Part shown: positions 1-64,000 of the stretch, one piece after another
Position numbering within the stretch: position 1 is the stretch's first letter
How the letters are laid out: every line of letters begins with the position of its first letter
Source of the DNA: an uncultured delta proteobacterium
GTDB taxonomy: Bacteria > Desulfobacterota > Binatia > Binatales > Binataceae
Length of the DNA: 64,000 nucleotides
Reading direction: 5' to 3'
Assembly (NCBI GenBank): GCA_963717045.1
Contig: CAVQVD010000015.1
Location: forward strand, 687,747 to 751,746
Notes under the pieces: model-generated
Told to the model about the DNA's origin: nothing
The model's input: only the letters and a program-made list of their open reading frames with translations
Database searches by the model: none
Program-made: the position numbers and the translations under genes

Positions 1-1031
1 AGTTCGCGGCTGGGCGATGCGGTCAGCCGATCAAGCTCAACTTCGGTGACGTGGGTTACTACCGCACCATGTACGACCCTGCCACCGAAGAAGCGCTGGC
101 CAAGGCTATCGAAACGATGTCGCCGGCAGATCGCGTCAACCTGCTCGCCGACGATTGGGCGCTGGTCGAGGCGAATCGCATGACCCCCGGCAGGTATTTC
201 ACGCTGGTCGATGCGGTCGCGGAGGATCGCAACCGCGCGGTGTGGGAGCAGGTGATACACACGATCGGCCGCCTCGACGATCTCGAGCGCGGCCTTCCCG
301 GCAGGGCCGCCTTTCAGGCGTACGGGCGATCACGCCTGCGACCCGTCTTCGATCGGCTCGGATGGGACCATGCGGCGGGGGACTCGGAGGACAATACGAT
401 CCTGCGTTCCAAGGTAATCGCGGAGCTGGGCGGCCTAAACGACGGCTCGATCGTGGCCGAAGCGAAGCGGCGCTTTGCGGAGTTCGTGAAGAACCCGAGA
501 TCGCTCGACGTGAATCTGCGCGGCCCGGTGATCTTTCTTGCTGGCCGCAGTGCAGATCGCGCGACCTACGATGAACTGAGGGCGCTCGGCCGTAAGGCTA
601 CCAGCACGGAGCTTCGCGTGCGCTATTACATCGCGCTCGCCGCCGCCGTAAATCCCGAACTGGCCAAAGAAACGCTCGCGATCACCCTGACGGACGAATT
701 GCCGGTCGACCTCGCCAACGGGGTCATCCTGGAAGTCGCGGCAGGGGAGCATCCCGAACTCGCGCTGGCCTTCGTAAAGGCGCACTTTGAAGCGCTGGCC
801 GCGAAGCGCGGCCCCACCTTCCGCGCGTTCTTCATGCCCTCGTTGATGACCAACTTTGCCGACCGTGCGCATGCCGAGGAACTCGCCCACTTCGCGCCGG
901 CGTACGAGACAGCCGGCGGACGGATCGCGGCCGCGCGCGCCCAGGAGGAGATCCTGGAAGCGGCGGACTTCCGCGCGCGCCAGATCCCAGCCGTCGATCA
1001 GTGGGTGAAGCGTCACACGCCCTTGTCTTAG
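1..1031 (+). CDS. M1-family aminopeptidase N, C-terminal (ERAP1_C-like) domain; 5' end lies outside window (partial)
   Basis: Open frame from base 3 with no stop before 1031; LS..DR..LLADDWALVEANRM pattern typical of aminopeptidase N C-terminal domain. Confidence 0.55.
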   Translation, partial: FAAGRCGQPIKLNFGDVGYYRTMYDPATEEALAKAIETMSPADRVNLLADDWALVEANRMTPGRYFTLVDAVAEDRNRAVWEQVIHTIGRLDDLERGLPGRAAFQAYGRSRLRPVFDRLGWDHAAGDSEDNTILRSKVIAELGGLNDGSIVAEAKRRFAEFVKNPRSLDVNLRGPVIFLAGRSADRATYDELRALGRKATSTELRVRYYIALAAAVNPELAKETLAITLTDELPVDLANGVILEVAAGEHPELALAFVKAHFEALAAKRGPTFRAFFMPSLMTNFADRAHAEELAHFAPAYETAGGRIAAARAQEEILEAADFRARQIPAVDQWVKRHTPLS

Positions 1032-1048
1032 CGAGGCGGAGAGACCTC

Positions 1049-1723
1049 ATGCCTGAGCAGCCAGTCTATGGACCGGTCGCAACGCATCTACGGTTCGAAA
1101 ACGAGCACGTGCGCGTCTGGGAAATGGACCTTGTCCCAGGTCAGATCTGCGGGCTGCACCGGCATACGCTCGACTACGTTTTGTACATCCTCGAGGGCGG
1201 CAGGATTTCGGTCGAGTCTCCCGCGATGACCTCGAACCGATTTCCCGGCCGAACCACGTACGAGCTGGAGGTCAGCGCGCGGGCGATTTCATACGTCCCC
1301 GGAGGTGGCGCCGAGAGCGCTCGCAACGTCAGCGCGGGACGGTTTCGCGAGGCCTTGTTCGAGATTCGCCGGCCGCCGCCGAACGGTATCGCCAATCCTG
1401 GTTTCGCTCTGACCGAAGCCGTCGCGGGAAGACCGCCTGAAAGGGGAGAAGTGATGCTGCTCGAGAACACCCGCATCCGGGCGCTAGAGGTGACTCTTCC
1501 TCCGGGCGACAAAGTCGGGCTGCGGCGGTGTCCGCGCGACGCCGCCGTGTTCGTGATTGAAGGCGGCCGAGTGGGACAGCGCGAGGTGCGTGAAGGTAAG
1601 AACGATACGCAGGAACTCGACCTCGCCTCGAGCACCGTACTCTGGCAGCCCAGTGGCTGCGAGCGCGAACTGATCAATGTGGGCTCACGCACATACCGCG
1701 AGCTGCGCCTCGAGTTCCGCTAA
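1049..1723 (+). CDS. bicupin domain protein
   Basis: Two cupin-like cores (VRVWEMDLVPGQICGLHRHTLDYVLYILEGG and IRALEVTLPPGDKVGLRRCPRDAAVFVIEGG); GGAG RBS before ATG 1049. Confidence 0.5.
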   Translation: MPEQPVYGPVATHLRFENEHVRVWEMDLVPGQICGLHRHTLDYVLYILEGGRISVESPAMTSNRFPGRTTYELEVSARAISYVPGGGAESARNVSAGRFREALFEIRRPPPNGIANPGFALTEAVAGRPPERGEVMLLENTRIRALEVTLPPGDKVGLRRCPRDAAVFVIEGGRVGQREVREGKNDTQELDLASSTVLWQPSGCERELINVGSRTYRELRLEFR

Positions 1724-1812
1724 ACCCCGCCACGCCTTGCGGCGCCGGACGCTCTGTATTAGAGCCTGACCATCAGTCTACGTTTTCCGATCTCCGCTTT
1801 TGGAGTGACATA

Positions 1813-3060
1813 ATGCCTACGAACAGTACGCACAACGGGCACAATGGGAATGACGGCGGGCTGCTTGCGGGCCTCCGGGTTATCGACTGCGGAACCTACG
1901 TCGCCGGCCCTGCGGCCGCCACCATCATGTCCGACTTTGGCGCCGAGGTAATCAAAATCGAGCGTCCCGGTGGCGGCGACCTGTGGCGGCTCTTTTCGAA
2001 GCTTCCCGGCACGGCCAAATCGGAACTCGATTGGTGTTGGGTGCTAACGAGCCGCAACAAGAAGAGTGTCGCGTTGGATCTCGGACGTCCCGAAGGACGC
2101 GAAGCTCTGATCCGCCTCGTACGTACTTCCGATGTCTTCCTCACCAATTACCAGAGAACGCTGCTCGAAAAATTTCATCTCACCTGGGAAGACCTGGCAC
2201 CTGTCAACGACCGGCTGATTTATGCGCACCTTACCGGCTATGGCGACGCCGGGGAGGACGCGGATGATCCGGCGTTCGACGCGCTGGCATACTGGGCGCG
2301 TTCAGGTTTGATGACGAGCGTAACCGGAATCGAGGGCTCGCCCAGCGCACCGCGGCCGGGGATGGGCGATCATCCGACCGCAATGTCGCTCTTTGGAGCG
2401 ATCATGCTCGGCCTGTACAGGCGCGAGCGTACTGGGCGCGGATCCAGGGTCAGTACGTCGTTGCTCGCGAGCGGAGCGTGGGCCAACGCGTGCGATATCC
2501 AGGCGAAGCTGTTGAACGCGGTGTTTCCCGCGCGCGGCGAGGGCACGCATCCGCCCAACCCACTCACCGCCGTGTACCTCAGCCGCGATGGCAAGATGTT
2601 TCTCCTGGTGCTGATCGATCCGGACAACGAGTTTCCGCGCCTGTGCCAGGCTTTCGGCCAGCCGGAGCTGGGTACGGGGGAGCTATTCGCGACCAATGAC
2701 GGCCGCGACCGGAACGCGGCGGCGCTGTATGCAATTCTGCAATCGGAGTTCGAGTCGCGGGACCTCGCGGAGTGGCGCATGATCTTTAAAGGTAACGACA
2801 TCAAATGGGCGCCCCTCCCCAAGCTCGACGACGTCGTCAAAGATCCCCAGATGCGCGCCGCCGAGGCTATCATCGAAATGGACTATCCCGGGGCGGGTAT
2901 CGTCGAGACGGTGAACAGCCCGCTTTTTGTCTCCGGCGTGGAGAAGCGAAAACCCACTGCGGCGGCTGAGGTTGGCGCTCACACTCGCGAAGTATTGCAG
3001 GAACTCGGCTACGGCGCCGACGCGATCGAGTCGATACTGCGCGATAGTGCCCGGGGATAG
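1813..3060 (+). CDS. CoA-transferase family III (CaiB/BaiF-type)
   Basis: N-terminal GLRVIDCGTYVAGPAAATIMSDFGAEVIKIE motif characteristic of family III CoA transferases. Confidence 0.8.
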   Translation: MPTNSTHNGHNGNDGGLLAGLRVIDCGTYVAGPAAATIMSDFGAEVIKIERPGGGDLWRLFSKLPGTAKSELDWCWVLTSRNKKSVALDLGRPEGREALIRLVRTSDVFLTNYQRTLLEKFHLTWEDLAPVNDRLIYAHLTGYGDAGEDADDPAFDALAYWARSGLMTSVTGIEGSPSAPRPGMGDHPTAMSLFGAIMLGLYRRERTGRGSRVSTSLLASGAWANACDIQAKLLNAVFPARGEGTHPPNPLTAVYLSRDGKMFLLVLIDPDNEFPRLCQAFGQPELGTGELFATNDGRDRNAAALYAILQSEFESRDLAEWRMIFKGNDIKWAPLPKLDDVVKDPQMRAAEAIIEMDYPGAGIVETVNSPLFVSGVEKRKPTAAAEVGAHTREVLQELGYGADAIESILRDSARG

Positions 3061-3216
3061 GCGTTTCCTCTCACTCCGCCATTACCGCCGCGGACCCGAG
3101 TGAGATAAGCTGGGGGCGGGGCTTACGGCATTTTTTGGCATTTAAGGAACGTAAAGGCTAAGCAAAAAGCACAGCGATTCCTTCGCACAAGGTCGCTAAA
3201 GGAGCTGAGATAAACG

Positions 3217-4569
3217 ATGCATTTCATGTGGTTTACGGAACGGGCGTACCATTACGATCCTGAGGTTGATCCGGCGAAGTACCATGCGTTGGAGAATCAG
3301 ATCGTCGGACTGCGCAGCTTCTTCAACACTCCTAATCGCTTCTTCGAACGCGAGCACGGGGCGAAACTGCTCAACCAGTATCTCGACGAGAAAATCTACA
3401 CCGATTCCGAGCTCAAGAATTTCGACGGCGTGATGCTCAACGAGCATCATGGCACGCCATTTTGCCTCGGCGCGGTGATGGATGTCGAAGCTTCGATCCT
3501 GGCCAAGACCACCAAGCGGCTGAAGATGGTTCTGCTCGGCAATCCCGTCGCCACCGTCGCCAATCCGCTGCGCCTGGCGGAAGAGCTCGCCATGATTGAT
3601 CTCATCTCGGGCGGACGCCTGGTCTCCGGATGGGTGCGCGGTGCCGGTTCCGAGCAGTTCGCCAACAACACCAATCCGGCGCTTAATCGCGAACTGTTCG
3701 AGGAAGGCGTCGAGTTCATCGTCAAGGCGTGGACCACGCCCGGGCCGTTCCGCTACGAAGGCAAGCACTTCAATTTCCGCAACGTGAATCCCTGGGTGCT
3801 GCCGCTCCAGCGGCCGCATCCGCCGTTCTGGATTCCCGGCCTGGTGAGTCCCGATACCGCCTTCTGGTGCGCCCGTAAGCGCTATCCGTACGTCGCCCTC
3901 GCAACCAGGCTGCAGCCAACGATCGAGCTGTGGGACTTCTATGCCAAGGCCGCGGCTCAGGAGGGCTACCAGGCGGGGCCGGAGAATTTCGGTTACCTGC
4001 AGCCGGTGGTGGTGGCCGATACGCAGGAGCGGGCGGAAGAACTCGGCAAGCGGATTCTCTTCGGCGGCGCCTTTGCGCACTTCGCGCGGCCGGAGTGGAT
4101 GTTCCCGCCGGGATACAATTCCAAGGCCGCGACCAAGCGGCTGGCCGAAGTGAATTTCGGCGCCAACGCGGCGGCCAAGTCGCTTTATGGCGACGGCGGC
4201 AACAACGAATCCCAGGAACAGATCGAGGCCGTCAAGCAGCACATCTACAACGGCTATCCGGACGTCCTTAAAGACTACGTGATGATTGCCGGCACGCCGG
4301 ACAATGTGATTCCCAAGCTCTGCAAAGTGCTCGACGTCCTGCGGCCGGGAATCTTTTCGTTCTGGCTCGACGGACCGGTGCCCGCGAAGGACCGGATGCG
4401 ATGTCTTGAGTTGCTGAACCGCGACGTGATCCCGGCTATGCGTGACTACGGCAAGACGCTCGGACTGGTCGACCCGTTCAAACGCGCGCCCGGCTCGCGC
4501 CTCTTGCGCGCGGGGGTTACACCCGACCCAGTGAGCAATGCCGACGCGCTCGCCTCGATAGGTGCCTGA
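3217..4569 (+). CDS. LLM-class (luciferase-like) flavin-dependent oxidoreductase
   Basis: 450 aa, luciferase-like monooxygenase pattern (LNEHHGTPF, LRLAEELAMIDLISGGRL); strong GGAG RBS. Confidence 0.75.
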   Translation: MHFMWFTERAYHYDPEVDPAKYHALENQIVGLRSFFNTPNRFFEREHGAKLLNQYLDEKIYTDSELKNFDGVMLNEHHGTPFCLGAVMDVEASILAKTTKRLKMVLLGNPVATVANPLRLAEELAMIDLISGGRLVSGWVRGAGSEQFANNTNPALNRELFEEGVEFIVKAWTTPGPFRYEGKHFNFRNVNPWVLPLQRPHPPFWIPGLVSPDTAFWCARKRYPYVALATRLQPTIELWDFYAKAAAQEGYQAGPENFGYLQPVVVADTQERAEELGKRILFGGAFAHFARPEWMFPPGYNSKAATKRLAEVNFGANAAAKSLYGDGGNNESQEQIEAVKQHIYNGYPDVLKDYVMIAGTPDNVIPKLCKVLDVLRPGIFSFWLDGPVPAKDRMRCLELLNRDVIPAMRDYGKTLGLVDPFKRAPGSRLLRAGVTPDPVSNADALASIGA

Positions 4570-4587
4570 AGCGAAATTGACGCAACC

Positions 4588-4620
4588 CCTGGGCCGGACT
4601 GCCAATCCGGTCGGCCCAGG
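4588..4620 (+). terminator. GC-rich stem-loop (9-bp stem CCTGGGCCG/CGGCCCAGG) downstream of LLM gene, no U-tract
   Basis: Perfect inverted repeat seen in sequence 19 nt after stop codon; separates LLM gene from CuMMO operon. Confidence 0.35.
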
Positions 4621-4701
4621 GTTCACACCCCGCCCCCCTCCCTTAATAAGCCGCAAATCCAATCTTGCCTGAGAACTCCCGTTCCCGGAGGTCTTCGGCT
4701 G

Positions 4702-4730
4702 TTGACGGCGGCTGAAAATCGGTCTAAACG
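4702..4730 (+). promoter_or_regulatory. possible sigma70-like promoter for CuMMO operon (TTGACG-17 nt-TAAACG)
   Basis: Hexamers with 17-nt spacing about 40 nt upstream of subunit C start; weak -10, speculative. Confidence 0.2.
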
Positions 4731-4769
4731 GGCATAAGGAAAGCAAATTTCTTAGGCGAGGGTCTGCTT

Positions 4770-5606
4770 ATGAGCTCTATCGAAGAGGTGGCGGCAGGAC
4801 GTCGTCCAACCGATTGGCTGGTCGGTTGGAAAACCTTATTTGTCGGATGCGGGCTGCTGATGGCCTGCAACATTTTCCTCTGGATCTGGGACTATAAATA
4901 CGCCTTCACCGCGGGACTGGATTCCTCGAGCCGCGCCTTCGCGCTTCATTATCGCACGCTGTTCTGGGCTGAACTGCTGAGCGTTGGGGCCTTTGCAGGC
5001 GTGTGGTACGGATGGCTGGTGCGCACCGGCCGGACTCTCGTCGGCGAATCGATACCGCCCGCCGAAGAGACTCGCCGGGTCGTGGTGCTGTGGGGAATTA
5101 TCGGAGTTACCAGTCTCTCGATCTATATCGAGGCGAGCTTTTGGCCCAACTGGGACGGTGCGTGGCATCAGACGATGGTGCGCGACACCGCGCTCACTCC
5201 TACGCACATCCCGATGTTCTATTTTTTCTTTCCGATGTCGGTGGTGCTCGCTTTAGGAGCATACCTCTACGGCCGATTCAGGTTGCCGGCAGTCTACGGC
5301 GGCGAGAAGGGATTTCCATGGTCGTTCTTTCTGCTGATTGCCGCCGCCGTTCTGGAATTCGTCGAGGTCGCCTTCAACGAATGGGGTCACAGCCTCTGGA
5401 TGTCGGAGGAATTCTTCTCGGTGCCGTTCCACTGGCCATTTGTCATTTATGGATGGCTGGCGGGCGGAATGTTCGCGGTGTGGGGCGAAACCATCCTGCA
5501 TCTGTTCCAGATCGAAAAAGAGGGCGCGCGCGGTCGAAGAACTGCCGACGCATACGGCTGCCGCCGGCTAAGTGGGCCAGCGGTCCGCGGCTCTTTTCAA
5601 ACCTGA
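4770..5606 (+). CDS. pmoC: copper membrane monooxygenase subunit C (PmoC/AmoC family)
   Basis: Aligns along whole length to AmoC/PmoC: FWPNWDGAWHQTMVRDTALTPTH (Asp/His/His metal ligands), NEWGHSLWMSEEFFSVPFHWPFV. Confidence 0.9.
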   Translation: MSSIEEVAAGRRPTDWLVGWKTLFVGCGLLMACNIFLWIWDYKYAFTAGLDSSSRAFALHYRTLFWAELLSVGAFAGVWYGWLVRTGRTLVGESIPPAEETRRVVVLWGIIGVTSLSIYIEASFWPNWDGAWHQTMVRDTALTPTHIPMFYFFFPMSVVLALGAYLYGRFRLPAVYGGEKGFPWSFFLLIAAAVLEFVEVAFNEWGHSLWMSEEFFSVPFHWPFVIYGWLAGGMFAVWGETILHLFQIEKEGARGRRTADAYGCRRLSGPAVRGSFQT

Positions 5607-5656
5607 CGTCCTATTGGATCTTGCTGAGATTTTGCTGACATCTTGCGAGGAGAGGC

Positions 5657-6454
5657 ATGGCGACAGCACCATCGATAACGGCGGCCGCCGCGGCGGAAAG
5701 ACAACGCAGGCTTGCGCTGCGTGACCTGCTCAACGCGAAATATCAGTGGATCGATCGCACCTGGGACGCGGTCTTCTGGATCACGGCGATCTTTGTTGTC
5801 GCCGGAGCCGCGGATATAACGCGGCTGCTGTTCGCTGGCGACTGGGATTTCTGGACCGATTGGAAAGATCCGCAATGGTGGCCGGTGGTCACCGCCTTCG
5901 CCACCATCATCATTCCGTCCGCGCTCCAATACATTCAGTGGGCCGCATGGCGCTTTCCCACCGGTGCGACCTACACCTGCGTATGCCTCTTCATGGCTTC
6001 GTGGATCGGACGTTACTTCCAATGGCACGTTGCCGAGGGCTATCCGATGAATTTCGTATGGCCGATATCGACGATCCCGGCGGCCATAATTCTCGACTGG
6101 CTATTGATGAGAACGAAGAGCTTCGTACTGACGTCGCTTTTCGGGGGAGGGATATGGGCGGTGATGGTGTGGAGTTTCAACTACATCCCGCTCGCTCCGT
6201 TCCTCCAGCCGATGCAATTCATGCATCACATTCTTACCGTCGCGGACGTCCAGGGAATCGTTTACATCCGCACCCAGACACCCGAATACATGCGGCATAT
6301 CGAGCGCGGCGCGTTGCGCAGCTTTCTCGGTGAGACGCAGTACGTATCGCTGCTGTTTGGCGGCACGCTGGCGATGCTCGGTTATTGGATCGGCCAGTTC
6401 ATCGGGCGCTATCTCGCCGTGTGGCCGATTGGCAGATACATCAAGACCGTTTAA
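5657..6454 (+). CDS. pmoA: copper membrane monooxygenase subunit A (PmoA/AmoA family)
   Basis: LLFAGDWDFWTDWKDPQWWPVV ... YIRTQTPEYMRHIERGALRSF, near-identical to hallmark AmoA/PmoA blocks; GGAGAGG RBS. Confidence 0.9.
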   Translation: MATAPSITAAAAAERQRRLALRDLLNAKYQWIDRTWDAVFWITAIFVVAGAADITRLLFAGDWDFWTDWKDPQWWPVVTAFATIIIPSALQYIQWAAWRFPTGATYTCVCLFMASWIGRYFQWHVAEGYPMNFVWPISTIPAAIILDWLLMRTKSFVLTSLFGGGIWAVMVWSFNYIPLAPFLQPMQFMHHILTVADVQGIVYIRTQTPEYMRHIERGALRSFLGETQYVSLLFGGTLAMLGYWIGQFIGRYLAVWPIGRYIKTV

Positions 6455-6475
6455 AGCCGCTTCGGGGAAACAGCT

Positions 6476-6709
6476 ATGCGCATCGTCTTTCGCCTCTCGC
6501 GCGCCACGATGGTCGCGCTCTTATGGACCGGTATATTCGCCGCCCGCGCGTATGCTCACGGAGGAATTGCCGGACCCGACGAACTTGGGCCGCCGGTAAT
6601 CACCTCGGCCGTACTTGGCATTGGGGGCTATTGGCTAATGATGCTGTGGCCAGCGCGCAGCCGTCCTGTCGTCAACAACAGACGCAAATCGGCGCGTCAC
6701 GCGCGATGA
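6476..6709 (+). CDS. small hypothetical exported membrane protein encoded between subunits A and B (signal peptide, N-terminal His after predicted cleavage, one TM helix, basic tail)
   Basis: 77-aa ORF with GGGGAA RBS-like element; signal peptide ...ARAYA|HGG mirrors PmoB signal peptide ...PRAFA|HGE; fills otherwise 310-bp A-B gap. Confidence 0.35.
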   Translation: MRIVFRLSRATMVALLWTGIFAARAYAHGGIAGPDELGPPVITSAVLGIGGYWLMMLWPARSRPVVNNRRKSARHAR

Positions 6710-6764
6710 ACGCGATGAAATAGAAGAGTCTTCAGGCGATTTCTACGCCATTCGGGGAGGCGGA

Positions 6765-8015
6765 ATGCGAATGCGACTTCCGGTTGTTTTGTCAGCGGCT
6801 CTCTTCTTGCTGTCCGCGTCGTACGCGCCGCGCGCCTTTGCCCATGGCGAAGCGGCGGACGAGCCGTTCCTCAAGGATCTGACGGTCGCCTTCTATGACG
6901 TGCACATTTCTCCGACCGAGATCAAAGTAGGTGAGCCGGTTACGATCACCGGAGCGGTAAAAATTCTCGAGACCTGGCCCTATACGCTGGATCCGCCGCA
7001 AACCGCCTACATCACGCCGGTAGTTCCAGGACCAGTATTCGCGCTCACTGACCGCGAGGTGAATGGAGCTCAGACCCCCGGCTCAATCCTGGTCGACAAG
7101 GGGGGAATCTATCATTTCAGGATGGTGATAAAGGGCCGCCGTCCCGGAAACTGGCACGTGCATCCGGGAATCGCGATCCAGGGTACCGGAACTCTCATCG
7201 GCCCGGGCGAGTGGGTCGCGGTTGAGCCGGGCGCCGAGCCCTTCAAGATGGACGTGACGCTGCTCACCGGTCAGACCGTCAACCTCGAGCACTATGGCGG
7301 CAGCTTCGTCTGGTGGTGGTCATTCGCCGGATTCCTGATTGGCATGGTCTGGCTGCTCTATTGGACCGTGCCCAAGCGGACTGTCACCCGTCTCGCGGTG
7401 ACCACGCAAATTCCGGTCAACGACGATGCGCCTGACATCGGACTAATCACGCCGCGCGATCACATGTGGATGGACGTGCTAGCCGGCGCGATAATCGCGA
7501 TACTCGTGGTCGGCTGGATTTACATGGCGGTGAAGTTTCCCGTGCGGCTGCCGCAACAGACGGTGCGGTTTGCGCCCGAGGTCATCGACCCCAGTACTCA
7601 CTCGGCCCAGGTGATGAAGGCGGATTCGGTTTACGATGAGCAAAGCGACACCTTGGTTATAAAGGTAACGGTTAAGAACACCGGGACCACTCCGTTGAGA
7701 CTGAAGCAGTACATCATGGCGATGGCTACGTTCGTCAACGGCGACAAAGACGAACTGGCCAAGGCTGGGCCGGCGCATTACGTCGGCCGGATGCAGGTCG
7801 AGCCCGACTCTCCGATCGAGCCCGGCCAGACTGCAAACCTGCAATTGAAGATCAGCAGCCCGCTGTTCGACGAAGAACGGCTTATCCCGCTGCATGATCC
7901 GCAGGAACGAATCGCGGGGCTGTTGCGCTTTACCGATCCGAAGGGCCATGAGGATCTCGTGACCCTGAAGACCGATCTCGTGCCAACGGAGTTTCGCCCG
8001 CAATACCTGCCTTAG
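6765..8015 (+). CDS. pmoB: copper membrane monooxygenase subunit B (PmoB/AmoB family)
   Basis: Signal peptide then HGE (N-terminal His ligand), KGRRPGNWHVHPG (HxH ligands), TLLTGQTVNLEHYGG, two TM helices and C-terminal cupredoxin-like domain. Confidence 0.9.
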   Translation: MRMRLPVVLSAALFLLSASYAPRAFAHGEAADEPFLKDLTVAFYDVHISPTEIKVGEPVTITGAVKILETWPYTLDPPQTAYITPVVPGPVFALTDREVNGAQTPGSILVDKGGIYHFRMVIKGRRPGNWHVHPGIAIQGTGTLIGPGEWVAVEPGAEPFKMDVTLLTGQTVNLEHYGGSFVWWWSFAGFLIGMVWLLYWTVPKRTVTRLAVTTQIPVNDDAPDIGLITPRDHMWMDVLAGAIIAILVVGWIYMAVKFPVRLPQQTVRFAPEVIDPSTHSAQVMKADSVYDEQSDTLVIKVTVKNTGTTPLRLKQYIMAMATFVNGDKDELAKAGPAHYVGRMQVEPDSPIEPGQTANLQLKISSPLFDEERLIPLHDPQERIAGLLRFTDPKGHEDLVTLKTDLVPTEFRPQYLP

Positions 8016-8037
8016 CGCGGACTGGATAAGGAGCGAC

Positions 8038-8583
8038 GTGAAGATCAAACGACGGGAGTTCCTGCACAAGAGTGCACTTGTGGTCGCCGGCGTATCCGCG
8101 GCTGCCGCCGGTGTAGCGGTCACCGGCTTGGCCGCCGAATGGACTGCCCATCTGAAGAAATTTCGCCCGCATGAGGCCGAAGCGCTGCTCAAGATGGCGC
8201 GGCAGATATTTCCGCACGACCGTCTAGACGATAGCTACTATATAAAAGTAGTCGAAGACCTCGATGCAGAGGCGTCAAGCACGCCCGCTACCGCCCGCAT
8301 GATAAGTGCGGGAGTAGCCAATCTCGATCGTTCGGCCAAGGGCAACTTCGCCGCTCAGCCGGCTGTCGACCAGGTCGCCGCGCTCAAGAAGATTGAGGAT
8401 ACGCCATTCTTCGAAAAAGTTCGCAGCACGGAACTGGTTTCGCTCTATAACAACCAGGAAGTCTGGAAGGTTTTCGGATACCAGGGCGCCTCCTATCGCT
8501 TCGGCGGCTACCTGCATCACGGCTTCGACGATTTGAACTGGCTGCCTCAACCACCCGAAGTAGCAAGCCCGAAACCAGGCTGA
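8038..8583 (+). CDS. gluconate 2-dehydrogenase subunit 3 family protein (Tat-exported small subunit of membrane flavoprotein dehydrogenases)
   Basis: Twin-arginine signal KRREFLHKSALVVAGVSAAAAG; 181 aa; immediately precedes GMC flavoprotein. Confidence 0.65.
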   Translation: MKIKRREFLHKSALVVAGVSAAAAGVAVTGLAAEWTAHLKKFRPHEAEALLKMARQIFPHDRLDDSYYIKVVEDLDAEASSTPATARMISAGVANLDRSAKGNFAAQPAVDQVAALKKIEDTPFFEKVRSTELVSLYNNQEVWKVFGYQGASYRFGGYLHHGFDDLNWLPQPPEVASPKPG

Positions 8584-8598
8584 ACGGAGAGTTGCGAC

Positions 8599-10167
8599 GT
8601 GGCTCGATTCGATTCGAAGGACGACTCCGTAGTCGTGATCATCGGTTCGGGGGCGGGCGGAGGTACGCTCGCCAACGAGCTCTGCCAGAAGGGCTTAAAG
8701 GTTGTGCTGCTCGAGGCGGGGCAGCGCCAGTCGCTGCAGACTTTCCACAACGATGAATGGTTCGCATTCAAACAATTGGCCTGGCTCGACAAGCGAACGA
8801 CCTCTGGCAGTTGGCGCGTAGCGAAAGACTTTCCCAATCTTCCGGCCTGGACCTGCAAGACGGTCGGCGGAACGACCGTGCACTGGGCGGGGGCCTCGTT
8901 GCGCTTTCAGGAGCACGAGTTCAAAGCCAAGACTACCTATTCTAGTGTCAGCGGTGCGAACCTTCTCGACTGGCCGATAAGTCTCGCGGAGTTGGCGCCT
9001 TACTATGCCAAGGCCGAAGACAAGATGGGGGTTACGAGGACCAACGACATTCCCGGATTGCCTGGAAATAACAATTTCAAGGTGATGTACAACGGCGCGA
9101 CGCGAGTAGGATACAAGACCGTGCATACCGGGCGCATGGCGATTAACAGCCGGCCCCGCGATCGCCGTTCGTCATGCTGGCAGATGGGATTTTGTTTTCA
9201 AGGGTGCAAGTCGGGAGCTAAATGGTCCACTCTCTATACGGAGATTTCAAAAGCCGAGGCTACCGGCAAACTCGACTTACGGCCTGGATCGCAGGCGCTG
9301 CAGATTCAGCACGACGGCAACGGCAAGGCGACCGGCGTGCTGTATGCCGACAAGGACGGCAAACATTTCGTACAGAAAGCGCGTATCGTGTGTCTGGCGT
9401 GCAATTCGATCGAGAGCGCGCGACTGCTGCTCAACTCGGCCTCGTCGAAATTCCCCCAGGGGCTGGCGAACTCATCCGGCCAGGTCGGCAGGAACTACAT
9501 GCGGCACACGAGCGGATCCGTTTACGGCATTTTCGGCAAGCCGGTGCATATGTATCGCGGTACTGTGATGGCCGGGATTATCACCGACGAAGCCGAGTTG
9601 AATACCAAGCGCGGCTTTGTCGGAGGGTTCGAGATGGAAACCATCTCGCTCGGAATGCCATTTGCGGCCGCGTTCCTGGATCCGGGAGCGTGGGGGCGCG
9701 ACTACGCGAGCGTGCTCGAACAGTTTCCCAACATGGCTGGGATGTGGATCGTCGGAGAGGACATGCCGCAGGCCACTAACGCCGTGACGCTGCATCCAAA
9801 GGAAAAAGATCAATTCGGCTTGCCGATTCCGAACGTGCACTACGACGATCATGCAAACGACGTCGCCATGCGCAACTACGCATATAAAAGAGGCGCCGCG
9901 GTGTATGATGCCGTAGGAGCACTCAAGACGATCGCGGTCCCGCCATATCCTTCGACTCATAACCTCGGCACCTGCCGCATGAGCGAACGGCCCGCCGATG
10001 GCGTTTGCAACAAGTGGGGCCAGACTCACGACGTGAAGAATCTCTTCATCTCGGACGGCAGTCAGTTCACGACCAGCGGCGGAGAAAATCCCACGCTGAC
10101 GATCGTGACCCTGGCCATCAGGCAAGCCGATCACATCGCCGCCGAGAGCACGAGGCGTAACCTCTAG
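8599..10167 (+). CDS. GMC-family FAD-dependent oxidoreductase (flavoprotein dehydrogenase large subunit)
   Basis: N-terminal VVVIIGSGAGGGTLANELCQKGLKVVLLEAG dinucleotide fold and GMC-like C-terminal block. Confidence 0.85.
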   Translation: MARFDSKDDSVVVIIGSGAGGGTLANELCQKGLKVVLLEAGQRQSLQTFHNDEWFAFKQLAWLDKRTTSGSWRVAKDFPNLPAWTCKTVGGTTVHWAGASLRFQEHEFKAKTTYSSVSGANLLDWPISLAELAPYYAKAEDKMGVTRTNDIPGLPGNNNFKVMYNGATRVGYKTVHTGRMAINSRPRDRRSSCWQMGFCFQGCKSGAKWSTLYTEISKAEATGKLDLRPGSQALQIQHDGNGKATGVLYADKDGKHFVQKARIVCLACNSIESARLLLNSASSKFPQGLANSSGQVGRNYMRHTSGSVYGIFGKPVHMYRGTVMAGIITDEAELNTKRGFVGGFEMETISLGMPFAAAFLDPGAWGRDYASVLEQFPNMAGMWIVGEDMPQATNAVTLHPKEKDQFGLPIPNVHYDDHANDVAMRNYAYKRGAAVYDAVGALKTIAVPPYPSTHNLGTCRMSERPADGVCNKWGQTHDVKNLFISDGSQFTTSGGENPTLTIVTLAIRQADHIAAESTRRNL

Positions 10168-10787
10168 TGGCGCGACTTTTTTTCGGTCGAGGTAATGGCG
10201 TATCGTCGGCCTTGCTCGTTTTGGTGGCGATGCTTGCGCTGGCGCTTCCGCTCGCCGCGCGGGCTGAACTCGGCAATTCCGGACGGCCACGCACGGCGCT
10301 CAGTCCCACCGACGGACTGCCAAAAGTAAGCCTGACAGATCAAAATGGCAGGGCGATCTCGCTTTCGTCATTGAAGGGCAAGCCCGCGCTGGTCGCGTTT
10401 ATTCACACCTCGTGCGAGGGACCCTGCGAGCTGATCACCGCACAAATGAAATCGGTGGCGCGCGACCTGGGTCCCGGGTTCAAATCGAAAGTCACGATGG
10501 TCTCGATCACGACCGAACCCAAGGAGGACGGATCGCGCGAGTTGCTTGCCTACGCCAAGGCGCAAGGTGTGGACGCCGATGGATGGGTGTTCCTGACCGG
10601 GGCGCCGGCGAAAATCCGCCGCCTGCTGGCCCTGTACGGAGTATCGGCCGAGGACGACGATTCGGCTCACGTCCTTGAGCTGTTTCTGCTCAGTGCCGAT
10701 GGTGTCGGAATGCGCCGCTACAACGGTGTTGCGACACGACCGGAAACGATCGCCGCGGATATCAAGAAAACCGCCTTGCCTCACTAG
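10167..10787 (+). CDS. SCO1/SenC family copper chaperone (thioredoxin-like)
   Basis: Signal/TM anchor, CEGPC (CxxxC) copper-binding motif and downstream conserved His; GTG start overlaps stop of GMC gene. Confidence 0.8.
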   Translation: MARLFFGRGNGVSSALLVLVAMLALALPLAARAELGNSGRPRTALSPTDGLPKVSLTDQNGRAISLSSLKGKPALVAFIHTSCEGPCELITAQMKSVARDLGPGFKSKVTMVSITTEPKEDGSRELLAYAKAQGVDADGWVFLTGAPAKIRRLLALYGVSAEDDDSAHVLELFLLSADGVGMRRYNGVATRPETIAADIKKTALPH

Positions 10788-10911
10788 ATCGAGCTCTGCG
10801 CATACGGGGCCGCGTGACCGGCGAGAGACAAAGTTTCGCCGGCCGGTCGATCTGGCGCTCGCCCGTTCGACTATAGAACGTAAGACGAACCCGCGAACCA
10901 GGGAGGCGACA

Positions 10912-11259
10912 ATGCAGTACATGCTTTTGATCTATGACGCCGAAGGGCGGCAGATGAGCCCGGAGGAACAGGGCAAGCTTTTTCAGGAATACATGGCCTT
11001 TACCCAAGGCATCGTTAAGGCGGGAAAGTTCAAGGCCGGCGACCCGCTCGAGCCGACCAGCACGGCCACCACCGTCAGGGTGCGCGACGCGAAGACGCTG
11101 ACCACCGACGGTCCGTTCGCGGAAACCAAGGAACAGCTTGGCGGTTACTATATCGTTGAGGCCGATAACCTGGACGAAGCAGTCTCTATTGCCGCGCGGA
11201 TCCCGGGAGCTCGCACCGGATCGATCGAGGTGCGGCCGATCATGAAGATGCACATGTAA
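10912..11259 (+). CDS. YciI-like (DGPF domain) protein
   Basis: MQYMLLIYDAEG...DGPFAETKEQLGGYYIVEA pattern; GGGAGG RBS; typical partner of COG4941 sigma factors. Confidence 0.7.
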   Translation: MQYMLLIYDAEGRQMSPEEQGKLFQEYMAFTQGIVKAGKFKAGDPLEPTSTATTVRVRDAKTLTTDGPFAETKEQLGGYYIVEADNLDEAVSIAARIPGARTGSIEVRPIMKMHM

Positions 11260-11303
11260 GTTATGGCGGATGGGCCACCCGTCGCGGTGGGCTTTGGCGG
11301 GCG

Positions 11304-12563
11304 GTGTTAATGAGTTCATCGGCGATAGAGCGCCTCTACCACGAGGAGTTCGGGCGGATCCTCGCTACTGTGATTCGCCTGGTCGGCGACTTCGACCTGG
11401 CGGAGGAGGCAACGCAGGAGGCATTCGCCGTGGCGCTCGCGCAATGGCCGCGCGATGGCGTGCCTGCCTATCCTCGCGCCTGGGTGGTCAGCACCGCGCG
11501 TCACAAGGCGATCGATCGCTTGCGGCGCCACGGACGCTTTGCCGAGAAGCTGGACGAACTGGCCGGCGGCCTTCACACAACCTACGAGGAAAACGCGATC
11601 GCGGGAGAAGCGCAAAGCTCGGTGCCCGACGAGCGTCTGCGGCTAATCTTCACCTGCTGCCATCCGGCGCTCGCGCTCGAAGCGCAGGTAGCCCTTTCGC
11701 TTAGGACGCTGTGCGGACTCTCGACCGAGGAAATCGCACGCGCCTTCTTCGTGCCCGCCGCCACCATGGCGCAGCGGCTGGTACGGGCCAAGCGCAAGAT
11801 TCGCAAAGCCGGCATCCCCTACGAGATTCCGCGCGCTGACGTGCTGCCCGAGCGCCTCGACGCGGTGCTCGCAGTCATCTACCTGGTCTTTAACGAAGGT
11901 TACTCGGCAACGGCCGGCGAGGCGCTCGTGCGTGCGGAACTATGCCGCGAAGCGATCCGCCTCGGGCGCATCCTGTGCGAGCTTTTGCCCGGCGAGTCAC
12001 TCGGCGCGCGTGACGGGGAATCGAATGGACTGCTGGCGCTGATGATGCTGCACGACTCGCGCCGCGCGGCGCGCACCAACGCCGCCGGCGACTTGGTGCT
12101 GCTCGAAGATCAGGACCGGTCGCTGTGGAACCGCACGCAGATGGAAGAAGGCCTCGCACTGGCCGCCTTAGCGATGCGCGCGCCGGAGCACGGCCCATAC
12201 GCGTTGCAGGCCGCGATTGCCGCGGAGCACGCCAGGGCCCGGCGCTCCGCGGATACCGACTGGCGCGCGATCGCCGGGCTCTACGACGCGCTGCTTCGGG
12301 TGCGGCCGACGGCCGTGGTTGAACTGAACCGGGCGGTGGCGATCGCGATGGCGAACGGGCCGCAGGCTGGCCTCGACGCGATCGCCAGGCTGAAGGCGAA
12401 CCATGAACTGGACTCCTACTACCTACGCTGGTCCGCCGAGGCCGACCTGCTCCGCCGGTTGGGCCGCCGCGCCGAAGCAGAACAATCCTATCGCCAAGCG
12501 CTCGAACTCGTCACTTCAAACCCCGAGCGAAGGTTTCTCGAACGGCGGATTCAGGAGTTGTAG
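11304..12563 (+). CDS. ECF-type RNA polymerase sigma factor with C-terminal TPR-like extension (COG4941-type)
   Basis: Sigma-70 region 2 and 4 features (AFAVALAQW, HKAIDRLRR, LRTLCGLSTEEIARAF) plus about 200-aa C-terminal domain. Confidence 0.8.
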   Translation: MLMSSSAIERLYHEEFGRILATVIRLVGDFDLAEEATQEAFAVALAQWPRDGVPAYPRAWVVSTARHKAIDRLRRHGRFAEKLDELAGGLHTTYEENAIAGEAQSSVPDERLRLIFTCCHPALALEAQVALSLRTLCGLSTEEIARAFFVPAATMAQRLVRAKRKIRKAGIPYEIPRADVLPERLDAVLAVIYLVFNEGYSATAGEALVRAELCREAIRLGRILCELLPGESLGARDGESNGLLALMMLHDSRRAARTNAAGDLVLLEDQDRSLWNRTQMEEGLALAALAMRAPEHGPYALQAAIAAEHARARRSADTDWRAIAGLYDALLRVRPTAVVELNRAVAIAMANGPQAGLDAIARLKANHELDSYYLRWSAEADLLRRLGRRAEAEQSYRQALELVTSNPERRFLERRIQEL

Positions 12564-12757
12564 TTTTTCGTTTCCGTTTGCGCTTGTGGGACCGCAGTGC
12601 CGACCGATGTGTCCGCCCGGAGCGGCTGAAACAAATCGCCGCCGAGAACCGTTTCTATTTCAGCAGAAGCTGTGAAAAGGTGGTAGGCGTTGCGCCCGAC
12701 TGCGGATGAGCGCGGAGGGCGCGCGGAAAGATCAAGAAGAAGCCGGCAAGGGACGCC

Positions 12758-13924
12758 ATGTTTTGGGGCGGCAAGCAGTACGGCAGGCGATGCGAGTGGA
12801 CGGTGACGGCGGTCATCTGCCTCGCGATGTTATTCGTCGCGGCATCGCAGGCGACGCCTCAGCAGGGCAGATTTCCCTCGCCTCCTTCGAACATTCACGG
12901 GCAAGGCGGCTCGGTGCTCGAGGTACCCACCGCGCCTGCGAGCCAGATCGGCAAAGATACCTCCACAATACCGCAGCTTCCGCCGCAGCAGGGCCAGGAA
13001 CTCGAACTTCCGTCGCGCGCGTTGCGCGGCCAGAGCGGCTACGAGCAACTTACCGTCACGGTCACAGATCAGGGCGGGCGCTACGTTACCGGGTTGCAGA
13101 GGGGCGACTTCCGGATCTATGTCGATGGGATCCAGCGGCCGCTCGAGTTCCTGCGCCGCGATACCAACACGCCCGTATCGATTGGTATCCTGGTCGATAC
13201 CTCTGGCAGCATGGAGCCCAAGATCCCGCAGGCTCGCGCGGCGATCGCGCAGTTCATCCGCGATCTCAACCCGCACGACGACATTTTTCTGTTTGCCTTC
13301 TCCGATCAGCAATTTCTATTGCAGCCCTTTACCACGAATCATGAACTGGTAATGCGCCGGCTCGGCCTTCTGCACGCCTACGGCGATACGGCAATCTTCG
13401 ACACGATCATGGATGGCTTGTACACCATCAATCGCGGCCGCTATGACAAAAAAGCGCTCCTGGTCGTGACCGACGGGATGGACAACGCGAGCCAGGCGAC
13501 GCTGTCGCAGGTGGTGGGGCGGGCGCGCCGGATGGGCGTGCTGATCTATTCGATCGGAATCGGCGATCCGAACTCGAGCCGGATCGGCTTTGGCATCGGA
13601 TCGCTGCTGTTGGGCGGCAATCGCGACCACGTCGACGCTGCGATGCTGCGCGAGCTGTCGACCGAGAGCGGCGCGCGCACCTACCTGCTCGGCGAGGTAC
13701 GCGACGGAGAATTGCTGCGACAGGATTGCCTCGCGATCAGCAACGAGCTGCGAGAACAATACTCCGCCGGCTTCGTCGTGCCGGATCCTTCGATGCCGGG
13801 TTATCGCAGCCTGCGCGTGGATATTCCGGGAAGGCCAGAGCTTACGGTGCGCACCCGCAAGGGCGTCACCGTTAGTCCGGGAGCGCCGCCAGCTTACGCG
13901 GGTGCGAGTGTGCCGAATCCATAA
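12758..13924 (+). CDS. von Willebrand factor type A (VWA) domain protein, secreted/membrane anchored
   Basis: N-terminal hydrophobic anchor; VWA MIDAS-like block ILVDTSGSM ... LLVVTDGMDN. Confidence 0.7.
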   Translation: MFWGGKQYGRRCEWTVTAVICLAMLFVAASQATPQQGRFPSPPSNIHGQGGSVLEVPTAPASQIGKDTSTIPQLPPQQGQELELPSRALRGQSGYEQLTVTVTDQGGRYVTGLQRGDFRIYVDGIQRPLEFLRRDTNTPVSIGILVDTSGSMEPKIPQARAAIAQFIRDLNPHDDIFLFAFSDQQFLLQPFTTNHELVMRRLGLLHAYGDTAIFDTIMDGLYTINRGRYDKKALLVVTDGMDNASQATLSQVVGRARRMGVLIYSIGIGDPNSSRIGFGIGSLLLGGNRDHVDAAMLRELSTESGARTYLLGEVRDGELLRQDCLAISNELREQYSAGFVVPDPSMPGYRSLRVDIPGRPELTVRTRKGVTVSPGAPPAYAGASVPNP

Positions 13925-13965
13925 ATGAAATCACGCACGGCGCGCTGGACCGCGCGGCTCGTAGT

Positions 13966-14982
13966 TCAGTGGCCGAGCGGGACCGGAGTTTTTTTCACCT
14001 TGCGGAGCTTGACCACAGTCCGAAACGGCCGCGTGGGATCCTTGCGGGCAAACCACGGACCCGCCGTGGCTGATACCTCTCCCACGTAGATATCGCCTTC
14101 GCGGCCGACCGCGATCCCGTGCGGTGCGATCATCTGATCCGGACCTTCGCCCTGCGCATTGTCCAGCAGCGTCGCGCGCAACGTACCATCGAGCGAGTAG
14201 ATACTCACTCTTGGACCATAGCCGGGCTGATTCTGAATCTCCCAGAGCGCCGGTGCGATTTGACACCACCATGAGGTAGATAGCTCGCCGATATAGCACA
14301 ACTGCGACTGACCGGTATCGATATACATTCCGCATGGGCGGCCCATGTCCGTCCATATATCTTCGAGCTTGCCATTTGGAGTGAAGACCTGGACGCGCTG
14401 ATTCTCGCGGTCGGCGACATAAACGTAGCCGTCGCGGTCGGTGCAGATGTTGTGTGGAAGACAGAACTGTCCAGGTTTGTTTCCGGGCTCTCCCCATGAG
14501 TATAGCAAGCGGCCGTCGGGCGTGTACTTGTGCACCTTGGCGTTGCCGTAGCCATCGGATACGAACAGCTCTCCGGTAGCCGGATGGATCGCCATATGAG
14601 TACAGCGGCACAAGGGTTGCCCACTCATGCCCTTGGAGGGTCTGCCGCTGGTGCCAAGCGTCAGCATCACCTTCCCCTCGGGCGTGCATTTTCTTACGGT
14701 GTGATCGAGGTTGTCGGTCAGCCACACGGCATCGTCGGGGCCGATCGTGACGGCATGCGCATTTGGGAATACCGTCTTATCGCCCCAGGAGCGTAGGAAT
14801 TCTCCATTCTTGTCCAGCACGACTACAGGATGTTCGCCGCGATTGAACAGATAGACGTGCTCATTTGAGTCGATACCCACACCGGCCACGTCGAAGGTCC
14901 CGTCTATGCCAGTAGCCTCCGACATTCCCCAGCCTTCCACAATCTCATAAATGTACTCGTCATTTCCGGTTCGTATCGGCAT
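13966..14982 (-). CDS. NHL-repeat six-bladed beta-propeller protein (peptidyl-alpha-hydroxyglycine amidating lyase-like)
   Basis: Repeated NHL-type blades (GxxxxPxGIAV, YVADxxNxRVQVF). Confidence 0.6.
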   Translation of the reverse strand: MPIRTGNDEYIYEIVEGWGMSEATGIDGTFDVAGVGIDSNEHVYLFNRGEHPVVVLDKNGEFLRSWGDKTVFPNAHAVTIGPDDAVWLTDNLDHTVRKCTPEGKVMLTLGTSGRPSKGMSGQPLCRCTHMAIHPATGELFVSDGYGNAKVHKYTPDGRLLYSWGEPGNKPGQFCLPHNICTDRDGYVYVADRENQRVQVFTPNGKLEDIWTDMGRPCGMYIDTGQSQLCYIGELSTSWWCQIAPALWEIQNQPGYGPRVSIYSLDGTLRATLLDNAQGEGPDQMIAPHGIAVGREGDIYVGEVSATAGPWFARKDPTRPFRTVVKLRKVKKTPVPLGH

Positions 14983-15593
14983 GCTCTATCTCCGCGGGAG
15001 AGGACTGTATGACCATTGATACCTCGCCCCTGGCGGCTTGCCAATGGACTGCCCGCGCCCTGAACTGACAGCGCCACACGGCACACTCCGCCAGACGTCC
15101 CCTTGGACTTGAAGCCACCTCTGACGAGAAAGCGCATCGCGCCCCGGTTGGAGGCCATCACGTCAGCCTCCAGGCGATTGAGCCGCAACTGTTGCGCCAC
15201 CCCGATAAGAGATTCCAGCAAGAGCTTGCCAATGCCTTTCCGTTGATAGGCATCAATGACACTCAGCGCCACCTCGGCCACGGACCTGCATTCTTCCGTC
15301 GCGACGTACCGGCCATCGCTCACGATGTTCTCCGAGTCGTCGTGGTTGGCGGTCGTTACTACCAGAGCCACATGGCGCGGAAAATCCGGCTCCGTAAAAT
15401 AGCGCAGCTCGCGAGAGGTGAAGTCGCGCTTGACGCCAAAGAACCGATGGTAACGAGAGTCGGAACTTAACCCGTACAGGTGACGCGCGAGCCCTTCCTT
15501 GTCATCGGGGCGAATTGCCCGAATGCGTACCGGAGTGCCATCGCGCAAAGTCGCACTCGCGGAGTAATCCGATAGATCGTCGATTGCCCACAT
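14904..15593 (-). CDS. GNAT-family N-acetyltransferase
   Basis: QRKGIGKLLLESLI acetyl-CoA binding motif; paralog of 16057-16641. Confidence 0.6.
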   Translation of the reverse strand: MWAIDDLSDYSASATLRDGTPVRIRAIRPDDKEGLARHLYGLSSDSRYHRFFGVKRDFTSRELRYFTEPDFPRHVALVVTTANHDDSENIVSDGRYVATEECRSVAEVALSVIDAYQRKGIGKLLLESLIGVAQQLRLNRLEADVMASNRGAMRFLVRGGFKSKGTSGGVCRVALSVQGAGSPLASRQGRGINGHTVLSRGDRACRYEPEMTSTFMRLWKAGECRRLLA

Positions 15594-15730
15594 GCTTGCT
15601 CCTCATCATCCTGAATGCCGCTGAAAACTGCTGAGACACCGCTGAGACCCGCTGACACTCTAGCAAACCGCGGTCATTCGAATCCTTCGTCCGTCGCTCA
15701 TAGGCTTCAGTGCGAAACTTTTGGCCATTC

Positions 15731-15755
15731 GCGAAACGCATTGTGTGCGTTGCGC
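15731..15755. promoter_or_regulatory. imperfect 10-bp inverted repeat (GCGAAACGCA-N5-TGCGTTGCGC) in 460-bp intergenic region upstream of GNAT gene; candidate operator
   Basis: Seen directly in sequence; function unknown. Confidence 0.2.
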
Positions 15756-16056
15756 GAACAATGCCAAGACATTGCTGAGTCAAGCAGCATCTATGCCATC
15801 GTTTACCGGCAATCCACGGCCACCAACGCTTTCCTTCAAAGAGCAAGCAGTGCCCATTCGTTGTGCTTGCGCCATTAGCGTGTGCACATGATGTCTACTA
15901 AACGCTACGGGTGCGACTTGAATAGATGTGATATTGAGACGAGGATCGTTGTAGCCTGGGGGTCGAGTAATGAACTCGGCCGCGAGCCCGATAGCTGCGC
16001 AGGCTTGCGCGTTTCAGGCTGGCAGTGTAGTCGCGCGGGTGGGGGGACGCAAAACG

Positions 16057-16641
16057 CTACGCAGTCACTCGATCGCTCAGTCCTTCTAGATCGTGGCTCA
16101 TAATAAGAAGGTCGCGCGGCCGGCCCTGGCGATCGACTACCCAGTCCTGCAGTAGTGCTTCGACAGTGAAACCGATCTTCTCGAACGCGGCTCGCGCACC
16201 CGCCTGATCCGGCGTCATCATCGCGGCCATTTTCTTGAGTCCGCGCGCCTCGCCCAGTCGGAATATCTGCGCGGCAAGTTGCCTGCCGAGGCCCGCACCC
16301 CGGTATGGGACGCCGACCTGAACCCGGATCTCACCTACTCTGCGCGTCCAGCGCGCCTGCTCGAGATGGAGACTCGCGTAACCAGCCAATTTGCCGCCAA
16401 CTTCAGCGAGCACGGTCACGGTCGCGCCCTTTTCAAGATTTGCGATCCATTCGTCAATCAGCGCGGGCTGGGTGATGTCGGTGCGCAGGAATAGCAAATC
16501 ATCGGGCGGGAGCGATTGCGCAAAGGTCAAAAGTTCTTTCTTGTCCGTCGCTTCCATCAGCCGGAGCGATACCCGCCGTCCATCGGAAAGCGCCAACTCT
16601 CTGGCATAGCCAGAACCTTCTCGCGTTTCCTGGTCAACCAT
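16057..16641 (-). CDS. GNAT-family N-acetyltransferase
   Basis: YRGAGLGRQLAAQIF motif; similar N-terminus to neighbouring GNAT. Confidence 0.7.
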   Translation of the reverse strand: MVDQETREGSGYARELALSDGRRVSLRLMEATDKKELLTFAQSLPPDDLLFLRTDITQPALIDEWIANLEKGATVTVLAEVGGKLAGYASLHLEQARWTRRVGEIRVQVGVPYRGAGLGRQLAAQIFRLGEARGLKKMAAMMTPDQAGARAAFEKIGFTVEALLQDWVVDRQGRPRDLLIMSHDLEGLSDRVTA

Positions 16642-16842
16642 CGGATTCTCCTAACGGCGAGCGCCGCCCCAATGACCTGTAGGATCAGAATCGCAACAAC
16701 TATCTGCAACTGAAGGGTATCAAATGATCGACTCTTTGCGGAGCAGTCTGCGCTTCGTCCTCACCAGTTTTTCAATTGACCAAACCGGAGAAATGGCGCA
16801 TCGTTGGGTACCTAAGGCGCAAGATAATAGGGTACCTCAAGA

Positions 16843-18397
16843 ATGGCTGAGGCTAGCAAACTTTCCCGCCGCTTGAGCAGCCAAGACGCCTCATTCCTAT
16901 ACAACGAGACGCCGCACGGCCCGCTTCACGTCGGTCTTCTTCAGACCTTCGAGGGCGAGATCGAGTTTGACCGGCTGATAAATCACCTCGAGCGTCGTAT
17001 CCACCTTTTGCCGCGCTACCGGCAACGCCTGGTGTTCGCACCGTTCAATCTGGCGCACGCGACCCTCGAGGACGATCCCCAGTTTGAACTGCGCAATCAC
17101 GTCAAGCGTCATTTGCTGGAGCGCGGCGCCGGGGACGCCGAACTCGGCCTCGGCGGCGATGCGGGCTAACGAACCCGCGCTCGAGCGGAGCCGGCCGTTA
17201 TGGGAGTTGCATCTATTTCGAGGGCTCGCGGACGGACGTTCGGCGCTGTTGTGGAAGATCCATCATTGTATAGTCGACGGAGTCTCGGCCTTACAACTGA
17301 TTGCGACCGCGATGGATCTGAGGCCCGATGCTCCGGCGCCCGCACCAGAGAAGGAGCCGTGGAAACCTGCGAGACTGCCCGACAGCTCAAGGTCGCTGTT
17401 GGATGCGGCGGTCGCGCTGGTCCAGAGTCGCCTCGACGAATTGCACGAGGCGGGGAAGCTGTTGAGCGCCCCGGCCGACCTGGCCGAGCGGAGCGCGGCG
17501 ATGACCAACGCCGCGGCCCAGATGTTCCAGATGATGTCGCGGCCGGTGGTCGCGGCGCCGTGGAATCTTGGATTCGTAAGCCGGAGCCGCTCGCTCGCCT
17601 GGCTCAGAGTTTCGTTCGGCGACCTGCGCGCAATTCGCAGCGCTCTGGGGGGAACCGTCAACGACGTCGTTCTGAGTATTCTGAGCGAGGGCGCGGCGCG
17701 GTACCTGAAAGATCACGAAGTCGCGACCGAGGGGCTGCCGCTACGAATCGGATGCCCGGTCAACGTGCGGCGCGAGAGCGAAGCCGGCGCGATGGGTAAT
17801 CGGGTTTCGATGATGTTTCCCGAATTGGCCGCGACGCCGATGGACCCGATCGAACGCTATCGCTCTGTGGTCCGCGAGACTGAGCGGATAAAGGCGGCGC
17901 GCGAACCGCAGGGGATGGACTTGCTAACGGCGGCTGCCGACTCAGTTGCGCCGAGCCTGCAGGACCTGAGCTCAAAGATGACCAACGCCGCGATCGAGGC
18001 CGCGACTCGGCTTTCCGAGTTCAGCGGAGGGATCGCCCGAATGATCGCAAGGCCTGCGATAGGAATCAACTTCATCGCGACCAACGTACCGGGGGCGCAG
18101 GTTCCGCTGTACCTGGCGGGGCGGCGGATGCTCGAGTTCATCGGCCTGGTGCCATTGGCGGGCAGCTTCGGTTATGGCGTGGCGATTCTGAGTTACAATA
18201 AGAGCTTGTTTTTCGCGATGGCGGCGGAGCCCCGTTTGATGCCCGACGTGGAATTGATGAAGTCGCGTATCGCCGACGCCTTCGCGGATCTCAAGGCCGC
18301 GGCACAAAGCGTGATGCCCGAGCAAGAGCGATCGATTCGCGCAGCCGGGAACGCGCCGAAGCGCGATTCGGCGATGGCCCGATTAACTGAAGCGTAA
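16843..18397 (+). CDS. wax ester synthase/diacylglycerol acyltransferase (WS/DGAT) family; reading frame broken by apparent 1-nt indel near 17150-17170 (two ORF fragments 16843-17169 and 17084-18397)
   Basis: N-terminal fragment LSSQDASFLYNETPHGPLHVG and C-terminal fragment with catalytic HHCIVDG motif lie in adjacent frames and together give a full-length WS/DGAT. Confidence 0.65.
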
Positions 18398-18510
18398 GAA
18401 CACAAACCGGACAATCGCTCGCGGCGAGAGCTTCACCAGATCCCTGGAGAGCATCGGACCTCCAGCTCGACAAGTTTCCGGCGTCGCCGGCCTCGCAAAG
18501 GGGCCGCAAG

Positions 18511-19026
18511 GTGTCAGGAGAAAGAGCAATGGGACAACCACAGAAAGAGGGTGATATACCGACGTTGTACAAGGCCTTGGGGGCAGAAGTGCAGGAGCTT
18601 CTGCGTAAAGCTACGGCGGCGGGAGGGGAGCGCGGTGAAGTCGAAGCCGCGGCCTGGAAAGCTTATGACGCGTGGGTGCGCGCGACACACGCCTCGATCG
18701 AGAAAGTGGTAGCGATGCCCGCGCTCGGCGATGCCGCCGCGATGGTTCTGAATACTTTTTTGCGCGCGGCGCAGGTAGGCAACTCCGTGGTGGGCTCGCT
18801 GTTCGCGCCGGTGTGGCCCTTGGTCGGGTTGACGCCGCTTACCGAGACCCAGGCGCTGTTCGATAGAATCGAAAGTTTGCGGCGCGAGGTGCGGCAACTT
18901 ACCGCGCCAAGAACGTACAAGCCGGTCGAGCCGGTCGAGCACTCCCGCGCCACTGCGTCTCGCGGCCGGCGCGGGCAAAACGGCAGTCAAACCAGCGAAA
19001 AGAAATCGGCTTCCATCAGCCAATAA
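18511..19026 (+). CDS. putative PHA synthase subunit PhaE-like / phasin-like protein
   Basis: 171-aa Ala-rich helical protein directly upstream of class III phaC; assignment by context only. Confidence 0.35.
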   Translation: MSGERAMGQPQKEGDIPTLYKALGAEVQELLRKATAAGGERGEVEAAAWKAYDAWVRATHASIEKVVAMPALGDAAAMVLNTFLRAAQVGNSVVGSLFAPVWPLVGLTPLTETQALFDRIESLRREVRQLTAPRTYKPVEPVEHSRATASRGRRGQNGSQTSEKKSASISQ

Positions 19027-19071
19027 CACGGCAAGGGGCGCCATCATCGCGTCCCGCAGGAGGCAACCGCT

Positions 19072-20142
19072 ATGTCACTTCTCACTGAACTCCCGATGTA
19101 TTGGATGGACGGCGCCGTGCGCGCACTCGACGGCAACCGTCGTGGATTGAGCGACCATTATCCGCTGAGCGAGGATCCGCCGGGGGTGACCCCGTATGAG
19201 ATTGTTCACGAGGGCGGAAAGGTCAGGCTGCGGCACTACGCCGCGCGCGGCAATGCCCATCGCACGCCACTGGTCTTCGTTTACGCACTAATCAAGCGTC
19301 CTTTCATACTGGATATGTTTCCAGGCCGCAGTGTGATGGCGAACCTGACCCGTCAGGGATTCGATGTTTACATGGTGGAATGGATTCCACCCGCGCGGGC
19401 TGACAGCTGGCGAGGATTCGACGCCTACGTGAACCAGGATCTCGGCGATACCATGCGCGCCGTTCAGCGCCTTACCGGCGAACCGAAAGTCAACCTGCTG
19501 GGCTATTGCTTCGGCGGTCTGCTGACAACCCTGTACGCGGCGCTCCATCCCGGAGATATCAAGAACCTGATCACTCTCACGACGCCCTTCGATACCGCGG
19601 TCGATGACAATCCGCTGTTCAATCTCGAGAGCAGATTCAGCGGCCAGACTGTCGACCTGATAACCTCGGTTTACGGCAACTGCCCGGCCTGGTTCATCAG
19701 AGGGCTGTTCACGGCGACCGCCGTCGTTCATCACGCAGTCGACAAGTACGTCGCGCTTTACCGAAACAAGGAGAAGGAGGACTACGCTGAATTCTTCGAC
19801 TTGTTCGAGCGCTGGATGTCCGGGGACGTGCCATTGGCCGGGCGCATATTCCGCGAGGTGACGCGCGATTTTTTCCAGAACAATCTGCTCAAGAAGGGCG
19901 AGTTCAAGGTCGGCGGCGAGCGCGTGGACTTGACCAACATCATCTGTCCGCTGCTCAATGCGATCGGCGAGTTCGATGACGTCGTGTACCCGGCCTCGAG
20001 CCTCCCGCTAATCGATTTCGTCGGAAGCGAGGACAAGCTCAACCTGACGTTCGCGGCGGGACACGTCGGGATGATCGTGAGCAGCGCGGCGCACAAGAAG
20101 TTTTGGCCGCAGGTCGGCGCGTGGCTCACCGAGCGCGACTGA
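19072..20142 (+). CDS. phaC: class III poly(3-hydroxyalkanoate) synthase subunit PhaC
   Basis: 356 aa; lipase-box GYCFGG; alpha/beta hydrolase pattern of 40-kDa PhaC. Confidence 0.85.
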   Translation: MSLLTELPMYWMDGAVRALDGNRRGLSDHYPLSEDPPGVTPYEIVHEGGKVRLRHYAARGNAHRTPLVFVYALIKRPFILDMFPGRSVMANLTRQGFDVYMVEWIPPARADSWRGFDAYVNQDLGDTMRAVQRLTGEPKVNLLGYCFGGLLTTLYAALHPGDIKNLITLTTPFDTAVDDNPLFNLESRFSGQTVDLITSVYGNCPAWFIRGLFTATAVVHHAVDKYVALYRNKEKEDYAEFFDLFERWMSGDVPLAGRIFREVTRDFFQNNLLKKGEFKVGGERVDLTNIICPLLNAIGEFDDVVYPASSLPLIDFVGSEDKLNLTFAAGHVGMIVSSAAHKKFWPQVGAWLTERD

Positions 20143-20203
20143 AGGCATGCAACTGTGAGTAGAGGGCAGAGTGATATCCCGACTGTGTATAGGGGGAAAG
20201 CAC

Positions 20204-20671
20204 ATGGCAACATTCGCCGCTTCTGAGACTGCGACGTATCAGTTCGATGATCGTAATATTCGATGGTACAAATTTGCGGATTTCGAGCACTTCGTCTTTG
20301 CCATGCTCGACATAGATGTGTCACAGAAGCTCGTCGATCTGATTCTCAAATTCGCGCCAAACAAGCAGATCTTTCTGCATCGACACCTGGCGCTCACCAA
20401 CACGTTGGTCGTCCAGGGTGAGCATCGTCTGTATGAACCCAATGGCGCTCTCAAGGAGGTTCGCCCCGTCGGGAGTTATACCTCCAGTCCTCCAGGGGAG
20501 CCGCATCGAGAGGGAGGAGGAGATGCAGGAGCTGTGGTGTTTTACAGCATTCGCGGAAAGGATGGCGCTTTATTCGAAGTGCTTGACGATGACCGGAAAG
20601 TCCTTGGTACGCTCGACATGAAGGATTTCATTGACGCGCTCAAGGAACAGAAGAACGCGCGGACTTCTTGA
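20204..20671 (+). CDS. cupin domain protein (metal-binding HxH...E...H motifs); locally low GC
   Basis: FLHRHLALTNTLVVQGEH and PPGEPHREG cupin motifs; about 52% GC versus about 65% neighbours. Confidence 0.5.
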   Translation: MATFAASETATYQFDDRNIRWYKFADFEHFVFAMLDIDVSQKLVDLILKFAPNKQIFLHRHLALTNTLVVQGEHRLYEPNGALKEVRPVGSYTSSPPGEPHREGGGDAGAVVFYSIRGKDGALFEVLDDDRKVLGTLDMKDFIDALKEQKNARTS

Positions 20672-20717
20672 CTTGGTATAGTATCGCGGGCGATCCCGAA
20701 AAAATTGGGACACAAGC

Positions 20718-22121
20718 CTAGAGCAGGGCGCGGCGCATATCGGAGAGTATCGCGCTCAAGTAAGTGACGAAACGCGCGGCGAGCGCGCCATCGATCACCC
20801 GGTGATCGTACGCGAGCGAGAGCGGCAGCATCAGGCGCGGAACGAAAGCGCCGTCGCGCCATACTGGTTTTCTCGCGAGCCGCGAGAGCCCGAGAATAGC
20901 CACTTCGGGCGCGTTGATAATCGGCGTGAACGCCGTGCCGCCAATTCCGCCCAAGCTCGACACGGTGAAGCATCCGCCTTGGATGTCGGTCAGCTTGAGC
21001 TTGCCCTCGCGCGCCGTCTGCGCGAGCGTCGCCGTCTCGCTCGCGATCTGTAGCACGCCCTTTTTGTCGACGTCGCGAATGACCGGCACCACCAGCCCCT
21101 CGGGCGTGTCGGCGGCAAAGCCCAGGTGGAAATACTTCTTGAGAATGAGATTGTCGCCGTCGAGCGAGGAGTTGAACTCAGGAAACTCGGTCAGCGCGCG
21201 GACCAGCGCCTTGAGCACGAACGCGAGCAGCGTGACGCGGATGCCGTCGGTCGCGTGTGACTCGCTAAGTTCGTGGCGCAAGGCCTCGAGCTCGGTCACG
21301 TCCGCCTCATCGAACTGGGTGACGTGAGGGATCATCACCCAGTTGCGCGCCAGGTTCGCCTTCGAGGCACGGCGGATGCGCGATAGTGGGCGCGTCTCGA
21401 TCTCGCCGAATTTGGCGAAGTCGATCTTTGGCCAAGGCGGCAGATCCAAAGCGACGCCCGCGCCGGCTCCATTCCCGCGGGCAGGACCTGCGAGCGTTGA
21501 CTTCACGAATCTCTGCACATCGCTTCGAAAGATTCGTCCGTTCAAGCCGGTGCCCGAGACGGCATGCAAATCGACTCCGAGTTCCCGAGCAAATTTGCGC
21601 ACAGACGGACTCGCGTGAGGCTTGTGTTCGGTCTCCGACTCGGGCGCCGGACGCAGGCCCGGTTCGGGCCGCGCCGGCGGACGGGGCGTGGCGGATTTGT
21701 CCGGCGCTGATAAACCATCGGCCGCGGCCGCTGGCGGCTGGACCACGGCGGAAGACCTTCTATTTGTCGACTTGGCCGTCTCGGCGCCAGCTGGCGCTGG
21801 TTTGGCCGCAGCGGGCGCTGCTGCCTCGACGGGCTTGGCGGCGGCAGGGGACTCCGGAGTCGCAGGTTTTCCCGCAGGCGTTGCGGTTTCGATCACGACG
21901 ATTGGCGAGCCCTCCGAAACCTTATCGCCGACCTTGACCCGGATCTCCTTGACCACGCCGGCTTCTGTAGAGGGCACTTCCATCGAGGCCTTGTCGGACT
22001 CGATAGTGACGAGCGAGTCGTCGACCCGGACCGGGTCGCCCGGCTTGACCATCACTTCGATGACTTCGACGTCGGAGAACTCGCCGATGTCGGGAATCTT
22101 GATATCGACCAGCGCGCCCAT
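20718..22121 (-). CDS. aceF: pyruvate dehydrogenase complex E2, dihydrolipoyllysine-residue acetyltransferase
   Basis: Single lipoyl domain (IESDKASMEVPS), Ala/Pro linker, E3-binding domain, catalytic DHRVIDG; start 4 nt after E1 stop. Confidence 0.85.
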   Translation of the reverse strand: MGALVDIKIPDIGEFSDVEVIEVMVKPGDPVRVDDSLVTIESDKASMEVPSTEAGVVKEIRVKVGDKVSEGSPIVVIETATPAGKPATPESPAAAKPVEAAAPAAAKPAPAGAETAKSTNRRSSAVVQPPAAAADGLSAPDKSATPRPPARPEPGLRPAPESETEHKPHASPSVRKFARELGVDLHAVSGTGLNGRIFRSDVQRFVKSTLAGPARGNGAGAGVALDLPPWPKIDFAKFGEIETRPLSRIRRASKANLARNWVMIPHVTQFDEADVTELEALRHELSESHATDGIRVTLLAFVLKALVRALTEFPEFNSSLDGDNLILKKYFHLGFAADTPEGLVVPVIRDVDKKGVLQIASETATLAQTAREGKLKLTDIQGGCFTVSSLGGIGGTAFTPIINAPEVAILGLSRLARKPVWRDGAFVPRLMLPLSLAYDHRVIDGALAARFVTYLSAILSDMRRALL

Positions 22122-22125
22122 CGCA

Positions 22126-24786
22126 TCACACCGTCGCGGGGTTCGGCTTTTCCGGATCGATGCCGTACTTTTTAATCGCAGCATCGACTTTGGAGGCGGG
22201 AACCTGCTCTTCTTCGGCGAGCGCCTTGAGCGCTGCGAGCGCGATGTAATGCCGGTCGATCTCGAAGAAGCTGCGCAGACGGGCGCGATAGTCACTGCGG
22301 CCGTAGCCGTCGGTGCCGAGCACACGATAACGGCGTGGCACGTATGGACGAATCTGATCCGCGAAGGTCCGCATATAGTCAGTCGCCGCCACCACCGGCC
22401 CGGGCCGATCGGCGAGGCAGGTCTCGACGTAGCTCCGTCGCTGGGGCGCGGTGGGGTGCAGCAGATTCCAGCGCTCGGTCTCGATTCCGTCGCGTCTTAA
22501 CTCGGTGAAGCTCGGCACGCTCCAGACATCGGAGACAACGCCGAAGTCGTCTCTCAGTAGATCGGCCGCGGCTATAGCCTCGCGCAGGATGGTTCCCGAA
22601 CCGAGTAACTGCACGCGCGGCCCCTTGCCGTTGCTGCCGCCGTTGGTCAACGGGTACATGCCCTTGAGAATACCTTGCTCCGCACCCTCGGGCATCGCGG
22701 GATGGACGTAATTCTCATTCATCAGAGTGATGTAGTAAAAGACGTCCTCTTGCTCGGCCAGCATCCGCCCCAGACCGTCGTGAATGATTACCGCAAGCTC
22801 GTAAGCGAAGGTCGGATCATAGGCGACGCAATTCGGGACCGTCGAAGCGAGGACGTGACTATGGCCGTCTGCGTGCTGCAGCCCTTCGCCATTGAGCGTG
22901 GTGCGGCCGGAAGTTCCCCCGAGGAGAAAGCCGCGGCATCGCGAGTCGCCGGCGGCCCAGGCCAGGTCGCCAACGCGTTGAAACCCGAACATCGAATAGA
23001 AGATGTAGAAAGGAATCATCGGTAGATTATGGGTACTGTATGAAGTGGCCGCGGCTATCCAGGACGACATCGCGCCCGCCTCGTTGATTCCCTCCTGAAG
23101 AATTTGGCCGTGCTGGTACTCGCGGTAGAACATCAACTGGCCGGCGTCCTCGGGCTTGTAGAGCTGGCCGACCTGCGAGAATATCCCGAGCTGACGGAAC
23201 ATCCCCTCCATGCCAAAAGTGCGCGACTCGTCGGGGACGATTGGTACGACGCGGTTGCCGATGTTCTTATCGCGCACCAGGGCGGAAAGAATCCGCACGA
23301 AGGCCATCGTGGTCGAGACCTCGCGATCGCCGGTGCCTTTGAGCTGCGAGTCGAAGGCCGCCAACAGCGGCACCTGAAGCGGCTGCGAAGTGCGCCGGCG
23401 CTGCGGGAGACTGCCACCCAACGCTTTGCGACGCTCGCGCAGATACTGAATCTCGATGCTGTCTTCGGGCGGGCGATATAGCGGCACGTCGGCAATCTGG
23501 TCGTCCGGCACCGGGATTTTGAAGCGGTCCCGAAAGGCCTTGAGCTCCTCGAGCCCCATCTTCTTCTGCTGATGGGTGATATTCATGCCCTCGCCAGCGG
23601 CGCCCATCCCATAGCCCTTGATGGTTTTGGCGAGGATGACGGTAGGCTGATTGCGTTGGCTGACGGCGGCGGAGTACGCAGCGTAAACCTTGATTGGATC
23701 GTGGCCGCCGCGGCGGAGCTGCCAGATTTCGTCGTCGGTCATGCCCGAGACCATCTCGAGCAACTCCGGATACTTGGCGAAGAATTCCTTGCGCACGTAA
23801 GCGCCGTCGCGCGACTTGAAAGCCTGGTATTCGCCGTCGACGCATTCCTCCATCCGCTTGCGCAGCAAGCCCAGCTTGTCGCGCGCGAGCAATGCGTCCC
23901 AGTTGCTGCCCCAGATGACCTTGATGACGTTCCATCCGGCGCCCCGGAAGTCGGACTCGAGTTCCTGAATAATCTTGCCGTTGCCGCGCACCGGACCGTC
24001 GAGCCGCTGCAGGTTGCAGTTGACGACGAAGATCAGATTATCGAGCTTTTCGCGCGAAGCGAGCGCGATCGCCCCGAGCGACTCCGGCTCGTCCATCTCG
24101 CCGTCACCCATGAAGGCCCATACCTTCCGGTCACCCATCCCGCCAAGGCCCCGGCCCTCGAGGTACTTCATGAAGCGCGCCTGATAGATCGCCATGATCG
24201 GCCCGAGGCCCATCGACACGGTCGGGAACTGCCAGAAATCCGGCATCAGCCAGGGATGCGGATAGGACGAGAGTCCATGGCCGTCGACTTCGCGCCGGAA
24301 GTTGAGCATCTGCTGCTCGGTCAGGCGTCCTTCGACGAATGCGCGCGCGTAAATTCCGGGGGAGGAGTGTCCCTGAATGTAGATGATGTCGCCACCGTGA
24401 CCCTCGGCGGGTGCGCGCCAGAAATGTCCGAAGCCGATGTCGTAGAGGGTCGCGGCGGACTGGAAGCTTGCGATATGACCGCCGAGCTCGGAGTGAGGCT
24501 GGTTTGCCCGCACCACCATCGCGAGCGCGTTCCAGCGAATAATCGAGCTGATGCGACGCTCGATCTCGCGGTCGCCGGGGTAATGCGGCTGACGATCGGC
24601 GGGGATCGTGTTGAGATACGGCGTGTTCGCGTTGTAAGGCAGATACGTGCCGCGCAGGCGCGCCGTGGTAATCAGTTGCTCGAGCAGATAATGAGCCCGA
24701 TCGACACCCTCGGCGTCAATCACAGCCTCCAGCGAATCGAGCCATTCGCGGGTCTCCTCGGGGTCTATGTCCTGAATCGTTTCCAT
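22126..24786 (-). CDS. aceE: pyruvate dehydrogenase E1 component, homodimeric type
   Basis: 886 aa, typical AceE length and N-terminal METIQDIDPEETREWLDSL. Confidence 0.9.
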   Translation of the reverse strand: METIQDIDPEETREWLDSLEAVIDAEGVDRAHYLLEQLITTARLRGTYLPYNANTPYLNTIPADRQPHYPGDREIERRISSIIRWNALAMVVRANQPHSELGGHIASFQSAATLYDIGFGHFWRAPAEGHGGDIIYIQGHSSPGIYARAFVEGRLTEQQMLNFRREVDGHGLSSYPHPWLMPDFWQFPTVSMGLGPIMAIYQARFMKYLEGRGLGGMGDRKVWAFMGDGEMDEPESLGAIALASREKLDNLIFVVNCNLQRLDGPVRGNGKIIQELESDFRGAGWNVIKVIWGSNWDALLARDKLGLLRKRMEECVDGEYQAFKSRDGAYVRKEFFAKYPELLEMVSGMTDDEIWQLRRGGHDPIKVYAAYSAAVSQRNQPTVILAKTIKGYGMGAAGEGMNITHQQKKMGLEELKAFRDRFKIPVPDDQIADVPLYRPPEDSIEIQYLRERRKALGGSLPQRRRTSQPLQVPLLAAFDSQLKGTGDREVSTTMAFVRILSALVRDKNIGNRVVPIVPDESRTFGMEGMFRQLGIFSQVGQLYKPEDAGQLMFYREYQHGQILQEGINEAGAMSSWIAAATSYSTHNLPMIPFYIFYSMFGFQRVGDLAWAAGDSRCRGFLLGGTSGRTTLNGEGLQHADGHSHVLASTVPNCVAYDPTFAYELAVIIHDGLGRMLAEQEDVFYYITLMNENYVHPAMPEGAEQGILKGMYPLTNGGSNGKGPRVQLLGSGTILREAIAAADLLRDDFGVVSDVWSVPSFTELRRDGIETERWNLLHPTAPQRRSYVETCLADRPGPVVAATDYMRTFADQIRPYVPRRYRVLGTDGYGRSDYRARLRSFFEIDRHYIALAALKALAEEEQVPASKVDAAIKKYGIDPEKPNPATV

Positions 24787-25070
24787 CAGACCTTTTCCTG
24801 TGGTTGGGCCTGTTGCTTGCCCTGGGTTTTTAGCGCTGGTCTGGAAGTGCGCCTGCAGCCGCTCTCCTTAAAGCTACATTTTGCGCCGACCATGGCGAAA
24901 GTGCATCCTACGTCGGGCATCTTTTCCCACTGGACGGCTGCCTGTTGGGCCTGGAGCCCCAGCTTTCCGAGCGCGGGCGAAAAGGCGGCGGCCGCCATGA
25001 GCGATCAGCCCTAGCCAGCAGTTCTGTTGACGCGGGCGGATGCTTCGCGTTATCGCCTTGGTTGAAACCT

Positions 25071-26375
25071 ATGCACGACGCGACCTCGCGATGGGATCAC
25101 CTGGTGCAGGAGGGGCGAGTGCATCGCTCGCTCTACACCGACGCCTCGATCTTCGCCGAGGAGATGACCCGGATTTTCGGCGGTACCTGGGTTTATCTCG
25201 GCCACGAGAGCGAAATCAGCAAGCCCAACGATTTCGTCACCCGCAATCTCGGCCTGCGGCCGATTATCCTGACCCGCGATGGCAGCGGCAAAATCAACGC
25301 GCTGATGAACCGCTGCTCGCATCGCGCAGCGACGGTGTGCCGCGCGCGTGAGGGTTCGGCGCGCTATTTCACCTGCGGCTATCACGGATGGACCTACAGC
25401 AATAGCGGCGAGTGCGTCTCCGTGCCGGGCGAGGACGCATACGGGCCCGATTTTCGGATCGCCGACTATAACCTCGCAAGGATTGCTCGCGTAGAGATTT
25501 ACCGGGGATTCATTTTCGGCACTCTGAACCGCGAGGCGCCGGCCCTGGTCGAGCACCTGGGCGCGGCGCGCCCGCTGATCGATCAGTGGCTGGATCGCTA
25601 TCCGGGGGCGGAGGTGGTTGTACGCAGCTCCGCTCAACGGATGGTCATGGGCGCTAACTGGAAACTGGTATACGACAATGCGGGCGACGGCTATCATCCG
25701 CCGTTCTCACATCGTTCGTTACTGCTGATGACCGCGCGTCGCCACGGACCCGACCGCGACATGTCGTACTACGGAACGAGCGCGCCCGACGATTGCGCTA
25801 TGTATACGCAGGCGCTCGGCAACGGCCATACTTTTATCGATCAGCGGCCCGAAATGCATGCGGGTTCGGCCTGGGAGCGGCAGCGGCCGCAGCCGGGGCG
25901 GGAGACCTACGAGGCGCAACTTCGCCGGCGCCTCGGCGATGAGGAGGCGAAACGGCTGCTGGAGGTCGCGGTCGGATCGGGGATGAACCTCAACGTCTTT
26001 CCCAACCTGCTCATCATCGGCAACCAGATTCAGGTGGTCGAGCCGCTAGCGGTCGACCGGGTTCAGGTGACATGGTATGCGACCACGCTCGAAGGAGTGC
26101 CGGACGAGATCAACCTGCTGCGAATGCGCACGCAGGAGGATTTCCCCAATTTCGGCGAGGTCGATGACTGCGCGAATTTCGAGGCCTGTCAGCAGGGTAT
26201 GGCGATTCCGGAGCTCGAGTGGATCGATATCAGCCGCCATCTTCGCACCGGCGTCGAGCGGACCGACGCCCAAGGCGTCATCACCGGACCGATAAGCGAC
26301 GATCTCCATTTCCGCGCCTACTACAAAGAGTGGAAGCGGCTGATGAGCGCGGAGCTGAAGCTTACGGTGGGATAG
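25071..26375 (+). CDS. Rieske non-haem iron ring-hydroxylating oxygenase, alpha subunit
   Basis: Rieske CSHRAATVC...CGYHGW; mononuclear Fe block; start chosen at ATG 25071 (MHDATSRWDHLV). Confidence 0.85.
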   Translation: MHDATSRWDHLVQEGRVHRSLYTDASIFAEEMTRIFGGTWVYLGHESEISKPNDFVTRNLGLRPIILTRDGSGKINALMNRCSHRAATVCRAREGSARYFTCGYHGWTYSNSGECVSVPGEDAYGPDFRIADYNLARIARVEIYRGFIFGTLNREAPALVEHLGAARPLIDQWLDRYPGAEVVVRSSAQRMVMGANWKLVYDNAGDGYHPPFSHRSLLLMTARRHGPDRDMSYYGTSAPDDCAMYTQALGNGHTFIDQRPEMHAGSAWERQRPQPGRETYEAQLRRRLGDEEAKRLLEVAVGSGMNLNVFPNLLIIGNQIQVVEPLAVDRVQVTWYATTLEGVPDEINLLRMRTQEDFPNFGEVDDCANFEACQQGMAIPELEWIDISRHLRTGVERTDAQGVITGPISDDLHFRAYYKEWKRLMSAELKLTVG

Positions 26376-26388
26376 GAGACCGGAGTTC

Positions 26389-26970
26389 GTGACCAGGGAC
26401 GACTCGACCGCTGGGGAGCCCTCGCTCTATGTGAATGACGCGCTGTACGAGAGGCTGATGTCGCTTGATCGTCTGTGGAAGCAGCCTGGCGAGCCGCCGG
26501 CGCGGGAGCTCGAGGAGTATTGCGAGCGTCTGATCAAGCGCGAAGCCCGGCTGCTCGACGACGGTGAGTTCGAGCGCTGGCTCGAACTGTTCAGCCGCGA
26601 ATGTATCTATTGGATACCGCTTGGGCGGGGCAACGATCCCCGGCGCGAGGTGACGATCGAGTTTCACGATCGGCGGCGGCTGGTGGATCGGGTCGCGCGG
26701 CTGCGCACCGGGAGCGCCTATTCGCAAATTCCGCCCACCCGCACCTGTCATCTTCTGAGCAATCTGGAGATTTTCCCGAGCGGCGCGGACGAACTCGCGG
26801 CCCGGGCGAATTTTACGATTCACACCTACCGGTGCGGCGTTCGTCGTACGCTGGCTGGCTGGTGCGGGTACCTTTTTGTCAAAGAGGGCGGTGGCTGGAA
26901 GATTGCGCTGAAACAAATCAACCTGATCGACGCCGACGAGGGCCAGGAGAACAACTCCTTTTTCCTGTGA
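26389..26970 (+). CDS. ring-hydroxylating oxygenase beta subunit (NTF2/SnoaL-like)
   Basis: About 190 aa, immediately downstream of alpha subunit, beta-subunit-like pattern. Confidence 0.75.
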   Translation: MTRDDSTAGEPSLYVNDALYERLMSLDRLWKQPGEPPARELEEYCERLIKREARLLDDGEFERWLELFSRECIYWIPLGRGNDPRREVTIEFHDRRRLVDRVARLRTGSAYSQIPPTRTCHLLSNLEIFPSGADELAARANFTIHTYRCGVRRTLAGWCGYLFVKEGGGWKIALKQINLIDADEGQENNSFFL

Positions 26971-27045
26971 CGCCGCGGTCCGTTGCGGCCGCGCCTGCCG
27001 TTCTCCGACGTCGAGCCGGGACGTGCGGCGATAGCGGGGTGACAA

Positions 27046-28527
27046 TTGGCTGGATCGGATGAGAAGCAACCGTCGGGCCTCTCGCGCCCAGAATTCGTCG
27101 AGCGCCATGGCCTTTGGACGCTAGCGCAAAAAGAGCGTGTTCAGGGGGTTCGCGACACGATCGAGCGTCACCGGATAACCTCGGTGCGGGTCGTATTCGC
27201 CGACCAGCACGGAATCGCGCGCGGCAAAACGCTGACTGCGCGAAACTTTCTGGCCGCCCTCGAACGTGGCCACGCCGTGGTAAGCACGCTGTTCGCGTTC
27301 GATACCTCAAATCATGTCGCCTTCCCGGTTTTCACCGGCCAGGGCGGTCTGCCGCTCGCTGGGGCCGGCGGTTCCGGCGACCTTCTGATGGTTCCTGACC
27401 CGGAGACCTTTCGCGTGCTGCCATGGGTTCCCGCCACGGCCTGGGTGTTGTGCGACCTGTACCTGCCGGACGGCGCGCCGGTGCCTATCGCGCCCCGTTA
27501 CATCTATCGGCGGGCGCTCGAAGAGCTGAAGCGCAAGGGCTACGGATCGATGGTGGGTCTCGAAGTCGAGTTCTATGTGATGAAGCTCGAGGACGCCTGT
27601 CTGCGTCCCGAGCAGTCCGGACAGCCGCCGGATCCGCCGCAGGTCAATTTGCTGTCTCACGGCTTCCAGCATCTGGCCGAGCAGAAGATCGACGAGATGC
27701 AGCCGATACTCGAAACCTTGCGCGAAAATCTGGAGGCGCTTGGTCTTCCGATTCGCAGTCTCGAGACCGAATGGGGCCCGAGCCAATGTGAAGTCACTTT
27801 CGAGCCCGAAACGGGGCTACGACCCGCCGATGACATGCTCCTGTTCAGGAGCGCGGTGAAGCAGATCTGTCGGCGCCACGGATACCATGCGACATTCATG
27901 TGCTGGCCGGCGCTGCAGAACGTCTATGCGAGCGGCTGGCATCTGCATCAATCGCTGTACTCGCTGGCGACCGGCGAAAACGCGTTTGTGGCGCCCGACT
28001 CCTCGCAACTGCTATCGGCTACCGGCCGCGATTTCGTCGGTGGACTGCTGCATCATGCGGCAGCAAGTTGCGTCTTCAGTAACCCGACGATCAACGGCTA
28101 CAAGCGGCTGCGTCCCAACTCTCTCGCGCCACATCGGGCCAACTGGGCCACGGAGAATCGAGGCGCGATGATTCGCGTAATCGGCAGTCCGACGGACCCT
28201 GGCACGCATCTTGAGAACAGGATTGGAGAACCTGCCGCCAATCCATACCTGTACCTGGCGGCAAACCTGATCGCGGGTATGGATGGGGTCGAGAAGCGGA
28301 TCGATCCGGGCCCTCCGACCAGCGATCCCTATGCCGACGCCGACCGCGCGGTACTGCCGCGGTCGCTGATGGATGCGGTGGGCGCGCTCAAACATAGTGC
28401 GCTGTTTCGGGAGAAGATGGGCAACGATTTCATCGACTACCTGGTAGCGCTGAAGGAATTCGAGATTTCGCGTTTCCTTTCGTTCGTTACCGACTGGGAG
28501 CACCGCGAGTACTTCGAGATGTTTTGA
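27046..28527 (+). CDS. glutamine synthetase-like gamma-glutamyl-amine ligase family protein (GmaS/PuuA/AtdA1/IpuC-type)
   Basis: GS catalytic domain blocks (GLEVEFYV, EYGPSQCE, NGYKRLRP); paralog of 57883-59322. Confidence 0.8.
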   Translation: MAGSDEKQPSGLSRPEFVERHGLWTLAQKERVQGVRDTIERHRITSVRVVFADQHGIARGKTLTARNFLAALERGHAVVSTLFAFDTSNHVAFPVFTGQGGLPLAGAGGSGDLLMVPDPETFRVLPWVPATAWVLCDLYLPDGAPVPIAPRYIYRRALEELKRKGYGSMVGLEVEFYVMKLEDACLRPEQSGQPPDPPQVNLLSHGFQHLAEQKIDEMQPILETLRENLEALGLPIRSLETEWGPSQCEVTFEPETGLRPADDMLLFRSAVKQICRRHGYHATFMCWPALQNVYASGWHLHQSLYSLATGENAFVAPDSSQLLSATGRDFVGGLLHHAAASCVFSNPTINGYKRLRPNSLAPHRANWATENRGAMIRVIGSPTDPGTHLENRIGEPAANPYLYLAANLIAGMDGVEKRIDPGPPTSDPYADADRAVLPRSLMDAVGALKHSALFREKMGNDFIDYLVALKEFEISRFLSFVTDWEHREYFEMF

Positions 28528-28679
28528 AGGCCGTCGGCTGTGCCGTTAATAACTGGATCCGCAGGCGGCTGTAGCGATCTCTGTTCGGCGGGTGGTGTCG
28601 ATGCTATATGGAATTCGCCTGGTCGTTTTCGAATCGGTGGAAAAGTGGATTTCCGCAGAGGGTAAGGAGGCTGCGTTAA

Positions 28680-30314
28680 ATGGGCGAGCGTGGAGCACCG
28701 GTCTCACTAGCAGTCGCATCTATCGCGATTTCGTTCTTGAGCGTGATTTCATTTTTAAGTTTGACGGGCGTGGCGGAAGCGCAGCAGAAGAACAACAACA
28801 CGCTGCTGGTATGCACGGCGTGTCATATACCCAAGGACGGCAAGCTGGATTCGATCGAATCGGTGCGGATGACACCCGAGGGCTGGCGGATGACGCTCAG
28901 CCGAATGATTCGCAATCACGGTCTGCAGCTCAAAGAGGACGAGGCTCACAATATTCTCAAGTACCTCAGCGACAATTACGGTTTGGCGCCCTCCGAGATC
29001 GCTCCGTACGAATATGCGCTTGAACAGCGCAACAGCACCTTGCAGGACTTCGATCGGGCGGGTTTGCCGCCCAACGTGATGGGCGCTTGCGTGCAGTGTC
29101 ATTCGTTCGCGCGGATCGCCCTGCAGCGGCGGACGCCGGAGATGTGGAAGCGGCTGCCCGACCTGCATGAGTACTTCGTGCCGTTCGTGGCTTCCGACAC
29201 GTCCTCGGCGGGCAATCTTATCGACCCGTGGCGCAAGGTGGCGACCGGAGAGGCGGTGCCATACTTAGCCAAGCGCTTCCCGTTCGAGGCGCCTGCGTGG
29301 AAGGAATGGCAGGCGGCAGCGAGGCCGGATTATTCGGGGAAATGGATGGTGGTGGGGCACGACCCGGCCAAGGGCGGCGACTATACCGGAGTGCTCACGG
29401 TGACCTCGTCGGGTGACGATCAGTATCGCGGCAAGTTCACCCATGAGTTCGAGGATGGCTCCTCGGTGACGGGCAGCACGGAGGCGGTGCTGTACGCGAA
29501 GTTCGAGTGGCGCGGGCGGGCCAAGGTGGGGGACCGGCAGGAAGCAGAGATTTTCTTCGGGAACGAGAACGGCACCCGGATGCACGGGCGGCGCCTGCTG
29601 ACGCCGGTGGGCGATCTTGGGATGGACGAGACCCTGTACAAGGCTGGGAGCGCAGCCACGCTGCTGACCGCCATCCCCAAGTCGATCCAAGCCGGACAGA
29701 CGGTCAAGGTGCGGCTGTTCGGGATGCATCTGCCCGCCAGCGTGAGCGCGGACGCGATTAGCTTTGGCGATGGCCTAAGGGTGAAATCGGTCAGCCAGTC
29801 CGATGACAACACGGTGGTCGCCGAGGTGGAGGCCGACGCCAACGCCAAGCCAGGACCGCGCAGTGCGAAGATCGCAGGAGTCGAGGGCGAGCAGCCGATT
29901 TACCTGTACAAAACCGTGGATTACATCAGCATTACGCCCGAACGGGGCTATGGGCGGCCGGGCGGGACGCGTGGCCCCAAGGTCAACCAGCAATTCGAGG
30001 CGAGCGCGTTCACCCATGGGCCGGATGGCAAGCCGGTCAACATCGGGCGGGTCGGCCCGCTGACCTGGGACGTGGCGGAGCGGGTGAGCAGAATCGGCGA
30101 CGACGACGTGCTGTACGTCGGGAAGGTCAATCCATACGGAACATTTATTGCCGCCTCCGACGGACCTAACCCGGAGCGCGAGCATAGCGAATCCAACGTG
30201 GGCGACGTGTGGGTCGAAGCATGGTACAAGCCCGACCCGTCGAAGCCGCCGATGGGCGCGCGGGCCTTCATGCTGTTGATGCCGCCGAAGTTCGTGTTCA
30301 ATCCAATAAATTGA
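28680..30314 (+). CDS. qhpA: quinohemoprotein amine dehydrogenase alpha subunit (dihaem cytochrome c)
   Basis: Signal peptide, two CxxCH haem motifs (CTACH, CVQCH) in N-terminal domain, about 540 aa. Confidence 0.8.
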   Translation: MGERGAPVSLAVASIAISFLSVISFLSLTGVAEAQQKNNNTLLVCTACHIPKDGKLDSIESVRMTPEGWRMTLSRMIRNHGLQLKEDEAHNILKYLSDNYGLAPSEIAPYEYALEQRNSTLQDFDRAGLPPNVMGACVQCHSFARIALQRRTPEMWKRLPDLHEYFVPFVASDTSSAGNLIDPWRKVATGEAVPYLAKRFPFEAPAWKEWQAAARPDYSGKWMVVGHDPAKGGDYTGVLTVTSSGDDQYRGKFTHEFEDGSSVTGSTEAVLYAKFEWRGRAKVGDRQEAEIFFGNENGTRMHGRRLLTPVGDLGMDETLYKAGSAATLLTAIPKSIQAGQTVKVRLFGMHLPASVSADAISFGDGLRVKSVSQSDDNTVVAEVEADANAKPGPRSAKIAGVEGEQPIYLYKTVDYISITPERGYGRPGGTRGPKVNQQFEASAFTHGPDGKPVNIGRVGPLTWDVAERVSRIGDDDVLYVGKVNPYGTFIAASDGPNPEREHSESNVGDVWVEAWYKPDPSKPPMGARAFMLLMPPKFVFNPIN

Positions 30315-30330
30315 TACGCTGTTTTTTGAG

Positions 30331-31821
30331 GTGCAACCTGTGCTACCTGACGAACTGGAATTCCGGCCCGAGAACGCTCATGTGGTCAATCACAGCGGAA
30401 TGACCGTGCTGGTGGCCGCGAAGACCATGTCGTTGTTCACGATGGATCCGCTGTCGGAAGCTGTGCTGCAGTACTGCGAGAGCAAGCGGCGGTTCACGCT
30501 GGAAGATGTCGTCAAGCAACTCGCACAACCCGCTGGCGAGTTCGTCGGCGAAGACGTGGCGCACGTGGTGCGGGAATTCATGAACGTGGACGTGCTGATG
30601 GGTGGACAGAACAGCGCCCCAACCGCGCTCCCGTTCGTGGACACGGAAAAGTTTCCGCTAAGTTCCCTGGTGCTCAACGTCACCAATAAGTGCAACCTGC
30701 ACTGCACCTACTGCTACGAGCCGGACGGAGCCAAGTACGGCCCGGCGCCAGTGCGGATGGAATGGGAGACGGCGCGCTCGAGCGTGGACTTTCTGTTCGA
30801 GAAGGCGGGGCGAAACCGCGAGGTCAATATCGTTTTCTTCGGCGGCGAGGCGCTGCTCAATTTCAAGCTGATGAAGCAGGTGGTCGATTACGCCGAAAAT
30901 AAGAGCGTGGCGGTGGGCAAGAAGGTAGACTTTTCGATCACCACCAACGGGACGCTGCTGGTTGACGAGATAATCGACTTTCTGCAGGAGCATCGCTTCG
31001 GCGTGACGATCAGTATCGACGGGCCCAAGGAGATTCATGACCGCCGCCGCTTCTTTCTCAGCCACGCCGGCGAGAAGAAAGGCTCGTACGACCAGATCAT
31101 GAGCCGCGTCGAACGCTTGCTCGAGCGCTACACGGCGCGCCCGATCGTGGCCCGGGTCACAGTGACCAAGGGCGCGGTCGAAATCGTTCGGATTTACGAA
31201 CACCTGAGCGGCCTGGGATTCTTCGAGGTCGGGTTCTCGCCGGTGACCGCGAAGCCGGGACTTGATTACGGCCTCGAAGCGGCCGACCTGCGCGAGGTGC
31301 TGGCCGGGTTCAAGGAACTCGGCGGGCGCTACGTGGAGCGGGCGATCGGCGGTCAGTACACAGGCTTCTCGAACCTGAGCACGATGCTGACCGACCTGCA
31401 TCTTGGGACCAACAAGATGTTCCCGTGCGGCGCGGGCCTGGGGCTTCTCGACGTCGACGGCAACGGCGACGTATACCTGTGTCATCGGTTCCCCGGGGTC
31501 GAGGAACATAAGTACGGCAATGTGAAGCAAGGTGGAATCGAATACGGACGTCTAACCGAATTCGTCAACAGCGTGCAGGTGGGCAACAAGCCAGTGTGCC
31601 AGACCTGCTGGATTCGCGGAATCTGCGGGGGTGGATGTTATCACGAGGCACTGCAGGAGTTCGGTGAAGCGGCGCTGCCCAATTTGCACTATTGCGTATT
31701 TCTGCGCGAGTGGACTGAGTATGGGATCGGGGTGTTTACCGAACTCGAGCAGAAGAACCCGGGCTTTGTCGAAAAATATATCGTGCGAAGCCGTGGAGAT
31801 GTGCCCAAGGAACTGAGTTGA
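30331..31821 (+). CDS. qhpD: radical SAM/SPASM maturase for QHNDH gamma subunit
   Basis: CNLHCTYCY radical-SAM motif plus C-terminal SPASM Cys cluster (CQTCWIRGICGGGCYHE). Confidence 0.85.
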   Translation: MQPVLPDELEFRPENAHVVNHSGMTVLVAAKTMSLFTMDPLSEAVLQYCESKRRFTLEDVVKQLAQPAGEFVGEDVAHVVREFMNVDVLMGGQNSAPTALPFVDTEKFPLSSLVLNVTNKCNLHCTYCYEPDGAKYGPAPVRMEWETARSSVDFLFEKAGRNREVNIVFFGGEALLNFKLMKQVVDYAENKSVAVGKKVDFSITTNGTLLVDEIIDFLQEHRFGVTISIDGPKEIHDRRRFFLSHAGEKKGSYDQIMSRVERLLERYTARPIVARVTVTKGAVEIVRIYEHLSGLGFFEVGFSPVTAKPGLDYGLEAADLREVLAGFKELGGRYVERAIGGQYTGFSNLSTMLTDLHLGTNKMFPCGAGLGLLDVDGNGDVYLCHRFPGVEEHKYGNVKQGGIEYGRLTEFVNSVQVGNKPVCQTCWIRGICGGGCYHEALQEFGEAALPNLHYCVFLREWTEYGIGVFTELEQKNPGFVEKYIVRSRGDVPKELS

Positions 31822-31892
31822 TCGGGAACTGAGTTGCTGCCACCGGGCGCAGAATCCCGCGCCGTGCTCTGGACCCGTAACAGGAGGAGAAC

Positions 31893-32210
31893 ATGAAACA
31901 CTTGAAGGCGGCGAACAAGAAGGCCCGTGCGGTTGAAGCAATTCGCACGGGGGGAGACGTGGTCGGGATGGTGCAGCCGATGGGCTGTACCACGATTTTC
32001 AATCCCGGCTGGGAAGCCGACCCTTGGGGTGGCGCGCATGCGATGTGCAGTCCCACGGAAGCCGATCTGGCGGGATGCTCGGGCGTGTGCTGGTGGCCGG
32101 CACAAGTGCCGGACAGCCTGCAGAACTATCCTGAATGGGCAAAGGGCTGCTCCGGTGTGAACATGGAAGACTGGAGAAGCCTGAACGTGGAGTTCCCCAA
32201 AGTTAAGTAG
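31893..32210 (+). CDS. qhpC: quinohemoprotein amine dehydrogenase gamma subunit (CTQ and thioether-crosslinked peptide) with leader
   Basis: Numbering from Met25, Cys7/Glu16, Cys27/Asp33, Cys37/Trp43 and Cys41/Asp49 fall exactly at published QhpC crosslink/CTQ positions; CSGVCWWPAQV. Confidence 0.8.
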   Translation: MKHLKAANKKARAVEAIRTGGDVVGMVQPMGCTTIFNPGWEADPWGGAHAMCSPTEADLAGCSGVCWWPAQVPDSLQNYPEWAKGCSGVNMEDWRSLNVEFPKVK

Positions 32211-32365
32211 AGACGAACGCCTCGGCCGCCGCTGGCCGAGCAACTACATTGGCTTGTCGAGGGGCGTCGGCCTTGCATGCAAGGTGCGCGAGCCAGTCGC
32301 TTCGTCGCGGCCGCGCGCTCAAAGGGTGATCAGGTAGGCTGCAAGGCGAGTCGCAAAGGATTGTC

Positions 32366-33517
32366 ATGACCAACAAGAATGGTTGGCAGCTACGTCTGTA
32401 CGGTTCGTGGATTTTTGGACTCGCGCTGATGATGTGGGCGGGCACTGCGTCGGCCAAATGGTACATGGTCGTGGGGACGCTGCCCAACCTCATTCAGGTC
32501 GTCGACACCACGACTGACAAAGTTGTCAGGACTATTCCGTTGGAGGGTCCCGGGCCGATTCTGCAGGTCTCGACCGATTCTGCGACGCCGCGGTATGCCT
32601 ACGCGACGACCAACCTGGACCAAGCCGTCGCCGTAGTTGACCTGGAACAGGGTAAGCAGGTCGCGACCTACAAGCTGTCGAGCGATACCGAGACCGTACG
32701 GGTTTCGGCTACCAACCTTAATCCCAAGGGCGACAGGTTGTACATAAGCGAGCTGCCGCTCAAGGTGACCCCGGGCCGCTATCAGCACGAAGAGCAGCGC
32801 TTCGTGGTTTACGACACTGCGACCAACAAGGAAGTAAAGTCCTTTCCGGCGCCGGCGCAGACCCTATCGTTCGCATTCTCGCCTGATGGCAAACGGCTCT
32901 ACGCTTTCTGCGTTGGGCAGGACGTGATGGTGCTCGACGCGAACGACGGCCACGTGCTGGGCACGATTCCGCTCGCCCATCGCAATATCACGGGCATCCG
33001 CGCAACGTATGGGCTGCCCCTCCTGGCGAATTACCAGGAGCAGAATTACCTGATCACTTTCGCGATTATCGTCGAGGATTCAATAACCGATACCGACACG
33101 CTGGCGGTTGGCCTGCTCGACCTCAAGCAGCAGCAGCCGGCGCTGCAGATTATCGAGACCGAACCCTTCGTCGAGAACTGGTATTCGGTCGAAGGCATCG
33201 CCACCCCGCCCAACCTGCACAAGGCGTATTTCGTATGGAACGATCTCTGGAAAATCGATTACCAGACCAAGAAGCGGGAAAAAGCAGTCTCTCTTCCCAA
33301 TAGCCAAGCGGTGCCGCTGCTCTCGCCCGACGGCAAGAAGGTGTATTGCGGCGGCCAGTGGCATGCTCTCTTTGTTTACGATGCCAACACGCTCAATCAC
33401 ATCGACGACGTCGAACTCGGCCATTCGATGGCCGGGATCGGGATGCGGTTCGTGCAGAACGATAAAGATCTGGCGGCACCCGGATCCACCAGCCAGGATC
33501 CGCAAAGCTCACAATAG
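32366..33517 (+). CDS. qhpB: quinohemoprotein amine dehydrogenase beta subunit (seven-bladed beta-propeller)
   Basis: Signal peptide, 383 aa, YVTN-like propeller repeats, position in qhp operon. Confidence 0.7.
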   Translation: MTNKNGWQLRLYGSWIFGLALMMWAGTASAKWYMVVGTLPNLIQVVDTTTDKVVRTIPLEGPGPILQVSTDSATPRYAYATTNLDQAVAVVDLEQGKQVATYKLSSDTETVRVSATNLNPKGDRLYISELPLKVTPGRYQHEEQRFVVYDTATNKEVKSFPAPAQTLSFAFSPDGKRLYAFCVGQDVMVLDANDGHVLGTIPLAHRNITGIRATYGLPLLANYQEQNYLITFAIIVEDSITDTDTLAVGLLDLKQQQPALQIIETEPFVENWYSVEGIATPPNLHKAYFVWNDLWKIDYQTKKREKAVSLPNSQAVPLLSPDGKKVYCGGQWHALFVYDANTLNHIDDVELGHSMAGIGMRFVQNDKDLAAPGSTSQDPQSSQ

Positions 33518-33571
33518 TAAGTCAGGTTTGCGAGCGGATATCTGTTAACCGCATCCGCGAAAATTTAACTG

Positions 33572-34357
33572 GTGAGGAAGCCAACCGGCCGCCGTCTCCG
33601 TATCGCGGCCACGTCGCCGGAATTCGATCCCGAATCATTAGGCGCGCGCACGGGCGCGGGCGTTCGCGTCGCGCTCATCGATAGCGGGATCAACTCCGCC
33701 CATTCACACGTTGGTCCGCTCGCTGGCGGAGTAGCTTTTAGCGCCGGCTCTAACAGCAAGGTGCTGCAGAGCTCTGATTTTAACGACACTCTGGGACACG
33801 GTACCGCGCTGGCCGGAATTCTGAAATTCAAAGCGCCCGAGGCGACATTGTTCGCCGTGAAGGTTTTCACAGACCGCCTGGTGACGTCGATCGAAATTCT
33901 CGAAGCGGCACTCGGCTGGGCGATAGAGCAGAAGATGCACGTGATCAATCTGAGTCTAGGGACCGACAACCCCGCGCATCGTGCGCGGATGGCAAAGATA
34001 GCGGCGAGGGCCAAGCGCGCCGGAACGTTGATCGCCGCCTCGTCTCCACCCGGACGGTCAGACATGCTTCCCGCGGCCCTCGACGGCGTCTTCGGTGTGG
34101 CAGCGAGTGACGATTGTTCGTGGAGCGAGTACCGATACGTCCCGGACGACCCGATTCATTTCAGGGCTCACCCGTCGCCGCGCCCGTTGCCCGGCCTGGA
34201 CCAGTCGCGCAACTATCGCGGGCACAGCTTTGCCTCGGCGCATCTGAGCGCTTTGCTGGCGCTGCTGATTGAGGATCGCCCGGAGTTGGGATTCGCGAAC
34301 GCTCGCGAGCGCTTGTTGAAATGTACCGGACTGCCGCTGCCGTTGAAGAATCCTTGA
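33572..34357 (+). CDS. qhpE: subtilisin-like S8 serine peptidase (QhpC leader peptidase)
   Basis: Catalytic triad blocks ALIDSGI, HGTALAGI, GHSFASAH; GTG start. Confidence 0.8.
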   Translation: MRKPTGRRLRIAATSPEFDPESLGARTGAGVRVALIDSGINSAHSHVGPLAGGVAFSAGSNSKVLQSSDFNDTLGHGTALAGILKFKAPEATLFAVKVFTDRLVTSIEILEAALGWAIEQKMHVINLSLGTDNPAHRARMAKIAARAKRAGTLIAASSPPGRSDMLPAALDGVFGVAASDDCSWSEYRYVPDDPIHFRAHPSPRPLPGLDQSRNYRGHSFASAHLSALLALLIEDRPELGFANARERLLKCTGLPLPLKNP

Positions 34358-34399
34358 TGATCGTTCGCGGGAACGCACGCGGCCGTTGCCCCGCTTGTT

Positions 34400-36140
34400 C
34401 TAGGCAACGCGCTCCTGCGCCCGCATTTTCTGCGACACGCCGTCGGGGTGGTCGCCGTAGCTGCCGCTCCACAACACGCGGCCGTTGTCGAGCACCATCA
34501 CGTGATCGTCCTGCCGGATCGAGGACAGCCGATGCGTGATCATTATCACCGTGCGGCCGGGCAGCGCTCGTTCAACAGCGGCCCGGATTTCAGCTTCGCT
34601 GACCACGTCCAGCGCCGAAAGGGCTTCATCAAGGACCAGGATTTTAGGACCCTTGAGTAGCGCACGAGCGATAGAGATGCGCTGCCGTTGGCCGTCGGAG
34701 AGCGTCGCTCCATGCTCGCCGACCGGGTTATCGTAGCCATCGGGCAACGAGCTAATGAAATCGTGGAGTCCGACCGCGCGCGCGGCGGCGATCACCTGCT
34801 CCCGCGAGGCGTCCGGACAGGCATAGCGGAGGTTTTCGATCATCGGCGCGTGAAACACGAAGGCCTGATGTCCGGTCACTACCAGTTGGTTTCTGAGCCA
34901 TGCCAGATCGAGAGTGCGGAGCTCGTGGCCGTCGAGCAGGATCGAGCCGGCCGCCGGGTTCGATCAACCGGGCCATCAGGTCGACGATCGAGGTCTTACC
35001 GGCGCCGCTTGGGCCAACAATTGTGAATCTCCCGCCTGCGGGAATTTTGAAATTCAGGTCGTCGAGAATCGGTACGGCTGGATCATGGCTGAAGGTGACC
35101 CGCCGAAATTCGATCTCTCCGTGAACCTCGGGCAGCCGGAGGGTTCCTGGCGCGCTTTCGTTTTCGGTTGGCAGGTCAAGGAATTCGAAGATACGGTCCA
35201 CGGAGACGCCCGCGCGCTGCAGCCGCAGGTAGAGATCGATCAGCGCCTGTAATGGACTGAACGCGCGCATCTGATAGGCCGAGAATGCCACCAGACTGCC
35301 GATCGTCATGTGCCCTTCGATTACCAAGTATCCGCCGTAAAGCGTCACCAGTGCGGAACCGAGAAATGTGCTGGCGGCAGAAGCGCTGCTGCCCAGATAC
35401 GCGAGCATCTCGAGCCGCGTGACTGAGTTGACGAATGCGACGCCCAGGGCGGAAAGCCGGGCGTGCTGGACTTTTTCGGCTACAAAAAGCTTTACAAATT
35501 TTATTGCCGACAGTGACTCTACCAAAAATGACGAAATTGCCGCGTTGAGTTCGCGGACGGCGCGAGTCTGATTCACGATCAACGGTCGAAACCGCATCAC
35601 TCCGTACAGTTGCAACGGCACCAGCGCCAAGCTGAGTAAAAACAGCTTCCAGTTCAACCACAGGAGAAAACCGGTCGCGGCGAACAGCGTGAAAATGTTT
35701 GCGATAAAATTGAAGCCAGCGTCGGTCAGCATCGCTTGCACTTCAGCGATGTCGGTATTGAGACGCGAAAGAAGGTCGCCGACTTTTGCCCGCACGTGAA
35801 AACGCATCGGCAGCGCTTGCAGATGCTCGAACAGATGCTGGCGTAGATTGAACAGCACCCGCGCCGTTACACTGGTGTAGTAGTAGCGATTGAACGCGCC
35901 GAGCACATAGCTCGCGACGGTAACGGCGATCATTACGCCGGTGAGAATCCAGAGCAGGCGTAGATTGCGGGCCTGAAGGACATCGTCAATCAGAATCTTG
36001 GTGAAAATAGGCCAGAGCAGGCCCAAAATCGTATTCGAGAACGACAACAGAAAAATGATGGCGAGCTTGGAACGAAATCCCGAAAGAAACGGCAGCAGTC
36101 GGCGAACGCGCGAAAGGCTGACTTTGCTGAGCGGCCTCAT
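34400..36140 (-). CDS. qhpF: ABC exporter, fused permease-ATPase (QhpF-like); frame broken by 1-nt indel near 34940-34960 (fragments 34930-36140 and 34400-34879)
   Basis: Six-TM domain then Walker A GPSGAGKTS in one frame; LSDGQRQR signature, Walker B ILVLDEA and H-loop continue in adjacent frame; start chosen at ATG 36140 with GGAG RBS. Confidence 0.7.
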
Positions 36141-36383
36141 TAAGCTCCATTTTTCTCGAGCTATGAGGCGCATTAGTCCATAACCCGAGCCCCGGCGTAA
36201 TCCGACGCCGCATTCGTTCCTGACCATTCGATCATCATCCGAAGCGGCTATCGACTTTCGCGTGCGCAATGATAGTAATCCGCTCGGCAGGAAAGCAAGA
36301 TAAGAGAGAATCAGTAGAAGATCGACTCAAATCAGTAAAGGACTGACCTAGATCGGTAAGGGACTGCTGTCGAATCGAAGCAA

Positions 36384-37121
36384 ATGGAAAGAACCACCGA
36401 TATCGCCAATCCGAAGGACGGCTCCCAACTGATGCTGATTCCCGAGGGTGAATTCCTGATGGGCAGCGATGATGGCTATCCCAGCGAGCGCCCCGCCCAT
36501 CGCGTCTTCGTGAGCCCGTTTTATATCGCCAGAACCCTTGTCACCAACTCCCAATACCGAAGCTTTGTGCTGGAGACCGGATACGCGGCGCCTTACATGG
36601 ATGATCCCCGGGCCGAGTGGGCGAATTGGGATCGGGACAGCAAAAACTTTCCCGCCGGCCGTGAAACGCACCCGGTGGTGCTCGCCTCGTGGATTGATGC
36701 TTCGGCTTACTGCGAATGGGCAGGGACCAGACTGGCTACCGAGGCCGAGTGGGAAAAGGCGGCTCGCGGAGGCTTGGACGGCAAGCTGTTTCCGTGGGGC
36801 GATGAGGAAATCTCCCACGAGCTAGCCAACTACGACAATCAGGACGGTACCACTCCGGTGGGCGTTTATCCGCCAAATGGCTATGGTCTTTACGACATGG
36901 TGGGTAATGCGTGGGAATGGGTGGCCGACTACTATGACCCCAAATACTATTCGCGGTCGCCCATGCGCGATCCCCGCGGACCGGAGCAAGGCTCATCGCG
37001 GGTGCTGCGCGGTGGTTCGTGGCTGCTGTTTGCCCGTTACTGCCGAGTTTCGTACCGATTCAGGAATAGTCCAAACTTCCACGCTAGCTTGATTGGCTTT
37101 CGTGTGGCTCGGTCGCTATGA
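36384..37121 (+). CDS. formylglycine-generating enzyme (FGE/SUMF1) family protein
   Basis: LMLIPEGEFLMGSDD, YCEWAG, MVGNAWEWVADYY, RVLRGGSW blocks typical of FGE domain. Confidence 0.8.
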   Translation: MERTTDIANPKDGSQLMLIPEGEFLMGSDDGYPSERPAHRVFVSPFYIARTLVTNSQYRSFVLETGYAAPYMDDPRAEWANWDRDSKNFPAGRETHPVVLASWIDASAYCEWAGTRLATEAEWEKAARGGLDGKLFPWGDEEISHELANYDNQDGTTPVGVYPPNGYGLYDMVGNAWEWVADYYDPKYYSRSPMRDPRGPEQGSSRVLRGGSWLLFARYCRVSYRFRNSPNFHASLIGFRVARSL

Positions 37122-38556
37122 GAGCGCCTTCTCGGTAGAGCCGGACCAGGGCCGCACGCACCATGCCGGAATCCGCGCGGGTTCCCTCGCGTCGCTTCAG
37201 ATAGCCCGCCACGATATCGGTTATCGCGGGCTTCTTTTTGATCTCCTTGAGCAGAGCCGGTACGCATACGTTGTGAAGGAATCGAAGACCCCGCGTGTTA
37301 CTGTCGCTCACGAAAACCTCACGGGTTTTCACGCGCGGCCATTCGAGCACTGGGCGCCGCTCGATCCTGACGTCCGAGGCGAGGCGTACGTGCGAAACCT
37401 CGGTAGGTGGCTTGAGCGTCGCTCCGTTGGCCGGCGCGCGCGAGAGCGAAGCCAGCAGGCCGCTGCGCTTCTGCCAGAAAACGGAATCCGGCCATCGCCG
37501 TTCCTGGTCGTAGTATTCGGCGGATTGGCGATAGTGCGTCGAGTAAGCATTGCTCTGTGCGTCGCGATAGAAGCTAAGAGCGCTTGCGGATGACGCCGGG
37601 CTGCTCAGGCTAGTGTTTATCACCGCGGCCCCGGTGATTGCCGACGCCATCGCTGTCTGCACGCCCTCTGAAGAGAGCGGATCGATGAATAGTCCGGCGT
37701 CGCCCAAAAGCAGAAAGCGCTCGCCGGCGAACTGACGAGCGGTATACAAGGTCGCGTCCGAAACCCGGAGCGGGTGCGGTAGGCTGGCGGTCGCAAGAAA
37801 TTTCGAGACGTATGAAAGCCTGTCTATTTCGGACAGATAGAAAGCCCCGAGTCCGAGTTCCCGAATGCGCCGGCCCTCGCTCCAATCGACCAGCAGAGTG
37901 ACGTTGCGCAGCCCGTTCTGCAGCGGGACCGACCATACCACGCCGTTCTCATACGCTTCGAGTAGAGTGTTGCCGAAATCATCGCCCGCGGGCGCCGCGG
38001 CGTCGCGCCAGTAGCCGGTTACCGCAAGCGTTTGGAAGTCCGGGTCGCGTTGGCGAAAATCCTGACGCGCGAGAATTCCGGCATGACCGCTTGCATCGAC
38101 AAAAAATCGCCCCCTGATCGGGGCCTCGCGCGCGGTATGCACCGTCACGCCACGCCTATCGATGCGGACGCCATTGACGCCCGCGCCGAGCCTGACCTCC
38201 ACTTTTTTCTGGCGACGCGCATTCTCCAGCAACAGCATATCGAAGGTCTCGCGCCAGACCTGGAAGCCCATTCTGGATTTGTCTGCGCTGTAGTAACCGG
38301 TGCGCGGCTCGGGAGTGCCCCAGCACACGGTGTGGCCGGCCATTCGGAGGAACCCGCCGCTCTCCACCGTTTGGCGCAACCTGAGAAAATCCAGGACCGA
38401 AAGGATGCTGGGGGTCAGCGATTCACCGATTCGGTAGCGGGGAAATTTGCTTTTGTCCAGCAGCAGGACCCGAAAGCCGAGCCCAGCCAGCAGATAGCCG
38501 GCGGTGCTGCCAGCCGGACCTGCGCCGGCGATTACAACGTCGGGGTTTGTGGCCAC
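37084..38556 (-). CDS. qhpG: FAD-dependent monooxygenase of tryptophan-halogenase-like fold (QhpG-like)
   Basis: VVIAGAGPAGSTAGYLLA GxGxxG motif, about 490 aa, adjacent to qhp genes. Confidence 0.7.
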   Translation of the reverse strand: MATNPDVVIAGAGPAGSTAGYLLAGLGFRVLLLDKSKFPRYRIGESLTPSILSVLDFLRLRQTVESGGFLRMAGHTVCWGTPEPRTGYYSADKSRMGFQVWRETFDMLLLENARRQKKVEVRLGAGVNGVRIDRRGVTVHTAREAPIRGRFFVDASGHAGILARQDFRQRDPDFQTLAVTGYWRDAAAPAGDDFGNTLLEAYENGVVWSVPLQNGLRNVTLLVDWSEGRRIRELGLGAFYLSEIDRLSYVSKFLATASLPHPLRVSDATLYTARQFAGERFLLLGDAGLFIDPLSSEGVQTAMASAITGAAVINTSLSSPASSASALSFYRDAQSNAYSTHYRQSAEYYDQERRWPDSVFWQKRSGLLASLSRAPANGATLKPPTEVSHVRLASDVRIERRPVLEWPRVKTREVFVSDSNTRGLRFLHNVCVPALLKEIKKKPAITDIVAGYLKRREGTRADSGMVRAALVRLYREGALIATEPHESQSS

Positions 38557-38654
38557 TCGGCGATCTTATGCATTCATGAATGGGCGCCGCAAAGGGCTTG
38601 GCGCGCTTACGATCCGCGGCCGCGAACGCGTCCACGTGGATCGCGTTCAACCGC

Positions 38655-40001
38655 TCACTGTACGATTTTCATCAACCCCTCGGGGCTCGCATATTGGCTC
38701 GCATCGAGGTACTGCGGCTGGCAGTCCCCATTGTAGCAGGAGGTTTGAGTCAGGCTTATCGAGACGTGCCTGTCGACAAAATTTATCGACCATCCGGCCT
38801 GCGGGCCATTTGTGCCCAACACCGAGCCCCCACTAGGCACACCAAGGGGGGTCCAGAATTGCGTGATAAATTTGAAAAGGCCGCCCCGCGGGTCGTAAAG
38901 CTCGATCGCCAGCGGCAAGAACGTTTCCTTGTCGATATACAGAACCCTGCGGCCATAACAGTAACCTTGGCTGTGCGCCGGGAGACGGGACATCTCGATC
39001 ACGTAGACATTTCTAAGTTCCCACTTGCCAAGGCTCGGCCTTCCCCAAGGCAGAATTCCCTTGGCCGCGGGGTAGTAGTAGTCGCCTGGCAGTTGAGTGG
39101 ACGTTCCGCACTGCCTGAGAGCGGCCGGCTCGCCATGCACCAGCGCGAGTATCCGCTTTTCGCCCAGGTACTTGATCTCGAACTGCTGCGGAAGACCTGG
39201 AGGTCCCAGCGCCGCATCTTCCCACGTGAAGTCGGAATTTTGCAGGGGCGCACAACGGGCCGCATCCGAGGAACGGATCGGCCGCCGGGAACTCGGGAGA
39301 TAGGTGTAGATGTCGTCGAGCTTGGTGATGTCGTCGTAGGTGAGATCGAGCGAAGTGGTATATTTTCCCTGTTCCGGAGCAATCTGCTGGATGTACTTGG
39401 CAAAGAAGTAGTTGCCCTCGGTCCGGATCGTGGAGGGCATCGCCGGATCGCTTATATGAGTCAGCTGGGAGTATACAACGTCCTCCTGCCCGCTGGCGGT
39501 GAAGTTACCGTAGGAATCGCCTGAGTAGCTGCAGAAGATGGAACGCTGAACGCGCGGATTGTAATGGTAGTATAGGTCGTAAAATATTGCGTATGGCGCA
39601 AGCGCTGACTGGCTAAGTGGATTGGGAAAAGGAATACCAGTGGTATATCCCTCTGGAATGTAGCCGCCATCGGGGAGTTTCCTGAGTGTCGCGTGGCCGG
39701 CGTTCTTTTCGGTAGCGGCCAGGTAACTCGGCGGAAGTGGCATCGGCAGAGTGGGCCCCACTTCCAGTTGAACGTCGGACGGCAGTTTCCAGAAGTATCC
39801 GCCGGCAAAGAGCGCCTGCATGGCGGGTGGCATGAACTGCTTGTAACGCTCCCAGTTAGCGTGGGTGATTTGAGTACCGGGTGGCAGCGTGGCGTCAGAG
39901 CGTGCGGCCTCAGCGGAGTATAATTCGCAACGCAGAGTGAACAGCAGCAGAACGGCGATAGACCCAATGATCGCCGCGTGCGAACGCCTGCCTGGTTTCA
40001 T
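38655..40001 (-). CDS. secreted hypothetical protein (DUF1329-like)
   Basis: Signal peptide; Tyr/Pro-rich 448-aa protein; family call is tentative. Confidence 0.45.
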   Translation of the reverse strand: MKPGRRSHAAIIGSIAVLLLFTLRCELYSAEAARSDATLPPGTQITHANWERYKQFMPPAMQALFAGGYFWKLPSDVQLEVGPTLPMPLPPSYLAATEKNAGHATLRKLPDGGYIPEGYTTGIPFPNPLSQSALAPYAIFYDLYYHYNPRVQRSIFCSYSGDSYGNFTASGQEDVVYSQLTHISDPAMPSTIRTEGNYFFAKYIQQIAPEQGKYTTSLDLTYDDITKLDDIYTYLPSSRRPIRSSDAARCAPLQNSDFTWEDAALGPPGLPQQFEIKYLGEKRILALVHGEPAALRQCGTSTQLPGDYYYPAAKGILPWGRPSLGKWELRNVYVIEMSRLPAHSQGYCYGRRVLYIDKETFLPLAIELYDPRGGLFKFITQFWTPLGVPSGGSVLGTNGPQAGWSINFVDRHVSISLTQTSCYNGDCQPQYLDASQYASPEGLMKIVQ

Positions 40002-40392
40002 GTTCGACGCTCCCCAATCGAGTTGAATTTCTCACTCACACCGGAGCGCAAGCATACAGTGGGCGCCGCGCGCGCGTCAAATCACAGGCTAACGATTGGG
40101 GCGCTGCCGAAACAGGCAGCAGCGGCCAGAGCACTAGGCAGGCAGAGTTATAGGAAATCGCGCTCAACCTGCAAGGGCTGAAACTACGTCGGTTAATCGT
40201 GTGTGTGGCTGACTGGATAATGGAAGTGAATAGTGCGTCTCGGTGGATGCATACTCGTGCCTGGAACGCGACGTCGGTTGTTTACGCGCGTCCGGCCCGC
40301 TTGCAAAGCCAGGGCAGGCGGGTGTTGAATTCCAGTCTAGAGGTGAGCGAGCGGCGGACGCGAAGAGTCTAGTCCCCGTGAGAAGAACTCCA

Positions 40393-41649
40393 ATGCTCTT
40401 CCGGCCAAGAAAGACAAATACACCTAAGCGGAGTGTGGCGGCGGCCGCTTTGCTCGTGGCGGCGGCTTCGCTCGCGCTGGTAGGCTGCAGTCGCGCGGAG
40501 CGTAGATCAAGTTCGGTGTCGCAGACGACGCAAGCCGCCGCTGCCTCAACCGCGACTCCGGCCGGCTACGTCTATGTAACCAACAATGGCGAAGGCACTG
40601 TGTCTGAGTTCAGCCGGCACGCTGACGGCGCGCTCGATTTTCTACGCACGGCAAAAGCCGGAGCAATAAACGGCCCCACTGGAATCGCGATCGATCCGTC
40701 CAGCCGCTTTCTCTACGTGACTAACGAGGGCGACGGCCGGATTTACGAATTCCGCATCAAACGCGACAGCGGCGACCTCGCGGCGATTGGGAATGGACCG
40801 GTGGACGCTGGAGCCGGAAGCCATCCACAGCAGATAGCGATTAGTCCCCGAGGCGACTTCGCATACGTCACCAATTACGGCAAAGGCATTGATGGTTCAA
40901 TTGCGGAATACGCAATCAACAACACGACCGGTGCGCTCAAGCCATTGGAGATATTTCGTGGTGGCGGTCTGCAGCGTCCGCTGGGGATCGCGTGCACGCC
41001 CAACGGCAGATTCGTTTACGTTTCCGACAGTGGCGCCGGAACGCTGGTCGCGTTCGCGGTCGAATCCTCCGGAAAACTTAAGCAGGTAGCGACTTCTCCC
41101 AGCCTTGGTGATAAGCCGGGGCAGCCCGGACTTGTCGCGATTCATCCATCTGGCAAATTTGTCTACACAGTCGACCGTGCGCTGGGTTTTGTGGTGGTGG
41201 CCAAGACCGCCGAGAACGGAAAGCTCAGCGTGATAAACACTTATCATGTTGGAATTTCGACCTCGGGGCCATTCGGTATCGCACTGGCGGCCGTGGGTTC
41301 GAAGATGTTCGTCTACACCGGCAACCGAGGCTCAGACACGATCTCTTCGCTCGAGGTGAAGCCGAACGGACTGGAGGTCGTGGGCGAGTGCCCAACCGGG
41401 ATGGGTTATCCGACCGGTATGGTGACCGATCCAAGCGGCCATCTTCTGTACGTGGTCAATCGCGATGCTTCGACGGTGACGCAGTTCGCGCTCGCCGCGG
41501 ACAATGGTATTGCGATCCTTCCGGCCGCTGCCGTCTTTACCGGGCTGGCACCCAGCGAAGCGAGCCATCCACTATATATTGCGATGACTCGTTGGGACGC
41601 GCCTTCTTCGGTAGCGCACGAAGAAACCCCGGAGCAACGGACGAATTGA
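40393..41649 (+). CDS. lipoprotein, lactonase-like seven-bladed beta-propeller (YVTN repeat family)
   Basis: Lipobox LALVGC; repeated YVTN/YVVN blades (FLYVTNEGDG, FAYVTNYGKG, LLYVVNRDAS). Confidence 0.7.
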   Translation: MLFRPRKTNTPKRSVAAAALLVAAASLALVGCSRAERRSSSVSQTTQAAAASTATPAGYVYVTNNGEGTVSEFSRHADGALDFLRTAKAGAINGPTGIAIDPSSRFLYVTNEGDGRIYEFRIKRDSGDLAAIGNGPVDAGAGSHPQQIAISPRGDFAYVTNYGKGIDGSIAEYAINNTTGALKPLEIFRGGGLQRPLGIACTPNGRFVYVSDSGAGTLVAFAVESSGKLKQVATSPSLGDKPGQPGLVAIHPSGKFVYTVDRALGFVVVAKTAENGKLSVINTYHVGISTSGPFGIALAAVGSKMFVYTGNRGSDTISSLEVKPNGLEVVGECPTGMGYPTGMVTDPSGHLLYVVNRDASTVTQFALAADNGIAILPAAAVFTGLAPSEASHPLYIAMTRWDAPSSVAHEETPEQRTN

Positions 41650-41679
41650 GCTTTCCGCGGATTTAAAAATTCGCGAGTC

Positions 41680-42864
41680 TCAACCGCGCGTGCTTTTGAG
41701 CTCGACCGGGGCATAGAAGGGCCGGTCTCCGAGAGCATCGATAGCGCGGAAGAATTCCGGGCCTGACGCACTACCGTCCTCTTCAAGTTGCATCGTCTGG
41801 CGCAGATAATTCCAGCGCTCCGGGCATAGCCGCCGAGTCTCCTGAAAGTAACGCTTGGCTTCCTCCGCGTGTCCCTGATGATGGAGGTACTGTCCGACTC
41901 TAAAATAGGCCGTGGCAAGCGGATCGACGTTCACGGGCGCATGAATTCGCCTGCGAACCTCTTCGGCGGAGAGCACGTACTCACTGGCTTCACCTTTGGC
42001 CACCCAGTCGCGGATAGCGTCGACGTAAGTTCTGCGGATCGCTCGGCCGCGCTCGATCGCTTCCTTCTTCATCTGGAAGGTGGTGCGATCCATCGAACGG
42101 AACCCATCGTTGGTGCCAGCAGCCTCCGCAGGACGCACGATCTTGCCGCGCTCGTCGATCCACACGGCCATCGGTACGTTGGTCATGTTGTATAGCTCGG
42201 CAACCACGTGGCGTTCGTCGATTAGATTGGGATAAGTGGGAGCCGCCGCGCGATCGCATAGCGCCGCGTCCCATCCCATGATTTCCTGAAACAAGGGATC
42301 GATCCGCACCGGTTCCGGCGGTTTGATGAAATCACGCACCGCGGCAGTCCCGCCGCTATCGAATGCTACAGAGACAATCACAAAGTTGCGGTCTTTCAGT
42401 TCGTTGTAGATAGCCTGCCAGACTGGCAGGTCAAAGCGGCATCCTCACCAGCTTGCCCACGAAAGCAGGAGAACCTTGCGGCCCCGGTAGTCCGAAAGCG
42501 AATGCAAGTTGCCTTCCATATCCGGCAAAGTGAAATCGGGGGCGTCAAGCGACTCGAGGGCGGCGCGCCGCGTATCCGCCGACTCACCAAAGAACCAAAG
42601 TGAATGCGGGTCGTCGTGGACGACGGGTTGGCCGAGCTGCCGAGCCAGGGCTGCTAAGTTGACCAAGTCGCCGGCACGCAAAAAGTCGTCACGGCGGCCG
42701 GGTGGAACCGGCACGCAGCGCTCATCGCGACAAAGGCCCTGTGGCTTGAGCTCCCAGCCCGTCGCGGCACGCAGCTCGCTCACAGGCATCCAGAGATCGT
42801 CAGCCTGGGCCTGGGCGTTCTCGACGGTCACGGGCTGATCTTCGTAAATAATAGTCACTGCCAT
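41680..42864 (-). CDS. TlpA/ResA-like thioredoxin-fold oxidoreductase with in-frame TGA at catalytic position (candidate selenoprotein, W-U-G-C); otherwise two ORFs 42445-42864 and 41680-42381 in the same frame
   Basis: APDFTLPDMEG...RKVLLLSWASW-TGA-GCRFD...NVPMAVWIDERGKIV is a continuous redoxin fold if TGA is read as Sec/Cys; no frameshift. Confidence 0.5.
42414..42430 (-). promoter_or_regulatory. SECIS-like hairpin (CCUGCCA-GUC-UGGCAGG) 14 nt downstream of the in-frame UGA
   Basis: Perfect 7-bp stem with GUC loop, close to E. coli fdhF minimal SECIS (apical GGUC) in shape and spacing. Confidence 0.4.
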
Positions 42865-42948
42865 CGATTTCCCTCCGGCGCGGCGCTTACGGAGTTAATA
42901 CTAGCTCAAAATCAAGCAGATTCTCAAAGCCGGCGCGATAGCCACTAA

Positions 42949-43509
42949 TCAGTTCTTGGCCTGGGTTATGGTGACCGAGGAAATGAGCTTGAGAGCGCGC
43001 TGCTTTTCGGCAGAGGACAGGTTGTCGGCCGGATCCATCGGCGCGTAAGTTACCTGTAGCTCCCATGGTCCGATGTAAGCAATCCGCTGCAGCAGGTAGC
43101 GTTCGCCCTTTTGACCGGGGCATCCGATTCCGCGCATCTCGAAAATCACATTCTCAGCGGTCTTGCTAAGCGTCGTAGCGATGGCTTTCTGACACTGCTG
43201 GTTGGCCGTATGAACGAGGGCGTTGACGACCGCTTGGGGCGAGTCGAACGTGGGCTTGGGAGTCTGAGCAAGCACCACCCGGACCTTTGCGGTCGCCGGC
43301 GCCTCGCCCTTACGCACCAGAACCTTTACCGTCGCGCGTGGAGCGTGCTGGTCGCGGACCACCTGCCAATCTTCCCAGCCCATCGCGGGTGGCAAGTTCA
43401 TCTGATCACCGGCCGGCTCTTTCACGGCCGGAGTGGCCGCGCTCGTGACTGGCCGAGCGACCATCAATGGCAACAGGCAAATCAGGAACGAGAAGCTGGT
43501 AGCTCTCAT
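42949..43509 (-). CDS. secreted hypothetical protein
   Basis: Signal peptide MRATSFSFLICLLPLMVARPVTSAA; no recognisable domain. Confidence 0.4.
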   Translation of the reverse strand: MRATSFSFLICLLPLMVARPVTSAATPAVKEPAGDQMNLPPAMGWEDWQVVRDQHAPRATVKVLVRKGEAPATAKVRVVLAQTPKPTFDSPQAVVNALVHTANQQCQKAIATTLSKTAENVIFEMRGIGCPGQKGERYLLQRIAYIGPWELQVTYAPMDPADNLSSAEKQRALKLISSVTITQAKN

Positions 43510-43591
43510 TGCGCGCGAGATTAACAAAGTCAGGGAACCTGCGCCAGCAAAGACCCCGTATGTCCGGCAATGGCGGCAGACCTACGAACGT

Positions 43592-44605
43592 TTAGCGTTG
43601 ATGTCCCACCCAGTCAGCGCTGTTCAATGAAGACAAAAACTTGTTCAGATACGAATCGCTACGGCCGTTGAACCAGCTTCCCGAAAAATGAGTCTCGATA
43701 CAGCCATAGGCAAGATATTGAAGATTGTTCCATCCAGAGACGTTTGAAGGTGCGTTGGGGTTAGACGCCGCATTGTTGACGGCATTCGCATAGTCGGCTC
43801 CCGATTTCCTGTTTTGTGAATGGAAATAGCTATATTGATCGCCGTTCACGCATCCACGCATCTCGGCGTAGCGATAATCCAAGCTGAAGGAGGTTGACTC
43901 TTCTATCATCGGCCATGTGGCCCACTCGTAATACACTTTGGTCTGGGCGATGCCCCACGAGTCATACTGATTCGTTCCACTTAGTCCGCCAAACCCCTCC
44001 ATCTCACAGAATTGCCCGTTAGGCGTGACCGAAGTTACTACCCCGCCCGTGATCGAGGTCGGGGTACAGCCGGATGGGCTGTTTTCATCCCCACCCTCGT
44101 TGCATCCGGAGCCTCCGTGCGCTGCAGCACAATCTTGATGCCAGCCGCTCTCGATCCATGCCTGCGCACGTATGTAGTCTTCGTCAATCCCCCACTTGCA
44201 CGCGGTGATGCGAATCAGGTCATCTGTCGTCCCCGAGTAATTGCCATCAACCTGGGCGAAGTCCGTTTGTGGAAGTTCGCTGCAACAGGGGGCGTCGGCG
44301 TAGAAATAGGATGGAATCTGCCCGGCCGCATTATTTGAATTCCACTGCGTAGGGCTCCCATCGTTTTCATTCCATGGTGCGTTTTCCGGGAGGGGAGACG
44401 CATTCACTGCTGTAGCGCAGCTTCCTTCGGTAGGCAATTTCGCACCGGGACCGAACATGGAATAGTGTCCTGGCGGAACAGCAGTCGGCGACGGGATGGG
44501 GGTTGGAGTCGGACGAGTAGCTGCCGGCGATGCCAGCGCCATTAGCAACACGCAAAGCAGAACGACAAGGCATGCTACATGAAACGCAGACACCTTAATT
44601 GTCAT
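43592..44605 (-). CDS. secreted Cys-rich hypothetical protein
   Basis: GGGGGA RBS before MTIKV start; signal peptide; Pro/Thr linker; many Cys/Trp. Confidence 0.45.
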   Translation of the reverse strand: MTIKVSAFHVACLVVLLCVLLMALASPAATRPTPTPIPSPTAVPPGHYSMFGPGAKLPTEGSCATAVNASPLPENAPWNENDGSPTQWNSNNAAGQIPSYFYADAPCCSELPQTDFAQVDGNYSGTTDDLIRITACKWGIDEDYIRAQAWIESGWHQDCAAAHGGSGCNEGGDENSPSGCTPTSITGGVVTSVTPNGQFCEMEGFGGLSGTNQYDSWGIAQTKVYYEWATWPMIEESTSFSLDYRYAEMRGCVNGDQYSYFHSQNRKSGADYANAVNNAASNPNAPSNVSGWNNLQYLAYGCIETHFSGSWFNGRSDSYLNKFLSSLNSADWVGHQR

Positions 44606-45080
44606 ATACTCGTCCCCCGCCACGAGCTGCTGCTGCCCTAGTGAACCACGCGCACTGGCCGTCCTTAGAGATGCGCCGGAGAGATACGCCGCTGGCTCGG
44701 GAATGTGCCGCTAGCAAGATCGAACTGATCGCTGCGGGCAGAACCGCCTAAAATTTGTGTATCTACGACGTGGAGCTATAAGGAGGATGCGGAATAAGAA
44801 GATGTCGGCGTGGCCCCCCCAAGTGCCGACGAAATTAAAGTATCATCATGGCGAAGTCAAGCGTTCTGTTCCCGAACGAAATCGCCCAGGCGCCTCCAAG
44901 TCGCCTGGGTGGAAGATATGGAAAATAGCGGGCCAGCTTTGTTGCGTGGTGGAAAATTGTCGCTGCGATCCGCCTGTAACCGAGGGCCGTGCTTTAACGT
45001 CTCATAAGGCATAAATTGATACGAAGAGAACACCCGACCGTGCGCGGTAAAGCTCCGGCTGGTGCTACAAAACGAAGGAA

Positions 45081-46304
45081 ATGATGGATTCAAGCGCTCC
45101 GCCAGGAGGAGGCGCCAGGGATGTGTACCTCGCACAAAGGGGGCGGACGTCCATTCGTTGGGCTTGGGTCACGCTCCTTCTGGTTGCCGTCGTCGTAGCC
45201 GGATACTTTTTGCTGGCCCGACTCGTCGGATCTCATAGCCCCTCCGCCTCGGCCGCGGTTCACCCGGGGGTGCCGGTTTCGGCGATGGCAGTGACGCGCG
45301 GCGACCTCAACCGCTACCTGACCGCGATAGGAACCGTGACTGCCTTCAACACCGTGACGGTGAAGACGAGAGTCGACGGCCAGATCGTCAGAGTCGCCTT
45401 CAAGGAAGGTCAGACAATGCATCAAGGCGACCTGCTGGTGGAAATCGATCCGCGGCCATACCAGGCGACACTGGAACAGGCCGTGGGGCAACTGGCGAAA
45501 GATGAAGCCACGCTGGCCAATGCGAGAATCACCTTGGAGCGGGATCGTGCGTTATTTCAACAGGGGGTGATCGCAGCCCAGGACTTTGACAATCAGCAAT
45601 CGCTGGTAGGCCAGTCCGCGGGAGCGGTGGCAAGCGACAGGGCCAATATCGCGGCTGCCAAGGTGCAGGTGGCATATACCCGGATAACCTCGCCGATCAC
45701 GGGACGCATCGGGTTGCGCCTCGTGGACCAGGGCAACATCGTGCACGCGACCGATGCCACGGGTCTCGCGGTAATTACTCAGTTGCAGCCGATAGCGGTC
45801 GATTTCAGCATTCCCGAAGACAACCTGCCACAAATAATCAAGGACATGCGGCAGGGACAGGAGTTGCCCGCCGACGCGTTCGACCGGGAGCTCAAGACGC
45901 AACTCGCGACGGGTACGCTCGAAACCTTCGATAGCCAGATCGATCAAACTACCGGAACGATCAAGCTGAAAGCGGTCTTTTCTAACTCTGACTATTCGTT
46001 GTTTCCCAACCAGTTCGTCAATATCAAATTGCTGGTGGACACGCTGCGCGATACCCTATTGGTGCCGGCGGCCGCGGTGCAGAGAAATCCGCAGGGTACG
46101 TTTGTATATGTAGTCAAACGAGATAACACGGTCGAGGTGCGCACCGTAGCCGTAGCCGCTTCGCAGGGAGACATGATCGCTCTCAGTTCCGGGTTGGCGG
46201 CGGGCGAGATGGTGGTGACCGACGGACTGGACAAGCTGCAGGCGGGCACCAAGGTGATCGCCCAGGTGCCAGTCAAGGCAACGGTGCAGAGGAGCAGCCA
46301 GTGA
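45081..46304 (+). CDS. mdtA: RND efflux membrane fusion (periplasmic adaptor) protein
   Basis: Biotinyl-lipoyl/beta-barrel MFP pattern, 4-nt overlap with downstream permease. Confidence 0.8.
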
Positions 46305-49300
46305 ATCCGTCGCGGCTGTTCATTCTGCGGCCGGTGGCAACTTCGCTCCTGATGGCCGGTATCCTGCTCGCGGGTCTGGTCGCCTATCGCCAGTTACCGG
46401 TCTCGGCGCTGCCGGAGGTGGACTACCCGACGATCCAAGTTCTCACGTTTTATCCCGGAGCGAGCCCGGACGTGATGGCGTCGTCGGTCACCTCGCCGCT
46501 GGAGCGCCAGTTCGGCCAGGTCCCCGGGCTCAACCAGATGACCTCGAACAGCTCATTCGGCAGTTCGGTCATAACGCTCCAGTTCGTACTCAGTCTCAAC
46601 ATCGACGTGGCTGAGCAGGAAGTGCAGGCTGCGATCAATGCAGCTTCGACCTATTTGCCCACGGATCTGCCTAATCCGCCAATCTACAACAAGATCAATC
46701 CGGCTGACGCTCCGATCCTTACGCTCGCCCTGACCTCGACTCAGCTGCCATTGACCCAGGTGGAAGATTTGGCAGACACGCGCCTGGCGCAAAAAATATC
46801 GCAGGTGTCCGGGGTTGGACTGGTCAGTATCAGCGGCGGGCAAAAGCCGGCGGTGCGGGTCCAGGCCAATCCGACTGCGTTAGCTTCTTACGGCCTGAGC
46901 CTCGAGAGTCTCCGCAGCGCGATCGCGGCGGCCAACATCGACGAGGCCAAGGGAAATTTCGACGGGCCGCAGCAAGCCTACACCATCGGCGACAACGACC
47001 AGTTGCTCACGAGCGCGGACTATCGGCCACTGATAGTGGCCTACCGCAATGGCGCGCCAGTGCGGCTGGAAAACGTGGCTCGGATCATCGACGATGCCGA
47101 GAACGTCAAAGAGGCGGCCTGGATGAATACGGTGCCGGCGGTGATTCTCAACGTTCAGCGGCAGCCGGGCGCCAACATCATCGCGGTGGTGGATAAAGTG
47201 AAGGCGCTGTTGCCGCGCCTGCAGAGCTCGCTGCCGGGATCGGTGAAGGTGGTCGTACTCACGGATCGCACCACTACGATTCGGGCCTCAGTGCAGGACG
47301 TGGAGTTCGAGTTGCTGCTGACTATCGCGCTGGTAGTGATGGTCATCTTTTTGTTCCTGCGCAATCTATCGGCGACGGTCATTCCCAGCGTGGCGGTTCC
47401 GCTTTCCCTAATTGGCACGTTCGGCGTGATGTACCTGCTGGGGTACAGCCTCAACAACCTAACACTCATGGCGCTGACAATCTCGACCGGCTTCGTGGTC
47501 GATGATGCAATCGTCATGATCGAGAATATCGCCCGCTATATCGAGGAAGGTGACGCGCCGCTCGCGGCAGCTTTGAAAGGCTCGCAGCAGATTGGCTTCA
47601 CGATTTTGTCTTTGACCGTCTCGCTGATCGCGGTGCTGATTCCGCTGCTCTTCATGGGTGACATCGTGGGCCGCCTGTTCCGCGAATTCGCGATCACGCT
47701 CGCCGTCACCATCCTGGTTTCGGCGGTGGTTTCGCTGACGCTGACCCCGATGATGTGCGCGAGGCTGCTAAAGCATACGCCCGAGGCCGAACAAGGCCGA
47801 TTCTACCGCGTGACCGGACGAATGTTCGACGCCACCATCGAGTACTATGGGACGACCCTGCAATGGGTGCTGCGCCATCAGAATGCGACGCTATTGGTGG
47901 CGGTGGGCACGTTGGTTCTCACAGTAGTGCTCTACATCATCGCGCCCAAAGGTTTCTTTCCCCTACAGGATACCGGGGTGATTCAAGGAGTATCGGAGTC
48001 GTCGCCCGCCGCGTCCTTTCCGGCGATGGTGGAGCGCCAGCAAGCGTTGGCGCAGGTGATTCTCAAAGACCCCGCGGTCGAAAGCCTGTCCTCGTTCATT
48101 GGCATCGATGGGATCAACACCACCATGAACAGCGGCCGATTTCTGATCAACCTCAAGCCGCTGGCGCAACGCAAAGTCAACATCAGTGCGGTGATTGACC
48201 GCCTGCAGCCGCAACTTGCCAAGGTTCGGGAAATCACGCTGTTTCTGCAGCCGGTCCAGGATTTGACCGTCGAGGACCGGGTCAGCCGCACGCAGTATCA
48301 GTACAGCCTGGAAGACCCCAACGTGAATGAGTTGAACACCTGGACCGCCAAGCTGATGGCGAAACTCGCCACGGTGCCAGAGTTGCGCGACGTAGCTACC
48401 GATCAGCAGAACAACGGTTCACAGGTCGAGTTGGTAATCGATCGCAGCACCGCGTCGCGGCTGGGGATCACGCCGCAGATGATCGACGACACGCTCTATG
48501 ACGCGTTCGGGCAGCGCCAGGTATCCACGATGTTCACGCAGCTAAATCAATATCACGTGGTGCTCGAGGTCGATCCCGAATTCCAGAGCAATCCGCGCGC
48601 GCTTCGCGACATCTATCTCTCGTCGCCGACTGGAGGATCGGTGCCGCTCAGCACCTTCGTGCACTTCGAGCCGAGCAAAGTGCCCTTGATCGTGAGTCAT
48701 CAGGGGCAATTCCCGGCGGTCACTATCTCGTTCAATCTGGCGCCCGGCTATTCGCTCGGCAACGCGGTAACCGCGATCGAGACCGCCCAGCGCGAGATTG
48801 GGATGCCGGCCAGCGTCGAGACCGCATTCCAAGGCACCGCGCAGGCCTTCGAGGCTTCGCTCCGCAACGAACCGCTTTTGATCCTGGCTGCGCTCGTCAC
48901 TGTGTACATCGTCTTGGGCGTGCTGTACGAAAGTTATATCCATCCGATCACGATTCTCTCGACGCTGCCATCGGCAGGGGTCGGAGCGATTCTCGCTCTG
49001 TTGCTTTGCGGCAGCGATCTCAACGTGATCGCCCTCATTGGAATCATTCTGCTGATCGGTATTGTCAAAAAAAACGGCATCATGATTGTCGATTTTGCGC
49101 TCGAAGCCCAGCGAAAGGAGGGCAAGCCCGCGACCGACGCTATTTATCAGGCTTGCCTGCTTCGCTTTCGGCCGATCATGATGACCACGATGGCCGCGCT
49201 GCTCGCCGGCTTGCCGCTGGCGCTGGGCAGCGGCACTGGCTCGGAGTTGCGCCGTCCGCTCGGAATCGCGATGGTCGGGGGACTGCTGCTCAGTCAACTG

Positions 49301-49417
49301 CTGACGCTGTATACGACCCCAGTGATTTTTCTCGCCTTCGAGCGCCTCGCGGCACGGACGACAACGGCGTCTGGTGACTCCGCGCACCCTGAGCCGGACC
49401 TCGCGCGCGCCTCATGA
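46301..49417 (+). CDS. mdtB: RND multidrug efflux permease (MdtB-like)
   Basis: 1038 aa, 12-TM RND pattern, tandem with second permease. Confidence 0.85.
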
Positions 49418-52400
49418 CGTTCTCAGAGACCTTCATCCGCAGACCTGTCGCGACCACGCTTTTGACCGTGGCGATCGCGCTGGCGGGTGCGACAGCATTT
49501 CGGTTGCTGCCGGTTGCTCCATTACCGGAAGTCGATTTTCCAACTATCCAGGTCAGCGGCAATTTGCCCGGCGCCAGTCCAGAGACGATGGCATCTTCGG
49601 TGGCGACACCACTGGAACGGCAGTTCGGGCGCATTGCGGGGTTGACCGAACTTACGTCGACCAGTGCGCTCGGAACTACCAACATCGTGCTGCAGTTCGA
49701 TTTGAACCGTAATATCGACGCAGCGGCGCGCGACGTGCAGGCCGCGATCAATGCTGCGCGCAGTCAACTGCCAGCCAATCTGCCAAGCAACCCGACCTAC
49801 AAGAAAGTAAATCCAGCCGATGCACCGATTCTGATCCTGGCACTGTCTTCCAGTACACTGCGCCGTGGCCTGATCTACGATGCGGCGGATTCGGTTTTGG
49901 CGCAGAAGTTGTCGCAGATTCAAGGTGTGGGTCAGGTTACGGTCGGAGGCAGTGCGCTGCCCGGCGTTCGTGTCGAGCTGAATCTCAACGTCTTGAACAA
50001 CGACGGCATCGGTCTCGAGCAAGTGCGCAGTGCGATCAAGAACGCCAACGCCAACCGCCCCAAGGGAGAGGTCGCCGATCAATCCAATGCCTGGGCGCTA
50101 AACGCCACCGACCAACTACTCAGCGCCGATCAGTACCGCCCGCTGATCATCGCCTATCACAACGGCGCCGCCGTTCGCCTTTCCGACGTAGCCGACGTGG
50201 TGGATTCGGTTGAAGACGTGCGCAACGCGGGAGTCGTTGACGGCACTCCGTCAGTTCTAATCATCATTTTCCGGCAACCCGGCGCCAACATTATCGCCAC
50301 GGTGGATCGGGTGCTCGCGGACCTGCCCCAGTTGCAGGCTTCGATTTCCCCGGCGATCAAGATGTCCGTGGTGCTTGACCGGACCACGACCATTCGCGCG
50401 TCCGTCAATGACGTCGAGTTGACCCTGCTCATCTCGATCGCGCTGGTCATCATGGTGGTATTTTTCTTTCTGCGTAACTGGCGAGCCACCGTGATTCCAG
50501 GCGTGGTAGTTCCGATTTCGCTGATTGGAACCTTCGGCGTCATGTATCTATGCGGGTATAGCCTCGACAACCTCTCACTGATGGCGCTGACTATTTCCAC
50601 CGGCTTCGTCGTCGACGACGCGATCGTGGTTATCGAGAACATCTCTCGCTACCGTGAGGAGGGCATGGCGCCTTTCGAAGCGGCCGTTCGCGGAGCGCGC
50701 GAAATCGGATTCACGGTGGTCTCGATCAGTATTTCGCTGGTCGCGGTGTTTATCCCGATCTTGCTAATGGGCGGAATCGTGGGTCGCCTGTTCCGCGAAT
50801 TCGCAGTCACCCTGTCGACGGCGGTGGTGGTTTCGATGATCGTTTCGTTGACCACTACACCGATGATGTGCGCCAAGCTGCTGCGGTCCGAGGCTGACGA
50901 GCAGCACGGTCGCTTCTACCGGGCGAGCCAGAGAGTTTTCGACCGCGCGCTGGCTGGATATACGATCGGACTCGAGTGGGTGCTGCGGTATTCACGCTTC
51001 ACCCTAGCGATAGCCCTGCTCACGGTCGGTCTTAGCGTGTACCTGTTCTCGGTCATCCCCAAAGGATTTTTTCCACAGCAGGATACTGGCCGTCTGATGG
51101 GCGCTATTCAGGCCGACCAGGACACCTCGTTTCAGTCGATGCGCGATCGGCTCACCGAGTTCGTCCGCGTCATCAAGGCGGACCCGGCCGTCGATCACGT
51201 GATCGGATTTGCCGGAGGAAACGCCGGCAGCACCAACTCGGCCCGCATGTTCATCGCCCTGAAACCGCTCGCGCTGCGCAAACTCAGCGCCGATCAGCTC
51301 ATCGCGCGGCTGCGCAAAAAGACCGCACACATCCCGGGTGCGACGCTCTATCTTCAAGCCGTGCAGGATCTGCGCATCGGCGGCCGCTCGAGCAACGCGC
51401 TCTATCAGTACACCCTCCAAGGATCCGACCTGCAGGAGCTTAACCAATGGGCACCGCGCCTGCTCCAAAAAATGCGCGCTATGCCGATACTGACCGACGT
51501 GAATAGCGATCAGCAGAACAGCGGTCTTCAGGCCGCCCTGGTGGTAGACCGCGATAGCGCATCGCGCCTGGGGCTCACGCAACAGGTGATCGACGATACA
51601 TTGTACGATGCCTTCGGCCAGCGTCAGGTATCGACGATGTATACGCCGCTGAATCAATATCACGTCGTGATGGAAGCCGCGCCCAGGTATTGGCAAGATC
51701 CCACTTCGCTGTCGCAACTCGACGCGCGCTCGACTAATAACACTGAAGTCAAACTTAGTACCTTCACCCACTACCAGCCGACCACCACCGCGCTCTCGGT
51801 GAATCATCAGGGACAATTTCCCTCGGTGACGGTCTCGTTCAACCTGAGGCCGGGCGTTTCTCTCGGCCAAGCGGTGGTGGCGATCGATGCGACTCAGAGG
51901 AAAATCGGTTTTCCAAGCAGCATTCACGGCAGCTTCGCGGGCACCGCCCAGGCCTTCCAGGATTCGCTGGCGAACGAACCGATGCTGGTCCTGTCCGCGC
52001 TCTGCGCCGTCTATATCGTGCTGGGAATTTTGTACGAGAGTTACGTTCATCCGGTAACGATTCTTTCGACTCTGCCTTCCGCCGGTGTCGGTGCGCTGCT
52101 GGCATTGATGGTGTTCCGCATCGACCTGACCGTCATCGCGCTCATCGGTATCATTCTGCTGATTGGTATCGTCAAGAAAAACGCGATCATGATGATCGAC
52201 TTCGCCCTGGAAGCTGAGCGCAAGCATGGCAAAACCTCCCTGGAAGCCATCGAGGAAGCTTGTCGCTTGCGCTTTCGGCCGATCATGATGACCACGATGG
52301 CGGCGCTGCTCGGCGCCTTGCCGCTGGCAGTGGGTAGCGGCACCGGTTCGGAACTGCGCCGACCGCTCGGAATCGCAATTGTCGGCGGTCTGATCGTGAG

Positions 52401-52530
52401 CCAGATGCTCACGCTGTTCACCACGCCGGTGATCTATCTATATATGGAACGGCTTCGACTATGGGGTGAAAGCCTGCGCAGACGCATTTCGCGCAAGCCC
52501 GCGATCGGGCCGGGAATCGCCGACGTCTAG
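49414..52530 (+). CDS. mdtC: RND multidrug efflux permease (MdtC-like)
   Basis: 1038 aa paralog of preceding permease; start overlaps its stop (ATGA). Confidence 0.85.
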
Positions 52531-52588
52531 TTTTGTTTGCGAACCGACCGCAGCATCACAAGGTCGCGCTCAGTTTCCTCTTCCGCAG

Positions 52589-53662
52589 CTAGTACTTCGC
52601 GATAACTTCGTTGCCGAACTCGCGAATCATTTCGCGGCCGTCGGTCCCGGTGAGACGCAGCGCTATGCCCGTCACGCCAGCCTCTTCGAGTTCTTTGACA
52701 CGTTCGATTACCGCCGACGCCGGTCCCGTTATGGTAGTCGCCTCGAGCAGTTGCCGCGTAACGTACCGTTCCTCTCCCGGCTTGGTAAAGATCAGATGCC
52801 CCAGGTGAATTTCCTGGTATCGCTTCTCCCACGGCGTTTTCATTTTCATTATGTATTCGTCGAAGTAGCGTTTGGCCAACGGCTGAAATTCGGGGGGCGC
52901 AAAAGGACCAATCGGGGTGTTTTCCGGATGCCAGATAGTGTGCAAGCTGAGCGCGCCCCAGGAACCAAGGCGAGCGAAAACCCGGGGTGACATGATGTCT
53001 TCCCCTCGGCGCAACACGCATCCCGCCGTCACTATGACGGTCGGAATTTTCTCGAGCGCCCGTCCAGCGCCCTTTGCCGCGTTGCGGATCTCGGTAAGTC
53101 CGTCCCGAATCAATCCCGGGTTCGCGCCCACCGTAATCCAGCCGTCGCCAACTTCGCCCACCACGCGGGTGGCCTTGGGCAGATTGGCGCCTACGTAAAT
53201 CGGAACCGGATCTTTGACGTTGATGAAACCCATCTCGGGATGAAGCAGACGCACCGCTCGCTCCCGATCGTCTTCGCGGTAGAGGCCTTCCTTCCCGGCC
53301 AGCAGTTCGCGCAATAACTTGACCTCTTCGGCCAGCGCTTTGACCGGCGTCGCCGGCATCCCCATGACATTGCGCGCGCTGAAACCGGTTCCTATGCCGG
53401 CGATCACGCGGCCGGGCGCGAGTTCGTTGATCGTAGCTATGGCGGACGCGCTGACCGGCGCCGCGCGGTTGCCCGCGCATAGAACGAAGGTTCCCAGAAC
53501 CGACGTGTGCGAGTGCTCGGCCGCCAGAGCCATGGTGGCGAAGATGTCGCTGTAACACATATGCGAATCGTCGAACCAGGCATGACTGAAGCCGTATTCT
53601 TCCGCCATTTCCACGTCACGCCAGGCGCGAATGTAGGTTGGATAGCTGATTCCGAATTGCAT
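52589..53662 (-). CDS. LLM-class flavin/F420-dependent oxidoreductase
   Basis: 357 aa luciferase-like fold pattern (MQFGISYPT..., GRVIAGIGTG). Confidence 0.7.
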   Translation of the reverse strand: MQFGISYPTYIRAWRDVEMAEEYGFSHAWFDDSHMCYSDIFATMALAAEHSHTSVLGTFVLCAGNRAAPVSASAIATINELAPGRVIAGIGTGFSARNVMGMPATPVKALAEEVKLLRELLAGKEGLYREDDRERAVRLLHPEMGFINVKDPVPIYVGANLPKATRVVGEVGDGWITVGANPGLIRDGLTEIRNAAKGAGRALEKIPTVIVTAGCVLRRGEDIMSPRVFARLGSWGALSLHTIWHPENTPIGPFAPPEFQPLAKRYFDEYIMKMKTPWEKRYQEIHLGHLIFTKPGEERYVTRQLLEATTITGPASAVIERVKELEEAGVTGIALRLTGTDGREMIREFGNEVIAKY

Positions 53663-53878
53663 AGGCGGGTGCCTCCTCGGAGTCGAATGTGTTTACGGCC
53701 TGAAGCATCCTGGCGCGCTTTCCCTCGATAGCGTCACTCGCGGGCAAATGCAACGTCGGCTACCGGTTGTCCGCGGCTTGGCGAAGTGGATAAGATTCAG
53801 CCAGCTTGGCGCCGATAGAATGGCGCCAATCCGAAGGACCTTTCCAACGGCATCGCGGGAACATCCCAGGAGCTTACA

Positions 53879-54769
53879 ATGAGCATTAGACACCTTGCCG
53901 CCTCCGCCAGTGCCGACGACATCGCCGCTGCGCTCGCTGAGGATGGAGCCGCGATCGTCGACGCTCTCGGGCCAGCGTCTCTGATGGACCGAGCCGCCGA
54001 GGAGTTGCAGCCGTACATCGCAGCGACGCGCATCGGCCGCGATGATTTCGCGGGGCGCCACACGCGCAGAACAGGTGGACTGATAGCGCGCTCGGAAACC
54101 TGCCGCGAGCTGGTGATGAACCCGCTCGTACTGTCGACGGCCAAGAAGATGCTGGCGCATGCCGCAACTTTTCAAATCCATCTGACGCAAGTCATCACGA
54201 TCGAGCCGGAAGCGCCGCCTCAGGCAATTCATCGCGACCAGTGGGTATTCGATTTTTTCAAGTTTCCGAAGGGCTTCGAGGTTCAACTCAACACGATTTG
54301 GGCGATGACTGATTTCACGGCGCAAAATGGCGCGACTCGCGTCATTCCCAAGAGTCATCTGTTCGATGACGGACTCAAGTTCGAGGAAAAGGATAGTGAA
54401 CCGGCCGAGATGGCCAAGGGTTCGGCACTGTTCTACACCGGAAGCGTTTATCACGGCGGCGGCGCCAATCGCTCGAACATGACTCGATGCGGTATCAATC
54501 TAACCTACAGTCTTTCGTGGTTGCGGCAGGAAGAAAACCAATATTTGTCGGTGCCGTTGGAGATCGCGCAAACCTTGCCGGTCGAATTGCTGCGCTTGAT
54601 GGGCTATGCATACGGCGGCTATGCGCTCGGTTACGTGGACGACGTTCGCGATCCGATTAAAGTCGTGAAACCCGACCTGGCAAAGACTCGCACCACAAAC
54701 CTTGCCGATGCGGAATCGCGTTTTCGCGATCAAGCGAAGCAGTGGCGGGGCGAAAACAAGAACGCCTGA
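53879..54769 (+). CDS. phytanoyl-CoA dioxygenase (PhyH) family Fe(II)/2-oxoglutarate oxygenase
   Basis: PhyH-family pattern including HRDQ and HGGGAN blocks. Confidence 0.7.
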   Translation: MSIRHLAASASADDIAAALAEDGAAIVDALGPASLMDRAAEELQPYIAATRIGRDDFAGRHTRRTGGLIARSETCRELVMNPLVLSTAKKMLAHAATFQIHLTQVITIEPEAPPQAIHRDQWVFDFFKFPKGFEVQLNTIWAMTDFTAQNGATRVIPKSHLFDDGLKFEEKDSEPAEMAKGSALFYTGSVYHGGGANRSNMTRCGINLTYSLSWLRQEENQYLSVPLEIAQTLPVELLRLMGYAYGGYALGYVDDVRDPIKVVKPDLAKTRTTNLADAESRFRDQAKQWRGENKNA

Positions 54770-54817
54770 AGCTTCCTTTTCGAGTAGACACGGGCCCGTG
54801 ACCATTCTTCCCTTCGT

Positions 54818-55579
54818 TTGACAGTGAGTTCGATTGTGTGTCAGCGTCCGAACGAACGTTCGGACGTACGCGCGAGACTCGGGCTCGCGTTAGGCGCAGA
54901 AATGCCGATGGACAATCGTAAGAGGACCCTGGTTGCATCCAAGACGCGGGCTCCCGCGGTTAGTACTAAAAGCCGTATCGACCGCGGAGCGGCGCGGCTC
55001 TTCGTCCGCAATGGCTACGACGGCACTTCGATGCGCGATCTGGCGCGCAATCTCGGCCTGCAGCCCTCCAGTATCTATGGCCACGTGAAGAGCAAGCAGG
55101 AATTGCTCTTCCGGGTGATGGAACGGCTTATGGACGAAGTGCTGACACGCGCCAACGAGGCGCTAAAGACAGACGGCCGGCCCGAGGAGCTGGTGCGAAG
55201 ATTGGTGGTCACGAATATCTGCCAGCCGGGACCCTATGAAACGGCGCTCTTGCAGTCAGGGCTCAAGAGTCTGCAGCCGTCGTACCGCGCATCGATAGCT
55301 CGCAAGCAAAGAGAATATCGTACCCTATGGCTCAGGGTCCTTGAGGACGGCAAGAAACAAGGAGTCTTCAGGATCAGAGATCCCAAGCTCGCCTTCCTAG
55401 GCATCGACGGAGCGCTTGTCCACATCGAGCGCTGGTTCAATCCCACCGGTCGATTGACGCGCCTGGAGGTAGCCGAGGTGTTCGTCGACTGGATCCTGAA
55501 CTCTCTAGGCTTTCAACCACCGGGGAAAAACCGCAGCGGAGACATTGCTAATGCGAAAAGGGCAAGACTACGTCGATAA
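54818..55579 (+). CDS. TetR/AcrR-family transcriptional regulator (start may be ATG 54902)
   Basis: HTH RIDRGAARLFVRNGYDGTSMRDLARNLGL. Confidence 0.65.
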   Translation: MTVSSIVCQRPNERSDVRARLGLALGAEMPMDNRKRTLVASKTRAPAVSTKSRIDRGAARLFVRNGYDGTSMRDLARNLGLQPSSIYGHVKSKQELLFRVMERLMDEVLTRANEALKTDGRPEELVRRLVVTNICQPGPYETALLQSGLKSLQPSYRASIARKQREYRTLWLRVLEDGKKQGVFRIRDPKLAFLGIDGALVHIERWFNPTGRLTRLEVAEVFVDWILNSLGFQPPGKNRSGDIANAKRARLRR

Positions 55580-56975
55580 TTTAAGTCATTTAAAAAGCCG
55601 CGTTTTCGTGCAGGGACAGCTCGTCGATAATTTGGCAGAGCACCCGCTGTTCCAATCGACGATTTTCGCGTGGGGCAAATGGCTCTGCGACGCGGCCTTC
55701 GAGCCTGAGTTGCAGAGCCTGATGACCGCCAAATCGGAACTCACCGGCGACGAGGTGCACATCTTTTGGCACATCCCCACCGATCGGGACGGGTTGCTCC
55801 AAAATTTCGACGCTGCGATCAAGCTGGCCGAACGCGTGCCGATTACCGGATACACAAGTATCGCGCGGGACGAGCTCGCCGGCCTTCTCTCCGTCCTGCC
55901 GGAAGTCGATCGAAAATACGAAACTGATTACACAGGACGCTTGAAGGAGTATCTGCGAACCTTTCAACGCCGCCAGTTTATCGGCTCCGCCGCCATTACG
56001 GATGTGAAGGGCGACCGCAACCTTCGCCCTTCGCAACAGCCCGACCCGGATATGTATCTACGCGTGGTCGAGCGAAGAAAGGATGGAATCGTCGTGCGCG
56101 GTGCAAAAGCCCACACCAGCGGCGGCGTCGTGTGCGAGGAATTGATCGTGATCGCGCAGCGTGCAATGCGCGAGGATGACCGCGATTATGCAGTCGCTTT
56201 TGCCATTCCTGTCGACACTCCCGGAATTACCCTGGTGGCGCGCGGCATCGGCATGCCGGCGGATGCGGAGCAGGCTCCCTTGAGCCATGGTGGCGCGGTT
56301 GTCGAATCCCTGACTATTTTCGACGACGTGTTCGTGCCGGCGGAACGCATCTTCTTGTGCGGCGAGTACGAATTCTGCGGCGACGTCGCCAACAATTTCG
56401 CAACTATCAATCGTCACGGTTACCTGGGAACGGACTATGGCAAGTTGGAGCTTTTCATCGGCGCTGCGGCGCTCATCGCGGAGTATAACGGAGTCGCCGA
56501 CAAGCCTCACGTCCGCGACAAGATTGCGGAAATGATCAAACTGGCGAGCGCTATTTATGCGCTGGGAATAGCCGCCGCGATGAAACATACGGTCATCAAT
56601 GGCGTGGCCTTCCCCGACGCGGTCATGACAAATGCGGGTAAGCATTTGACCATGGAGGCTCACTACACCTGCTCCCGCCTGCTCAACGAGGTGGCCGGCG
56701 GGGCCGCGGTGACAATGCCATCGGTATTAGACCTGAAGCATCCAGAGGTCGCTCCCTATATCGAAAAGTACTTCAAGGCTGCCCCCGGAGTCTCTGTGAC
56801 CGATCGGATCAAGCTCTTCCATTTCATCGGCGACCTCTGCTCCTCGGAGTATGCGGGATGGTGGTACAACGAGATTATCCACGGTTCGGGATCGCCGGCT
56901 GCGGAACGGATGCAGATGTATCGAGAATTCGACCTTGAATCGACCAAGCGACTAGTCAAGACATTGATTAGCTGA
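55545..56975 (+). CDS. 4-hydroxyphenylacetate 3-hydroxylase (HpaB) family protein, possibly 4-hydroxybutyryl-CoA dehydratase-like
   Basis: N-terminal YVDNLSHLKSRVFVQGQLVDNLAEHPLF typical of HpaB/AbfD family; 476 aa. Confidence 0.65.
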   Translation: MLMRKGQDYVDNLSHLKSRVFVQGQLVDNLAEHPLFQSTIFAWGKWLCDAAFEPELQSLMTAKSELTGDEVHIFWHIPTDRDGLLQNFDAAIKLAERVPITGYTSIARDELAGLLSVLPEVDRKYETDYTGRLKEYLRTFQRRQFIGSAAITDVKGDRNLRPSQQPDPDMYLRVVERRKDGIVVRGAKAHTSGGVVCEELIVIAQRAMREDDRDYAVAFAIPVDTPGITLVARGIGMPADAEQAPLSHGGAVVESLTIFDDVFVPAERIFLCGEYEFCGDVANNFATINRHGYLGTDYGKLELFIGAAALIAEYNGVADKPHVRDKIAEMIKLASAIYALGIAAAMKHTVINGVAFPDAVMTNAGKHLTMEAHYTCSRLLNEVAGGAAVTMPSVLDLKHPEVAPYIEKYFKAAPGVSVTDRIKLFHFIGDLCSSEYAGWWYNEIIHGSGSPAAERMQMYREFDLESTKRLVKTLIS

Positions 56976-57020
56976 GAGCGCGCGGATGGGGAGCGGCACG
57001 GCGCGCTCGCGAGCAAGAAC

Positions 57021-57863
57021 CTAGACTTGGTATTTTTTGCTGGTCTCGAGGATCTCAGGCGCCCCAAGAAGATCGGTGATTTCGGGTAGAATTTCGAAGC
57101 CGGGGCCGCCGGAGATCATGCCCGTGCGCGCAAGCTCCCTCATCGCATCGCGGGTACGCTGATAAATAGCAAAAAGCGTGGCGATATGGATCATCACCTT
57201 GAAGCCGTATTGCGCGATTTCCGTCGGATGCAGTAATTGTCCGTTATACAGGAGCGGCAGTCCTGTGAGCAGCCGCGCACAGTTTCTGAGATCGTCGAGC
57301 GTCTTGATGCCATCGACGAAGATGAGATCGGCGCCGGAGGCGCGGTAAGCGCGCGCCCGCCGCGTCACCTCTTCCCAACCGAGCGGGGCAAGTGCGTCGG
57401 TGCGCGCGATAATCACCAGATTGGGATCGCGCCGGGCATCGAGGGCCGCGCGCAGCTTGGCTTCCATGTTCTCCCGCGGGATGACCTGCTTGCCCTCCAG
57501 AAAGCCGCAACGCTTGGGCCACACCTGGTCTTCGATATGCAATGCCGCCGCGCCCGCGTCCTCGTACTCGCGCACGGTGCGTTGCACATTGATCGCTTCG
57601 CCATAGCCCGTGTCGGCATCGCAGATAAGCGGTATGTCCACCGATCGCGCAAGTGCTCTGACGTTCTCGACCATTTCGCCCATCGTAAGCAGGCCGAGAT
57701 CCGGGAATCCGCGCGCCGCGGCCGTTCCGAAGCCGGTCATGTAGATCGCCTTGAATCCCTCGTGCTGCGCGAGCCTCGCCTGCAGGCAATCGTAAACGAA
57801 CGGAGCGACGACCATATCCGGCCCGTTCAAGAGCTTTCGCAGGCGTGATCGTGTTTCAAGCAT
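57021..57863 (-). CDS. isocitrate lyase/PEP mutase superfamily enzyme (methylisocitrate lyase / carboxyvinyl-carboxyphosphonate phosphorylmutase-like)
   Basis: ICL/PEPM pattern (DADTGYG, KRCGFLEGK). Confidence 0.75.
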   Translation of the reverse strand: MLETRSRLRKLLNGPDMVVAPFVYDCLQARLAQHEGFKAIYMTGFGTAAARGFPDLGLLTMGEMVENVRALARSVDIPLICDADTGYGEAINVQRTVREYEDAGAAALHIEDQVWPKRCGFLEGKQVIPRENMEAKLRAALDARRDPNLVIIARTDALAPLGWEEVTRRARAYRASGADLIFVDGIKTLDDLRNCARLLTGLPLLYNGQLLHPTEIAQYGFKVMIHIATLFAIYQRTRDAMRELARTGMISGGPGFEILPEITDLLGAPEILETSKKYQV

Positions 57864-57882
57864 GTGCGCTATGTCCTTGTGC

Positions 57883-59322
57883 TCAGAAGATCTCGAAGTA
57901 CTCGCGCTGTTCCCATTCGGTAACTTCTAAATCGAAGCGCGCGACCTCGGCCTCTTTGATGAGAGAATAATAATCGACGAATGTGCCGCCGAGTCCGGCG
58001 CGCAAGCATGAGTCTGCGCGCAGCGCCGCGATTGCTTCGGTGAGCGAGCGCGGCAGCATCCTCGCCGCGGCTTCATAGGGCGCGTCGGTCGGTGGTCCCG
58101 GGTCGAGTTGGCGCTCAATCCCGTCGAGACCCGCGAGAATTTGCGACGCCATATACAGGTATGGATTCGCGGCCGGCTCGCCCACGCGGTTCTCGAGCCG
58201 CGTCGCCGAATCCCCAGGCCCGCCAAGCACCCGGACCATAACGTTGCGATGGTCGTGTCCCCAAACCGCGCGGTCGGGTGCCAGGGCATGTCTGCCGAAG
58301 CGTCGATAGCCATTGATGGTCGGTGTCGCAAGCGCGGCCGCGCCCGGCGCGTGCTCGAGAAGACCGGCAAGGTAATGCTGTCCGACCGGCGACAGCACGC
58401 CGGCGTCACCAGCGGGGACGAACGCGTTGGCTCCGGTGCGTTTGTCGCGCAGCGACTGATGCAGGTGCCAGCCGCTGGAGAATACGTTCGGAATTCGCGG
58501 TCGGCACATGAAGCTCGCAAGGTAACCGTGACGGCGGCAAACCTGCTTCATCGCGCTGCGCGCCAGTATCATCATGTCGGCTGGTTCGAGGCCCTGACGC
58601 GGCTGGAACGTGAACTCGCATTGACTCGGTCCGTACTCGACCTCGAGCGTGCGCAAAGGCAGGCCCAGCCCCACGATGTTGCGGCGCAAAATTTCGAGCA
58701 CGGGTTCGAGCTGATCGTAACGCAGCTCCGTCAGGTGCTGATAGCCCTGCGTAAGCAGACTGACCTCGGGCGGCGGTCCAGGCTGACCCGCGTCGCTGAG
58801 CTGAAGTCGCGGGTTTTCAAGCTTGAAGATGTGAAATTCAATTTCCAGTCCGACTACGTAATTGAAGCCTGCTTCAGCGAGTCGGTCCAGCGCGCGCCGG
58901 TACAGGTAGCGAGTCGAGATCGGAACCGGCTGGCCATTGGTGAAATACAGATCGCACAGCAGCCAGGCGGTGCTGGCCGCCCATGGCAGAATATGGAATG
59001 TGGCCGGGTCCGGAACGATGACCACGTCCGCGGCCGCTTCCATGTCGCGCCTGGTGAAACCGGCGCCGCTCAACGAAAGCACGGATGGCACCGTGTGATG
59101 TGCGGTATCTTTCGCCAGCAGCGTCATCGGGAAGGTGCTTCCCTCGCGCATCATCCGCGGCAGTTCGTCGGCGACGATTGTCTTGCCCCGCAGCACTCCA
59201 TGCTGATCGGCGAAGGAGAGCCGCACGACCTCGAGCTGTTGGGACTCGACGCGCTTTTCGGCCTCGTTCGCCGCTTTCGCCCGCTCGTCGGTCCACAGGC
59301 CGTGACGTTCGACGAAACTCAT
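57883..59322 (-). CDS. glutamine synthetase-like gamma-glutamyl-amine ligase family protein (second copy)
   Basis: Same blocks as 27046-28527 (FVERHGLW, VVGLEIEFHIFKLE, EYGPSQCEFTF). Confidence 0.8.
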   Translation of the reverse strand: MSFVERHGLWTDERAKAANEAEKRVESQQLEVVRLSFADQHGVLRGKTIVADELPRMMREGSTFPMTLLAKDTAHHTVPSVLSLSGAGFTRRDMEAAADVVIVPDPATFHILPWAASTAWLLCDLYFTNGQPVPISTRYLYRRALDRLAEAGFNYVVGLEIEFHIFKLENPRLQLSDAGQPGPPPEVSLLTQGYQHLTELRYDQLEPVLEILRRNIVGLGLPLRTLEVEYGPSQCEFTFQPRQGLEPADMMILARSAMKQVCRRHGYLASFMCRPRIPNVFSSGWHLHQSLRDKRTGANAFVPAGDAGVLSPVGQHYLAGLLEHAPGAAALATPTINGYRRFGRHALAPDRAVWGHDHRNVMVRVLGGPGDSATRLENRVGEPAANPYLYMASQILAGLDGIERQLDPGPPTDAPYEAAARMLPRSLTEAIAALRADSCLRAGLGGTFVDYYSLIKEAEVARFDLEVTEWEQREYFEIF

Positions 59323-59385
59323 CTCATCGCGCTCCGCATTTCGGCCCGCGCAGATCCTTCTTTAGCTCATCAACTAACCTGCGTA

Positions 59386-60783
59386 TCATTCGGCGCGCTC
59401 CTGCGCCGCCCAGGCCGAGCTCTGTCGGCGTCGCGTATCGAAATTCTTCCAGTATGCCTCTAGCGCCTGGCTGGGAGCGATTCCGTCGAGCGTAATTGGA
59501 CCACGCATGCGTTCGGCAGCGGCCTCATCCAGGACCATCAGCGGCTGCTTGCCTGCAGCAGCCCCTTCGATCGCGTCGATCAGAATCCTGCGATAAGCCG
59601 TTATTGCTTTATCCGACGCGCCGAGGTGCTCACGCGTGCGATCCTGAATCGGTCCCTGCGATTCGACTGCCCATTGGTCGTGAACGTTTATGTCTTCGCC
59701 CATGCCCGTATACGTCTGCCGGCGCTGCTCCACCGCGTCGAATCCATAATTGTTCGCGGCATTGAGCCGCGGCTTGTAATCCGGCAGCGTGTAGAGCTCG
59801 AGCCGATGACGGCGCATTGCCTCCTTGTCGACCTTTCCGGCAAAGCTGGTGAAAATCGCGTACCAGTAACAACTTACGTCGTCGATCGGTACTTGCCACT
59901 GCGTAACCGTCATCTCGGGACTTAGTGGAATGACGAAGGCGTTGGGAAACAGTAAATTGGTTACGCGAATATGAGTCCACGAATCGTCGAGCTCGCGCAA
60001 GGTTATGATCCGAAAGCCATAATCCGTGTATTCAGTTTCGATGTGCGGGCGCGGATACTCCCGCATGATTTTCGTCATCGGCAGTGTCGAGTCCGCCGAA
60101 GTACTACGAAACTGTATCCCATAGTTCTCAGCGGGGTCATGGTCTTCGAAAAACCGATGTAGAAACGATGCGTGGGCGGGATCGATTCCGACCTCCAGCG
60201 TCTGTAGCCAGTTGCAGCCGACGTATCCTTTAAAGGCGAAGGTGTACGCGTCTGGCGCTATGAAACAGTCGAAATGCGGGAACGCCGGCGGCTCACCGGG
60301 GCCCAGATAGGCAAACAGGATGCCGTTGCGTTCGCGAACAGGGTAGCCATTGTGGCGAATCTTGGTGTGAAGCTTGCTCCCCTCCGGCTCCGCCGGCGTC
60401 TCGAGACATTTTCCGCTGATGTCAAATAACCAGCCGTGGAATGCGCAACGGAGACCGCCGTTTTCGAGGCGGCCGAAAGCGAGATCCGCGCCGCGATGCG
60501 GACAGGAGCGGTCGACGAGTCCATAGCGCCCCTGCTCGTCACGAAAAAGCACCAATTTCTGCCCGAGTAGCTCGATCGCCTTGACCCGGCGCTCCGTCGC
60601 CAGCTCTTCGACCAATGCGGCAGGCTGCCAGTAAAGCCGCATCAGTTTTCCGGCTGGCGTACCCTGCCCGGTCCGGGTGATCGTCTCGTTGCGTTGGGCG
60701 CTCATCATATGAGAGGGCTCGTGAACGATCGGCGCGCGATGCGCAGGTCCGTCCGTTAAGCTAATCGCGGTCGAGCTTATCAA
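59386..60783 (-). CDS. Rieske oxygenase alpha subunit, single-component VanA/phthalate-family type (no beta subunit)
   Basis: LYWQPAALVEEL then Rieske CPHRGADL...CAFHGW. Confidence 0.8.
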   Translation of the reverse strand: MISSTAISLTDGPAHRAPIVHEPSHMMSAQRNETITRTGQGTPAGKLMRLYWQPAALVEELATERRVKAIELLGQKLVLFRDEQGRYGLVDRSCPHRGADLAFGRLENGGLRCAFHGWLFDISGKCLETPAEPEGSKLHTKIRHNGYPVRERNGILFAYLGPGEPPAFPHFDCFIAPDAYTFAFKGYVGCNWLQTLEVGIDPAHASFLHRFFEDHDPAENYGIQFRSTSADSTLPMTKIMREYPRPHIETEYTDYGFRIITLRELDDSWTHIRVTNLLFPNAFVIPLSPEMTVTQWQVPIDDVSCYWYAIFTSFAGKVDKEAMRRHRLELYTLPDYKPRLNAANNYGFDAVEQRRQTYTGMGEDINVHDQWAVESQGPIQDRTREHLGASDKAITAYRRILIDAIEGAAAGKQPLMVLDEAAAERMRGPITLDGIAPSQALEAYWKNFDTRRRQSSAWAAQERAE

Positions 60784-60831
60784 GCGCGATGCGGTGGTGA
60801 CAAACCAGCCCTCCAGTGGCCGGACCGTTGC

Positions 60832-61800
60832 TCAGAGCTTCGGAATAACCTCGCTGGCCAGCAGTTCCAGATGCTCAATTTCATCGAAGACCGGATTCAA
60901 TAATAAGTGTCGGGCGCCGGCGCGAACGATCTCTCCCAACTTGTCTATACACTCCGCGCGATTGCCCCAGATGGAGACGCGCGAAGCCATCTCTGCGTTC
61001 TTGTAGCGCATGCCAAACCAATCGCGCAGCCGGCGCTCCGCACGCGCCCGATCGTCGTCGATGGCTATGTAGACACGCTTCGAGATCGTGAATTCGTCGG
61101 GGTCGCGTTTGGCTTCTTCAAGGAAGCGCCGCAACTGCTCGGCCTGCAGGACGAAGTCAGCCGAGGAAGAGGAGCCGGCTCCCATCCAGCCGTTGCCAAG
61201 GCGGGCCGCGCGCTTCAGGGCCACAGCGTCACGAGCGCCAAACCATAGCGGTGGATGCGGCTTTTGCGCGGGCTTCGGTTCCATGGCCACGTTCTCAAAC
61301 CGCCAGAATTCGCCGTTCATTGTCGCCCTGGGCTGCGTCCATAGTTCTTTCATGACCTGAAGCCCTTCGACGAAACGACGCCCACGGCGTTCGCTGGACA
61401 CGCCGAAGACTGACTCGGGCACGTGTGCGCCGCCAATCCCCACGCCGACGATGAGCCGTCCGCGACTCAGTTGATCCAGCGAGGCCAGGCTTTTGGCTAA
61501 TTGAACGGGATTGCGAATCACGGTTAGCAGCACGGAGGTGCCCAAGTGAGGTTTCGACGTGAGGGCAGCAGCGTATGTGAGTAGCGTAACCGGCTCAAGG
61601 ATCGGAGCGTCACCGATGATCTGCTCCTGGACCCACAAGCCTTCATAGCCGAGCGCTTCCGCTCGCGGAAGAAATCGACGGATGACGCCCGCATCGGTCG
61701 AGGGATCGGCGAAACTTTGGGGGATTGCGATGCCGCAGGGGATATTACCTATAGTCATATAAGCCATGCTCCTTGTAGAACAGATTCTTTCTGTGAGCAC
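60832..61800 (-). CDS. LLM-class F420/flavin-dependent oxidoreductase
   Basis: 322 aa luciferase-like pattern (GRLIVGVGIGG, PHPPLWFGA). Confidence 0.7.
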   Translation of the reverse strand: MLTERICSTRSMAYMTIGNIPCGIAIPQSFADPSTDAGVIRRFLPRAEALGYEGLWVQEQIIGDAPILEPVTLLTYAAALTSKPHLGTSVLLTVIRNPVQLAKSLASLDQLSRGRLIVGVGIGGAHVPESVFGVSSERRGRRFVEGLQVMKELWTQPRATMNGEFWRFENVAMEPKPAQKPHPPLWFGARDAVALKRAARLGNGWMGAGSSSSADFVLQAEQLRRFLEEAKRDPDEFTISKRVYIAIDDDRARAERRLRDWFGMRYKNAEMASRVSIWGNRAECIDKLGEIVRAGARHLLLNPVFDEIEHLELLASEVIPKL

Positions 61801-61821
61801 TTTACATCTTCGCGATGATCA

Positions 61822-62556
61822 TCATGTGAAATGGCCAGCGAAATAGCCGGGTAGCAGGCTGGGGAGCATGCGGACCGGCACTTCTTCGACCGCACCTTGC
61901 GCTAAGCTTCCGAGCTGGAACGGTCCATAGGCGATCCGGATCAGGCGAGTCACGCGCAAGCCGAATATTTCGAGCAACTTCTTTATTTCGCGGTTTTTGC
62001 CTTCGTGCAGCGTCATGGTCAGCCAGCAATTGCTGCCCTGGCGACTATCGAGGACTGTCTGCACAGGGCGGTAGCGGACGCCATCAATAGTCAGTCCTAG
62101 GGCAAGCTTCGCAATCATCGCTTCATCCAGCTCGCCATGAGCCCGAATTCGGTAGCTGCGGGAAATCGCCTGGGCTGGATGTTCGAGATAACGTGCCAGT
62201 TCGCCATCATTGGTCAGTAGCAAAAGACCTTCGGTATTGATGTCGAGGCGTCCGACGGAAATCAAACGCGGCAGCGTTTTGGGAAGCGAGGCGAAGACGG
62301 TCGAGCGTCCCTGAGGATCGCGGGCGGTCGTAACGAGTCCGGCGGGCTTGTGATAACGCCAGAGTTTGGATTGGTCCGGAACAGTTACCGCTTTGCCGTC
62401 GACCGCCAGTGCATCGTCGAGTCCGACCAGCGTTGCGGGATGTTTCACGAGGGCGCCATTCAGCGTCACCCGACCTTCTTCGATGAGCCGTTCGGACTCG
62501 CGGCGGGACGCCACCCCGGCACGCGCCACTAATTTAGCGATTCTTTGCTTTGCCAC
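61822..62556 (-). CDS. pseudouridine synthase, RsuA/RluB family
   Basis: S4 domain plus catalytic GRLDINTEGLLLLTNDG. Confidence 0.8.
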   Translation of the reverse strand: MAKQRIAKLVARAGVASRRESERLIEEGRVTLNGALVKHPATLVGLDDALAVDGKAVTVPDQSKLWRYHKPAGLVTTARDPQGRSTVFASLPKTLPRLISVGRLDINTEGLLLLTNDGELARYLEHPAQAISRSYRIRAHGELDEAMIAKLALGLTIDGVRYRPVQTVLDSRQGSNCWLTMTLHEGKNREIKKLLEIFGLRVTRLIRIAYGPFQLGSLAQGAVEEVPVRMLPSLLPGYFAGHFT

Positions 62557-62567
62557 AGAGCTTGCGA

Positions 62568-63239
62568 TTATTGCGACCGGACGTAGTCGGTGATATCTCG
62601 CACGCCGGCCTTTTCAAACCCGACCTGACGCTCCCTACACTTATTGCATTCACCGCAATGTCTCAGGCCGCGAGGAGCCATGCAGGTCAGAGTCGATTCA
62701 AGCGGCAGATGTTTGAACTGCCGTATAACATCCCATTTGCGTAGATCCCGGAACCCGGCCTTTACTTCGATCTCGTGCCCTAGTCCGCTGCTGAGCGCGG
62801 ACGCGAAGTCGCTGAAGAACTTCGGAGTCGCGTCGGGAAACGGATTTCCCGCGAGCGAGCCGATTGCGATTCTCGAAACATCGTGCGTGCTGCACCACAC
62901 CGCGGCGAGCCCAATTAAAAGGATGTTTCTGCCGGGCAGATAGACGGAGCTATCCGATTCCTCGGCTCCGGGGACCGAGTCGCCGGAAACGCTCCAGTGG
63001 CCGCCATACATAGTCTCGATTGGCGCGGACAACGTCGTTACCGCTTTCACGTGAAAGTTGTTTAAATCCCGCAGGAACACCCCGAGCGCTTCACGCTCCA
63101 TCTCCTCCCACGCCAGTCCGCATCGCACATAGATTGGATATACTTCGGCCGCTTTGGCTTCTTCCGCAAGCAATACGGAGCTATCTAGACCGCCGCTCGA
63201 CAAGACCGCGATTTTGTCCAAGCAAGTTCTCCCCATCAC
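62568..63239 (-). CDS. queC: 7-cyano-7-deazaguanine synthase
   Basis: PP-loop VLSSGGLDSS and zinc motif CGECNKC. Confidence 0.85.
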   Translation of the reverse strand: MMGRTCLDKIAVLSSGGLDSSVLLAEEAKAAEVYPIYVRCGLAWEEMEREALGVFLRDLNNFHVKAVTTLSAPIETMYGGHWSVSGDSVPGAEESDSSVYLPGRNILLIGLAAVWCSTHDVSRIAIGSLAGNPFPDATPKFFSDFASALSSGLGHEIEVKAGFRDLRKWDVIRQFKHLPLESTLTCMAPRGLRHCGECNKCRERQVGFEKAGVRDITDYVRSQ

Positions 63240-63399
63240 TGAGTCGATCGGATATGAAAAGCTTCGGCCGACAACACGAGAGCTAAATTACGTATCGAAA
63301 TCGCAAACGCACTTATGCTTTGAGGTTACACTTTCAAATTCTTCAATACCACTTGAGCCTCGACCTTCGCCTTTGCGTCTATATCACGACGTTTCGCAA

Positions 63400-64000
63400 T
63401 TACTCCCTCGAGGCCTTGGCTCCTGCCGCATCTGTTACTTTCCGAGCCCGTTCCCTTTCAAGTCGGAGCATTGGAAACAGCTTTGGCGCCATTTGTGACG
63501 CGAATTCCTTGAACAAGCGCACCGGCTTCGGGATATAACGGTTGCCGAGATGAACCACAGAAAGATTGAAGCTGCGGAAGCGCCACTTTGGCATAACCTC
63601 GACGAGCCGCCCGTCGCGCAGCAGATCCGGCTGCACCACCGGCGGAAGGTCGCCGATGCCGGCGCCCGCGAGCAGTGCATGCGCAAGGCCGGTGTAATCG
63701 TTCATCGAGAGGTAAGGTTTGAACGTCAGAGTTTTCTTGTCCCTTCCGTTAGCATTAACAAAGCTCCAGCGATTTTCGGGCTTCCAATGCGAGAACGCGA
63801 GCAGCCGATGCCCAAGCAGAAGATCTTGCGGTGCTTTGGGCGGCTTGCAGTTCTCGAGATAGGCGCGGCTCGCTACAAGCTGATGCCGGTAGGTCAGGAT
63901 CCGCCGCGCGATGAGCGTCGAGTCCCTGAGGGCGCCGAACCTGAACATGAGGTCGACGGCATCGGCAATATGATCGACGGACCGGCGGCGGTCCAGCGGA
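63400..64000 (-). CDS. LysR-family transcriptional regulator (C-terminal substrate-binding domain; N-terminus beyond window end)
   Basis: LysR substrate-binding-domain-like pattern; frame remains open to base 64000. Confidence 0.55.
   Translation of the reverse strand, partial: PLDRRRSVDHIADAVDLMFRFGALRDSTLIARRILTYRHQLVASRAYLENCKPPKAPQDLLLGHRLLAFSHWKPENRWSFVNANGRDKKTLTFKPYLSMNDYTGLAHALLAGAGIGDLPPVVQPDLLRDGRLVEVMPKWRFRSFNLSVVHLGNRYIPKPVRLFKEFASQMAPKLFPMLRLERERARKVTDAAGAKASRE

Follow-up and report, generated by a model that had tools for sequence, protein, structure and literature searches.

A copper membrane monooxygenase operon of the hydrocarbon-monooxygenase-like radiation in an uncultured Binataceae bacterium, with a small additional gene and a flavoprotein dehydrogenase module

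Copper membrane monooxygenases (CuMMO) have been described in the Binatota as a hydrocarbon-monooxygenase-like (HMO-like) clade for which methanotrophy modules were not found (PMC8262859, mBio 2021; bioRxiv 10.64898/2026.02.02.703227, a 2026 preprint), and they are grouped with bmoA/HMO sequences (the same two sources and PMC12533140). The kind of enzyme reported here is thus already published for this phylum and is not new. The window, i.e. the whole 64-kb stretch of DNA that we analysed, encodes a member of the clade called 'Actinobacteria/SAR324-type' in one source and 'Putative pmoA Binatales' in the other, with nothing essential differing. The published operons have the same C-A-x-B order, with a hypothetical gene x (PMC8262859), and the PmoB histidines are conserved in both. 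Several Binataceae MAGs with 97-99% PmoA identity to the window bear MFD isolate names like those of the Microflora Danica preprint MAGs. What may be new is limited to the small gene, named orfX here, and to a dehydrogenase module. In the open-access full text of PMC8262859 and of the preprint, we found no description of the invariant A-H-G motif of x or of its homologues in other phyla, nor of a fructose-dehydrogenase-type module or of the five cluster architectures.

Positions 4770-8015 of the forward strand hold a genuine, intact CuMMO gene cluster from a soil bacterium, an uncultured representative of the class Binatia, with PmoC, PmoA and PmoB homologues in the order C-A-B (Table 1). The preliminary description had called these three open reading frames a complete CuMMO set, and the Pfam families AmoC, AMO and Monooxygenase_B were indeed matched over nearly their full length. 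The ligands it had listed, Asp/His/His in PmoC and the N-terminal His plus HxH in PmoB, are all present, and all copper ligands of the CuB, CuC and CuD sites are retained. PmoC has D129/H133/H146 (CuC) and also N203/H207/H221 (CuD), invariant in the alignment; its closest solved structures are Methylocystis PmoC (4phz_K, 2e-39), followed by AMO (~1e-33). PmoB has a signal peptide, the CuB brace and two transmembrane helices, and its C-terminal domain is cupredoxin-like. Its H27 is the first residue past the signal cleavage site (after AFA), and H27/H131/H133, the CuB histidine brace, correspond to H33/H137/H139 of M. capsulatus. It aligns end to end with the PmoB of that species (3rgb_A, 3.6e-67), the B subunits of AMO reaching ~1e-40.

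Table 1. Features of the operon and of its neighbourhood in the window.
Feature	Position	Strand	Evidence or remarks
LLM	3217-4569		
Intergenic leader	4570-4769	+	5' of pmoC; GC-rich hairpin and sigma54-like element
pmoC/hmoC-like subunit C	4770-5606	+	Pfam AmoC 1.4e-44, profile 14-235/245
pmoA/hmoA-like subunit A	5657-6454	+	Pfam AMO 1.9e-59, profile 10-232/238
orfX, 77-aa small membrane protein	6476-6709	+	Gene calls on independent contigs, conservation, codon statistics
pmoB/hmoB-like subunit B	6765-8015	+	Pfam Monooxygenase_B 8.1e-84, profile 1-379/380
181-aa protein, twin-arginine signal (KRREFL)	8038-8583	+	
FAD-dependent GMC-family dehydrogenase large subunit	8599-10167	+	Pfam GMC_oxred_N, GMC_oxred_C
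Sco1/SenC copper chaperone or thiol-disulfide protein, CEGPC motif	10167-10787	+	Pfam SCO1-SenC 5.9e-18
ECF sigma	11304-12563		
WS/DGAT	17084-18397		
Class-III PhaC-like gene	19072-20142		
Quinohemoprotein amine dehydrogenase genes	28680-34357		

The C-A-B genes are intact as first described, but the operon is larger. The 310-nt 'gap' between pmoA and pmoB is occupied by a real gene, orfX, which had been overlooked, and the order is therefore C-A-X-B. The operon also extends past 8015 to 10787; the successive junctions are spacers of 22 and 15 nt and an overlap of 1 nt, the last between the GMC stop and the start of sco1. The GMC and Sco1 genes, initially assigned to the flank, are thus operon members. 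In total, seven genes make up the operon, pmoC-pmoA-orfX-pmoB-(Tat small subunit)-(FAD dehydrogenase)-sco1, which comes from an uncultured bacterium of the family Binataceae (class Binatia, phylum Binatota / Desulfobacterota_B). In the leader, the hairpin (~4587-4622) lies 3' of the LLM stop and the sigma54-like element (GGCAT-N5-AAGCA) 40 nt ahead of the pmoC start. A sigma54 promoter for pmoC is not supported: the motif is conserved only in the closest relatives, where the entire region is shared, and the window has no sigma54 activator. A sigma70 scan gave nothing above chance.

The window has one surplus A in the run 5515-5519 relative to the near-identical contig L081. This 1-bp homopolymer frameshift changes the last residues of PmoC (278 aa versus 266 aa). 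If it were real and not a sequencing error, the operon could be decaying or inactive, which we regard as extremely improbable. The change is confined to the cytoplasmic tail past the last transmembrane helix, the ligands are all intact, and the genes other than pmoC are all open and under purifying selection. Moreover, long-read assemblies typically show homopolymer length errors. The true pmoC stop is likely at 5569-5571, once the surplus A is discounted.

The product of orfX has a signal peptide ending in A-Y-A; the mature protein, which is predicted to start with H-G-G, has a single transmembrane helix and a basic tail at its C-terminus. In 66 loci, pmoA and pmoB are separated by an in-frame orfX. 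In the alignment, A27-H28 are invariant and G29 and E36 near-invariant, differences are distributed over the codon positions as 2933/2096/6023, and there are 3490 synonymous codon differences in frame versus 557 and 771 in the shifted frames. Homologues form 75 clusters among 1.84 billion representatives, whereas searches of Pfam, NCBIfam and the PDB gave no match, the profile matching no PDB chain. These patterns indicate that orfX is coding and conserved across phyla. Its product is a candidate fourth subunit of the monooxygenase. There is a functional precedent for this: in structures of pMMO and AMO, an additional single helix, termed 'exogenous', runs along subunit C and has only lately been traced to tiny ORFs (PMC13058606).

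Downstream of pmoB, the Tat-signal protein is probably the small 'hitch-hiker' subunit of the adjoining flavoprotein dehydrogenase, an assignment that is weak from a single sequence. The large subunit, which contains a cysteine cluster C193-x5-C199-x3-C203, belongs to the fructose dehydrogenase / FAD-glucose dehydrogenase type, and its best solved relatives are the fructose dehydrogenase large subunit (7w2j_A, 2.3e-47) and Burkholderia FAD-GDH (6a2u_B, 1.3e-43). It is 73-93% identical across Binatia, i.e. conserved on par with PmoA, and is linked to pmoCAXB in 34 of the 54 well-flanked Binatia loci. A cytochrome c gene accompanies it in 26 of these 34 loci and is missing from the window. For Sco1, linkage to the monooxygenase holds in 33 of the 54 loci; in L022-type loci, its gene lies directly upstream of pmoC and encodes an additional, fused N-terminal domain. 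In the type II loci of Binatia, genes for a Zn-ADH and a cytochrome c are inserted 3' of pmoB.

The conservation and linkage of the FAD dehydrogenase module could suggest a functional monooxygenase whose substrate is neither a C2-C4 alkane nor a C1/N1 compound (an alkene, a terpene-like volatile, a cyclic or oxygenated compound, etc.), and whose product is a secondary alcohol or polyol for the fructose-dehydrogenase-type enzyme. Known enzymes of this type act on sugars or polyols, not on simple alcohols, and the solved relatives of the window enzyme likewise use sugars and polyols. In addition, the Zn-ADH of type II loci is a separate cytoplasmic enzyme, and the flavoprotein may therefore not be a simple alcohol dehydrogenase. 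We nevertheless find such a substrate rather unlikely: no single alternative has positive support, an accessory set of the propane/acetone type occurs in the sister lineages, and characterised relatives oxidise C2-C4 hydrocarbons (PMC12533140).

The lineage of the operon, held at first to be unreadable from the sequence, can be assigned. Public contigs of Candidatus Binataceae MAGs encode sequences with 97-100% identity to the window PmoA, the identical protein occurring on 8 public contigs, and Binatota was one of the candidates of the preliminary description. We recovered 80 Binatia loci. For all three subunits, identity ranks Binatia above Caldinitratiruptor/Carbonactinospora/Dormibacterota (40-70%), then actinobacterial Hmo, the only characterised relatives (33-47%), then Pxm/Pmo/Amo (29-39%). 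PmoA is 43-46% identical to HmoA of NBB4 and Rhodococcus, versus 36-39% to Pxm/Pmo/Amo. The NCBIfam bacterial Amo / Pmo-Amo TIGRFAM equivalog cut-offs are far above the scores (A 210 versus 290, B 290 versus 336, C 173 versus 319). In a small neighbour-joining tree of PmoA, built without Nocardioides CF8, SAR324, TUSC, Emo and archaeal references, the window falls inside a Binatia clade (bootstrap 83). The surrounding radiation also holds Dormibacterota, Caldinitratiruptor and Carbonactinospora, with poorly supported deep nodes (bootstraps 2-25). It is sister to HmoA of NBB4/Rhodococcus and separate from Pmo/Pxm/Amo, and C and B rank alike by identity. By its sequence, the monooxygenase thus belongs to the HMO-like radiation and not to a classical methane or ammonia monooxygenase clade. 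This agrees with the earlier view of a non-canonical CuMMO nearer to actinobacterial Hmo/Bmo and MAG-only clades than to pMMO/AMO.

A particulate methane monooxygenase of a non-proteobacterial methanotroph, possibly using methane at atmospheric levels, would have the same copper ligands, and the window PmoB matches the pMMO structure better than AMO. Murphy et al. leave methane possible and report that 5 of 9 such Binatota genomes encode a homologue of methanol dehydrogenase (PMC8262859). We consider this reading improbable, since the window PmoA shares only 37-38% identity with verified PmoA and falls outside the Pmo/Pxm clade, and the subunit scores are well under the equivalog cut-offs. The Danish survey groups 'Putative pmoA Binatales' with hydrocarbon monooxygenases, not with verified pmoA, and in related TUSC-encoding Binatia MAGs the methanol-oxidation and assimilation modules are incomplete or missing (bioRxiv 10.64898/2026.02.02.703227). 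Signs of methanotrophy or nitrification had been noted as lacking nearby, and the ORFs that we scanned in the 64-kb window likewise included no PQQ methanol dehydrogenase, no hao and no recognisable pmoD, nor did the window contain C1-assimilation genes.

The flanking genes listed initially (LLM, GMC, Sco1, ECF sigma, WS/DGAT, PHA synthase and amine-oxidising systems) were each located. The dehydrogenase/Sco1 linkage recurs, but LLM, ECF sigma, WS/DGAT and PhaC are not broadly conserved. Together with a CoA-transferase, the latter are common to the closest relatives only, or to none, and therefore have little bearing on the substrate. The quinohemoprotein amine dehydrogenase cluster and two gamma-glutamyl-amine synthetase-like genes, also in the window, could indicate an ammonia or alkylamine monooxygenase coupled to amine catabolism, and CuMMOs in general co-oxidise ammonia (PMC8262859). 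Yet the amine genes are more than 18 kb away, with unrelated genes intervening, and are in the conserved operon neighbourhood of none of the 80 Binatia loci. With hao not found in the window, 39% identity to AmoA and scores far below the bacterial Amo cut-offs, an ammonia or alkylamine monooxygenase is very unlikely. Of the short-chain alkane or alkylamine oxidation proposed at first, the alkane side fits the Hmo-like placement and the alkylamine side lacks conserved operon linkage.

We favour, with moderate confidence, a monooxygenase for short-chain hydrocarbons that includes a small fourth subunit and is partnered by a flavoprotein dehydrogenase in the periplasm and by a copper chaperone. 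Relatives show a hydrocarbon context: the operons of sister lineages lie downstream of amidohydrolase-DUF59-Zn-ADH genes and of MimR-like regulators, a Rhodococcus plasmid has the same accessory set beside a soluble di-iron monooxygenase alpha gene, and type II loci have the Zn-ADH and cytochrome c genes noted above. Beyond the gene content, ligands, lineage and conserved linkage that the sequences show, we infer the substrate, the role of OrfX and the substrate and electron path of the dehydrogenase as follows. C, A and B would form the usual membrane complex, with copper bound at the histidine brace of PmoB and at the CuC and CuD sites of PmoC. Using O2 and two electrons, this complex would hydroxylate a small hydrophobic compound, for which a C2-C4 alkane or alkene is the most likely candidate. 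OrfX would be a single-helix fourth subunit presenting its periplasmic N-terminal histidine at the membrane surface, and Sco1 may deliver or maintain copper. The Tat-exported FAD / iron-sulfur dehydrogenase would oxidise the alcohol product or a later intermediate in the periplasm, its electrons passing to the respiratory chain and hence possibly to the monooxygenase.

The HmoCAB operons of Mycolicibacterium chubuense NBB4 and related Rhodococcus share with the window the C-A-B order, the CuB/CuC/CuD ligands, a small 'L-A-H-G-G + one helix + basic tail' ORF and a nearby gene for an alcohol-oxidising enzyme. However, their small ORF is 3' of hmoB and lacks a signal peptide, whereas orfX has one and lies between A and B. 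Their alcohol-oxidising enzyme is a cytoplasmic NDMA-dependent methanol dehydrogenase (mdo) instead of a periplasmic flavoprotein, and the actinobacterial Hmo loci lack the Sco1 found here. The closest relatives outside Binatia over the three subunits are the CuMMOs of Caldinitratiruptor microaerophilus, Carbonactinospora thermoautotrophica and Dormibacterota MAGs. In Caldinitratiruptor, as in the window, A and B are separated by an x gene that encodes a signal peptide. Unlike the window, these operons lack the flavoprotein dehydrogenase and Sco1; they have amidohydrolase-DUF59-Zn-ADH genes 5' and are controlled by MimR-like or IclR regulators. The structures of pMMO and bacterial AMO (3rgb, 4phz, 6cxh, 9cl6, 9leg, 9pxf) show the same fold families and copper ligands, but PmoA identity is 37-39%, the window is outside their clades and no pmoD/amoD, methanol dehydrogenase or hao is nearby. 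Finally, the dehydrogenase large subunit shows full-length similarity (1e-43 to 1e-47) to membrane-bound FdhSCL/FAD-GDH-type dehydrogenases (Gluconobacter, Burkholderia; sorbitol and gluconate dehydrogenases), and its cysteine triad is spaced as at the 3Fe-4S site of FAD-GDH. As in flavoprotein-cytochrome c dehydrogenases, a putative Tat-signal small subunit is encoded directly 5' of the large one. In contrast to FdhSCL-type enzymes, the cytochrome c subunit gene is absent from the window, a small monohaem cytochrome c replaces the trihaem membrane subunit in related Binatia loci, and the dehydrogenase module is embedded in a monooxygenase operon.

All three core genes of the operon encode full-length subunits of the copper membrane monooxygenase (CuMMO) superfamily, as judged from their Pfam profile matches. 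Residue alignment to solved pMMO chains identified H27, H131 and H133 as the CuB histidine brace of PmoB; H27 opens the mature protein once the signal peptide is cleaved at the predicted site between AFA and HGE. The CuC and CuD sites of PmoC aligned at D129/H133/H146 and N203/H207/H221, six residues that are invariant across the C subunits of Binatia, Caldinitratiruptor, Carbonactinospora, Hmo and Pxm. With the three families matched near full-length and all ligands of the three copper sites present, the claim of a CuMMO operon in the preliminary description is confirmed. Relative to the near-identical contig L081, an extra A at 5515-5519 shifts the frame of the PmoC tail and gives a protein of 278 aa instead of 266 aa. 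The frameshift lies past the last transmembrane helix, affects no ligand, and is probably a homopolymer or assembly error.

The operon runs on beyond 8015. The gene of a 181-aa Tat-signal protein starts 22 nt after pmoB, that of a 522-aa GMC flavoprotein follows after 15 nt, and the start of the Sco1 copper chaperone gene overlaps the GMC stop. A small gene, orfX, lies between pmoA and pmoB, and this order (pmoC-pmoA-orfX-pmoB, CAXB) is found in the window and in 66 loci. The GC content of the operon (0.59-0.60) matches that of the window, and we rejected a genomic island or foreign origin. A scan for a sigma70 promoter gave results no better than chance. A sigma54-like element (GGCAT-N5-AAGCA) occurs 40 nt upstream of pmoC, within 4680-4769; we rejected it as a promoter because it is kept only in near-identical relatives and the window has no sigma54 activator. 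Such an activator adjoins the operon in the type II Binatia loci, where genes for a zinc alcohol dehydrogenase (Zn-ADH) and a cytochrome c are inserted after pmoB. An Rfam scan of the whole 64-kb window found no RNA families.

Features of the window and of the comparison loci (positions in nucleotides of the contig named)
Feature	Contig	Position	Strand	Remarks
AmoC-family subunit (pmoC)	window	4770-5606	+	Pfam AmoC 1.4e-44, near-complete profile coverage
AMO-family subunit (pmoA)	window	5657-6454	+	Pfam AMO 1.9e-59, near-complete profile coverage
orfX, 77-aa ORF	window	6476-6709	+	inside the 310-nt pmoA-pmoB 'gap'; found independently by gene callers on other contigs
Monooxygenase_B subunit (pmoB)	window	6765-8015	+	Pfam 8.1e-84, near-complete profile coverage
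GMC flavoprotein	window	8599-10167	+	
Sco1	window	10167-10787	+	
YCII/DGPF-like gene	window	10912-11259		
ECF sigma factor	window	11304-12563		DUF6596 and TPR tail
Coding-like GC3 ORF	window	18511-19026	+	no Pfam/NCBIfam match
Amine dehydrogenase cluster	window	27046-34357		quinohemoprotein type
Amine dehydrogenase alpha	window	28680-30314		
Radical-SAM maturase	window	30331-31821		
Amine dehydrogenase gamma	window	31893-32210		
Beta-propeller	window	32366-33517		
Subtilisin-like protease	window	33572-34357		
Coding-like GC3 ORF	window	42949-43527	-	no Pfam/NCBIfam match
Coding-like GC3 ORF	window	43592-44623	-	no Pfam/NCBIfam match
RND efflux genes	window	45081-52530		
Second gamma-glutamyl-amine synthetase-like gene	window	57883-59322	-	
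Periplasmic family HRxxGPND	L061	8442-9026		
Periplasmic family HRxxGPND	L061	12375-12965		
HRxxGPND-Sco1 fusion	L022	7831-9048		family in N-terminal half
Two multicopper oxidase genes	L061	12967-15546		homologues in L047-L079
orfX-like gene	L087	10110-10325		small AHG-helix-basic-tail gene with HMO-like CuMMO
orfX-like gene	L088	10087-10368		as above
orfX-like gene	L090	10145-10372		as above
orfX-like gene	L091	8782-9045		as above
Amidohydrolase-DUF59-Zn-ADH	L090	4184-6914		before sister-lineage CuMMO
Amidohydrolase-DUF59-Zn-ADH	L091	4140-6949		before sister-lineage CuMMO
Amidohydrolase-DUF59-Zn-ADH	L092	4202-7011		before sister-lineage CuMMO
YCII/ECF sigma pair	L092	11137-12700		after Dormibacterota CuMMO operon

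We then placed the operon taxonomically. A scan with one genome per species returned 362 relatives. Nearly every one of the best 80 carries the label Candidatus Binataceae, Candidatus Binatia or 'uncultured delta proteobacterium', and long-read MAGs of Microflora Danica are numerous among them. PmoA is 95-99% identical to that of the top nine relatives, 97-99% identical to Candidatus Binataceae and MFD MAG contigs, and its exact sequence occurs on eight public contigs. The best matches are from Binataceae and not from JACPRU01, the genus of the Binatota TUSC (tropical upland soil cluster 2) CuMMO clade. Judged by its PmoA, the DNA comes from an organism of the Binataceae (Binatota / Desulfobacterota_B). 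The lineage had been thought impossible to read from the sequence; the near-identical MAG proteins identify it. To our knowledge, there are no cultured Binatia.

We compared the three subunits with hmoCAB of Mycolicibacterium chubuense NBB4, a Rhodococcus operon, pxmABC of Methylomagnum, and the operons of Carbonactinospora, Caldinitratiruptor and one Dormibacterota MAG, taken from annotated plasmids and the protein database. The ranking of these groups by identity is the same for all subunits: other Binatia (60-86%), then Caldinitratiruptor, Carbonactinospora and Dormibacterota (40-70%), Hmo (33-47%) and Pxm (29-36%). The PmoA and AmoA of solved structures, compared for the A subunit only, are 37-39% identical; verified PmoA proteins stand at 37-38%, with the window protein outside the Pmo/Pxm clade, and AmoA at 39%. 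In a neighbour-joining PmoA tree (233-column core, small reference set, weak deep nodes), Binatia form a clade with a bootstrap of 83 within a large radiation that is sister to HmoA of NBB4 and Rhodococcus and apart from Pmo/Pxm and Amo. On this small set, the operon thus falls in the broad hydrocarbon monooxygenase (HMO) group, and the C and B subunits rank alike. The scores against the Pmo/Amo TIGRFAMs TIGR03078/80/79 (144/192/211) are far below the equivalog cut-offs (281/318/395), and so are those against NCBIfam AmoA/B/C_BACT (210/290/173, cut-offs 290/336/319). Tree, identities and sub-cut-off scores together support the main line of the earlier interpretation, a non-canonical CuMMO nearer to Hmo or MAG-only clades.

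These results bear on two of the four candidate substrates that we ranked. Methane comes third and is quite improbable, given the pMMO scores, the clade placement and the lack of C1 modules in the 64-kb window, where we found no methanol dehydrogenase, pmoD or C1 assimilation genes. Ammonia or amines come last and are very improbable, since AmoA is only 39% identical, the scores are below the Amo cut-offs and the window has no hao. Annotation of the 64 kb thus turned up neither hao nor a methanol dehydrogenase of the PQQ type, and no gene that could be recognised as pmoD.

The placement is consistent with the literature. Binatota CuMMOs were described in CAB or CAxB order, the latter being that of the window; the majority cluster with SAR324 and bmoA-like actinobacterial sequences, and their substrate was left between methane and gaseous alkanes (Murphy et al. 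2021, PMC8262859). A 2026 preprint placed 'Putative pmoA Binatales' from 81 MAGs among hydrocarbon monooxygenases, and found that the related TUSC-encoding Binatia MAGs have incomplete or missing modules for methanol oxidation and assimilation (bioRxiv 10.64898/2026.02.02.703227). Desulfobacterota_B is one of the phyla given as encoding HMO in a 2025 paper, which files the Binatota CuMMO under HMO (PMC12533140). Our tree agrees with the published ones despite its small size, and the high PmoA identity to Binataceae MAG contigs, the 80 Binatia loci recovered and the CAxB order fit the Binatota CuMMO clade known as 'Actinobacteria/SAR324-type' or 'Putative pmoA Binatales'. Because of this agreement, we regard the operon as a member of an already described clade: the Binatia HMO-like lineage is known. 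The oxidation of methane, ammonia and gaseous alkanes begins with a step controlled by CuMMOs, and a pmoA-like gene in a soil survey is easily mistaken for the marker of a methanotroph. Placing the operon in this clade guards against such a misreading, a conclusion that repeats published ones.

The genes following pmoB point to a possible partner enzyme. The GMC protein is nearest to the large subunit of Gluconobacter fructose dehydrogenase (7w2j_A, 2.3e-47) and also matches the Burkholderia FAD-glucose dehydrogenase (6a2u_B, 1.3e-43). It has a cysteine triad, C193-x5-C199-x3-C203, whose spacing we take to be that of the 3Fe-4S ligands of FAD-GDH, and so has the features of an FdhL / GDH-alpha-like large subunit. 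The 181-aa protein carries a twin-arginine motif (KRREFL) and gives weak family matches as a single sequence; among its 36 orthologues, nine have hits to the family of gluconate 2-dehydrogenase subunit 3, the best at 8e-6, and six to the small subunit of FAD-sorbitol dehydrogenase. In our reading, the two proteins form a putative periplasmic flavoprotein dehydrogenase exported by the Tat system, with the 181-aa protein as its small and the GMC protein as its large subunit. A tblastn search found no cytochrome c in the operon or elsewhere in the window, and thus no multi-haem subunit; in 26 related loci, the small-subunit gene comes after that of a monohaem cytochrome c of 158 aa. Hydrophobic substrates of other kinds, suited to this flavoprotein partner, are second in our ranking and are unlikely, if less so than methane.

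This module recurs next to Binatia CuMMOs. Counted over the 54 Binatia loci that have flanks of 6 kb or more on either side, the Tat small subunit and GMC pair is linked to the CuMMO in 34, Sco1 in 33, a small cytochrome c in 26, multicopper oxidases in 18 and Zn-ADH in 15. A periplasmic protein that starts with H-R-x-x-G-P-N-D after an A-x-A cleavage site is linked in 35 of the 54. Five architectures are recurrent: CAXB-tat-GMC-Sco1 (the window and its closest relatives, L001-L009); CAXB-ZnADH-cyt c-tat-GMC-Sco1; cyt c-tat-GMC-[N-terminal domain::Sco1]-CAXB; N-His protein-CAXB-N-His protein-multicopper oxidases; and ZnADH...Sco1-CAXB-amidohydrolase-DUF59. One Binatia sub-clade is without the GMC module and has two multicopper oxidase genes after pmoB. 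One of the architectures has the periplasmic family (about 190 aa, post-signal start H-R-x-x-G-P-N-D-x-C-x-R-x-I-G) joined to Sco1 in a single protein. The family matches nothing in Pfam or NCBIfam, has no member in the window, and may serve in copper handling.

Annotation of the whole window upheld the list of neighbouring genes in the preliminary description. The upstream M1 peptidase, cupin, CoA-transferase and LLM genes are common only to the closest relatives (L001-L009); we rejected them, and the ECF sigma factor, as substrate clues on these grounds. The YCII/DGPF-like gene and the ECF sigma factor just after the operon resemble an ECF42-type pair, and such a pair also follows the Dormibacterota CuMMO operon. 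Their position may be a coincidence, since among Binatia they are common only to the closest relatives. The quinohemoprotein amine dehydrogenase cluster looks complete, is preceded by a gamma-glutamyl-amine synthetase-like gene, and lies more than 18 kb from the operon. At this distance and given that the linkage is not conserved, we rejected the proposed alkylamine link. In the RND efflux system, a single membrane-fusion gene comes first, and after it two AcrB-family pump genes in tandem, each encoding 1038 aa.

Clues to the substrate may come from the sister lineages. The CuMMO genes of Carbonactinospora, Caldinitratiruptor and the Dormibacterota MAG are directly behind genes for an amidohydrolase, a DUF59 (FeS_assembly_P) protein and a Zn-ADH, and MimR-like sigma54 activators are found at two of these three operons. 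The same set, with GroEL, is located on a plasmid of Rhodococcus aetherivorans next to an ORF resembling the alpha subunit of soluble di-iron monooxygenases (L093). This fits with its occurrence alongside propane/acetone monooxygenases in actinobacteria. The amidohydrolase-DUF59-ADH set is also present in two Binatia loci (L070 and L080). It looks as if, in the sister clusters, the copper enzyme was swapped in for the di-iron enzyme. These gene neighbourhoods support a metabolism of the gaseous alkane or ketone type for the radiation, without being proof for the window. We rank short-chain hydrocarbons first as the substrate of the window CuMMO and consider them the probable answer, with some reserve.

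The small fourth gene has a constant layout in 66 of the loci examined: a signal peptide ending in A-x-A, then H-G, a (G/A)-P-P motif, a single hydrophobic helix bearing the pattern C/G-Y-W...L-W-P, and finally a basic tail. Pairwise comparison of 22 orthologues gave 2933, 2096 and 6023 differences at codon positions 1, 2 and 3, and 3490 synonymous codon changes in frame; the shifted frames gave 557 and 771. This pattern indicates a protein-coding gene under purifying selection. Lineages differ in where the gene lies (A-B gap or behind B) and in whether its product has a signal peptide. The Caldinitratiruptor counterpart (87 aa) lies between A and B and has a signal peptide ending in LALA, followed by HGG. 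NBB4, Rhodococcus WAY2 and Carbonactinospora have genes of 71-93 aa directly after the B subunit, whose products show M-x5-L-A-H-G-G, one helix and a basic tail, and are without signal peptide. An alignment of 20 OrfX sequences, drawn from three phyla, has just three invariant positions (the start Met, Ala27 and His28) and two nearly invariant ones (Gly29 and Glu36). A search of 1.84 billion representative proteins retrieved 75 OrfX clusters, all of small proteins. OrfX has no match in Pfam, NCBIfam or solved structures, and searching the literature for a fourth Hmo gene under the name 'hmoD' gave nothing but unrelated medical papers. The gene is also present with the one HMO expressed recombinantly.

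What is possibly new in this analysis is the small gene shared across phyla and the conserved module of dehydrogenase and Sco1. Together, they could help a first biochemical study of the clade, for which they suggest C, A, X, B and Sco1 as the set to co-express and the dehydrogenase as the partner to test. According to a recent review, the solved pMMO and AMO structures contain an additional 'exogenous' helix that runs along subunit C and was assigned to tiny ORFs only recently, the AMO of archaea has three small subunits more, and HMO activity survives CuB mutation (PMC13058606). By analogy with this helix and these subunits, it is plausible that OrfX is a supernumerary single-helix subunit with its conserved His facing the periplasm. 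As a true subunit or as an assembly factor, it would place a copper-binding N-terminal His at the periplasmic face of the membrane. In Binataceae, the dedicated periplasmic FAD/iron-sulfur dehydrogenase would recycle electrons from the product to the monooxygenase. We tentatively propose, though we hold it to be rather doubtful, that HMO-type CuMMOs are four-subunit enzymes in which OrfX is the counterpart of the pMMO/AMO 'exogenous helix', the Binataceae enzyme being hard-wired to its own periplasmic dehydrogenase. The orfX gene, the dehydrogenase and Sco1 may bear on the physiological electron donor and on the extra helix seen in the structures of pMMO and AMO.

Follow-up and report, generated by a model that had tools for sequence, protein, structure and literature searches.

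The gap between xmoA and xmoB in a copper membrane monooxygenase (CuMMO) operon of an uncultured Binataceae bacterium carries a genuine protein-coding gene under purifying selection, here called X, whose product probably represents a fourth component, so far overlooked, of a poorly understood enzyme. Members of this enzyme class (pMMO, AMO and HMO) govern the oxidation of methane, ammonia and short alkanes. Their active-site copper, assembly and subunit composition are disputed, and heterologous expression is very hard. X comprises 77 codons plus a stop on the + strand and encodes MRIVFRLSRATMVALLWTGIFAARAYA|HGGIAGPDELGPPVITSAVLGIGGYWLMMLWPARSRPVVNNRRKSARHAR, where the bar marks the predicted cleavage site. 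The window, that is, the whole stretch of 64,000 nucleotides that was analysed, holds the following features at and around X.

4770..5606, + strand: xmoC (CuMMO subunit C), first gene of the operon (Pfam AmoC, E 1.4e-44)
5657..6454, + strand: xmoA (CuMMO subunit A; Pfam AMO, E 1.9e-59)
6464..6469, + strand: Shine-Dalgarno-like GGGGAA, read from the sequence, 6 nt 5' of the X ATG
6476..6709 (stop included), + strand: gene X, 77-aa precursor of a predicted single-pass membrane mini-protein (open reading frame, homologues, synteny, purifying selection)
6476..6556, + strand: predicted Sec signal peptide of X, residues 1-27, read from the sequence (AF2 helix 2-27)
6557..6595, + strand: conserved, predicted extracytoplasmic motif HGGIAGPDELGPP, invariant or near-invariant in alignment A1; His28 is residue 1 after predicted cleavage
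6593..6655, + strand: predicted transmembrane helix of X, about P40-A60 (AF2 helix 39-61; conserved G48, Y52-W53, W58-P59)
6656..6706, + strand: basic tail of X with seven Arg/Lys and one His, predicted to be cytoplasmic by the positive-inside rule
6765..8015, + strand: xmoB (CuMMO subunit B) with signal peptide ...PRAFA|HGE (Pfam Monooxygenase_B, E 8e-84)
8038-8583, + strand: Tat-signal small subunit (Pfam), downstream and co-oriented
8599-10167, + strand: GMC flavoprotein oxidoreductase (Pfam), downstream and co-oriented
10167-10787, + strand: SCO1/SenC copper chaperone (Pfam), downstream and co-oriented

An earlier note on this DNA drew attention to the reading frame, its coordinates, an unusually long A-B gap and the GGGGAA element, and all are present at the locus. 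The xmoA stop codon TAA occupies 6452-6454 and the xmoB ATG begins at 6765, leaving a gap of 310 bp in which the X stop lies 55 nt from the xmoB start. GGGGAA is weak evidence, since a purine-rich motif 5' of X is inconsistent among related loci. Promoter and terminator scans of 4400-8700 gave nothing above shuffled expectation and no sign that X or xmoB is transcribed separately. A search of Rfam over 6300-6900 returned sub-threshold chance matches only, indicating no known RNA family in the gap.

NCBIfam scores of xmoC, xmoA and xmoB fall below the equivalog cut-offs, so that the CuMMO of the window is a divergent member of its class. The xmoA product shares 73-99% identity with PmoA from 80 Binatia MAG loci and ~45% with actinobacterial HmoA. 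All three subunits align near-full-length to those of bacterial pMMO. Alignment to PDB PmoC shows that the CuC ligands (D, H, H) and the CuD ligands (N, H, H) are retained. The PmoB N-terminus reads MRMRLPVVLSAALFLLSASYAPRAFA|HGE, with His27 aligned to residue 1 of mature PDB PmoB chains; the HxH of CuB is kept and His48 of the Bath bis-His site is replaced. With the canonical copper ligands of PmoB and PmoC (CuB, CuC and CuD) all intact, X replaces no lost ligand. Compensation by X for lost ligands or helices was rejected on these grounds and because PmoB and PmoC are near-full-length relative to pMMO. The module of Tat-signal small subunit, GMC oxidoreductase and SCO1 (8038..10787) also lies 3' of the operon in loci L001 and L002. 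Having a SCO1 copper chaperone already in the cluster speaks a priori against a need for a further one in the form of X.

The region is G+C-rich and contains many overlapping spurious reading frames of similar length, so the length of a frame is by itself no evidence of a gene. X stands above a chance frame because it is conserved, as evidenced by its homologues, its occurrence in related operons, a coding pattern of substitution and the use of multiple codons at invariant residues. The homologues number 152 clusters, measure 59-94 aa, are all unnamed and, where labelled, come from Binatia. A profile search with X recovered 90 clusters (50% identity) at E<1e-3 among 1.84 billion representatives. 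The earlier note had proposed a fourth operon gene and a search for the same small frame between A and B in related operons; a member of the X family occupies the A-B gap in 81 of the 81 related operons holding both genes (PmoA 73-99% identical), and the gene is both genuine and conserved. Among complete metagenome loci with PmoA at least 73% identical, every one has X in the A-B gap. The C-A-X-B order is kept in the distant member P0112 (54% identical), and a subclade with PmoA 60-63% identical still has the signal peptide, the His, the acidic/Gly stretch, the transmembrane helix and W[DE]P. The position of X next to xmoB is fixed, and its link to the enzyme is obligatory.

Substitutions in X are mainly synonymous, with a pN/pS of 0.33 (pS being saturated at 0.67) and diversities of 8.1, 5.8 and 18.6 at the three codon positions, the third ~2-3 times the first and second. 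The His codons are CAT in 14 sequences and CAC in 32, Gly and Pro use all four codons, and His1, Gly2, Gly3 and the prolines are fixed despite these codon changes. In the broad family, down to ~25% identity, Ala(-1), His(+1), one Pro and the helix-end Trp-Pro are invariant, a Tyr is nearly so, and the spacing from His to the helix-end Trp-Pro is constant at 28-30 residues. The pattern AHGG.{4}DE[LIMVF] occurs in X-type genes only within 1.57 million six-frame residues. Frameshifts affect 3 of the 81 copies, all in MAGs with isolate names starting MFD. Pfam, NCBIfam and PHROGs yielded zero matches for X, and phmmer and profile searches of PDB chains found none better than E ~1, with no CuMMO chain among the matches. 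Binatota operons of the forms CAxB and CAxxB have been recorded, with x called "hypothetical" and left without analysis (Murphy 2021; PMC8262859).

Selection has also preserved, across a family reaching ~25% identity, the architecture that the earlier note read from the one sequence: a predicted signal peptide, A-x-A|His, a single transmembrane helix and a basic tail. The family layout is a signal peptide, A|HGG-x4-DE-L-GPP, one transmembrane helix and the tail. As read from the sequence, the leader of X combines a basic n-region (R2/R6/R9), the hydrophobic core ATMVALLWTGIFAA and an A-Y-A|H cleavage motif, features characteristic of Sec export and signal peptidase I processing (basic n-region, h-region of ~10-16 residues, small residues at -3 and -1). 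Nearly all related loci encode a 24-38-residue leader that ends small-x-small before His, and the predicted cleavage site falls directly before His in all signal-bearing members. In alignment A1 the leader is variable, but the mature N-terminus is not. The tail varies in both length and sequence within the family, from ~15 to 90 residues in homologues. The functional core of X is the mature N-terminus and helix, not the leader or tail. The mature ectodomain would have ~11 residues with one His and no Cys or Met; Asp35 and Glu36 are its sole other conserved polar residues. The positive-inside rule suggests an N-out/C-in topology. An AF2 monomer consists of two helices with a low-confidence loop between them (pLDDT 66) and is informative on topology only.

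Sister lineages with a short A-B gap have a small reading frame directly 3' of xmoB that carries a His-acidic-transmembrane motif and no signal peptide. In actinobacterial HMO operons, including that of Mycolicibacterium chubuense NBB4, this frame reads LAHGGQMTGDEM-TM-RR, with the consensus LAHGGQ[ML]T[GS]DE[MI]A-TM-RR; in other lineages it has the form AAH[QE]GEEF-TM (e.g. AAHQGEEF). The actinobacterial proteins, such as Mycch_5908 of NBB4, resemble X in AHGG-x4-DE-hydrophobic, one transmembrane helix and Arg/Lys, likewise adjoin xmoB, and are conserved in 18 clusters. They differ from X in lacking a signal peptide (5-11 residues precede the His), in lying 3' of B and in having a helix without YW...WP; the short motif alone supports homology. 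Comparison by hhalign of X with the actinobacterial family gave 64.6% probability and E 6e-5 over 13 columns (AHGG..DE), and HMM scores of X against post-B small frames are just 4-8 bits, from the short motif. A loose His-acidic-transmembrane pattern has 116 matches in 2.36 million six-frame residues, and in loci L084-L169 one match only is not adjacent to A or B. In the outgroup, a pxmABC-type operon on a Methylomagnum plasmid, there is no annotated small frame within or adjacent to the operon and no match to the loose pattern. The post-B frames are probable relatives or counterparts of X. A proposed 'XmoX' family, which X of the window fits, is defined by A-H and, after a spacer of 1-7 residues, by two acidic residues and a hydrophobic one ahead of a transmembrane helix, with the gene lying either in the A-B gap or immediately 3' of xmoB. 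A literature search for a named fourth gene (hmoD, hmoCABD, bmoD or pmoCABD) returned unrelated papers only.

Several known systems bear comparison with X. Supernumerary single-helix proteins have been seen by cryo-EM: a 23-residue protein in the pMMO of Methylocystis sp. Rockwell, a 46-residue unannotated reading frame in the AMO of Nitrosomonas europaea, and 'AmoD' in the AMO of N. halophila (PMC11725843, PMC12804982). Like X, these helices are tiny, single-pass and missed by annotation; their association with the enzyme was observed by cryo-EM, whereas that of X is predicted. The implied N-out/C-in orientation of the Rockwell helix equals the predicted topology of X, the AMO helix with its cytoplasmic N-terminus being described as opposite. 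Unlike X, they are not described as amo/pmo operon genes or as having a cleaved signal peptide or a conserved N-terminal His. No sequence similarity to X was found among PDB chains in a library that has entries 9cl1-9cl6 and 9leg, though perhaps not their helix chains.

Archaeal AMO has the extra subunits AmoX/Y/Z, of which AmoX co-migrates with the enzyme (PMC10030591), and CuMMO operons of Thermoplasmata (Ca. Angelarchaeales) are arranged C-A-X-B, X being a hypothetical 'amoX/pmoX' gene (PMC9038741). Both resemble X of the window in encoding a small membrane protein, by amoA or between A and B, that is conserved with the enzyme. The Thermoplasmata order is that of the window and of all related loci, a likeness by synteny; X and archaeal AmoX share no Pfam family. 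Moreover, the archaeal extra subunits raise the transmembrane helices per protomer from 10 to 14, nearer the bacterial enzymes, whereas A, B and C of the window already align near-full-length to bacterial pMMO. The supernumerary helices, AmoX/Y/Z and the Thermoplasmata operons together provide precedent for X as a subunit.

PmoD/AmoD, as described in the literature (PMC6189053), has a cupredoxin-like, CuA-type folded periplasmic domain and a C-terminal transmembrane helix. It shares with X, as predicted, the character of an operon-linked, exported and membrane-anchored CuMMO accessory with a proposed copper role. X differs in its ~11-residue ectodomain without Cys or Met and in its lack of a Pfam or NCBIfam match; the folded copper domain is absent. 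Histidine-brace sites are built from an N-terminal His after signal cleavage in PmoB CuB, CopC and LPMOs (PMC7529816). X has in common with these proteins a predicted A-x-A|His, cleavage of which would expose His at the N-terminus, as it does for PmoB encoded 55 nt downstream. X lacks the beta-sandwich domain, however, and a classical brace within X alone is unlikely because the ectodomain offers Asp/Glu but lacks a second His. Furthermore, the probable relatives without signal peptides carry their His internally, so the N-terminal amine cannot be a universal ligand or part of a conserved mechanism.

On balance, sequence and synteny favour X as a translated, Sec-exported mini-protein that acts with the CuMMO, most likely either as a supernumerary subunit with a single helix or as an assembly factor in close association with the enzyme, placing a His/carboxylate motif at the periplasmic face of the membrane. 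We only infer its export, cleavage, topology, association with the enzyme and any binding of metal. X would be co-expressed from within the xmoCAXB operon and work together with the CuMMO encoded there. Cleavage by signal peptidase I behind A-Y-A would release a mature peptide of ~50 residues, placing ~11 N-terminal residues (HGGIAGPDELG) on the periplasmic face, followed by one transmembrane helix (PPVITSAVLGIGGYWLMMLWPA) and a basic tail in the cytoplasm. The Gly/Tyr-Trp/Trp-Pro helix would pack on the membrane domain and hold a histidine and two carboxylates ~5-12 residues from the membrane surface. There the motif would be level with the PmoC copper sites (CuC/CuD) and could bind copper or pass it on.

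The alternatives differ in how much of this they deny. The earlier note itself raised the prospect of a spurious high-G+C frame or a remnant of a partial pmoB 5' duplication. Such an origin might be suspected in a region with so many overlapping frames of like length, and the leaders of X and PmoB share the ending RA[YF]A|HG, with an hhalign match of 92.6% over 29 columns. The resemblance of signal and cleavage site that the note saw is real, but it is limited to the signal peptide and AHG, the alignment ending right after those residues, and the match may come from generic signal-peptide similarity. Within-locus identities between X and B leaders are 2.84 against 2.65 in shuffled pairs (p about 0.05), so close to the shuffled value that neither a recent duplication of the pmoB 5' end nor gene conversion with it is supported; ancient derivation of the X leader from pmoB is possible. 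A non-functional pmoB remnant is refuted by purifying selection, and an in-frame conservation that extends to all 81 operons, mainly synonymous change and so few frameshifted copies leave a spurious or decaying frame extremely improbable. It is also very unlikely that X is a cis-acting leader frame that sets xmoB expression through translational coupling or mRNA stability, with a dispensable peptide. X does lie directly 5' of xmoB, in an operon interior devoid of promoter or terminator signals above shuffled expectation. However, an amino-acid motif that stays invariant while synonymous sites vary, down to the most distant family members, is unlike regulatory leaders, and the related frame of sister lineages sits 3' of xmoB, where coupling to B translation is impossible.

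The other two explanations accept a functional peptide. X could be dedicated to copper delivery or assembly, as a metallochaperone tethered to the membrane that would fill CuB or CuC/CuD in biogenesis and be absent from the mature enzyme. A His + Asp/Glu motif on a short flexible tether by the membrane would suit this role, SCO1 is encoded in the same operon, and PmoD/AmoD offers a precedent for operon-linked copper proteins outside the core subunits (PMC6189053). Yet gene placement between A and B suggests subunit-coupled expression, the strongly conserved packing-type residues (G, YW, WP) fit stable helix-helix contact, and a single His makes a weak stand-alone copper site, so that we regard this role as rather unlikely. 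We likewise doubt that X is a purely structural helix, active in lipid binding, in trimer or array packing or in stabilising PmoB/PmoC, with a His/acidic motif that serves protein contacts instead of metal. For the supernumerary helices known from bacteria, the proposed action is via lipids and array formation and no metal role is known (PMC11725843, PMC12804982), and the canonical copper ligands are intact without X. On the other hand, conservation in X is strongest in the extramembrane His-Gly-Gly...Asp-Glu segment and not in the helix alone, and the His-acidic signature recurs in otherwise dissimilar small frames by xmoB, which points to a chemical and not merely steric role.

The cryo-EM work of 2024-2025 revealed unannotated single-helix proteins on both pMMO and AMO (PMC11725843, PMC12804982). 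Among such candidates, X is the first found here that has its gene inside the operon and is conserved without exception across a large environmental clade, the Binatia-type CuMMO. Its invariant chemical motif consists of a His that would be N-terminal after processing and two carboxylates. The probable counterpart after hmoB occurs in cultured actinobacteria for which an HMO expression system exists, a 2026 review recording that HMO has been produced recombinantly in Mycobacterium smegmatis and subjected to mutagenesis of its ligands (PMC13058606); a fourth component is therefore directly testable. A bolder and doubtful extension unites X and the signal-less post-xmoB counterparts, Mycch_5908 included, in a single family whose members would be essential fourth subunits in the hydrocarbon-type clade of CuMMOs. 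The His/Asp-Glu motif that they carry close to the membrane would then take part directly in a copper site, completing or gating CuC/CuD of PmoC or serving as a built-in copper insertion device. If this is true, a missing small component would help explain the loss of CuMMO activity on purification and the resistance of these enzymes to heterologous expression. X-type genes of 60-130 aa merit annotation, and inclusion in the expression constructs and structural models of this enzyme clade.

The small open reading frame X, which lies between xmoA and xmoB in the copper membrane monooxygenase (CuMMO) operon of the window, is a real gene and is under purifying selection as a protein. The operon and a chaperone gene of the same cluster are arranged as follows.

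4770-5606, forward strand: xmoC, 278 aa, Pfam AmoC
5657-6454, forward strand: xmoA, 265 aa, Pfam AMO
6476-6709, forward strand: X, 77 aa, in the A-B gap
6765-8015, forward strand: xmoB, 416 aa, Pfam Monooxygenase_B
10167-10787, forward strand: SCO1/SenC copper chaperone gene, its start overlapping the stop of a GMC oxidoreductase gene

Pfam E-values for the xmoC, xmoA, and xmoB products range from 1e-44 to 1e-84, and their NCBIfam scores fall well under the AMO and pMMO equivalog cut-offs, so this CuMMO is divergent. The xmoA-xmoB gap is exactly 310 bp, and a GGGGAA element lies 6 nt 5' of the X start codon. With a slash marking the predicted cleavage site, the X product is MRIVFRLSRATMVALLWTGIFAARAYA/HGGIAGPDELGPPVITSAVLGIGGYWLMMLWPARSRPVVNNRRKSARHAR; PmoB of the window begins ...APRAFA/HGE, with His27 aligned to residue 1 of the mature PmoB chains in solved structures. 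The gap, the ORF, the GGGGAA element, and both leaders are as an earlier note on this DNA described them. The length of the X ORF is by itself little evidence, because overlapping ORFs of 40-200 codons are abundant in all frames of this G+C-rich region. A luciferase-like flavin monooxygenase gene just 5' of xmoC (3217-4569, forward strand) is fully covered by a 516-codon antisense ORF (3196-4746, reverse strand); long spurious ORFs arise readily here.

Several lines of evidence support a protein-coding gene. A protein search returned 152 X homologues of 59-94 aa, none of them named and, where an organism label is given, labeled Candidatus Binataceae. Their leader and basic tail vary, and the block between is invariant: A/HGG[IM]AGPD[ED]LGPP, followed by a helix in which G, YW, and WP are conserved. 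When 185,579 species genomes were scanned with PmoA, 80 loci came up with PmoA 73-99% identical, essentially all from Binatia or "delta proteobacterium" MAGs. The earlier note had proposed looking for the same small ORF in related CuMMO operons, and an X-family member is present in the A-B gap (213 to 1003 bp) of 81/81 loci with both xmoA and xmoB, a count that takes in the window and three earlier loci. A 32-codon core compared across 48 loci gives a pN/pS of 0.33 (pS is saturated at 0.67), and nucleotide diversity at codon positions 1, 2, and 3 is 8.1, 5.8, and 18.6. Among distinct X sequences, the codon for His1 of the mature protein is CAT in 14 and CAC in 32, and all four codons occur at each of Gly2, Gly3, Pro7, Gly11, Pro12, Pro13, and Pro32, where the residue is invariant or nearly so. 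The homologues, operons, pN/pS, and codon variety together bear out the claim of a fourth operon gene. Three copies, all from MAGs with isolate names starting 'MFD', are frameshifted past the conserved N-terminal motif (L004 4820-5050, L010 4651-4974, and L027 4792-4950); assembly indel errors seem more likely than true pseudogenes.

Purifying selection on the protein excludes an ORF arisen by chance and likewise the decaying remnant of a duplication, and with the latter the earlier suggestion that X is left from a partial pmoB 5' duplication. When the profile of the X family is compared with that of PmoB N-termini, 29 columns do align at 92.6% probability, limited to the leader and AHG. In the same locus, the X and B leaders share 2.84 identities over their last 12 residues, versus 2.65 for shuffled pairs (p about 0.05). 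Neither comparison gave any sign of recent duplication or gene conversion between X and the pmoB 5' end. Signal peptides cut before His-Gly may share this likeness in general, and ancient capture of a pmoB-like leader once X lay before xmoB is possible.

The sequence of the X leader shows a basic n-region, a hydrophobic core of 14 residues, and an A-Y-A motif; it is of the standard Sec/signal peptidase I type, with a predicted cut in the same register as that of the neighboring PmoB. AF2 places helices at residues 2-27 and 39-61 with a loop of low confidence between them. The N-terminal segment is net negative (Asp35 and Glu36 of the precursor) and the tail carries seven Arg/Lys, so the positive-inside rule predicts an N-out/C-in topology. 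The signal, N-terminal His, and single-TM architecture recognized earlier is the one preserved by selection. Mature X would have about 50 residues, with His1, Asp8, and Glu9 on the periplasmic side and no more than about 11 residues from the membrane surface; the family-conserved helix residues (small Gly, Tyr-Trp, and Trp-Pro) resemble a helix-packing face. The best reading makes X a single-pass subunit or assembly factor of the CuMMO, encoded within its operon. Its His/carboxylate motif would act near the periplasmic membrane face, which we take to be roughly the level of the PmoC copper sites in established pMMO structures. A subunit or copper-handling role is plausible, as is copper binding or hand-over by X.

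By alignment, the CuB ligands of PmoB (N-terminal His and the HxH pair) and the CuC (Asp, His, His) and CuD (Asn, His, His) ligands of PmoC are intact; X is therefore supernumerary, and a stand-in for a lost ligand or missing helix is ruled out. A classical histidine brace within X is likewise ruled out, as the ectodomain has no second His. The earlier interpretation is partly supported: it stands for the gene and its selected architecture, is plausible for a subunit or copper-handling role, and is rejected for the pmoB remnant. X was rejected as a PmoD because it lacks the folded periplasmic copper-binding domain, and no sequence similarity was found to any PDB chain. The SCO1 gene fits a copper-dependent system, and with this chaperone in the cluster X is not required as one. 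In the window PmoB, the position of Methylococcus capsulatus His48, the first His of the 'bis-His' site, is replaced (TVAFYD versus TIHWYD); Methylocystis pMMO and AMO are reported to lack this His as well.

Three co-oriented genes lie directly 3' of xmoB (8038-10787), encoding a Tat-signal small subunit with a weak FAD-SLDH-like match, a GMC flavoprotein oxidoreductase, and SCO1/SenC. The related loci L001 and L002 have the same genes plus a zinc alcohol dehydrogenase and cytochrome c, in what looks like a conserved module for product-alcohol oxidation and copper supply. Less than 10 kb from the operon are genes for an ECF-type sigma factor with a DUF6596 domain and TPR repeats (11304-12563) and for a wax-ester synthase/DGAT (17084-18397); the wax-ester synthase/DGAT gene is consistent with a lipid metabolism based on hydrocarbons or alcohols.

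The family extends well beyond close homologues. A profile search of 1.84 billion representative proteins gave 90 clusters at E<1e-3, many of 100-130 aa. Down to about 25% identity, Ala(-1), His(+1), a single Pro some 12 residues further on, and the Trp-Pro that closes the helix on its cytoplasmic side are invariant, one Tyr is nearly so, and the His to Trp-Pro spacing is constant at 28-30 residues. Many members (e.g. in the A-B gaps of L025, L028, L055, and L060-L082; proteins P0123-P0160) have cytoplasmic tails of 60-90 aa that include a conserved basic motif, either (I)RIKRKPRLRVIE or PRLRKIE, and that finish in a conserved C-terminus, RRKASDG/V or RRAADG; the window X belongs to a short-tail subgroup. 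The gap reaches 1003 bp at L073 (about 4795-5799) and L114 (about 4205-5209). That of L114 holds two distinct X-family paralogues in tandem, AHGTMPDADEFGPP... and AHGGVPDPEELGPP... (C-A-X-X-B), in agreement with the 'CAxxB' of Murphy 2021; L073 is likewise classed as C-A-X-X-B, with one family member seen. Binatia-type xmoCAXB contigs L041, L043, L054, L056, and L058 are titled Klebsiella pneumoniae, uncultured Enterobacteriaceae, Verrucomicrobiae, Acidobacteriota MAGs, etc., probably through binning or labeling errors in public records. A metagenome scan with the PmoA alignment revealed several architectures within this CuMMO clade.

Operon architectures and small-ORF patterns by PmoA identity
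PmoA >=73% identical to the window: C-A-X-B; signal peptide, A/HGG..DE..GPP, TM, WP, basic tail
PmoA about 60-63% identical to the window: C-A-X-B, gap 250-290 bp; signal peptide, His, Gly/Glu-rich stretch, TM, W[DE]P
PmoA about 63-72% identical to the window: A-B gap 8-51 bp, small ORF directly after xmoB; M-(6-10 hydrophobic)-AAH[QE]GEEF-TM-RW
PmoA about 45% (actinobacterial hydrocarbon monooxygenase, HMO): A-B gap 4-26 bp, small ORF directly after hmoB; M-x(5-11)-LAHGGQ[ML]T[GS]DE[MI]A-TM-RR

The actinobacterial set comprises plasmid operons of Mycolicibacterium chubuense NBB4, Rhodococcus sp. WAY2, and Mycobacterium dioxanotrophicus, and a Nanopelagicales contig; the post-B ORF is conserved in 18 protein clusters. 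H-G-G-x4-D-E-hydrophobic has the same spacing in these proteins and in the window X. In 1.57 million residues of six-frame translation, strict AHGG.{4}DE[LIMVF] matches are confined to X and actinobacterial post-B genes, and the sole match to a looser His-acidic-TM pattern away from xmoA/xmoB in loci L084-L169 sits within PmoC. A Methylomagnum pxmABC-type locus has zero matches to the loose pattern and no annotated small ORF inside or adjoining the operon. Homology between signal-bearing and signal-less forms is tentative: hhalign gives a probability of 64.6% (E 6e-5) over 13 columns, and HMM scores are 4-8 bits. In the signal-less relatives the His is internal; should the two families be related, the chemistry conserved between them would be His plus carboxylates at the membrane interface and not an N-terminal amine chelate. 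Directly 3' of the AHGG-motif ORF, actinobacterial HMO operons have a second small single-TM hypothetical ORF, Y (C-A-B-X-Y; L084 6322-6666, L086 6358-6705, and L087 5192-5395), which appears conserved, e.g. MMNNTQHLVAMGDYSGPL... in NBB4 and MNYTVLIMTMVALLLGVFLPLSALAYMMVK... in Nanopelagicales.

Murphy et al. 2021 reported "CAxB or CAxxB (x, hypothetical protein)" in 8 Binatota genomes and left x unanalysed (PMC8262859); the existence of the ORF is already published, unlike its conservation, motif, and relatives. Small extra CuMMO subunits are an emerging theme. They include AmoX/Y/Z in ammonia-oxidizing archaea (PMC10030591), the Thermoplasmata amoX/pmoX gene in the order C-A-X-B (PMC9038741), and supernumerary helices defined by cryo-EM: a 23-aa protein on Methylocystis pMMO and, on Nitrosomonas AMO, the product of a 46-aa ORF that had no annotation and also goes by "AmoD" (PMC11725843, PMC12804982). 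X is alike in kind. Unlike them, it lies inside a bacterial operon and has a predicted cleavable leader and an invariant His-acidic motif. The finding points to a conserved fourth component, open to experiment, in an enzyme family for which subunit composition and copper chemistry are still debated; a genetically tractable actinobacterium has a probable counterpart.

What the first reader, a model, noticed from the sequence alone, without database searches (positions are those of the whole stretch)
8038..10787. Tat-exported subunit plus GMC flavoprotein dehydrogenase and Sco1 copper chaperone directly downstream of CuMMO
The pair resembles gluconate-2-dehydrogenase-type membrane flavoprotein dehydrogenases, but no cytochrome c subunit is present. 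Together with a Sco1/SenC CxxxC copper chaperone, whose GTG start overlaps the GMC stop, it looks like an accessory module. The dehydrogenase could oxidise the alcohol produced by the monooxygenase, in place of PQQ methanol dehydrogenase, and Sco1 could deliver copper to the CuMMO.
Basis: inference. Interest (0 to 1): 0.6.

Follow-up and report, generated by a model that had tools for sequence, protein, structure and literature searches.

The report
Acetol dehydrogenase genes beside Binataceae copper monooxygenase
The two-subunit flavoprotein encoded right after this uncultured soil bacterium's copper membrane monooxygenase is a close relative (about 70% identical) of the enzyme that oxidises acetol in propane- and acetone-using methanotrophs, which suggests this debated "methane-monooxygenase-like" enzyme works on acetone or propane rather than methane.

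Summary
pmoC-pmoA-x-pmoB (4770-8015) is followed, with gaps of 22, 15 and -1 nt, by a Tat-signal small subunit (8038-8583), a GMC flavoprotein (8599-10167) and a Sco1/SenC protein (10167-10787). The organism is a Candidatus Binataceae bacterium.

The GMC pair is not a generic gluconate-type or alcohol dehydrogenase. It belongs to the acetol dehydrogenase family (GmcAB/AceDH). It is 70.5% identical to the Methylocella GMC in the propane-monooxygenase cluster; deleting the equivalent M. silvestris gene (Msil_1641) makes cells accumulate acetol. It is 53% identical to a Methylacidiphilum-type AceDH, which is acetol-specific in vitro.

It keeps the covalent-FAD histidine and three Fe-S cysteines. 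It lacks all three copper ligands of the recently reported [Cu-4Fe-4S] cluster.

In Binataceae the pair lies within 10 kb of a CuMMO in 7 of 10 look-ups, in five gene orders, and the two proteins diverge in step. In 117 proteobacterial loci the same pair sits with a glyoxalase-type gene and no CuMMO. Sco1 follows the CuMMO, not the GMC.

Best reading: an acetone (possibly propane) to acetol to methylglyoxal module, assembled independently of the verrucomicrobial PMO3 cluster. This is a new variant of a known kind. No activity was measured here.

The parts
4770..5606 (+). pmoC-like CuMMO subunit C (278 aa)
   Evidence: Pfam AmoC 152.7 bits, but below the NCBIfam AMO/pMMO equivalog cut-offs. The CuC ligands (D..H..H) and CuD ligands (N..H..H) are conserved in the alignment to PDB 4phz_K.
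5657..6454 (+). pmoA-like CuMMO subunit A (265 aa)
   Evidence: Pfam AMO 201.9 bits. Identity is 44-47% to Rhodococcus/Mycolicibacterium HmoA, 33% to verrucomicrobial PmoA3, and 74-90% to other Binataceae loci.
6476..6709 (+). Conserved small ORF 'x' (77 aa) between pmoA and pmoB: a signal peptide ending AYA, then HGG, then one predicted transmembrane helix
   Evidence: tblastn finds it between pmoA and pmoB in all 11 Binataceae CuMMO loci in the database searched. It is absent from the actinobacterial and verrucomicrobial loci. In L137 and L139, fetched later, a short gene is called at the same place and has the same core motif. No Pfam test was run on this ORF.
6765..8015 (+). pmoB-like CuMMO subunit B (416 aa)
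   Evidence: Pfam Monooxygenase_B 282.5 bits. The N-terminal AHGE and the WHVH copper-ligand histidines align with M. capsulatus PmoB, PDB 3rgb_A.
8038..8583 (+). gmcB-like small (beta) subunit with Tat signal (181 aa)
   Evidence: RREFL motif. 40% identical to the M. tundrae 'gluconate 2-dehydrogenase subunit 3 family protein', and 31% over the C-terminal 74 aa to verrucomicrobial GmcB. Its own PF13618 match is weak (E=0.15), but the L006 orthologue passes the cut-off (27.6 vs 23.4 bits).
8599..10167 (+). gmcA-like large (alpha) subunit, FAD/Fe-S GMC dehydrogenase; putative acetol dehydrogenase (522 aa)
   Evidence: Pfam GMC_N and GMC_C. 70.5% identical to the M. tundrae GMC in the PrMO cluster, and 53% over 389 aa to the Methylacidiphilum-type GmcA. 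His95 aligns with the covalent-FAD His91. C193/C199/C203 align with C187/C193/C197. W194 and M196 replace Asp188 and Cys190.
10167..10787 (+). Sco1/SenC-type thioredoxin-fold copper protein (206 aa), with an N-terminal hydrophobic signal or anchor
   Evidence: Pfam SCO1-SenC 65.6 bits. C83xxxC87 and His168 are present. The start overlaps the gmcA stop by 1 nt. Orthologues follow gmcA in L001-3, L133, L134, L135, L137 and L076.

Best explanation
The seven genes pmoC-pmoA-x-pmoB-gmcB-gmcA-sco1 form one operon-like unit. The proposal is that it runs two consecutive periplasm-side steps of C3 metabolism.

1. Inferred: the CuMMO hydroxylates acetone to acetol. It may also hydroxylate propane to 2-propanol.
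2. Inferred from orthologues, not measured here: the GmcAB heterodimer oxidises acetol to methylglyoxal. Shown from sequence: GmcB carries the Tat signal, and GmcA has no signal peptide and would be exported bound to it. GmcA would hold FAD covalently on His95. Electrons would pass to an Fe-S cluster held by Cys193, Cys199 and Cys203 near the subunit interface. This is most likely a 3Fe-4S or copper-free cluster, as in fructose and glucose dehydrogenases.
3. Inferred: electrons then pass to a soluble c-type cytochrome. Relatives encode one inside the cluster; this window does not.
4. Inferred from co-occurrence only: Sco1, a membrane-anchored periplasmic CxxxC/His protein, supplies or reduces copper for the CuMMO rather than for the dehydrogenase.

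No enzyme activity, expression or metal content was measured here.
For: Orthology to acetol dehydrogenases:
- The window GMC is 70.5% identical over 516 aa to the M. tundrae GMC. That gene lies in a cluster of PrMO, sigma54 regulator, RHH, cytochrome c, VOC/glyoxalase, small subunit and GMC.
- This layout fits what PMC7364539 reports for the M. silvestris cluster: PrMO Msil_1649-1651, lactoylglutathione lyase Msil_1643 and GMC Msil_1641.
- Deleting Msil_1641 makes cells accumulate acetol and abolishes growth on 2-propanol and acetone (PMC7364539).
- The window GMC is 53% identical to a Methylacidiphilum-type GmcA. That protein has the CDQCGFCFQGC motif at residue 187 and His91, and sits next to gloA and pmoCAB3-pmoD.
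- The SolV enzyme oxidises acetol with a Km of 2.3 uM and does not oxidise other alcohols.
- A rough neighbour-joining tree (no bootstrap support) places the Binataceae clade inside the tight proteobacterial group and the verrucomicrobial enzyme outside it. The two characterised enzymes therefore bracket the window protein.

Methylglyoxal as the family's product:
- 85 of 117 proteobacterial loci carrying this pair also carry the VOC/glyoxalase-type gene of the Methylocella cluster. 4 of 117 carry a PrMO alpha subunit.

Linkage to the CuMMO:
- A CuMMO lies within 10 kb in 7 of 10 Binataceae look-ups, in five gene orders.
- Identities fall in step: PmoA/GMC are 90/86%, 84/82% and 74/79%.

C3-pathway hints in relatives:
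- Some add a Zn-alcohol dehydrogenase, which would suit the 2-propanol to acetone step.
- L006 has a sigma54 activator with a weak hit to MimR_N (the Pfam domain family named for the regulator MimR).
- L134, L135 and L137 have a cytochrome c directly before gmcB.

CuMMO and Sco1:
- The copper ligands of PmoB and PmoC are intact.
- Sco1 follows gmcA in three CuMMO-linked gene orders. It is absent from all 117 proteobacterial loci and from the CuMMO-free Binataceae loci.
Against: - No activity, expression or metal data exist for any Binataceae protein.
- The CuMMO is not an orthologue of the only proven acetone-oxidising CuMMO. PmoA is 33% identical to PmoA3 and nearer (44-47%) to actinobacterial C2-C4 alkane monooxygenases. 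Its substrate is inferred solely from its neighbour.
- The window has no glyoxalase, lactate dehydrogenase, Zn-alcohol dehydrogenase or cytochrome c homologue within 64 kb. The onward path for toxic methylglyoxal and the electron acceptor are therefore unaccounted for locally.
- 3 of 10 Binataceae look-ups, and essentially all proteobacterial loci, have the pair without a CuMMO. The dehydrogenase clearly also works alone.
- The M. silvestris protein itself was not available. M. tundrae served as a proxy.
- The C-terminal catalytic residues of SolV AceDH could not be aligned, because the reference contig is truncated.
- Sco1 proteins normally mature cytochrome oxidase CuA sites, and that role is not excluded.
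Confidence: 0.6

Rival explanations
1. The GMC pair is a broad alcohol dehydrogenase that oxidises the primary product of the CuMMO (methanol or a short-chain alcohol). It would replace the PQQ methanol dehydrogenase.
For: GMC enzymes include alcohol dehydrogenases. The gene follows pmoB by 22 nt. Awala et al. also proposed a 2-propanol-oxidising role for the verrucomicrobial GMC (PMC8630023).
Against: Purified SolV AceDH has no activity on methanol, 1-propanol, 2-propanol or 1,2-propanediol. The M. silvestris Msil_1641 deletion mutant accumulates acetol specifically. Binataceae relatives encode a separate Zn-alcohol dehydrogenase between pmoB and the GMC pair. The proteobacterial orthologues sit next to a glyoxalase-type gene, not next to alkane or methane genes.
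Confidence: 0.12
2. The GMC dehydrogenase is chiefly a redox partner of the CuMMO. Electrons taken from its substrate would return through the surface Fe-S cluster, directly or via cytochrome c, to reduce the monooxygenase copper site. This resembles GMC/cellobiose dehydrogenases feeding lytic polysaccharide monooxygenases, or the 'direct coupling' model for methanol dehydrogenase and pMMO.
For: Both proteins face the periplasm. They are co-inherited and tightly linked in several gene orders. The Fe-S cluster of the SolV enzyme lies near the protein surface and has a high potential of +275 mV. The physiological reductant of CuMMOs is unresolved (own knowledge).
Against: No evidence of physical interaction exists. 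The same pair works without any monooxygenase in 117 proteobacterial loci. SolV AceDH reduces a cytochrome c in vitro. Relatives encode a dedicated cytochrome c.
Confidence: 0.08
3. The pair is a sugar, polyol or gluconate dehydrogenase of the FAD-GADH/FDH/FAD-GDH type. It would be functionally unrelated to the CuMMO and adjacent only by genome history.
For: The best solved-structure matches are fructose and glucose dehydrogenase large subunits. Small-subunit orthologues match Gluconate_2-dh3. JGI annotates the homologues as 'choline dehydrogenase-like'.
Against: Similarity to those enzymes is far weaker (phmmer 165 bits for the whole protein) than to the two acetol dehydrogenases (70.5% and 53% identity). 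There is no trihaem cytochrome subunit. The linkage with CuMMO survives rearrangement and the two co-diverge.
Confidence: 0.05
4. An alternative for Sco1 only. It matures the CuA site of a cytochrome oxidase, acts as a thiol-disulfide reductase, or serves the dehydrogenase's metal cluster. It would not serve the CuMMO.
For: CuA assembly is the canonical Sco1 role (own knowledge; PMC6669012 listed). A copper-containing cluster was found in the SolV homologue. The M. tundrae cluster lies near cytochrome oxidase genes.
Against: The window dehydrogenase lacks all three copper ligands: W194, M196, and a Tyr plus deletion in place of the beta-subunit Met144. Sco1 is absent wherever the pair occurs without a CuMMO. 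The CuMMO-linked locus without Sco1 has a CusF-like copper protein instead.
Confidence: 0.3

Closest known systems
Methylocella GMC oxidoreductase of the propane monooxygenase cluster (M. silvestris Msil_1641/1642; M. tundrae T4 plasmid 2, WP_134492896.1 and WP_166796057.1)
   Same: 70.5% (large subunit) and 40% (small subunit) identity. Same two-gene order with a Tat small subunit first. Same three-cysteine motif, C-x-Q-x-GFCFQGC, without the fourth Cys. It is encoded beside a hydrocarbon monooxygenase. Genetic evidence supports acetol oxidation.
   Different: The partner there is a soluble di-iron propane monooxygenase, not a CuMMO. That cluster also has a cytochrome c, a VOC/glyoxalase, an RHH_4 protein and a sigma54 regulator, all missing here. 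It has no Sco1.
Methylacidiphilum AceDH (GmcAB) in the pmoCAB3 C3 cluster (M. fumariolicum SolV Mfumv2_1609/1610; strain IT6 IT6_09380/85)
   Same: A CuMMO plus a Tat-exported two-subunit GMC dehydrogenase in one cluster. 53% identity over the N-terminal 389 aa. The covalent-FAD His, the three Fe-S cysteines, Phe after the second Cys and the NYMRH histidine are all conserved.
   Different: The [Cu-4Fe-4S] ligands Asp188, Cys190 and beta-subunit Met144 are replaced here by Trp194, Met196 and a Tyr with a 5-residue deletion. The CuMMOs are only 31-33% identical, so the pairing arose independently. The verrucomicrobial cluster adds glyoxalase I, lactate dehydrogenase, PEP synthase and pmoD, and has no Sco1.
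Three-subunit FAD/Fe-S membrane dehydrogenases (Gluconobacter fructose dehydrogenase 7w2j; Burkholderia FAD-glucose dehydrogenase 6a2u; gluconate 2-dehydrogenase)
   Same: The large-subunit fold, the covalent-FAD histidine context (GGTT-x-HWA) and the Fe-S cysteine triad align. A small Tat 'hitch-hiker' subunit is present (own knowledge for those enzymes).
   Different: The relationship is distant. There is no trihaem cytochrome c membrane subunit. The SolV homologue is soluble and acts on acetol, not sugars. The predicted small-subunit fold matched FdhS only weakly (Foldseek probability 0.6, E=1.3).
Actinobacterial hydrocarbon monooxygenase clusters (hmoCAB of Mycolicibacterium chubuense NBB4; Rhodococcus sp. 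WAY2)
   Same: These are the closest CuMMOs on named cultured strains among the plasmid records searched: 44-47% for PmoA, 33-35% for PmoB and 37-38% for PmoC.
   Different: Their clusters pair the CuMMO with an NDMA-dependent alcohol dehydrogenase (mdo), MoxR/VWA and an AMP-binding protein. They have no GMC pair, no Sco1 and no 'x' ORF.

Membership tests
Acetol dehydrogenase (AceDH / GmcAB) | GMC-fold alpha subunit with an N-terminal FAD-binding GxGxxG and both GMC domains | tested here: met
   Pfam GMC_oxred_N 70.1 bits and GMC_oxred_C 83.5 bits; GSGAGGG at residue 16.
Acetol dehydrogenase (AceDH / GmcAB) | Histidine that binds FAD covalently (His91 in SolV) | tested here: met
   Window His95, in GGTTVHWAG, aligns with His91 of the Methylacidiphilum-type GmcA.
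Acetol dehydrogenase (AceDH / GmcAB) | Fe-S cluster cysteines Cys187, Cys193 and Cys197 | tested here: met
   Window C193, C199 and C203, in CWQMGFCFQGC, align with them. They also align with the Cys triad of FDH.
Acetol dehydrogenase (AceDH / GmcAB), [Cu-4Fe-4S] subtype | Copper ligands Asp188-alpha, Cys190-alpha and Met144-beta | tested here: not met
   The window has Trp194 and Met196. In the beta subunit a Tyr aligns with the Met, and the adjacent 5 residues are deleted. The preprint says the motif is also absent from Methylocella enzymes.
Acetol dehydrogenase (AceDH / GmcAB) | Tat-signal beta subunit encoded immediately upstream of alpha; alpha has no signal peptide | tested here: met
   KRREFL motif in the 8038-8583 protein; 15-nt gap to gmcA; the GmcA N-terminus runs straight into the FAD fold.
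Acetol dehydrogenase (AceDH / GmcAB) | Close sequence relationship to experimentally characterised members | tested here: met
   70.5% to the M. tundrae GMC in the PrMO cluster and 53% to the Methylacidiphilum-type GmcA; the tree brackets the window protein. The Msil_1641 sequence itself was not available.
Acetol dehydrogenase (AceDH / GmcAB) | Catalytic residues His458, Asn501 and Thr451 of SolV | tested here: inconclusive
   The window has the usual GMC motifs STH(454)NLG and EN(497)PTLT, both conserved with M. tundrae. The verrucomicrobial reference contig is cut after residue 387, so no direct alignment was possible.
Acetol dehydrogenase (AceDH / GmcAB) | Oxidises acetol to methylglyoxal | not testable with these tools
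   Requires an enzyme assay. Indirect support: a glyoxalase-type gene lies next to the pair in 85 of 117 proteobacterial loci.
Gluconate 2-dehydrogenase-type three-subunit FAD dehydrogenases | Large subunit homologous to FDH / FAD-GDH / GADH flavoprotein subunits | tested here: met
   7w2j_A E=2.3e-47; 6a2u_B E=1.3e-43.
Gluconate 2-dehydrogenase-type three-subunit FAD dehydrogenases | Small subunit of family PF13618 (Gluconate_2-dh3) | tested here: inconclusive
Gluconate 2-dehydrogenase-type three-subunit FAD dehydrogenases | Membrane-anchoring multihaem cytochrome c subunit in the operon | tested here: not met
   No cytochrome c gene lies between 4770 and 13924. No homologue of the relatives' cluster cytochromes is in the window. 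Relatives have only a ~155-170 aa monohaem cytochrome c.
Sco1/SenC | SCO1-SenC thioredoxin-fold domain with CxxxC and a distal His | tested here: met
   PF02630 65.6 bits; C83-EGP-C87 and His168.
Sco1/SenC | Binds copper and delivers it to a cuproenzyme (here proposed: the CuMMO) | not testable with these tools
   Co-occurrence only. Sco1 is present after gmcA in three CuMMO-linked gene orders and absent from all CuMMO-free loci.
Copper membrane monooxygenase (CuMMO) | Three subunits C, A and B with conserved copper ligands | tested here: met
   Pfam AmoC, AMO and Monooxygenase_B. PmoB H33/H137/H139 and PmoC D156/H160/H173 and N227/H231/H245 equivalents are present.
Canonical pMMO/AMO, or verrucomicrobial acetone monooxygenase PMO3 | Orthologue-level similarity | tested here: not met
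   All three subunits score below the NCBIfam equivalog cut-offs. Identity to PmoC3/A3/B3 is only 31-33%.

The most novel reading that the evidence does not exclude
The co-inherited dehydrogenase is more than the next pathway enzyme: it is the CuMMO's own reductant supply. Electrons from acetol oxidation would leave GmcAB through its surface Fe-S cluster, directly or via the small cytochrome c of relatives, and reduce the periplasmic copper site. Acetone hydroxylation would then be driven by oxidation of its own product. This would be a bacterial counterpart of GMC/CDH-LPMO pairs, and a genetically hard-wired form of the long-debated 'direct coupling' between dehydrogenase and particulate monooxygenase.
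Probability: 0.1. Interest if true: 0.85.

Novelty: new variant of a known kind. Interest (0 to 1): 0.6.

Why it matters
Binatia 'pmoA-like' genes, and the related TUSC genes, are widespread in soils. They have been counted as possible methane oxidisers, but recent genome surveys find no methanotrophy modules in these organisms and leave the enzyme's substrate open (PMC8262859; bioRxiv 10.64898/2026.02.02.703227).

Finding an acetol dehydrogenase orthologue hard-wired to this CuMMO gives a specific, testable substrate hypothesis: acetone, and perhaps propane via 2-propanol. If correct, these genes should not be read as methane-sink markers. They would instead point to a soil sink for acetone and propane.

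The finding also shows that the same dehydrogenase family has been recruited independently to three monooxygenase systems: a di-iron PrMO in Methylocella, PMO3 in Verrucomicrobia, and this CuMMO in Binataceae. The newly described copper-iron-sulfur cluster is not a general feature of the family.

The paper searches run here found no paper describing this linkage in Binatia. Murphy et al. 2021 do not mention GMC.

Tried and rejected
- **Exact-sequence look-up** of the window GMC: not on record, so this genome is not in the collection.
- **Promoter and terminator scan** of 3000-13000: counts are no higher than in shuffled sequence, so it says nothing about operon boundaries.
- **Copper-containing [Cu-4Fe-4S] cluster served by Sco1**: rejected, because all three copper ligands are substituted or deleted.
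- **Orthology of the CuMMO with the acetone monooxygenase PMO3**: rejected at 31-33% identity.
- **Search of the 64-kb window** for a glyoxalase/VOC, Zn-alcohol dehydrogenase, cluster cytochrome c, RHH_4, HbpS-like, CusF or PmoD homologue: none found.
- **Genome-collection scan with the motif C-x-Q-x-GFCFQGC**: Absence of a CuMMO in those loci applies only to the DNA held, and Methylacidiphilum genomes were not returned. A second, specific pattern on metagenomes gave a single verrucomicrobial contig with gmcA cut at residue 387.
- **Rochman et al. 2020** on betaproteobacterial CuMMOs is not in the held library.
- **TUSC or 'Binatales pmoA-like' clade**: which one the window PmoA belongs to could not be decided without reference sequences.

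Full report
**1. The observation**

On the + strand the window carries these genes:
- pmoC-like, 4770-5606
- pmoA-like, 5657-6454
- a small ORF 'x', 6476-6709
- pmoB-like, 6765-8015
- a 181-aa protein with a twin-arginine signal (KRREFL), 8038-8583
- a 522-aa GMC flavoprotein, 8599-10167
- a 206-aa Sco1/SenC protein, 10167-10787

The gaps after pmoB are 22 nt, 15 nt and a 1-nt overlap (TAGTG). The three CuMMO subunits match their Pfam families strongly. They fall below NCBIfam's cut-offs for true AMO/pMMO. Their copper-ligand residues are intact. Sco1 has C83xxxC87 and His168.

**2. Source organism**

The closest GMC homologues (77-92% identical) come from Candidatus Binataceae genomes assembled from metagenomes. 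The exact protein is not on record.

**3. What the GMC pair is**

By sequence, the nearest solved structures are the fructose dehydrogenase and FAD-glucose dehydrogenase large subunits (E=2e-47 and 1e-43). The covalent-FAD histidine and a three-cysteine Fe-S motif align with them. The literature and related loci give a much closer assignment.

*Methylacidiphilum.*
- In Methylacidiphilum, a Tat-exported two-subunit GMC enzyme (GmcAB) lies beside pmoCAB3, a CuMMO that oxidises acetone to acetol (PMC8630023; PMC12235487).
- A June 2026 preprint purified this enzyme from M. fumariolicum SolV. It oxidises acetol to methylglyoxal with a Km of 2.3 uM. It has no activity with methanol, 1-propanol, 2-propanol or 1,2-propanediol.
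- It binds FAD covalently at His91. It carries a [Cu-4Fe-4S] cluster on the motif C187-D-Q-C190-G-F-C193-F-Q-G-C197, with Asp188, Cys190 and beta-subunit Met144 as copper ligands (bioRxiv 10.64898/2026.06.11.731722).

*Methylocella.*
- In M. silvestris, deleting the GMC gene Msil_1641, in the same gene neighbourhood as the propane monooxygenase genes Msil_1649-1651, makes cells accumulate acetol. It also abolishes growth on 2-propanol and acetone (PMC7364539).

*Reference sequences obtained here.*
- A plasmid search found the M. tundrae version of that cluster: PrMO, sigma54 regulator, RHH_4, cytochrome c, VOC/glyoxalase, small subunit, GMC. Its GMC is 70.5% identical to the window protein and its small subunit 40%.
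- A metagenome scan with the SolV-specific motif returned one contig with gloA-gmcB-gmcA facing pmoC3-A3-B3-pmoD-ppsA. Its residue numbering matches the preprint (Cys187, His91). Its GmcA is 53% identical to the window protein over 389 aa.
- A rough neighbour-joining tree (no bootstrap support) places the Binataceae enzymes inside the tight proteobacterial group that includes Methylocella. The verrucomicrobial enzyme lies just outside. The two characterised acetol dehydrogenases therefore bracket the window protein.

*Residues in the window enzyme.*
- Kept: His95 (equivalent to His91), C193/C199/C203, the Phe after the second Cys, and the NYMRH histidine.
- Lost: Trp194 and Met196 stand where Asp188 and Cys190 are. 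The beta subunit has a Tyr and a 5-residue deletion where Met144 sits.
- The enzyme is therefore the Methylocella-type, copper-free form.

**4. How widespread the pair is, and what travels with it**

- Every locus encodes a GMC 65-76% identical to the window protein.
- In most, a small subunit 31-47% identical is also detected.
- The hosts are mostly Alpha-, Beta- and Gammaproteobacteria: Bradyrhizobium, Rhizobium, Ensifer, Roseibium, Paracoccus, Polaromonas, Caballeronia, Beijerinckia, Methylobacterium and Azospirillum.

Among the 117 non-Binatia loci:

| Neighbouring gene | Loci with it |
|---|---|
| VOC/glyoxalase-type gene of the Methylocella cluster | 85 |
| RHH_4 gene | 72 |
| Small cytochrome c | 24 |
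| PrMO alpha subunit | 4 |
| pmoCAB | 0 |
| Sco1 | 0 |

The pair is thus a portable module. Its most constant companion is a glyoxalase-family protein. This fits methylglyoxal as the product.

**5. Is it really tied to the CuMMO in Binataceae?**

Ten look-ups of homologues 77-91% identical to the window GMC gave these gene orders:

| Order | Loci | Arrangement |
|---|---|---|
| A | window, L001-3, L133 | CoA-transferase, LLM, pmoC-A-x-B, gmcB-A, sco1, VWA |
| B | L006-9 | sigma54 activator (weak MimR_N hit) and porin-like gene on the opposite strand, then pmoC-A-x-B, 188-aa ORF, Zn-ADH, gmcB-A, HbpS-like, CusF-like |
| C | L134, L137 | pmoC-A-x-B, Zn-ADH, cytochrome c, gmcB-A, sco1 |
| D | L135 | cytochrome c, gmcB-A, sco1, pmoC-A-x-B, CoA-transferase, LLM |
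| F | L139 | gmcB-A, HbpS-like, one further ORF on the opposite strand, pmoC-A-x-B, Zn-ADH |
| E | L004/5, L136, L138 | the pair with no CuMMO within 9-10 kb |

- So 7 of 10 look-ups show the linkage, in five gene orders.
- PmoA and GMC identities to the window fall in step: 90/86%, 84/82% and 74/79%.
- Linkage that survives rearrangement, together with co-divergence, is good evidence of a functional tie.
- The Zn-alcohol dehydrogenase would suit the 2-propanol to acetone step.
- The weak MimR_N hit on the sigma54 activator and the in-cluster cytochrome c of relatives also fit a propane/2-propanol/acetone/acetol pathway with a cytochrome electron acceptor.
- The window has neither that cytochrome nor a Zn-ADH nor a glyoxalase within 64 kb.

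**6. The CuMMO itself**

- Its PmoA is 44-47% identical to actinobacterial hydrocarbon monooxygenases. Those clusters use an NDMA-dependent alcohol dehydrogenase and have no GMC pair.
- It is only 33% identical to PmoA3.
- The CuMMO-acetol dehydrogenase pairing in Binataceae is therefore an independent assembly, not an inherited PMO3 cluster.
- The acetone substrate is an inference from the neighbouring gene.

**7. Sco1**

- Orthologues follow gmcA in orders A, C and D, and in L076.
- Order B has a CusF-like copper protein downstream instead. Order F has neither within the 9 kb fetched.
- Sco1 is absent from every CuMMO-free locus.
- The dehydrogenase lacks copper ligands.
- Together this favours a role in copper supply or thiol reduction for the CuMMO. 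A cytochrome oxidase role is not excluded.

**8. Comparison with what is known, and novelty**

- The enzyme family (AceDH/GmcAB) and the idea of a CuMMO-AceDH C3 cluster are already known from Methylocella and Methylacidiphilum.
- New here: an unrelated CuMMO lineage in Binataceae, the Methylocella-type (copper-free) enzyme, a conserved Sco1, and a conserved fourth small ORF.
- The main Binatota genome paper does not mention GMC. Its text has no mention of 2-propanol. The one occurrence of 'acetone' lies outside its main text.
- A 2026 survey concludes that Binatia pmoA-like and TUSC genes lack methanotrophy context, cluster with hydrocarbon monooxygenases, and have unknown function.
- This finding gives that open question a concrete, testable answer. 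I rate it a new variant of a known kind, with interest 0.6.

**9. Limits**

- No activity or expression was measured.
- The genome scan was truncated, and its loci are only 8 kb.
- The small-subunit fold search was inconclusive.
- The tree has no support values.

Noticed in passing
window 6476-6709 (+): A conserved 77-aa ORF lies between pmoA and pmoB. It has a signal peptide ending AYA, then HGGIAGPDELGPP, one predicted transmembrane helix and a basic tail. If cleaved as predicted, the mature protein would start with a histidine. tblastn finds it in all 11 Binataceae CuMMO loci searched, including loci where no gene was called, and not in the actinobacterial or verrucomicrobial clusters. L137 and L139, fetched later, have a called gene with the same core motif. 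It may be a fourth subunit or an assembly factor.
   Followed up: partly
window 1813-4569 (+); L135 15535-17611; L137 11268-17750; L138 1928-4942 and 12524-14988: A family III CoA-transferase and a luciferase-like monooxygenase recur next to the CuMMO/GMC clusters, and next to a CuMMO-free GMC pair. Between gene orders they are only 30-34% identical, so they are not orthologues. Their role is unknown.
   Followed up: partly
L010-L128 (proteobacterial loci); L129 12969-16569: A widespread conserved module of RHH_4 protein, small cytochrome c (sometimes), VOC/glyoxalase, Tat small subunit and GMC occurs in Rhizobiales, Rhodobacterales, Burkholderiales, Azospirillum and others. The GMC is 65-84% identical to the Methylocella acetol dehydrogenase. 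This suggests acetol oxidation is common well beyond alkane oxidisers.
   Followed up: partly
window 10912-12563 (+): A YCII-domain gene (10912-11259) and an ECF sigma factor with DUF6596 and TPR (11304-12563) lie between sco1 and the VWA gene. In L001 and L133 the VWA gene follows sco1 directly, so this looks like a local insertion.
   Followed up: no
window 28680-34357 (+): A quinohemoprotein amine dehydrogenase-type gene set: alpha subunit with haem-binding domain, radical SAM maturase, beta-propeller protein and an S8 peptidase. The same alpha subunit appears downstream in L001-L003.
   Followed up: no
L135 10581-11801: The Sco1 of this locus is 406 aa. It carries a ~230-residue N-terminal extension with no Pfam match and a second hydrophobic segment before the Sco1 domain.
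   Followed up: no
L006 1-3747 and L129 2421-3896, 10774-12855: Both the Binataceae order-B cluster and the M. tundrae PrMO cluster have a sigma54-dependent activator and a porin-like outer-membrane protein nearby. The SolV C3 cluster also contains an unknown beta-barrel protein (PMC12235487). This may reflect a shared need for substrate uptake.
   Followed up: no
P0268-P0390 (representative GMC proteins): Many GMC proteins 35-41% identical to the window enzyme carry a four-cysteine motif C-x-x-C-G-x-C-x-x-G-C, for example P0289 with CNQCGFCFQGC. They could hold 4Fe-4S or copper-containing clusters like SolV AceDH. Closer relatives (over 50% identical) have only three cysteines.
   Followed up: no
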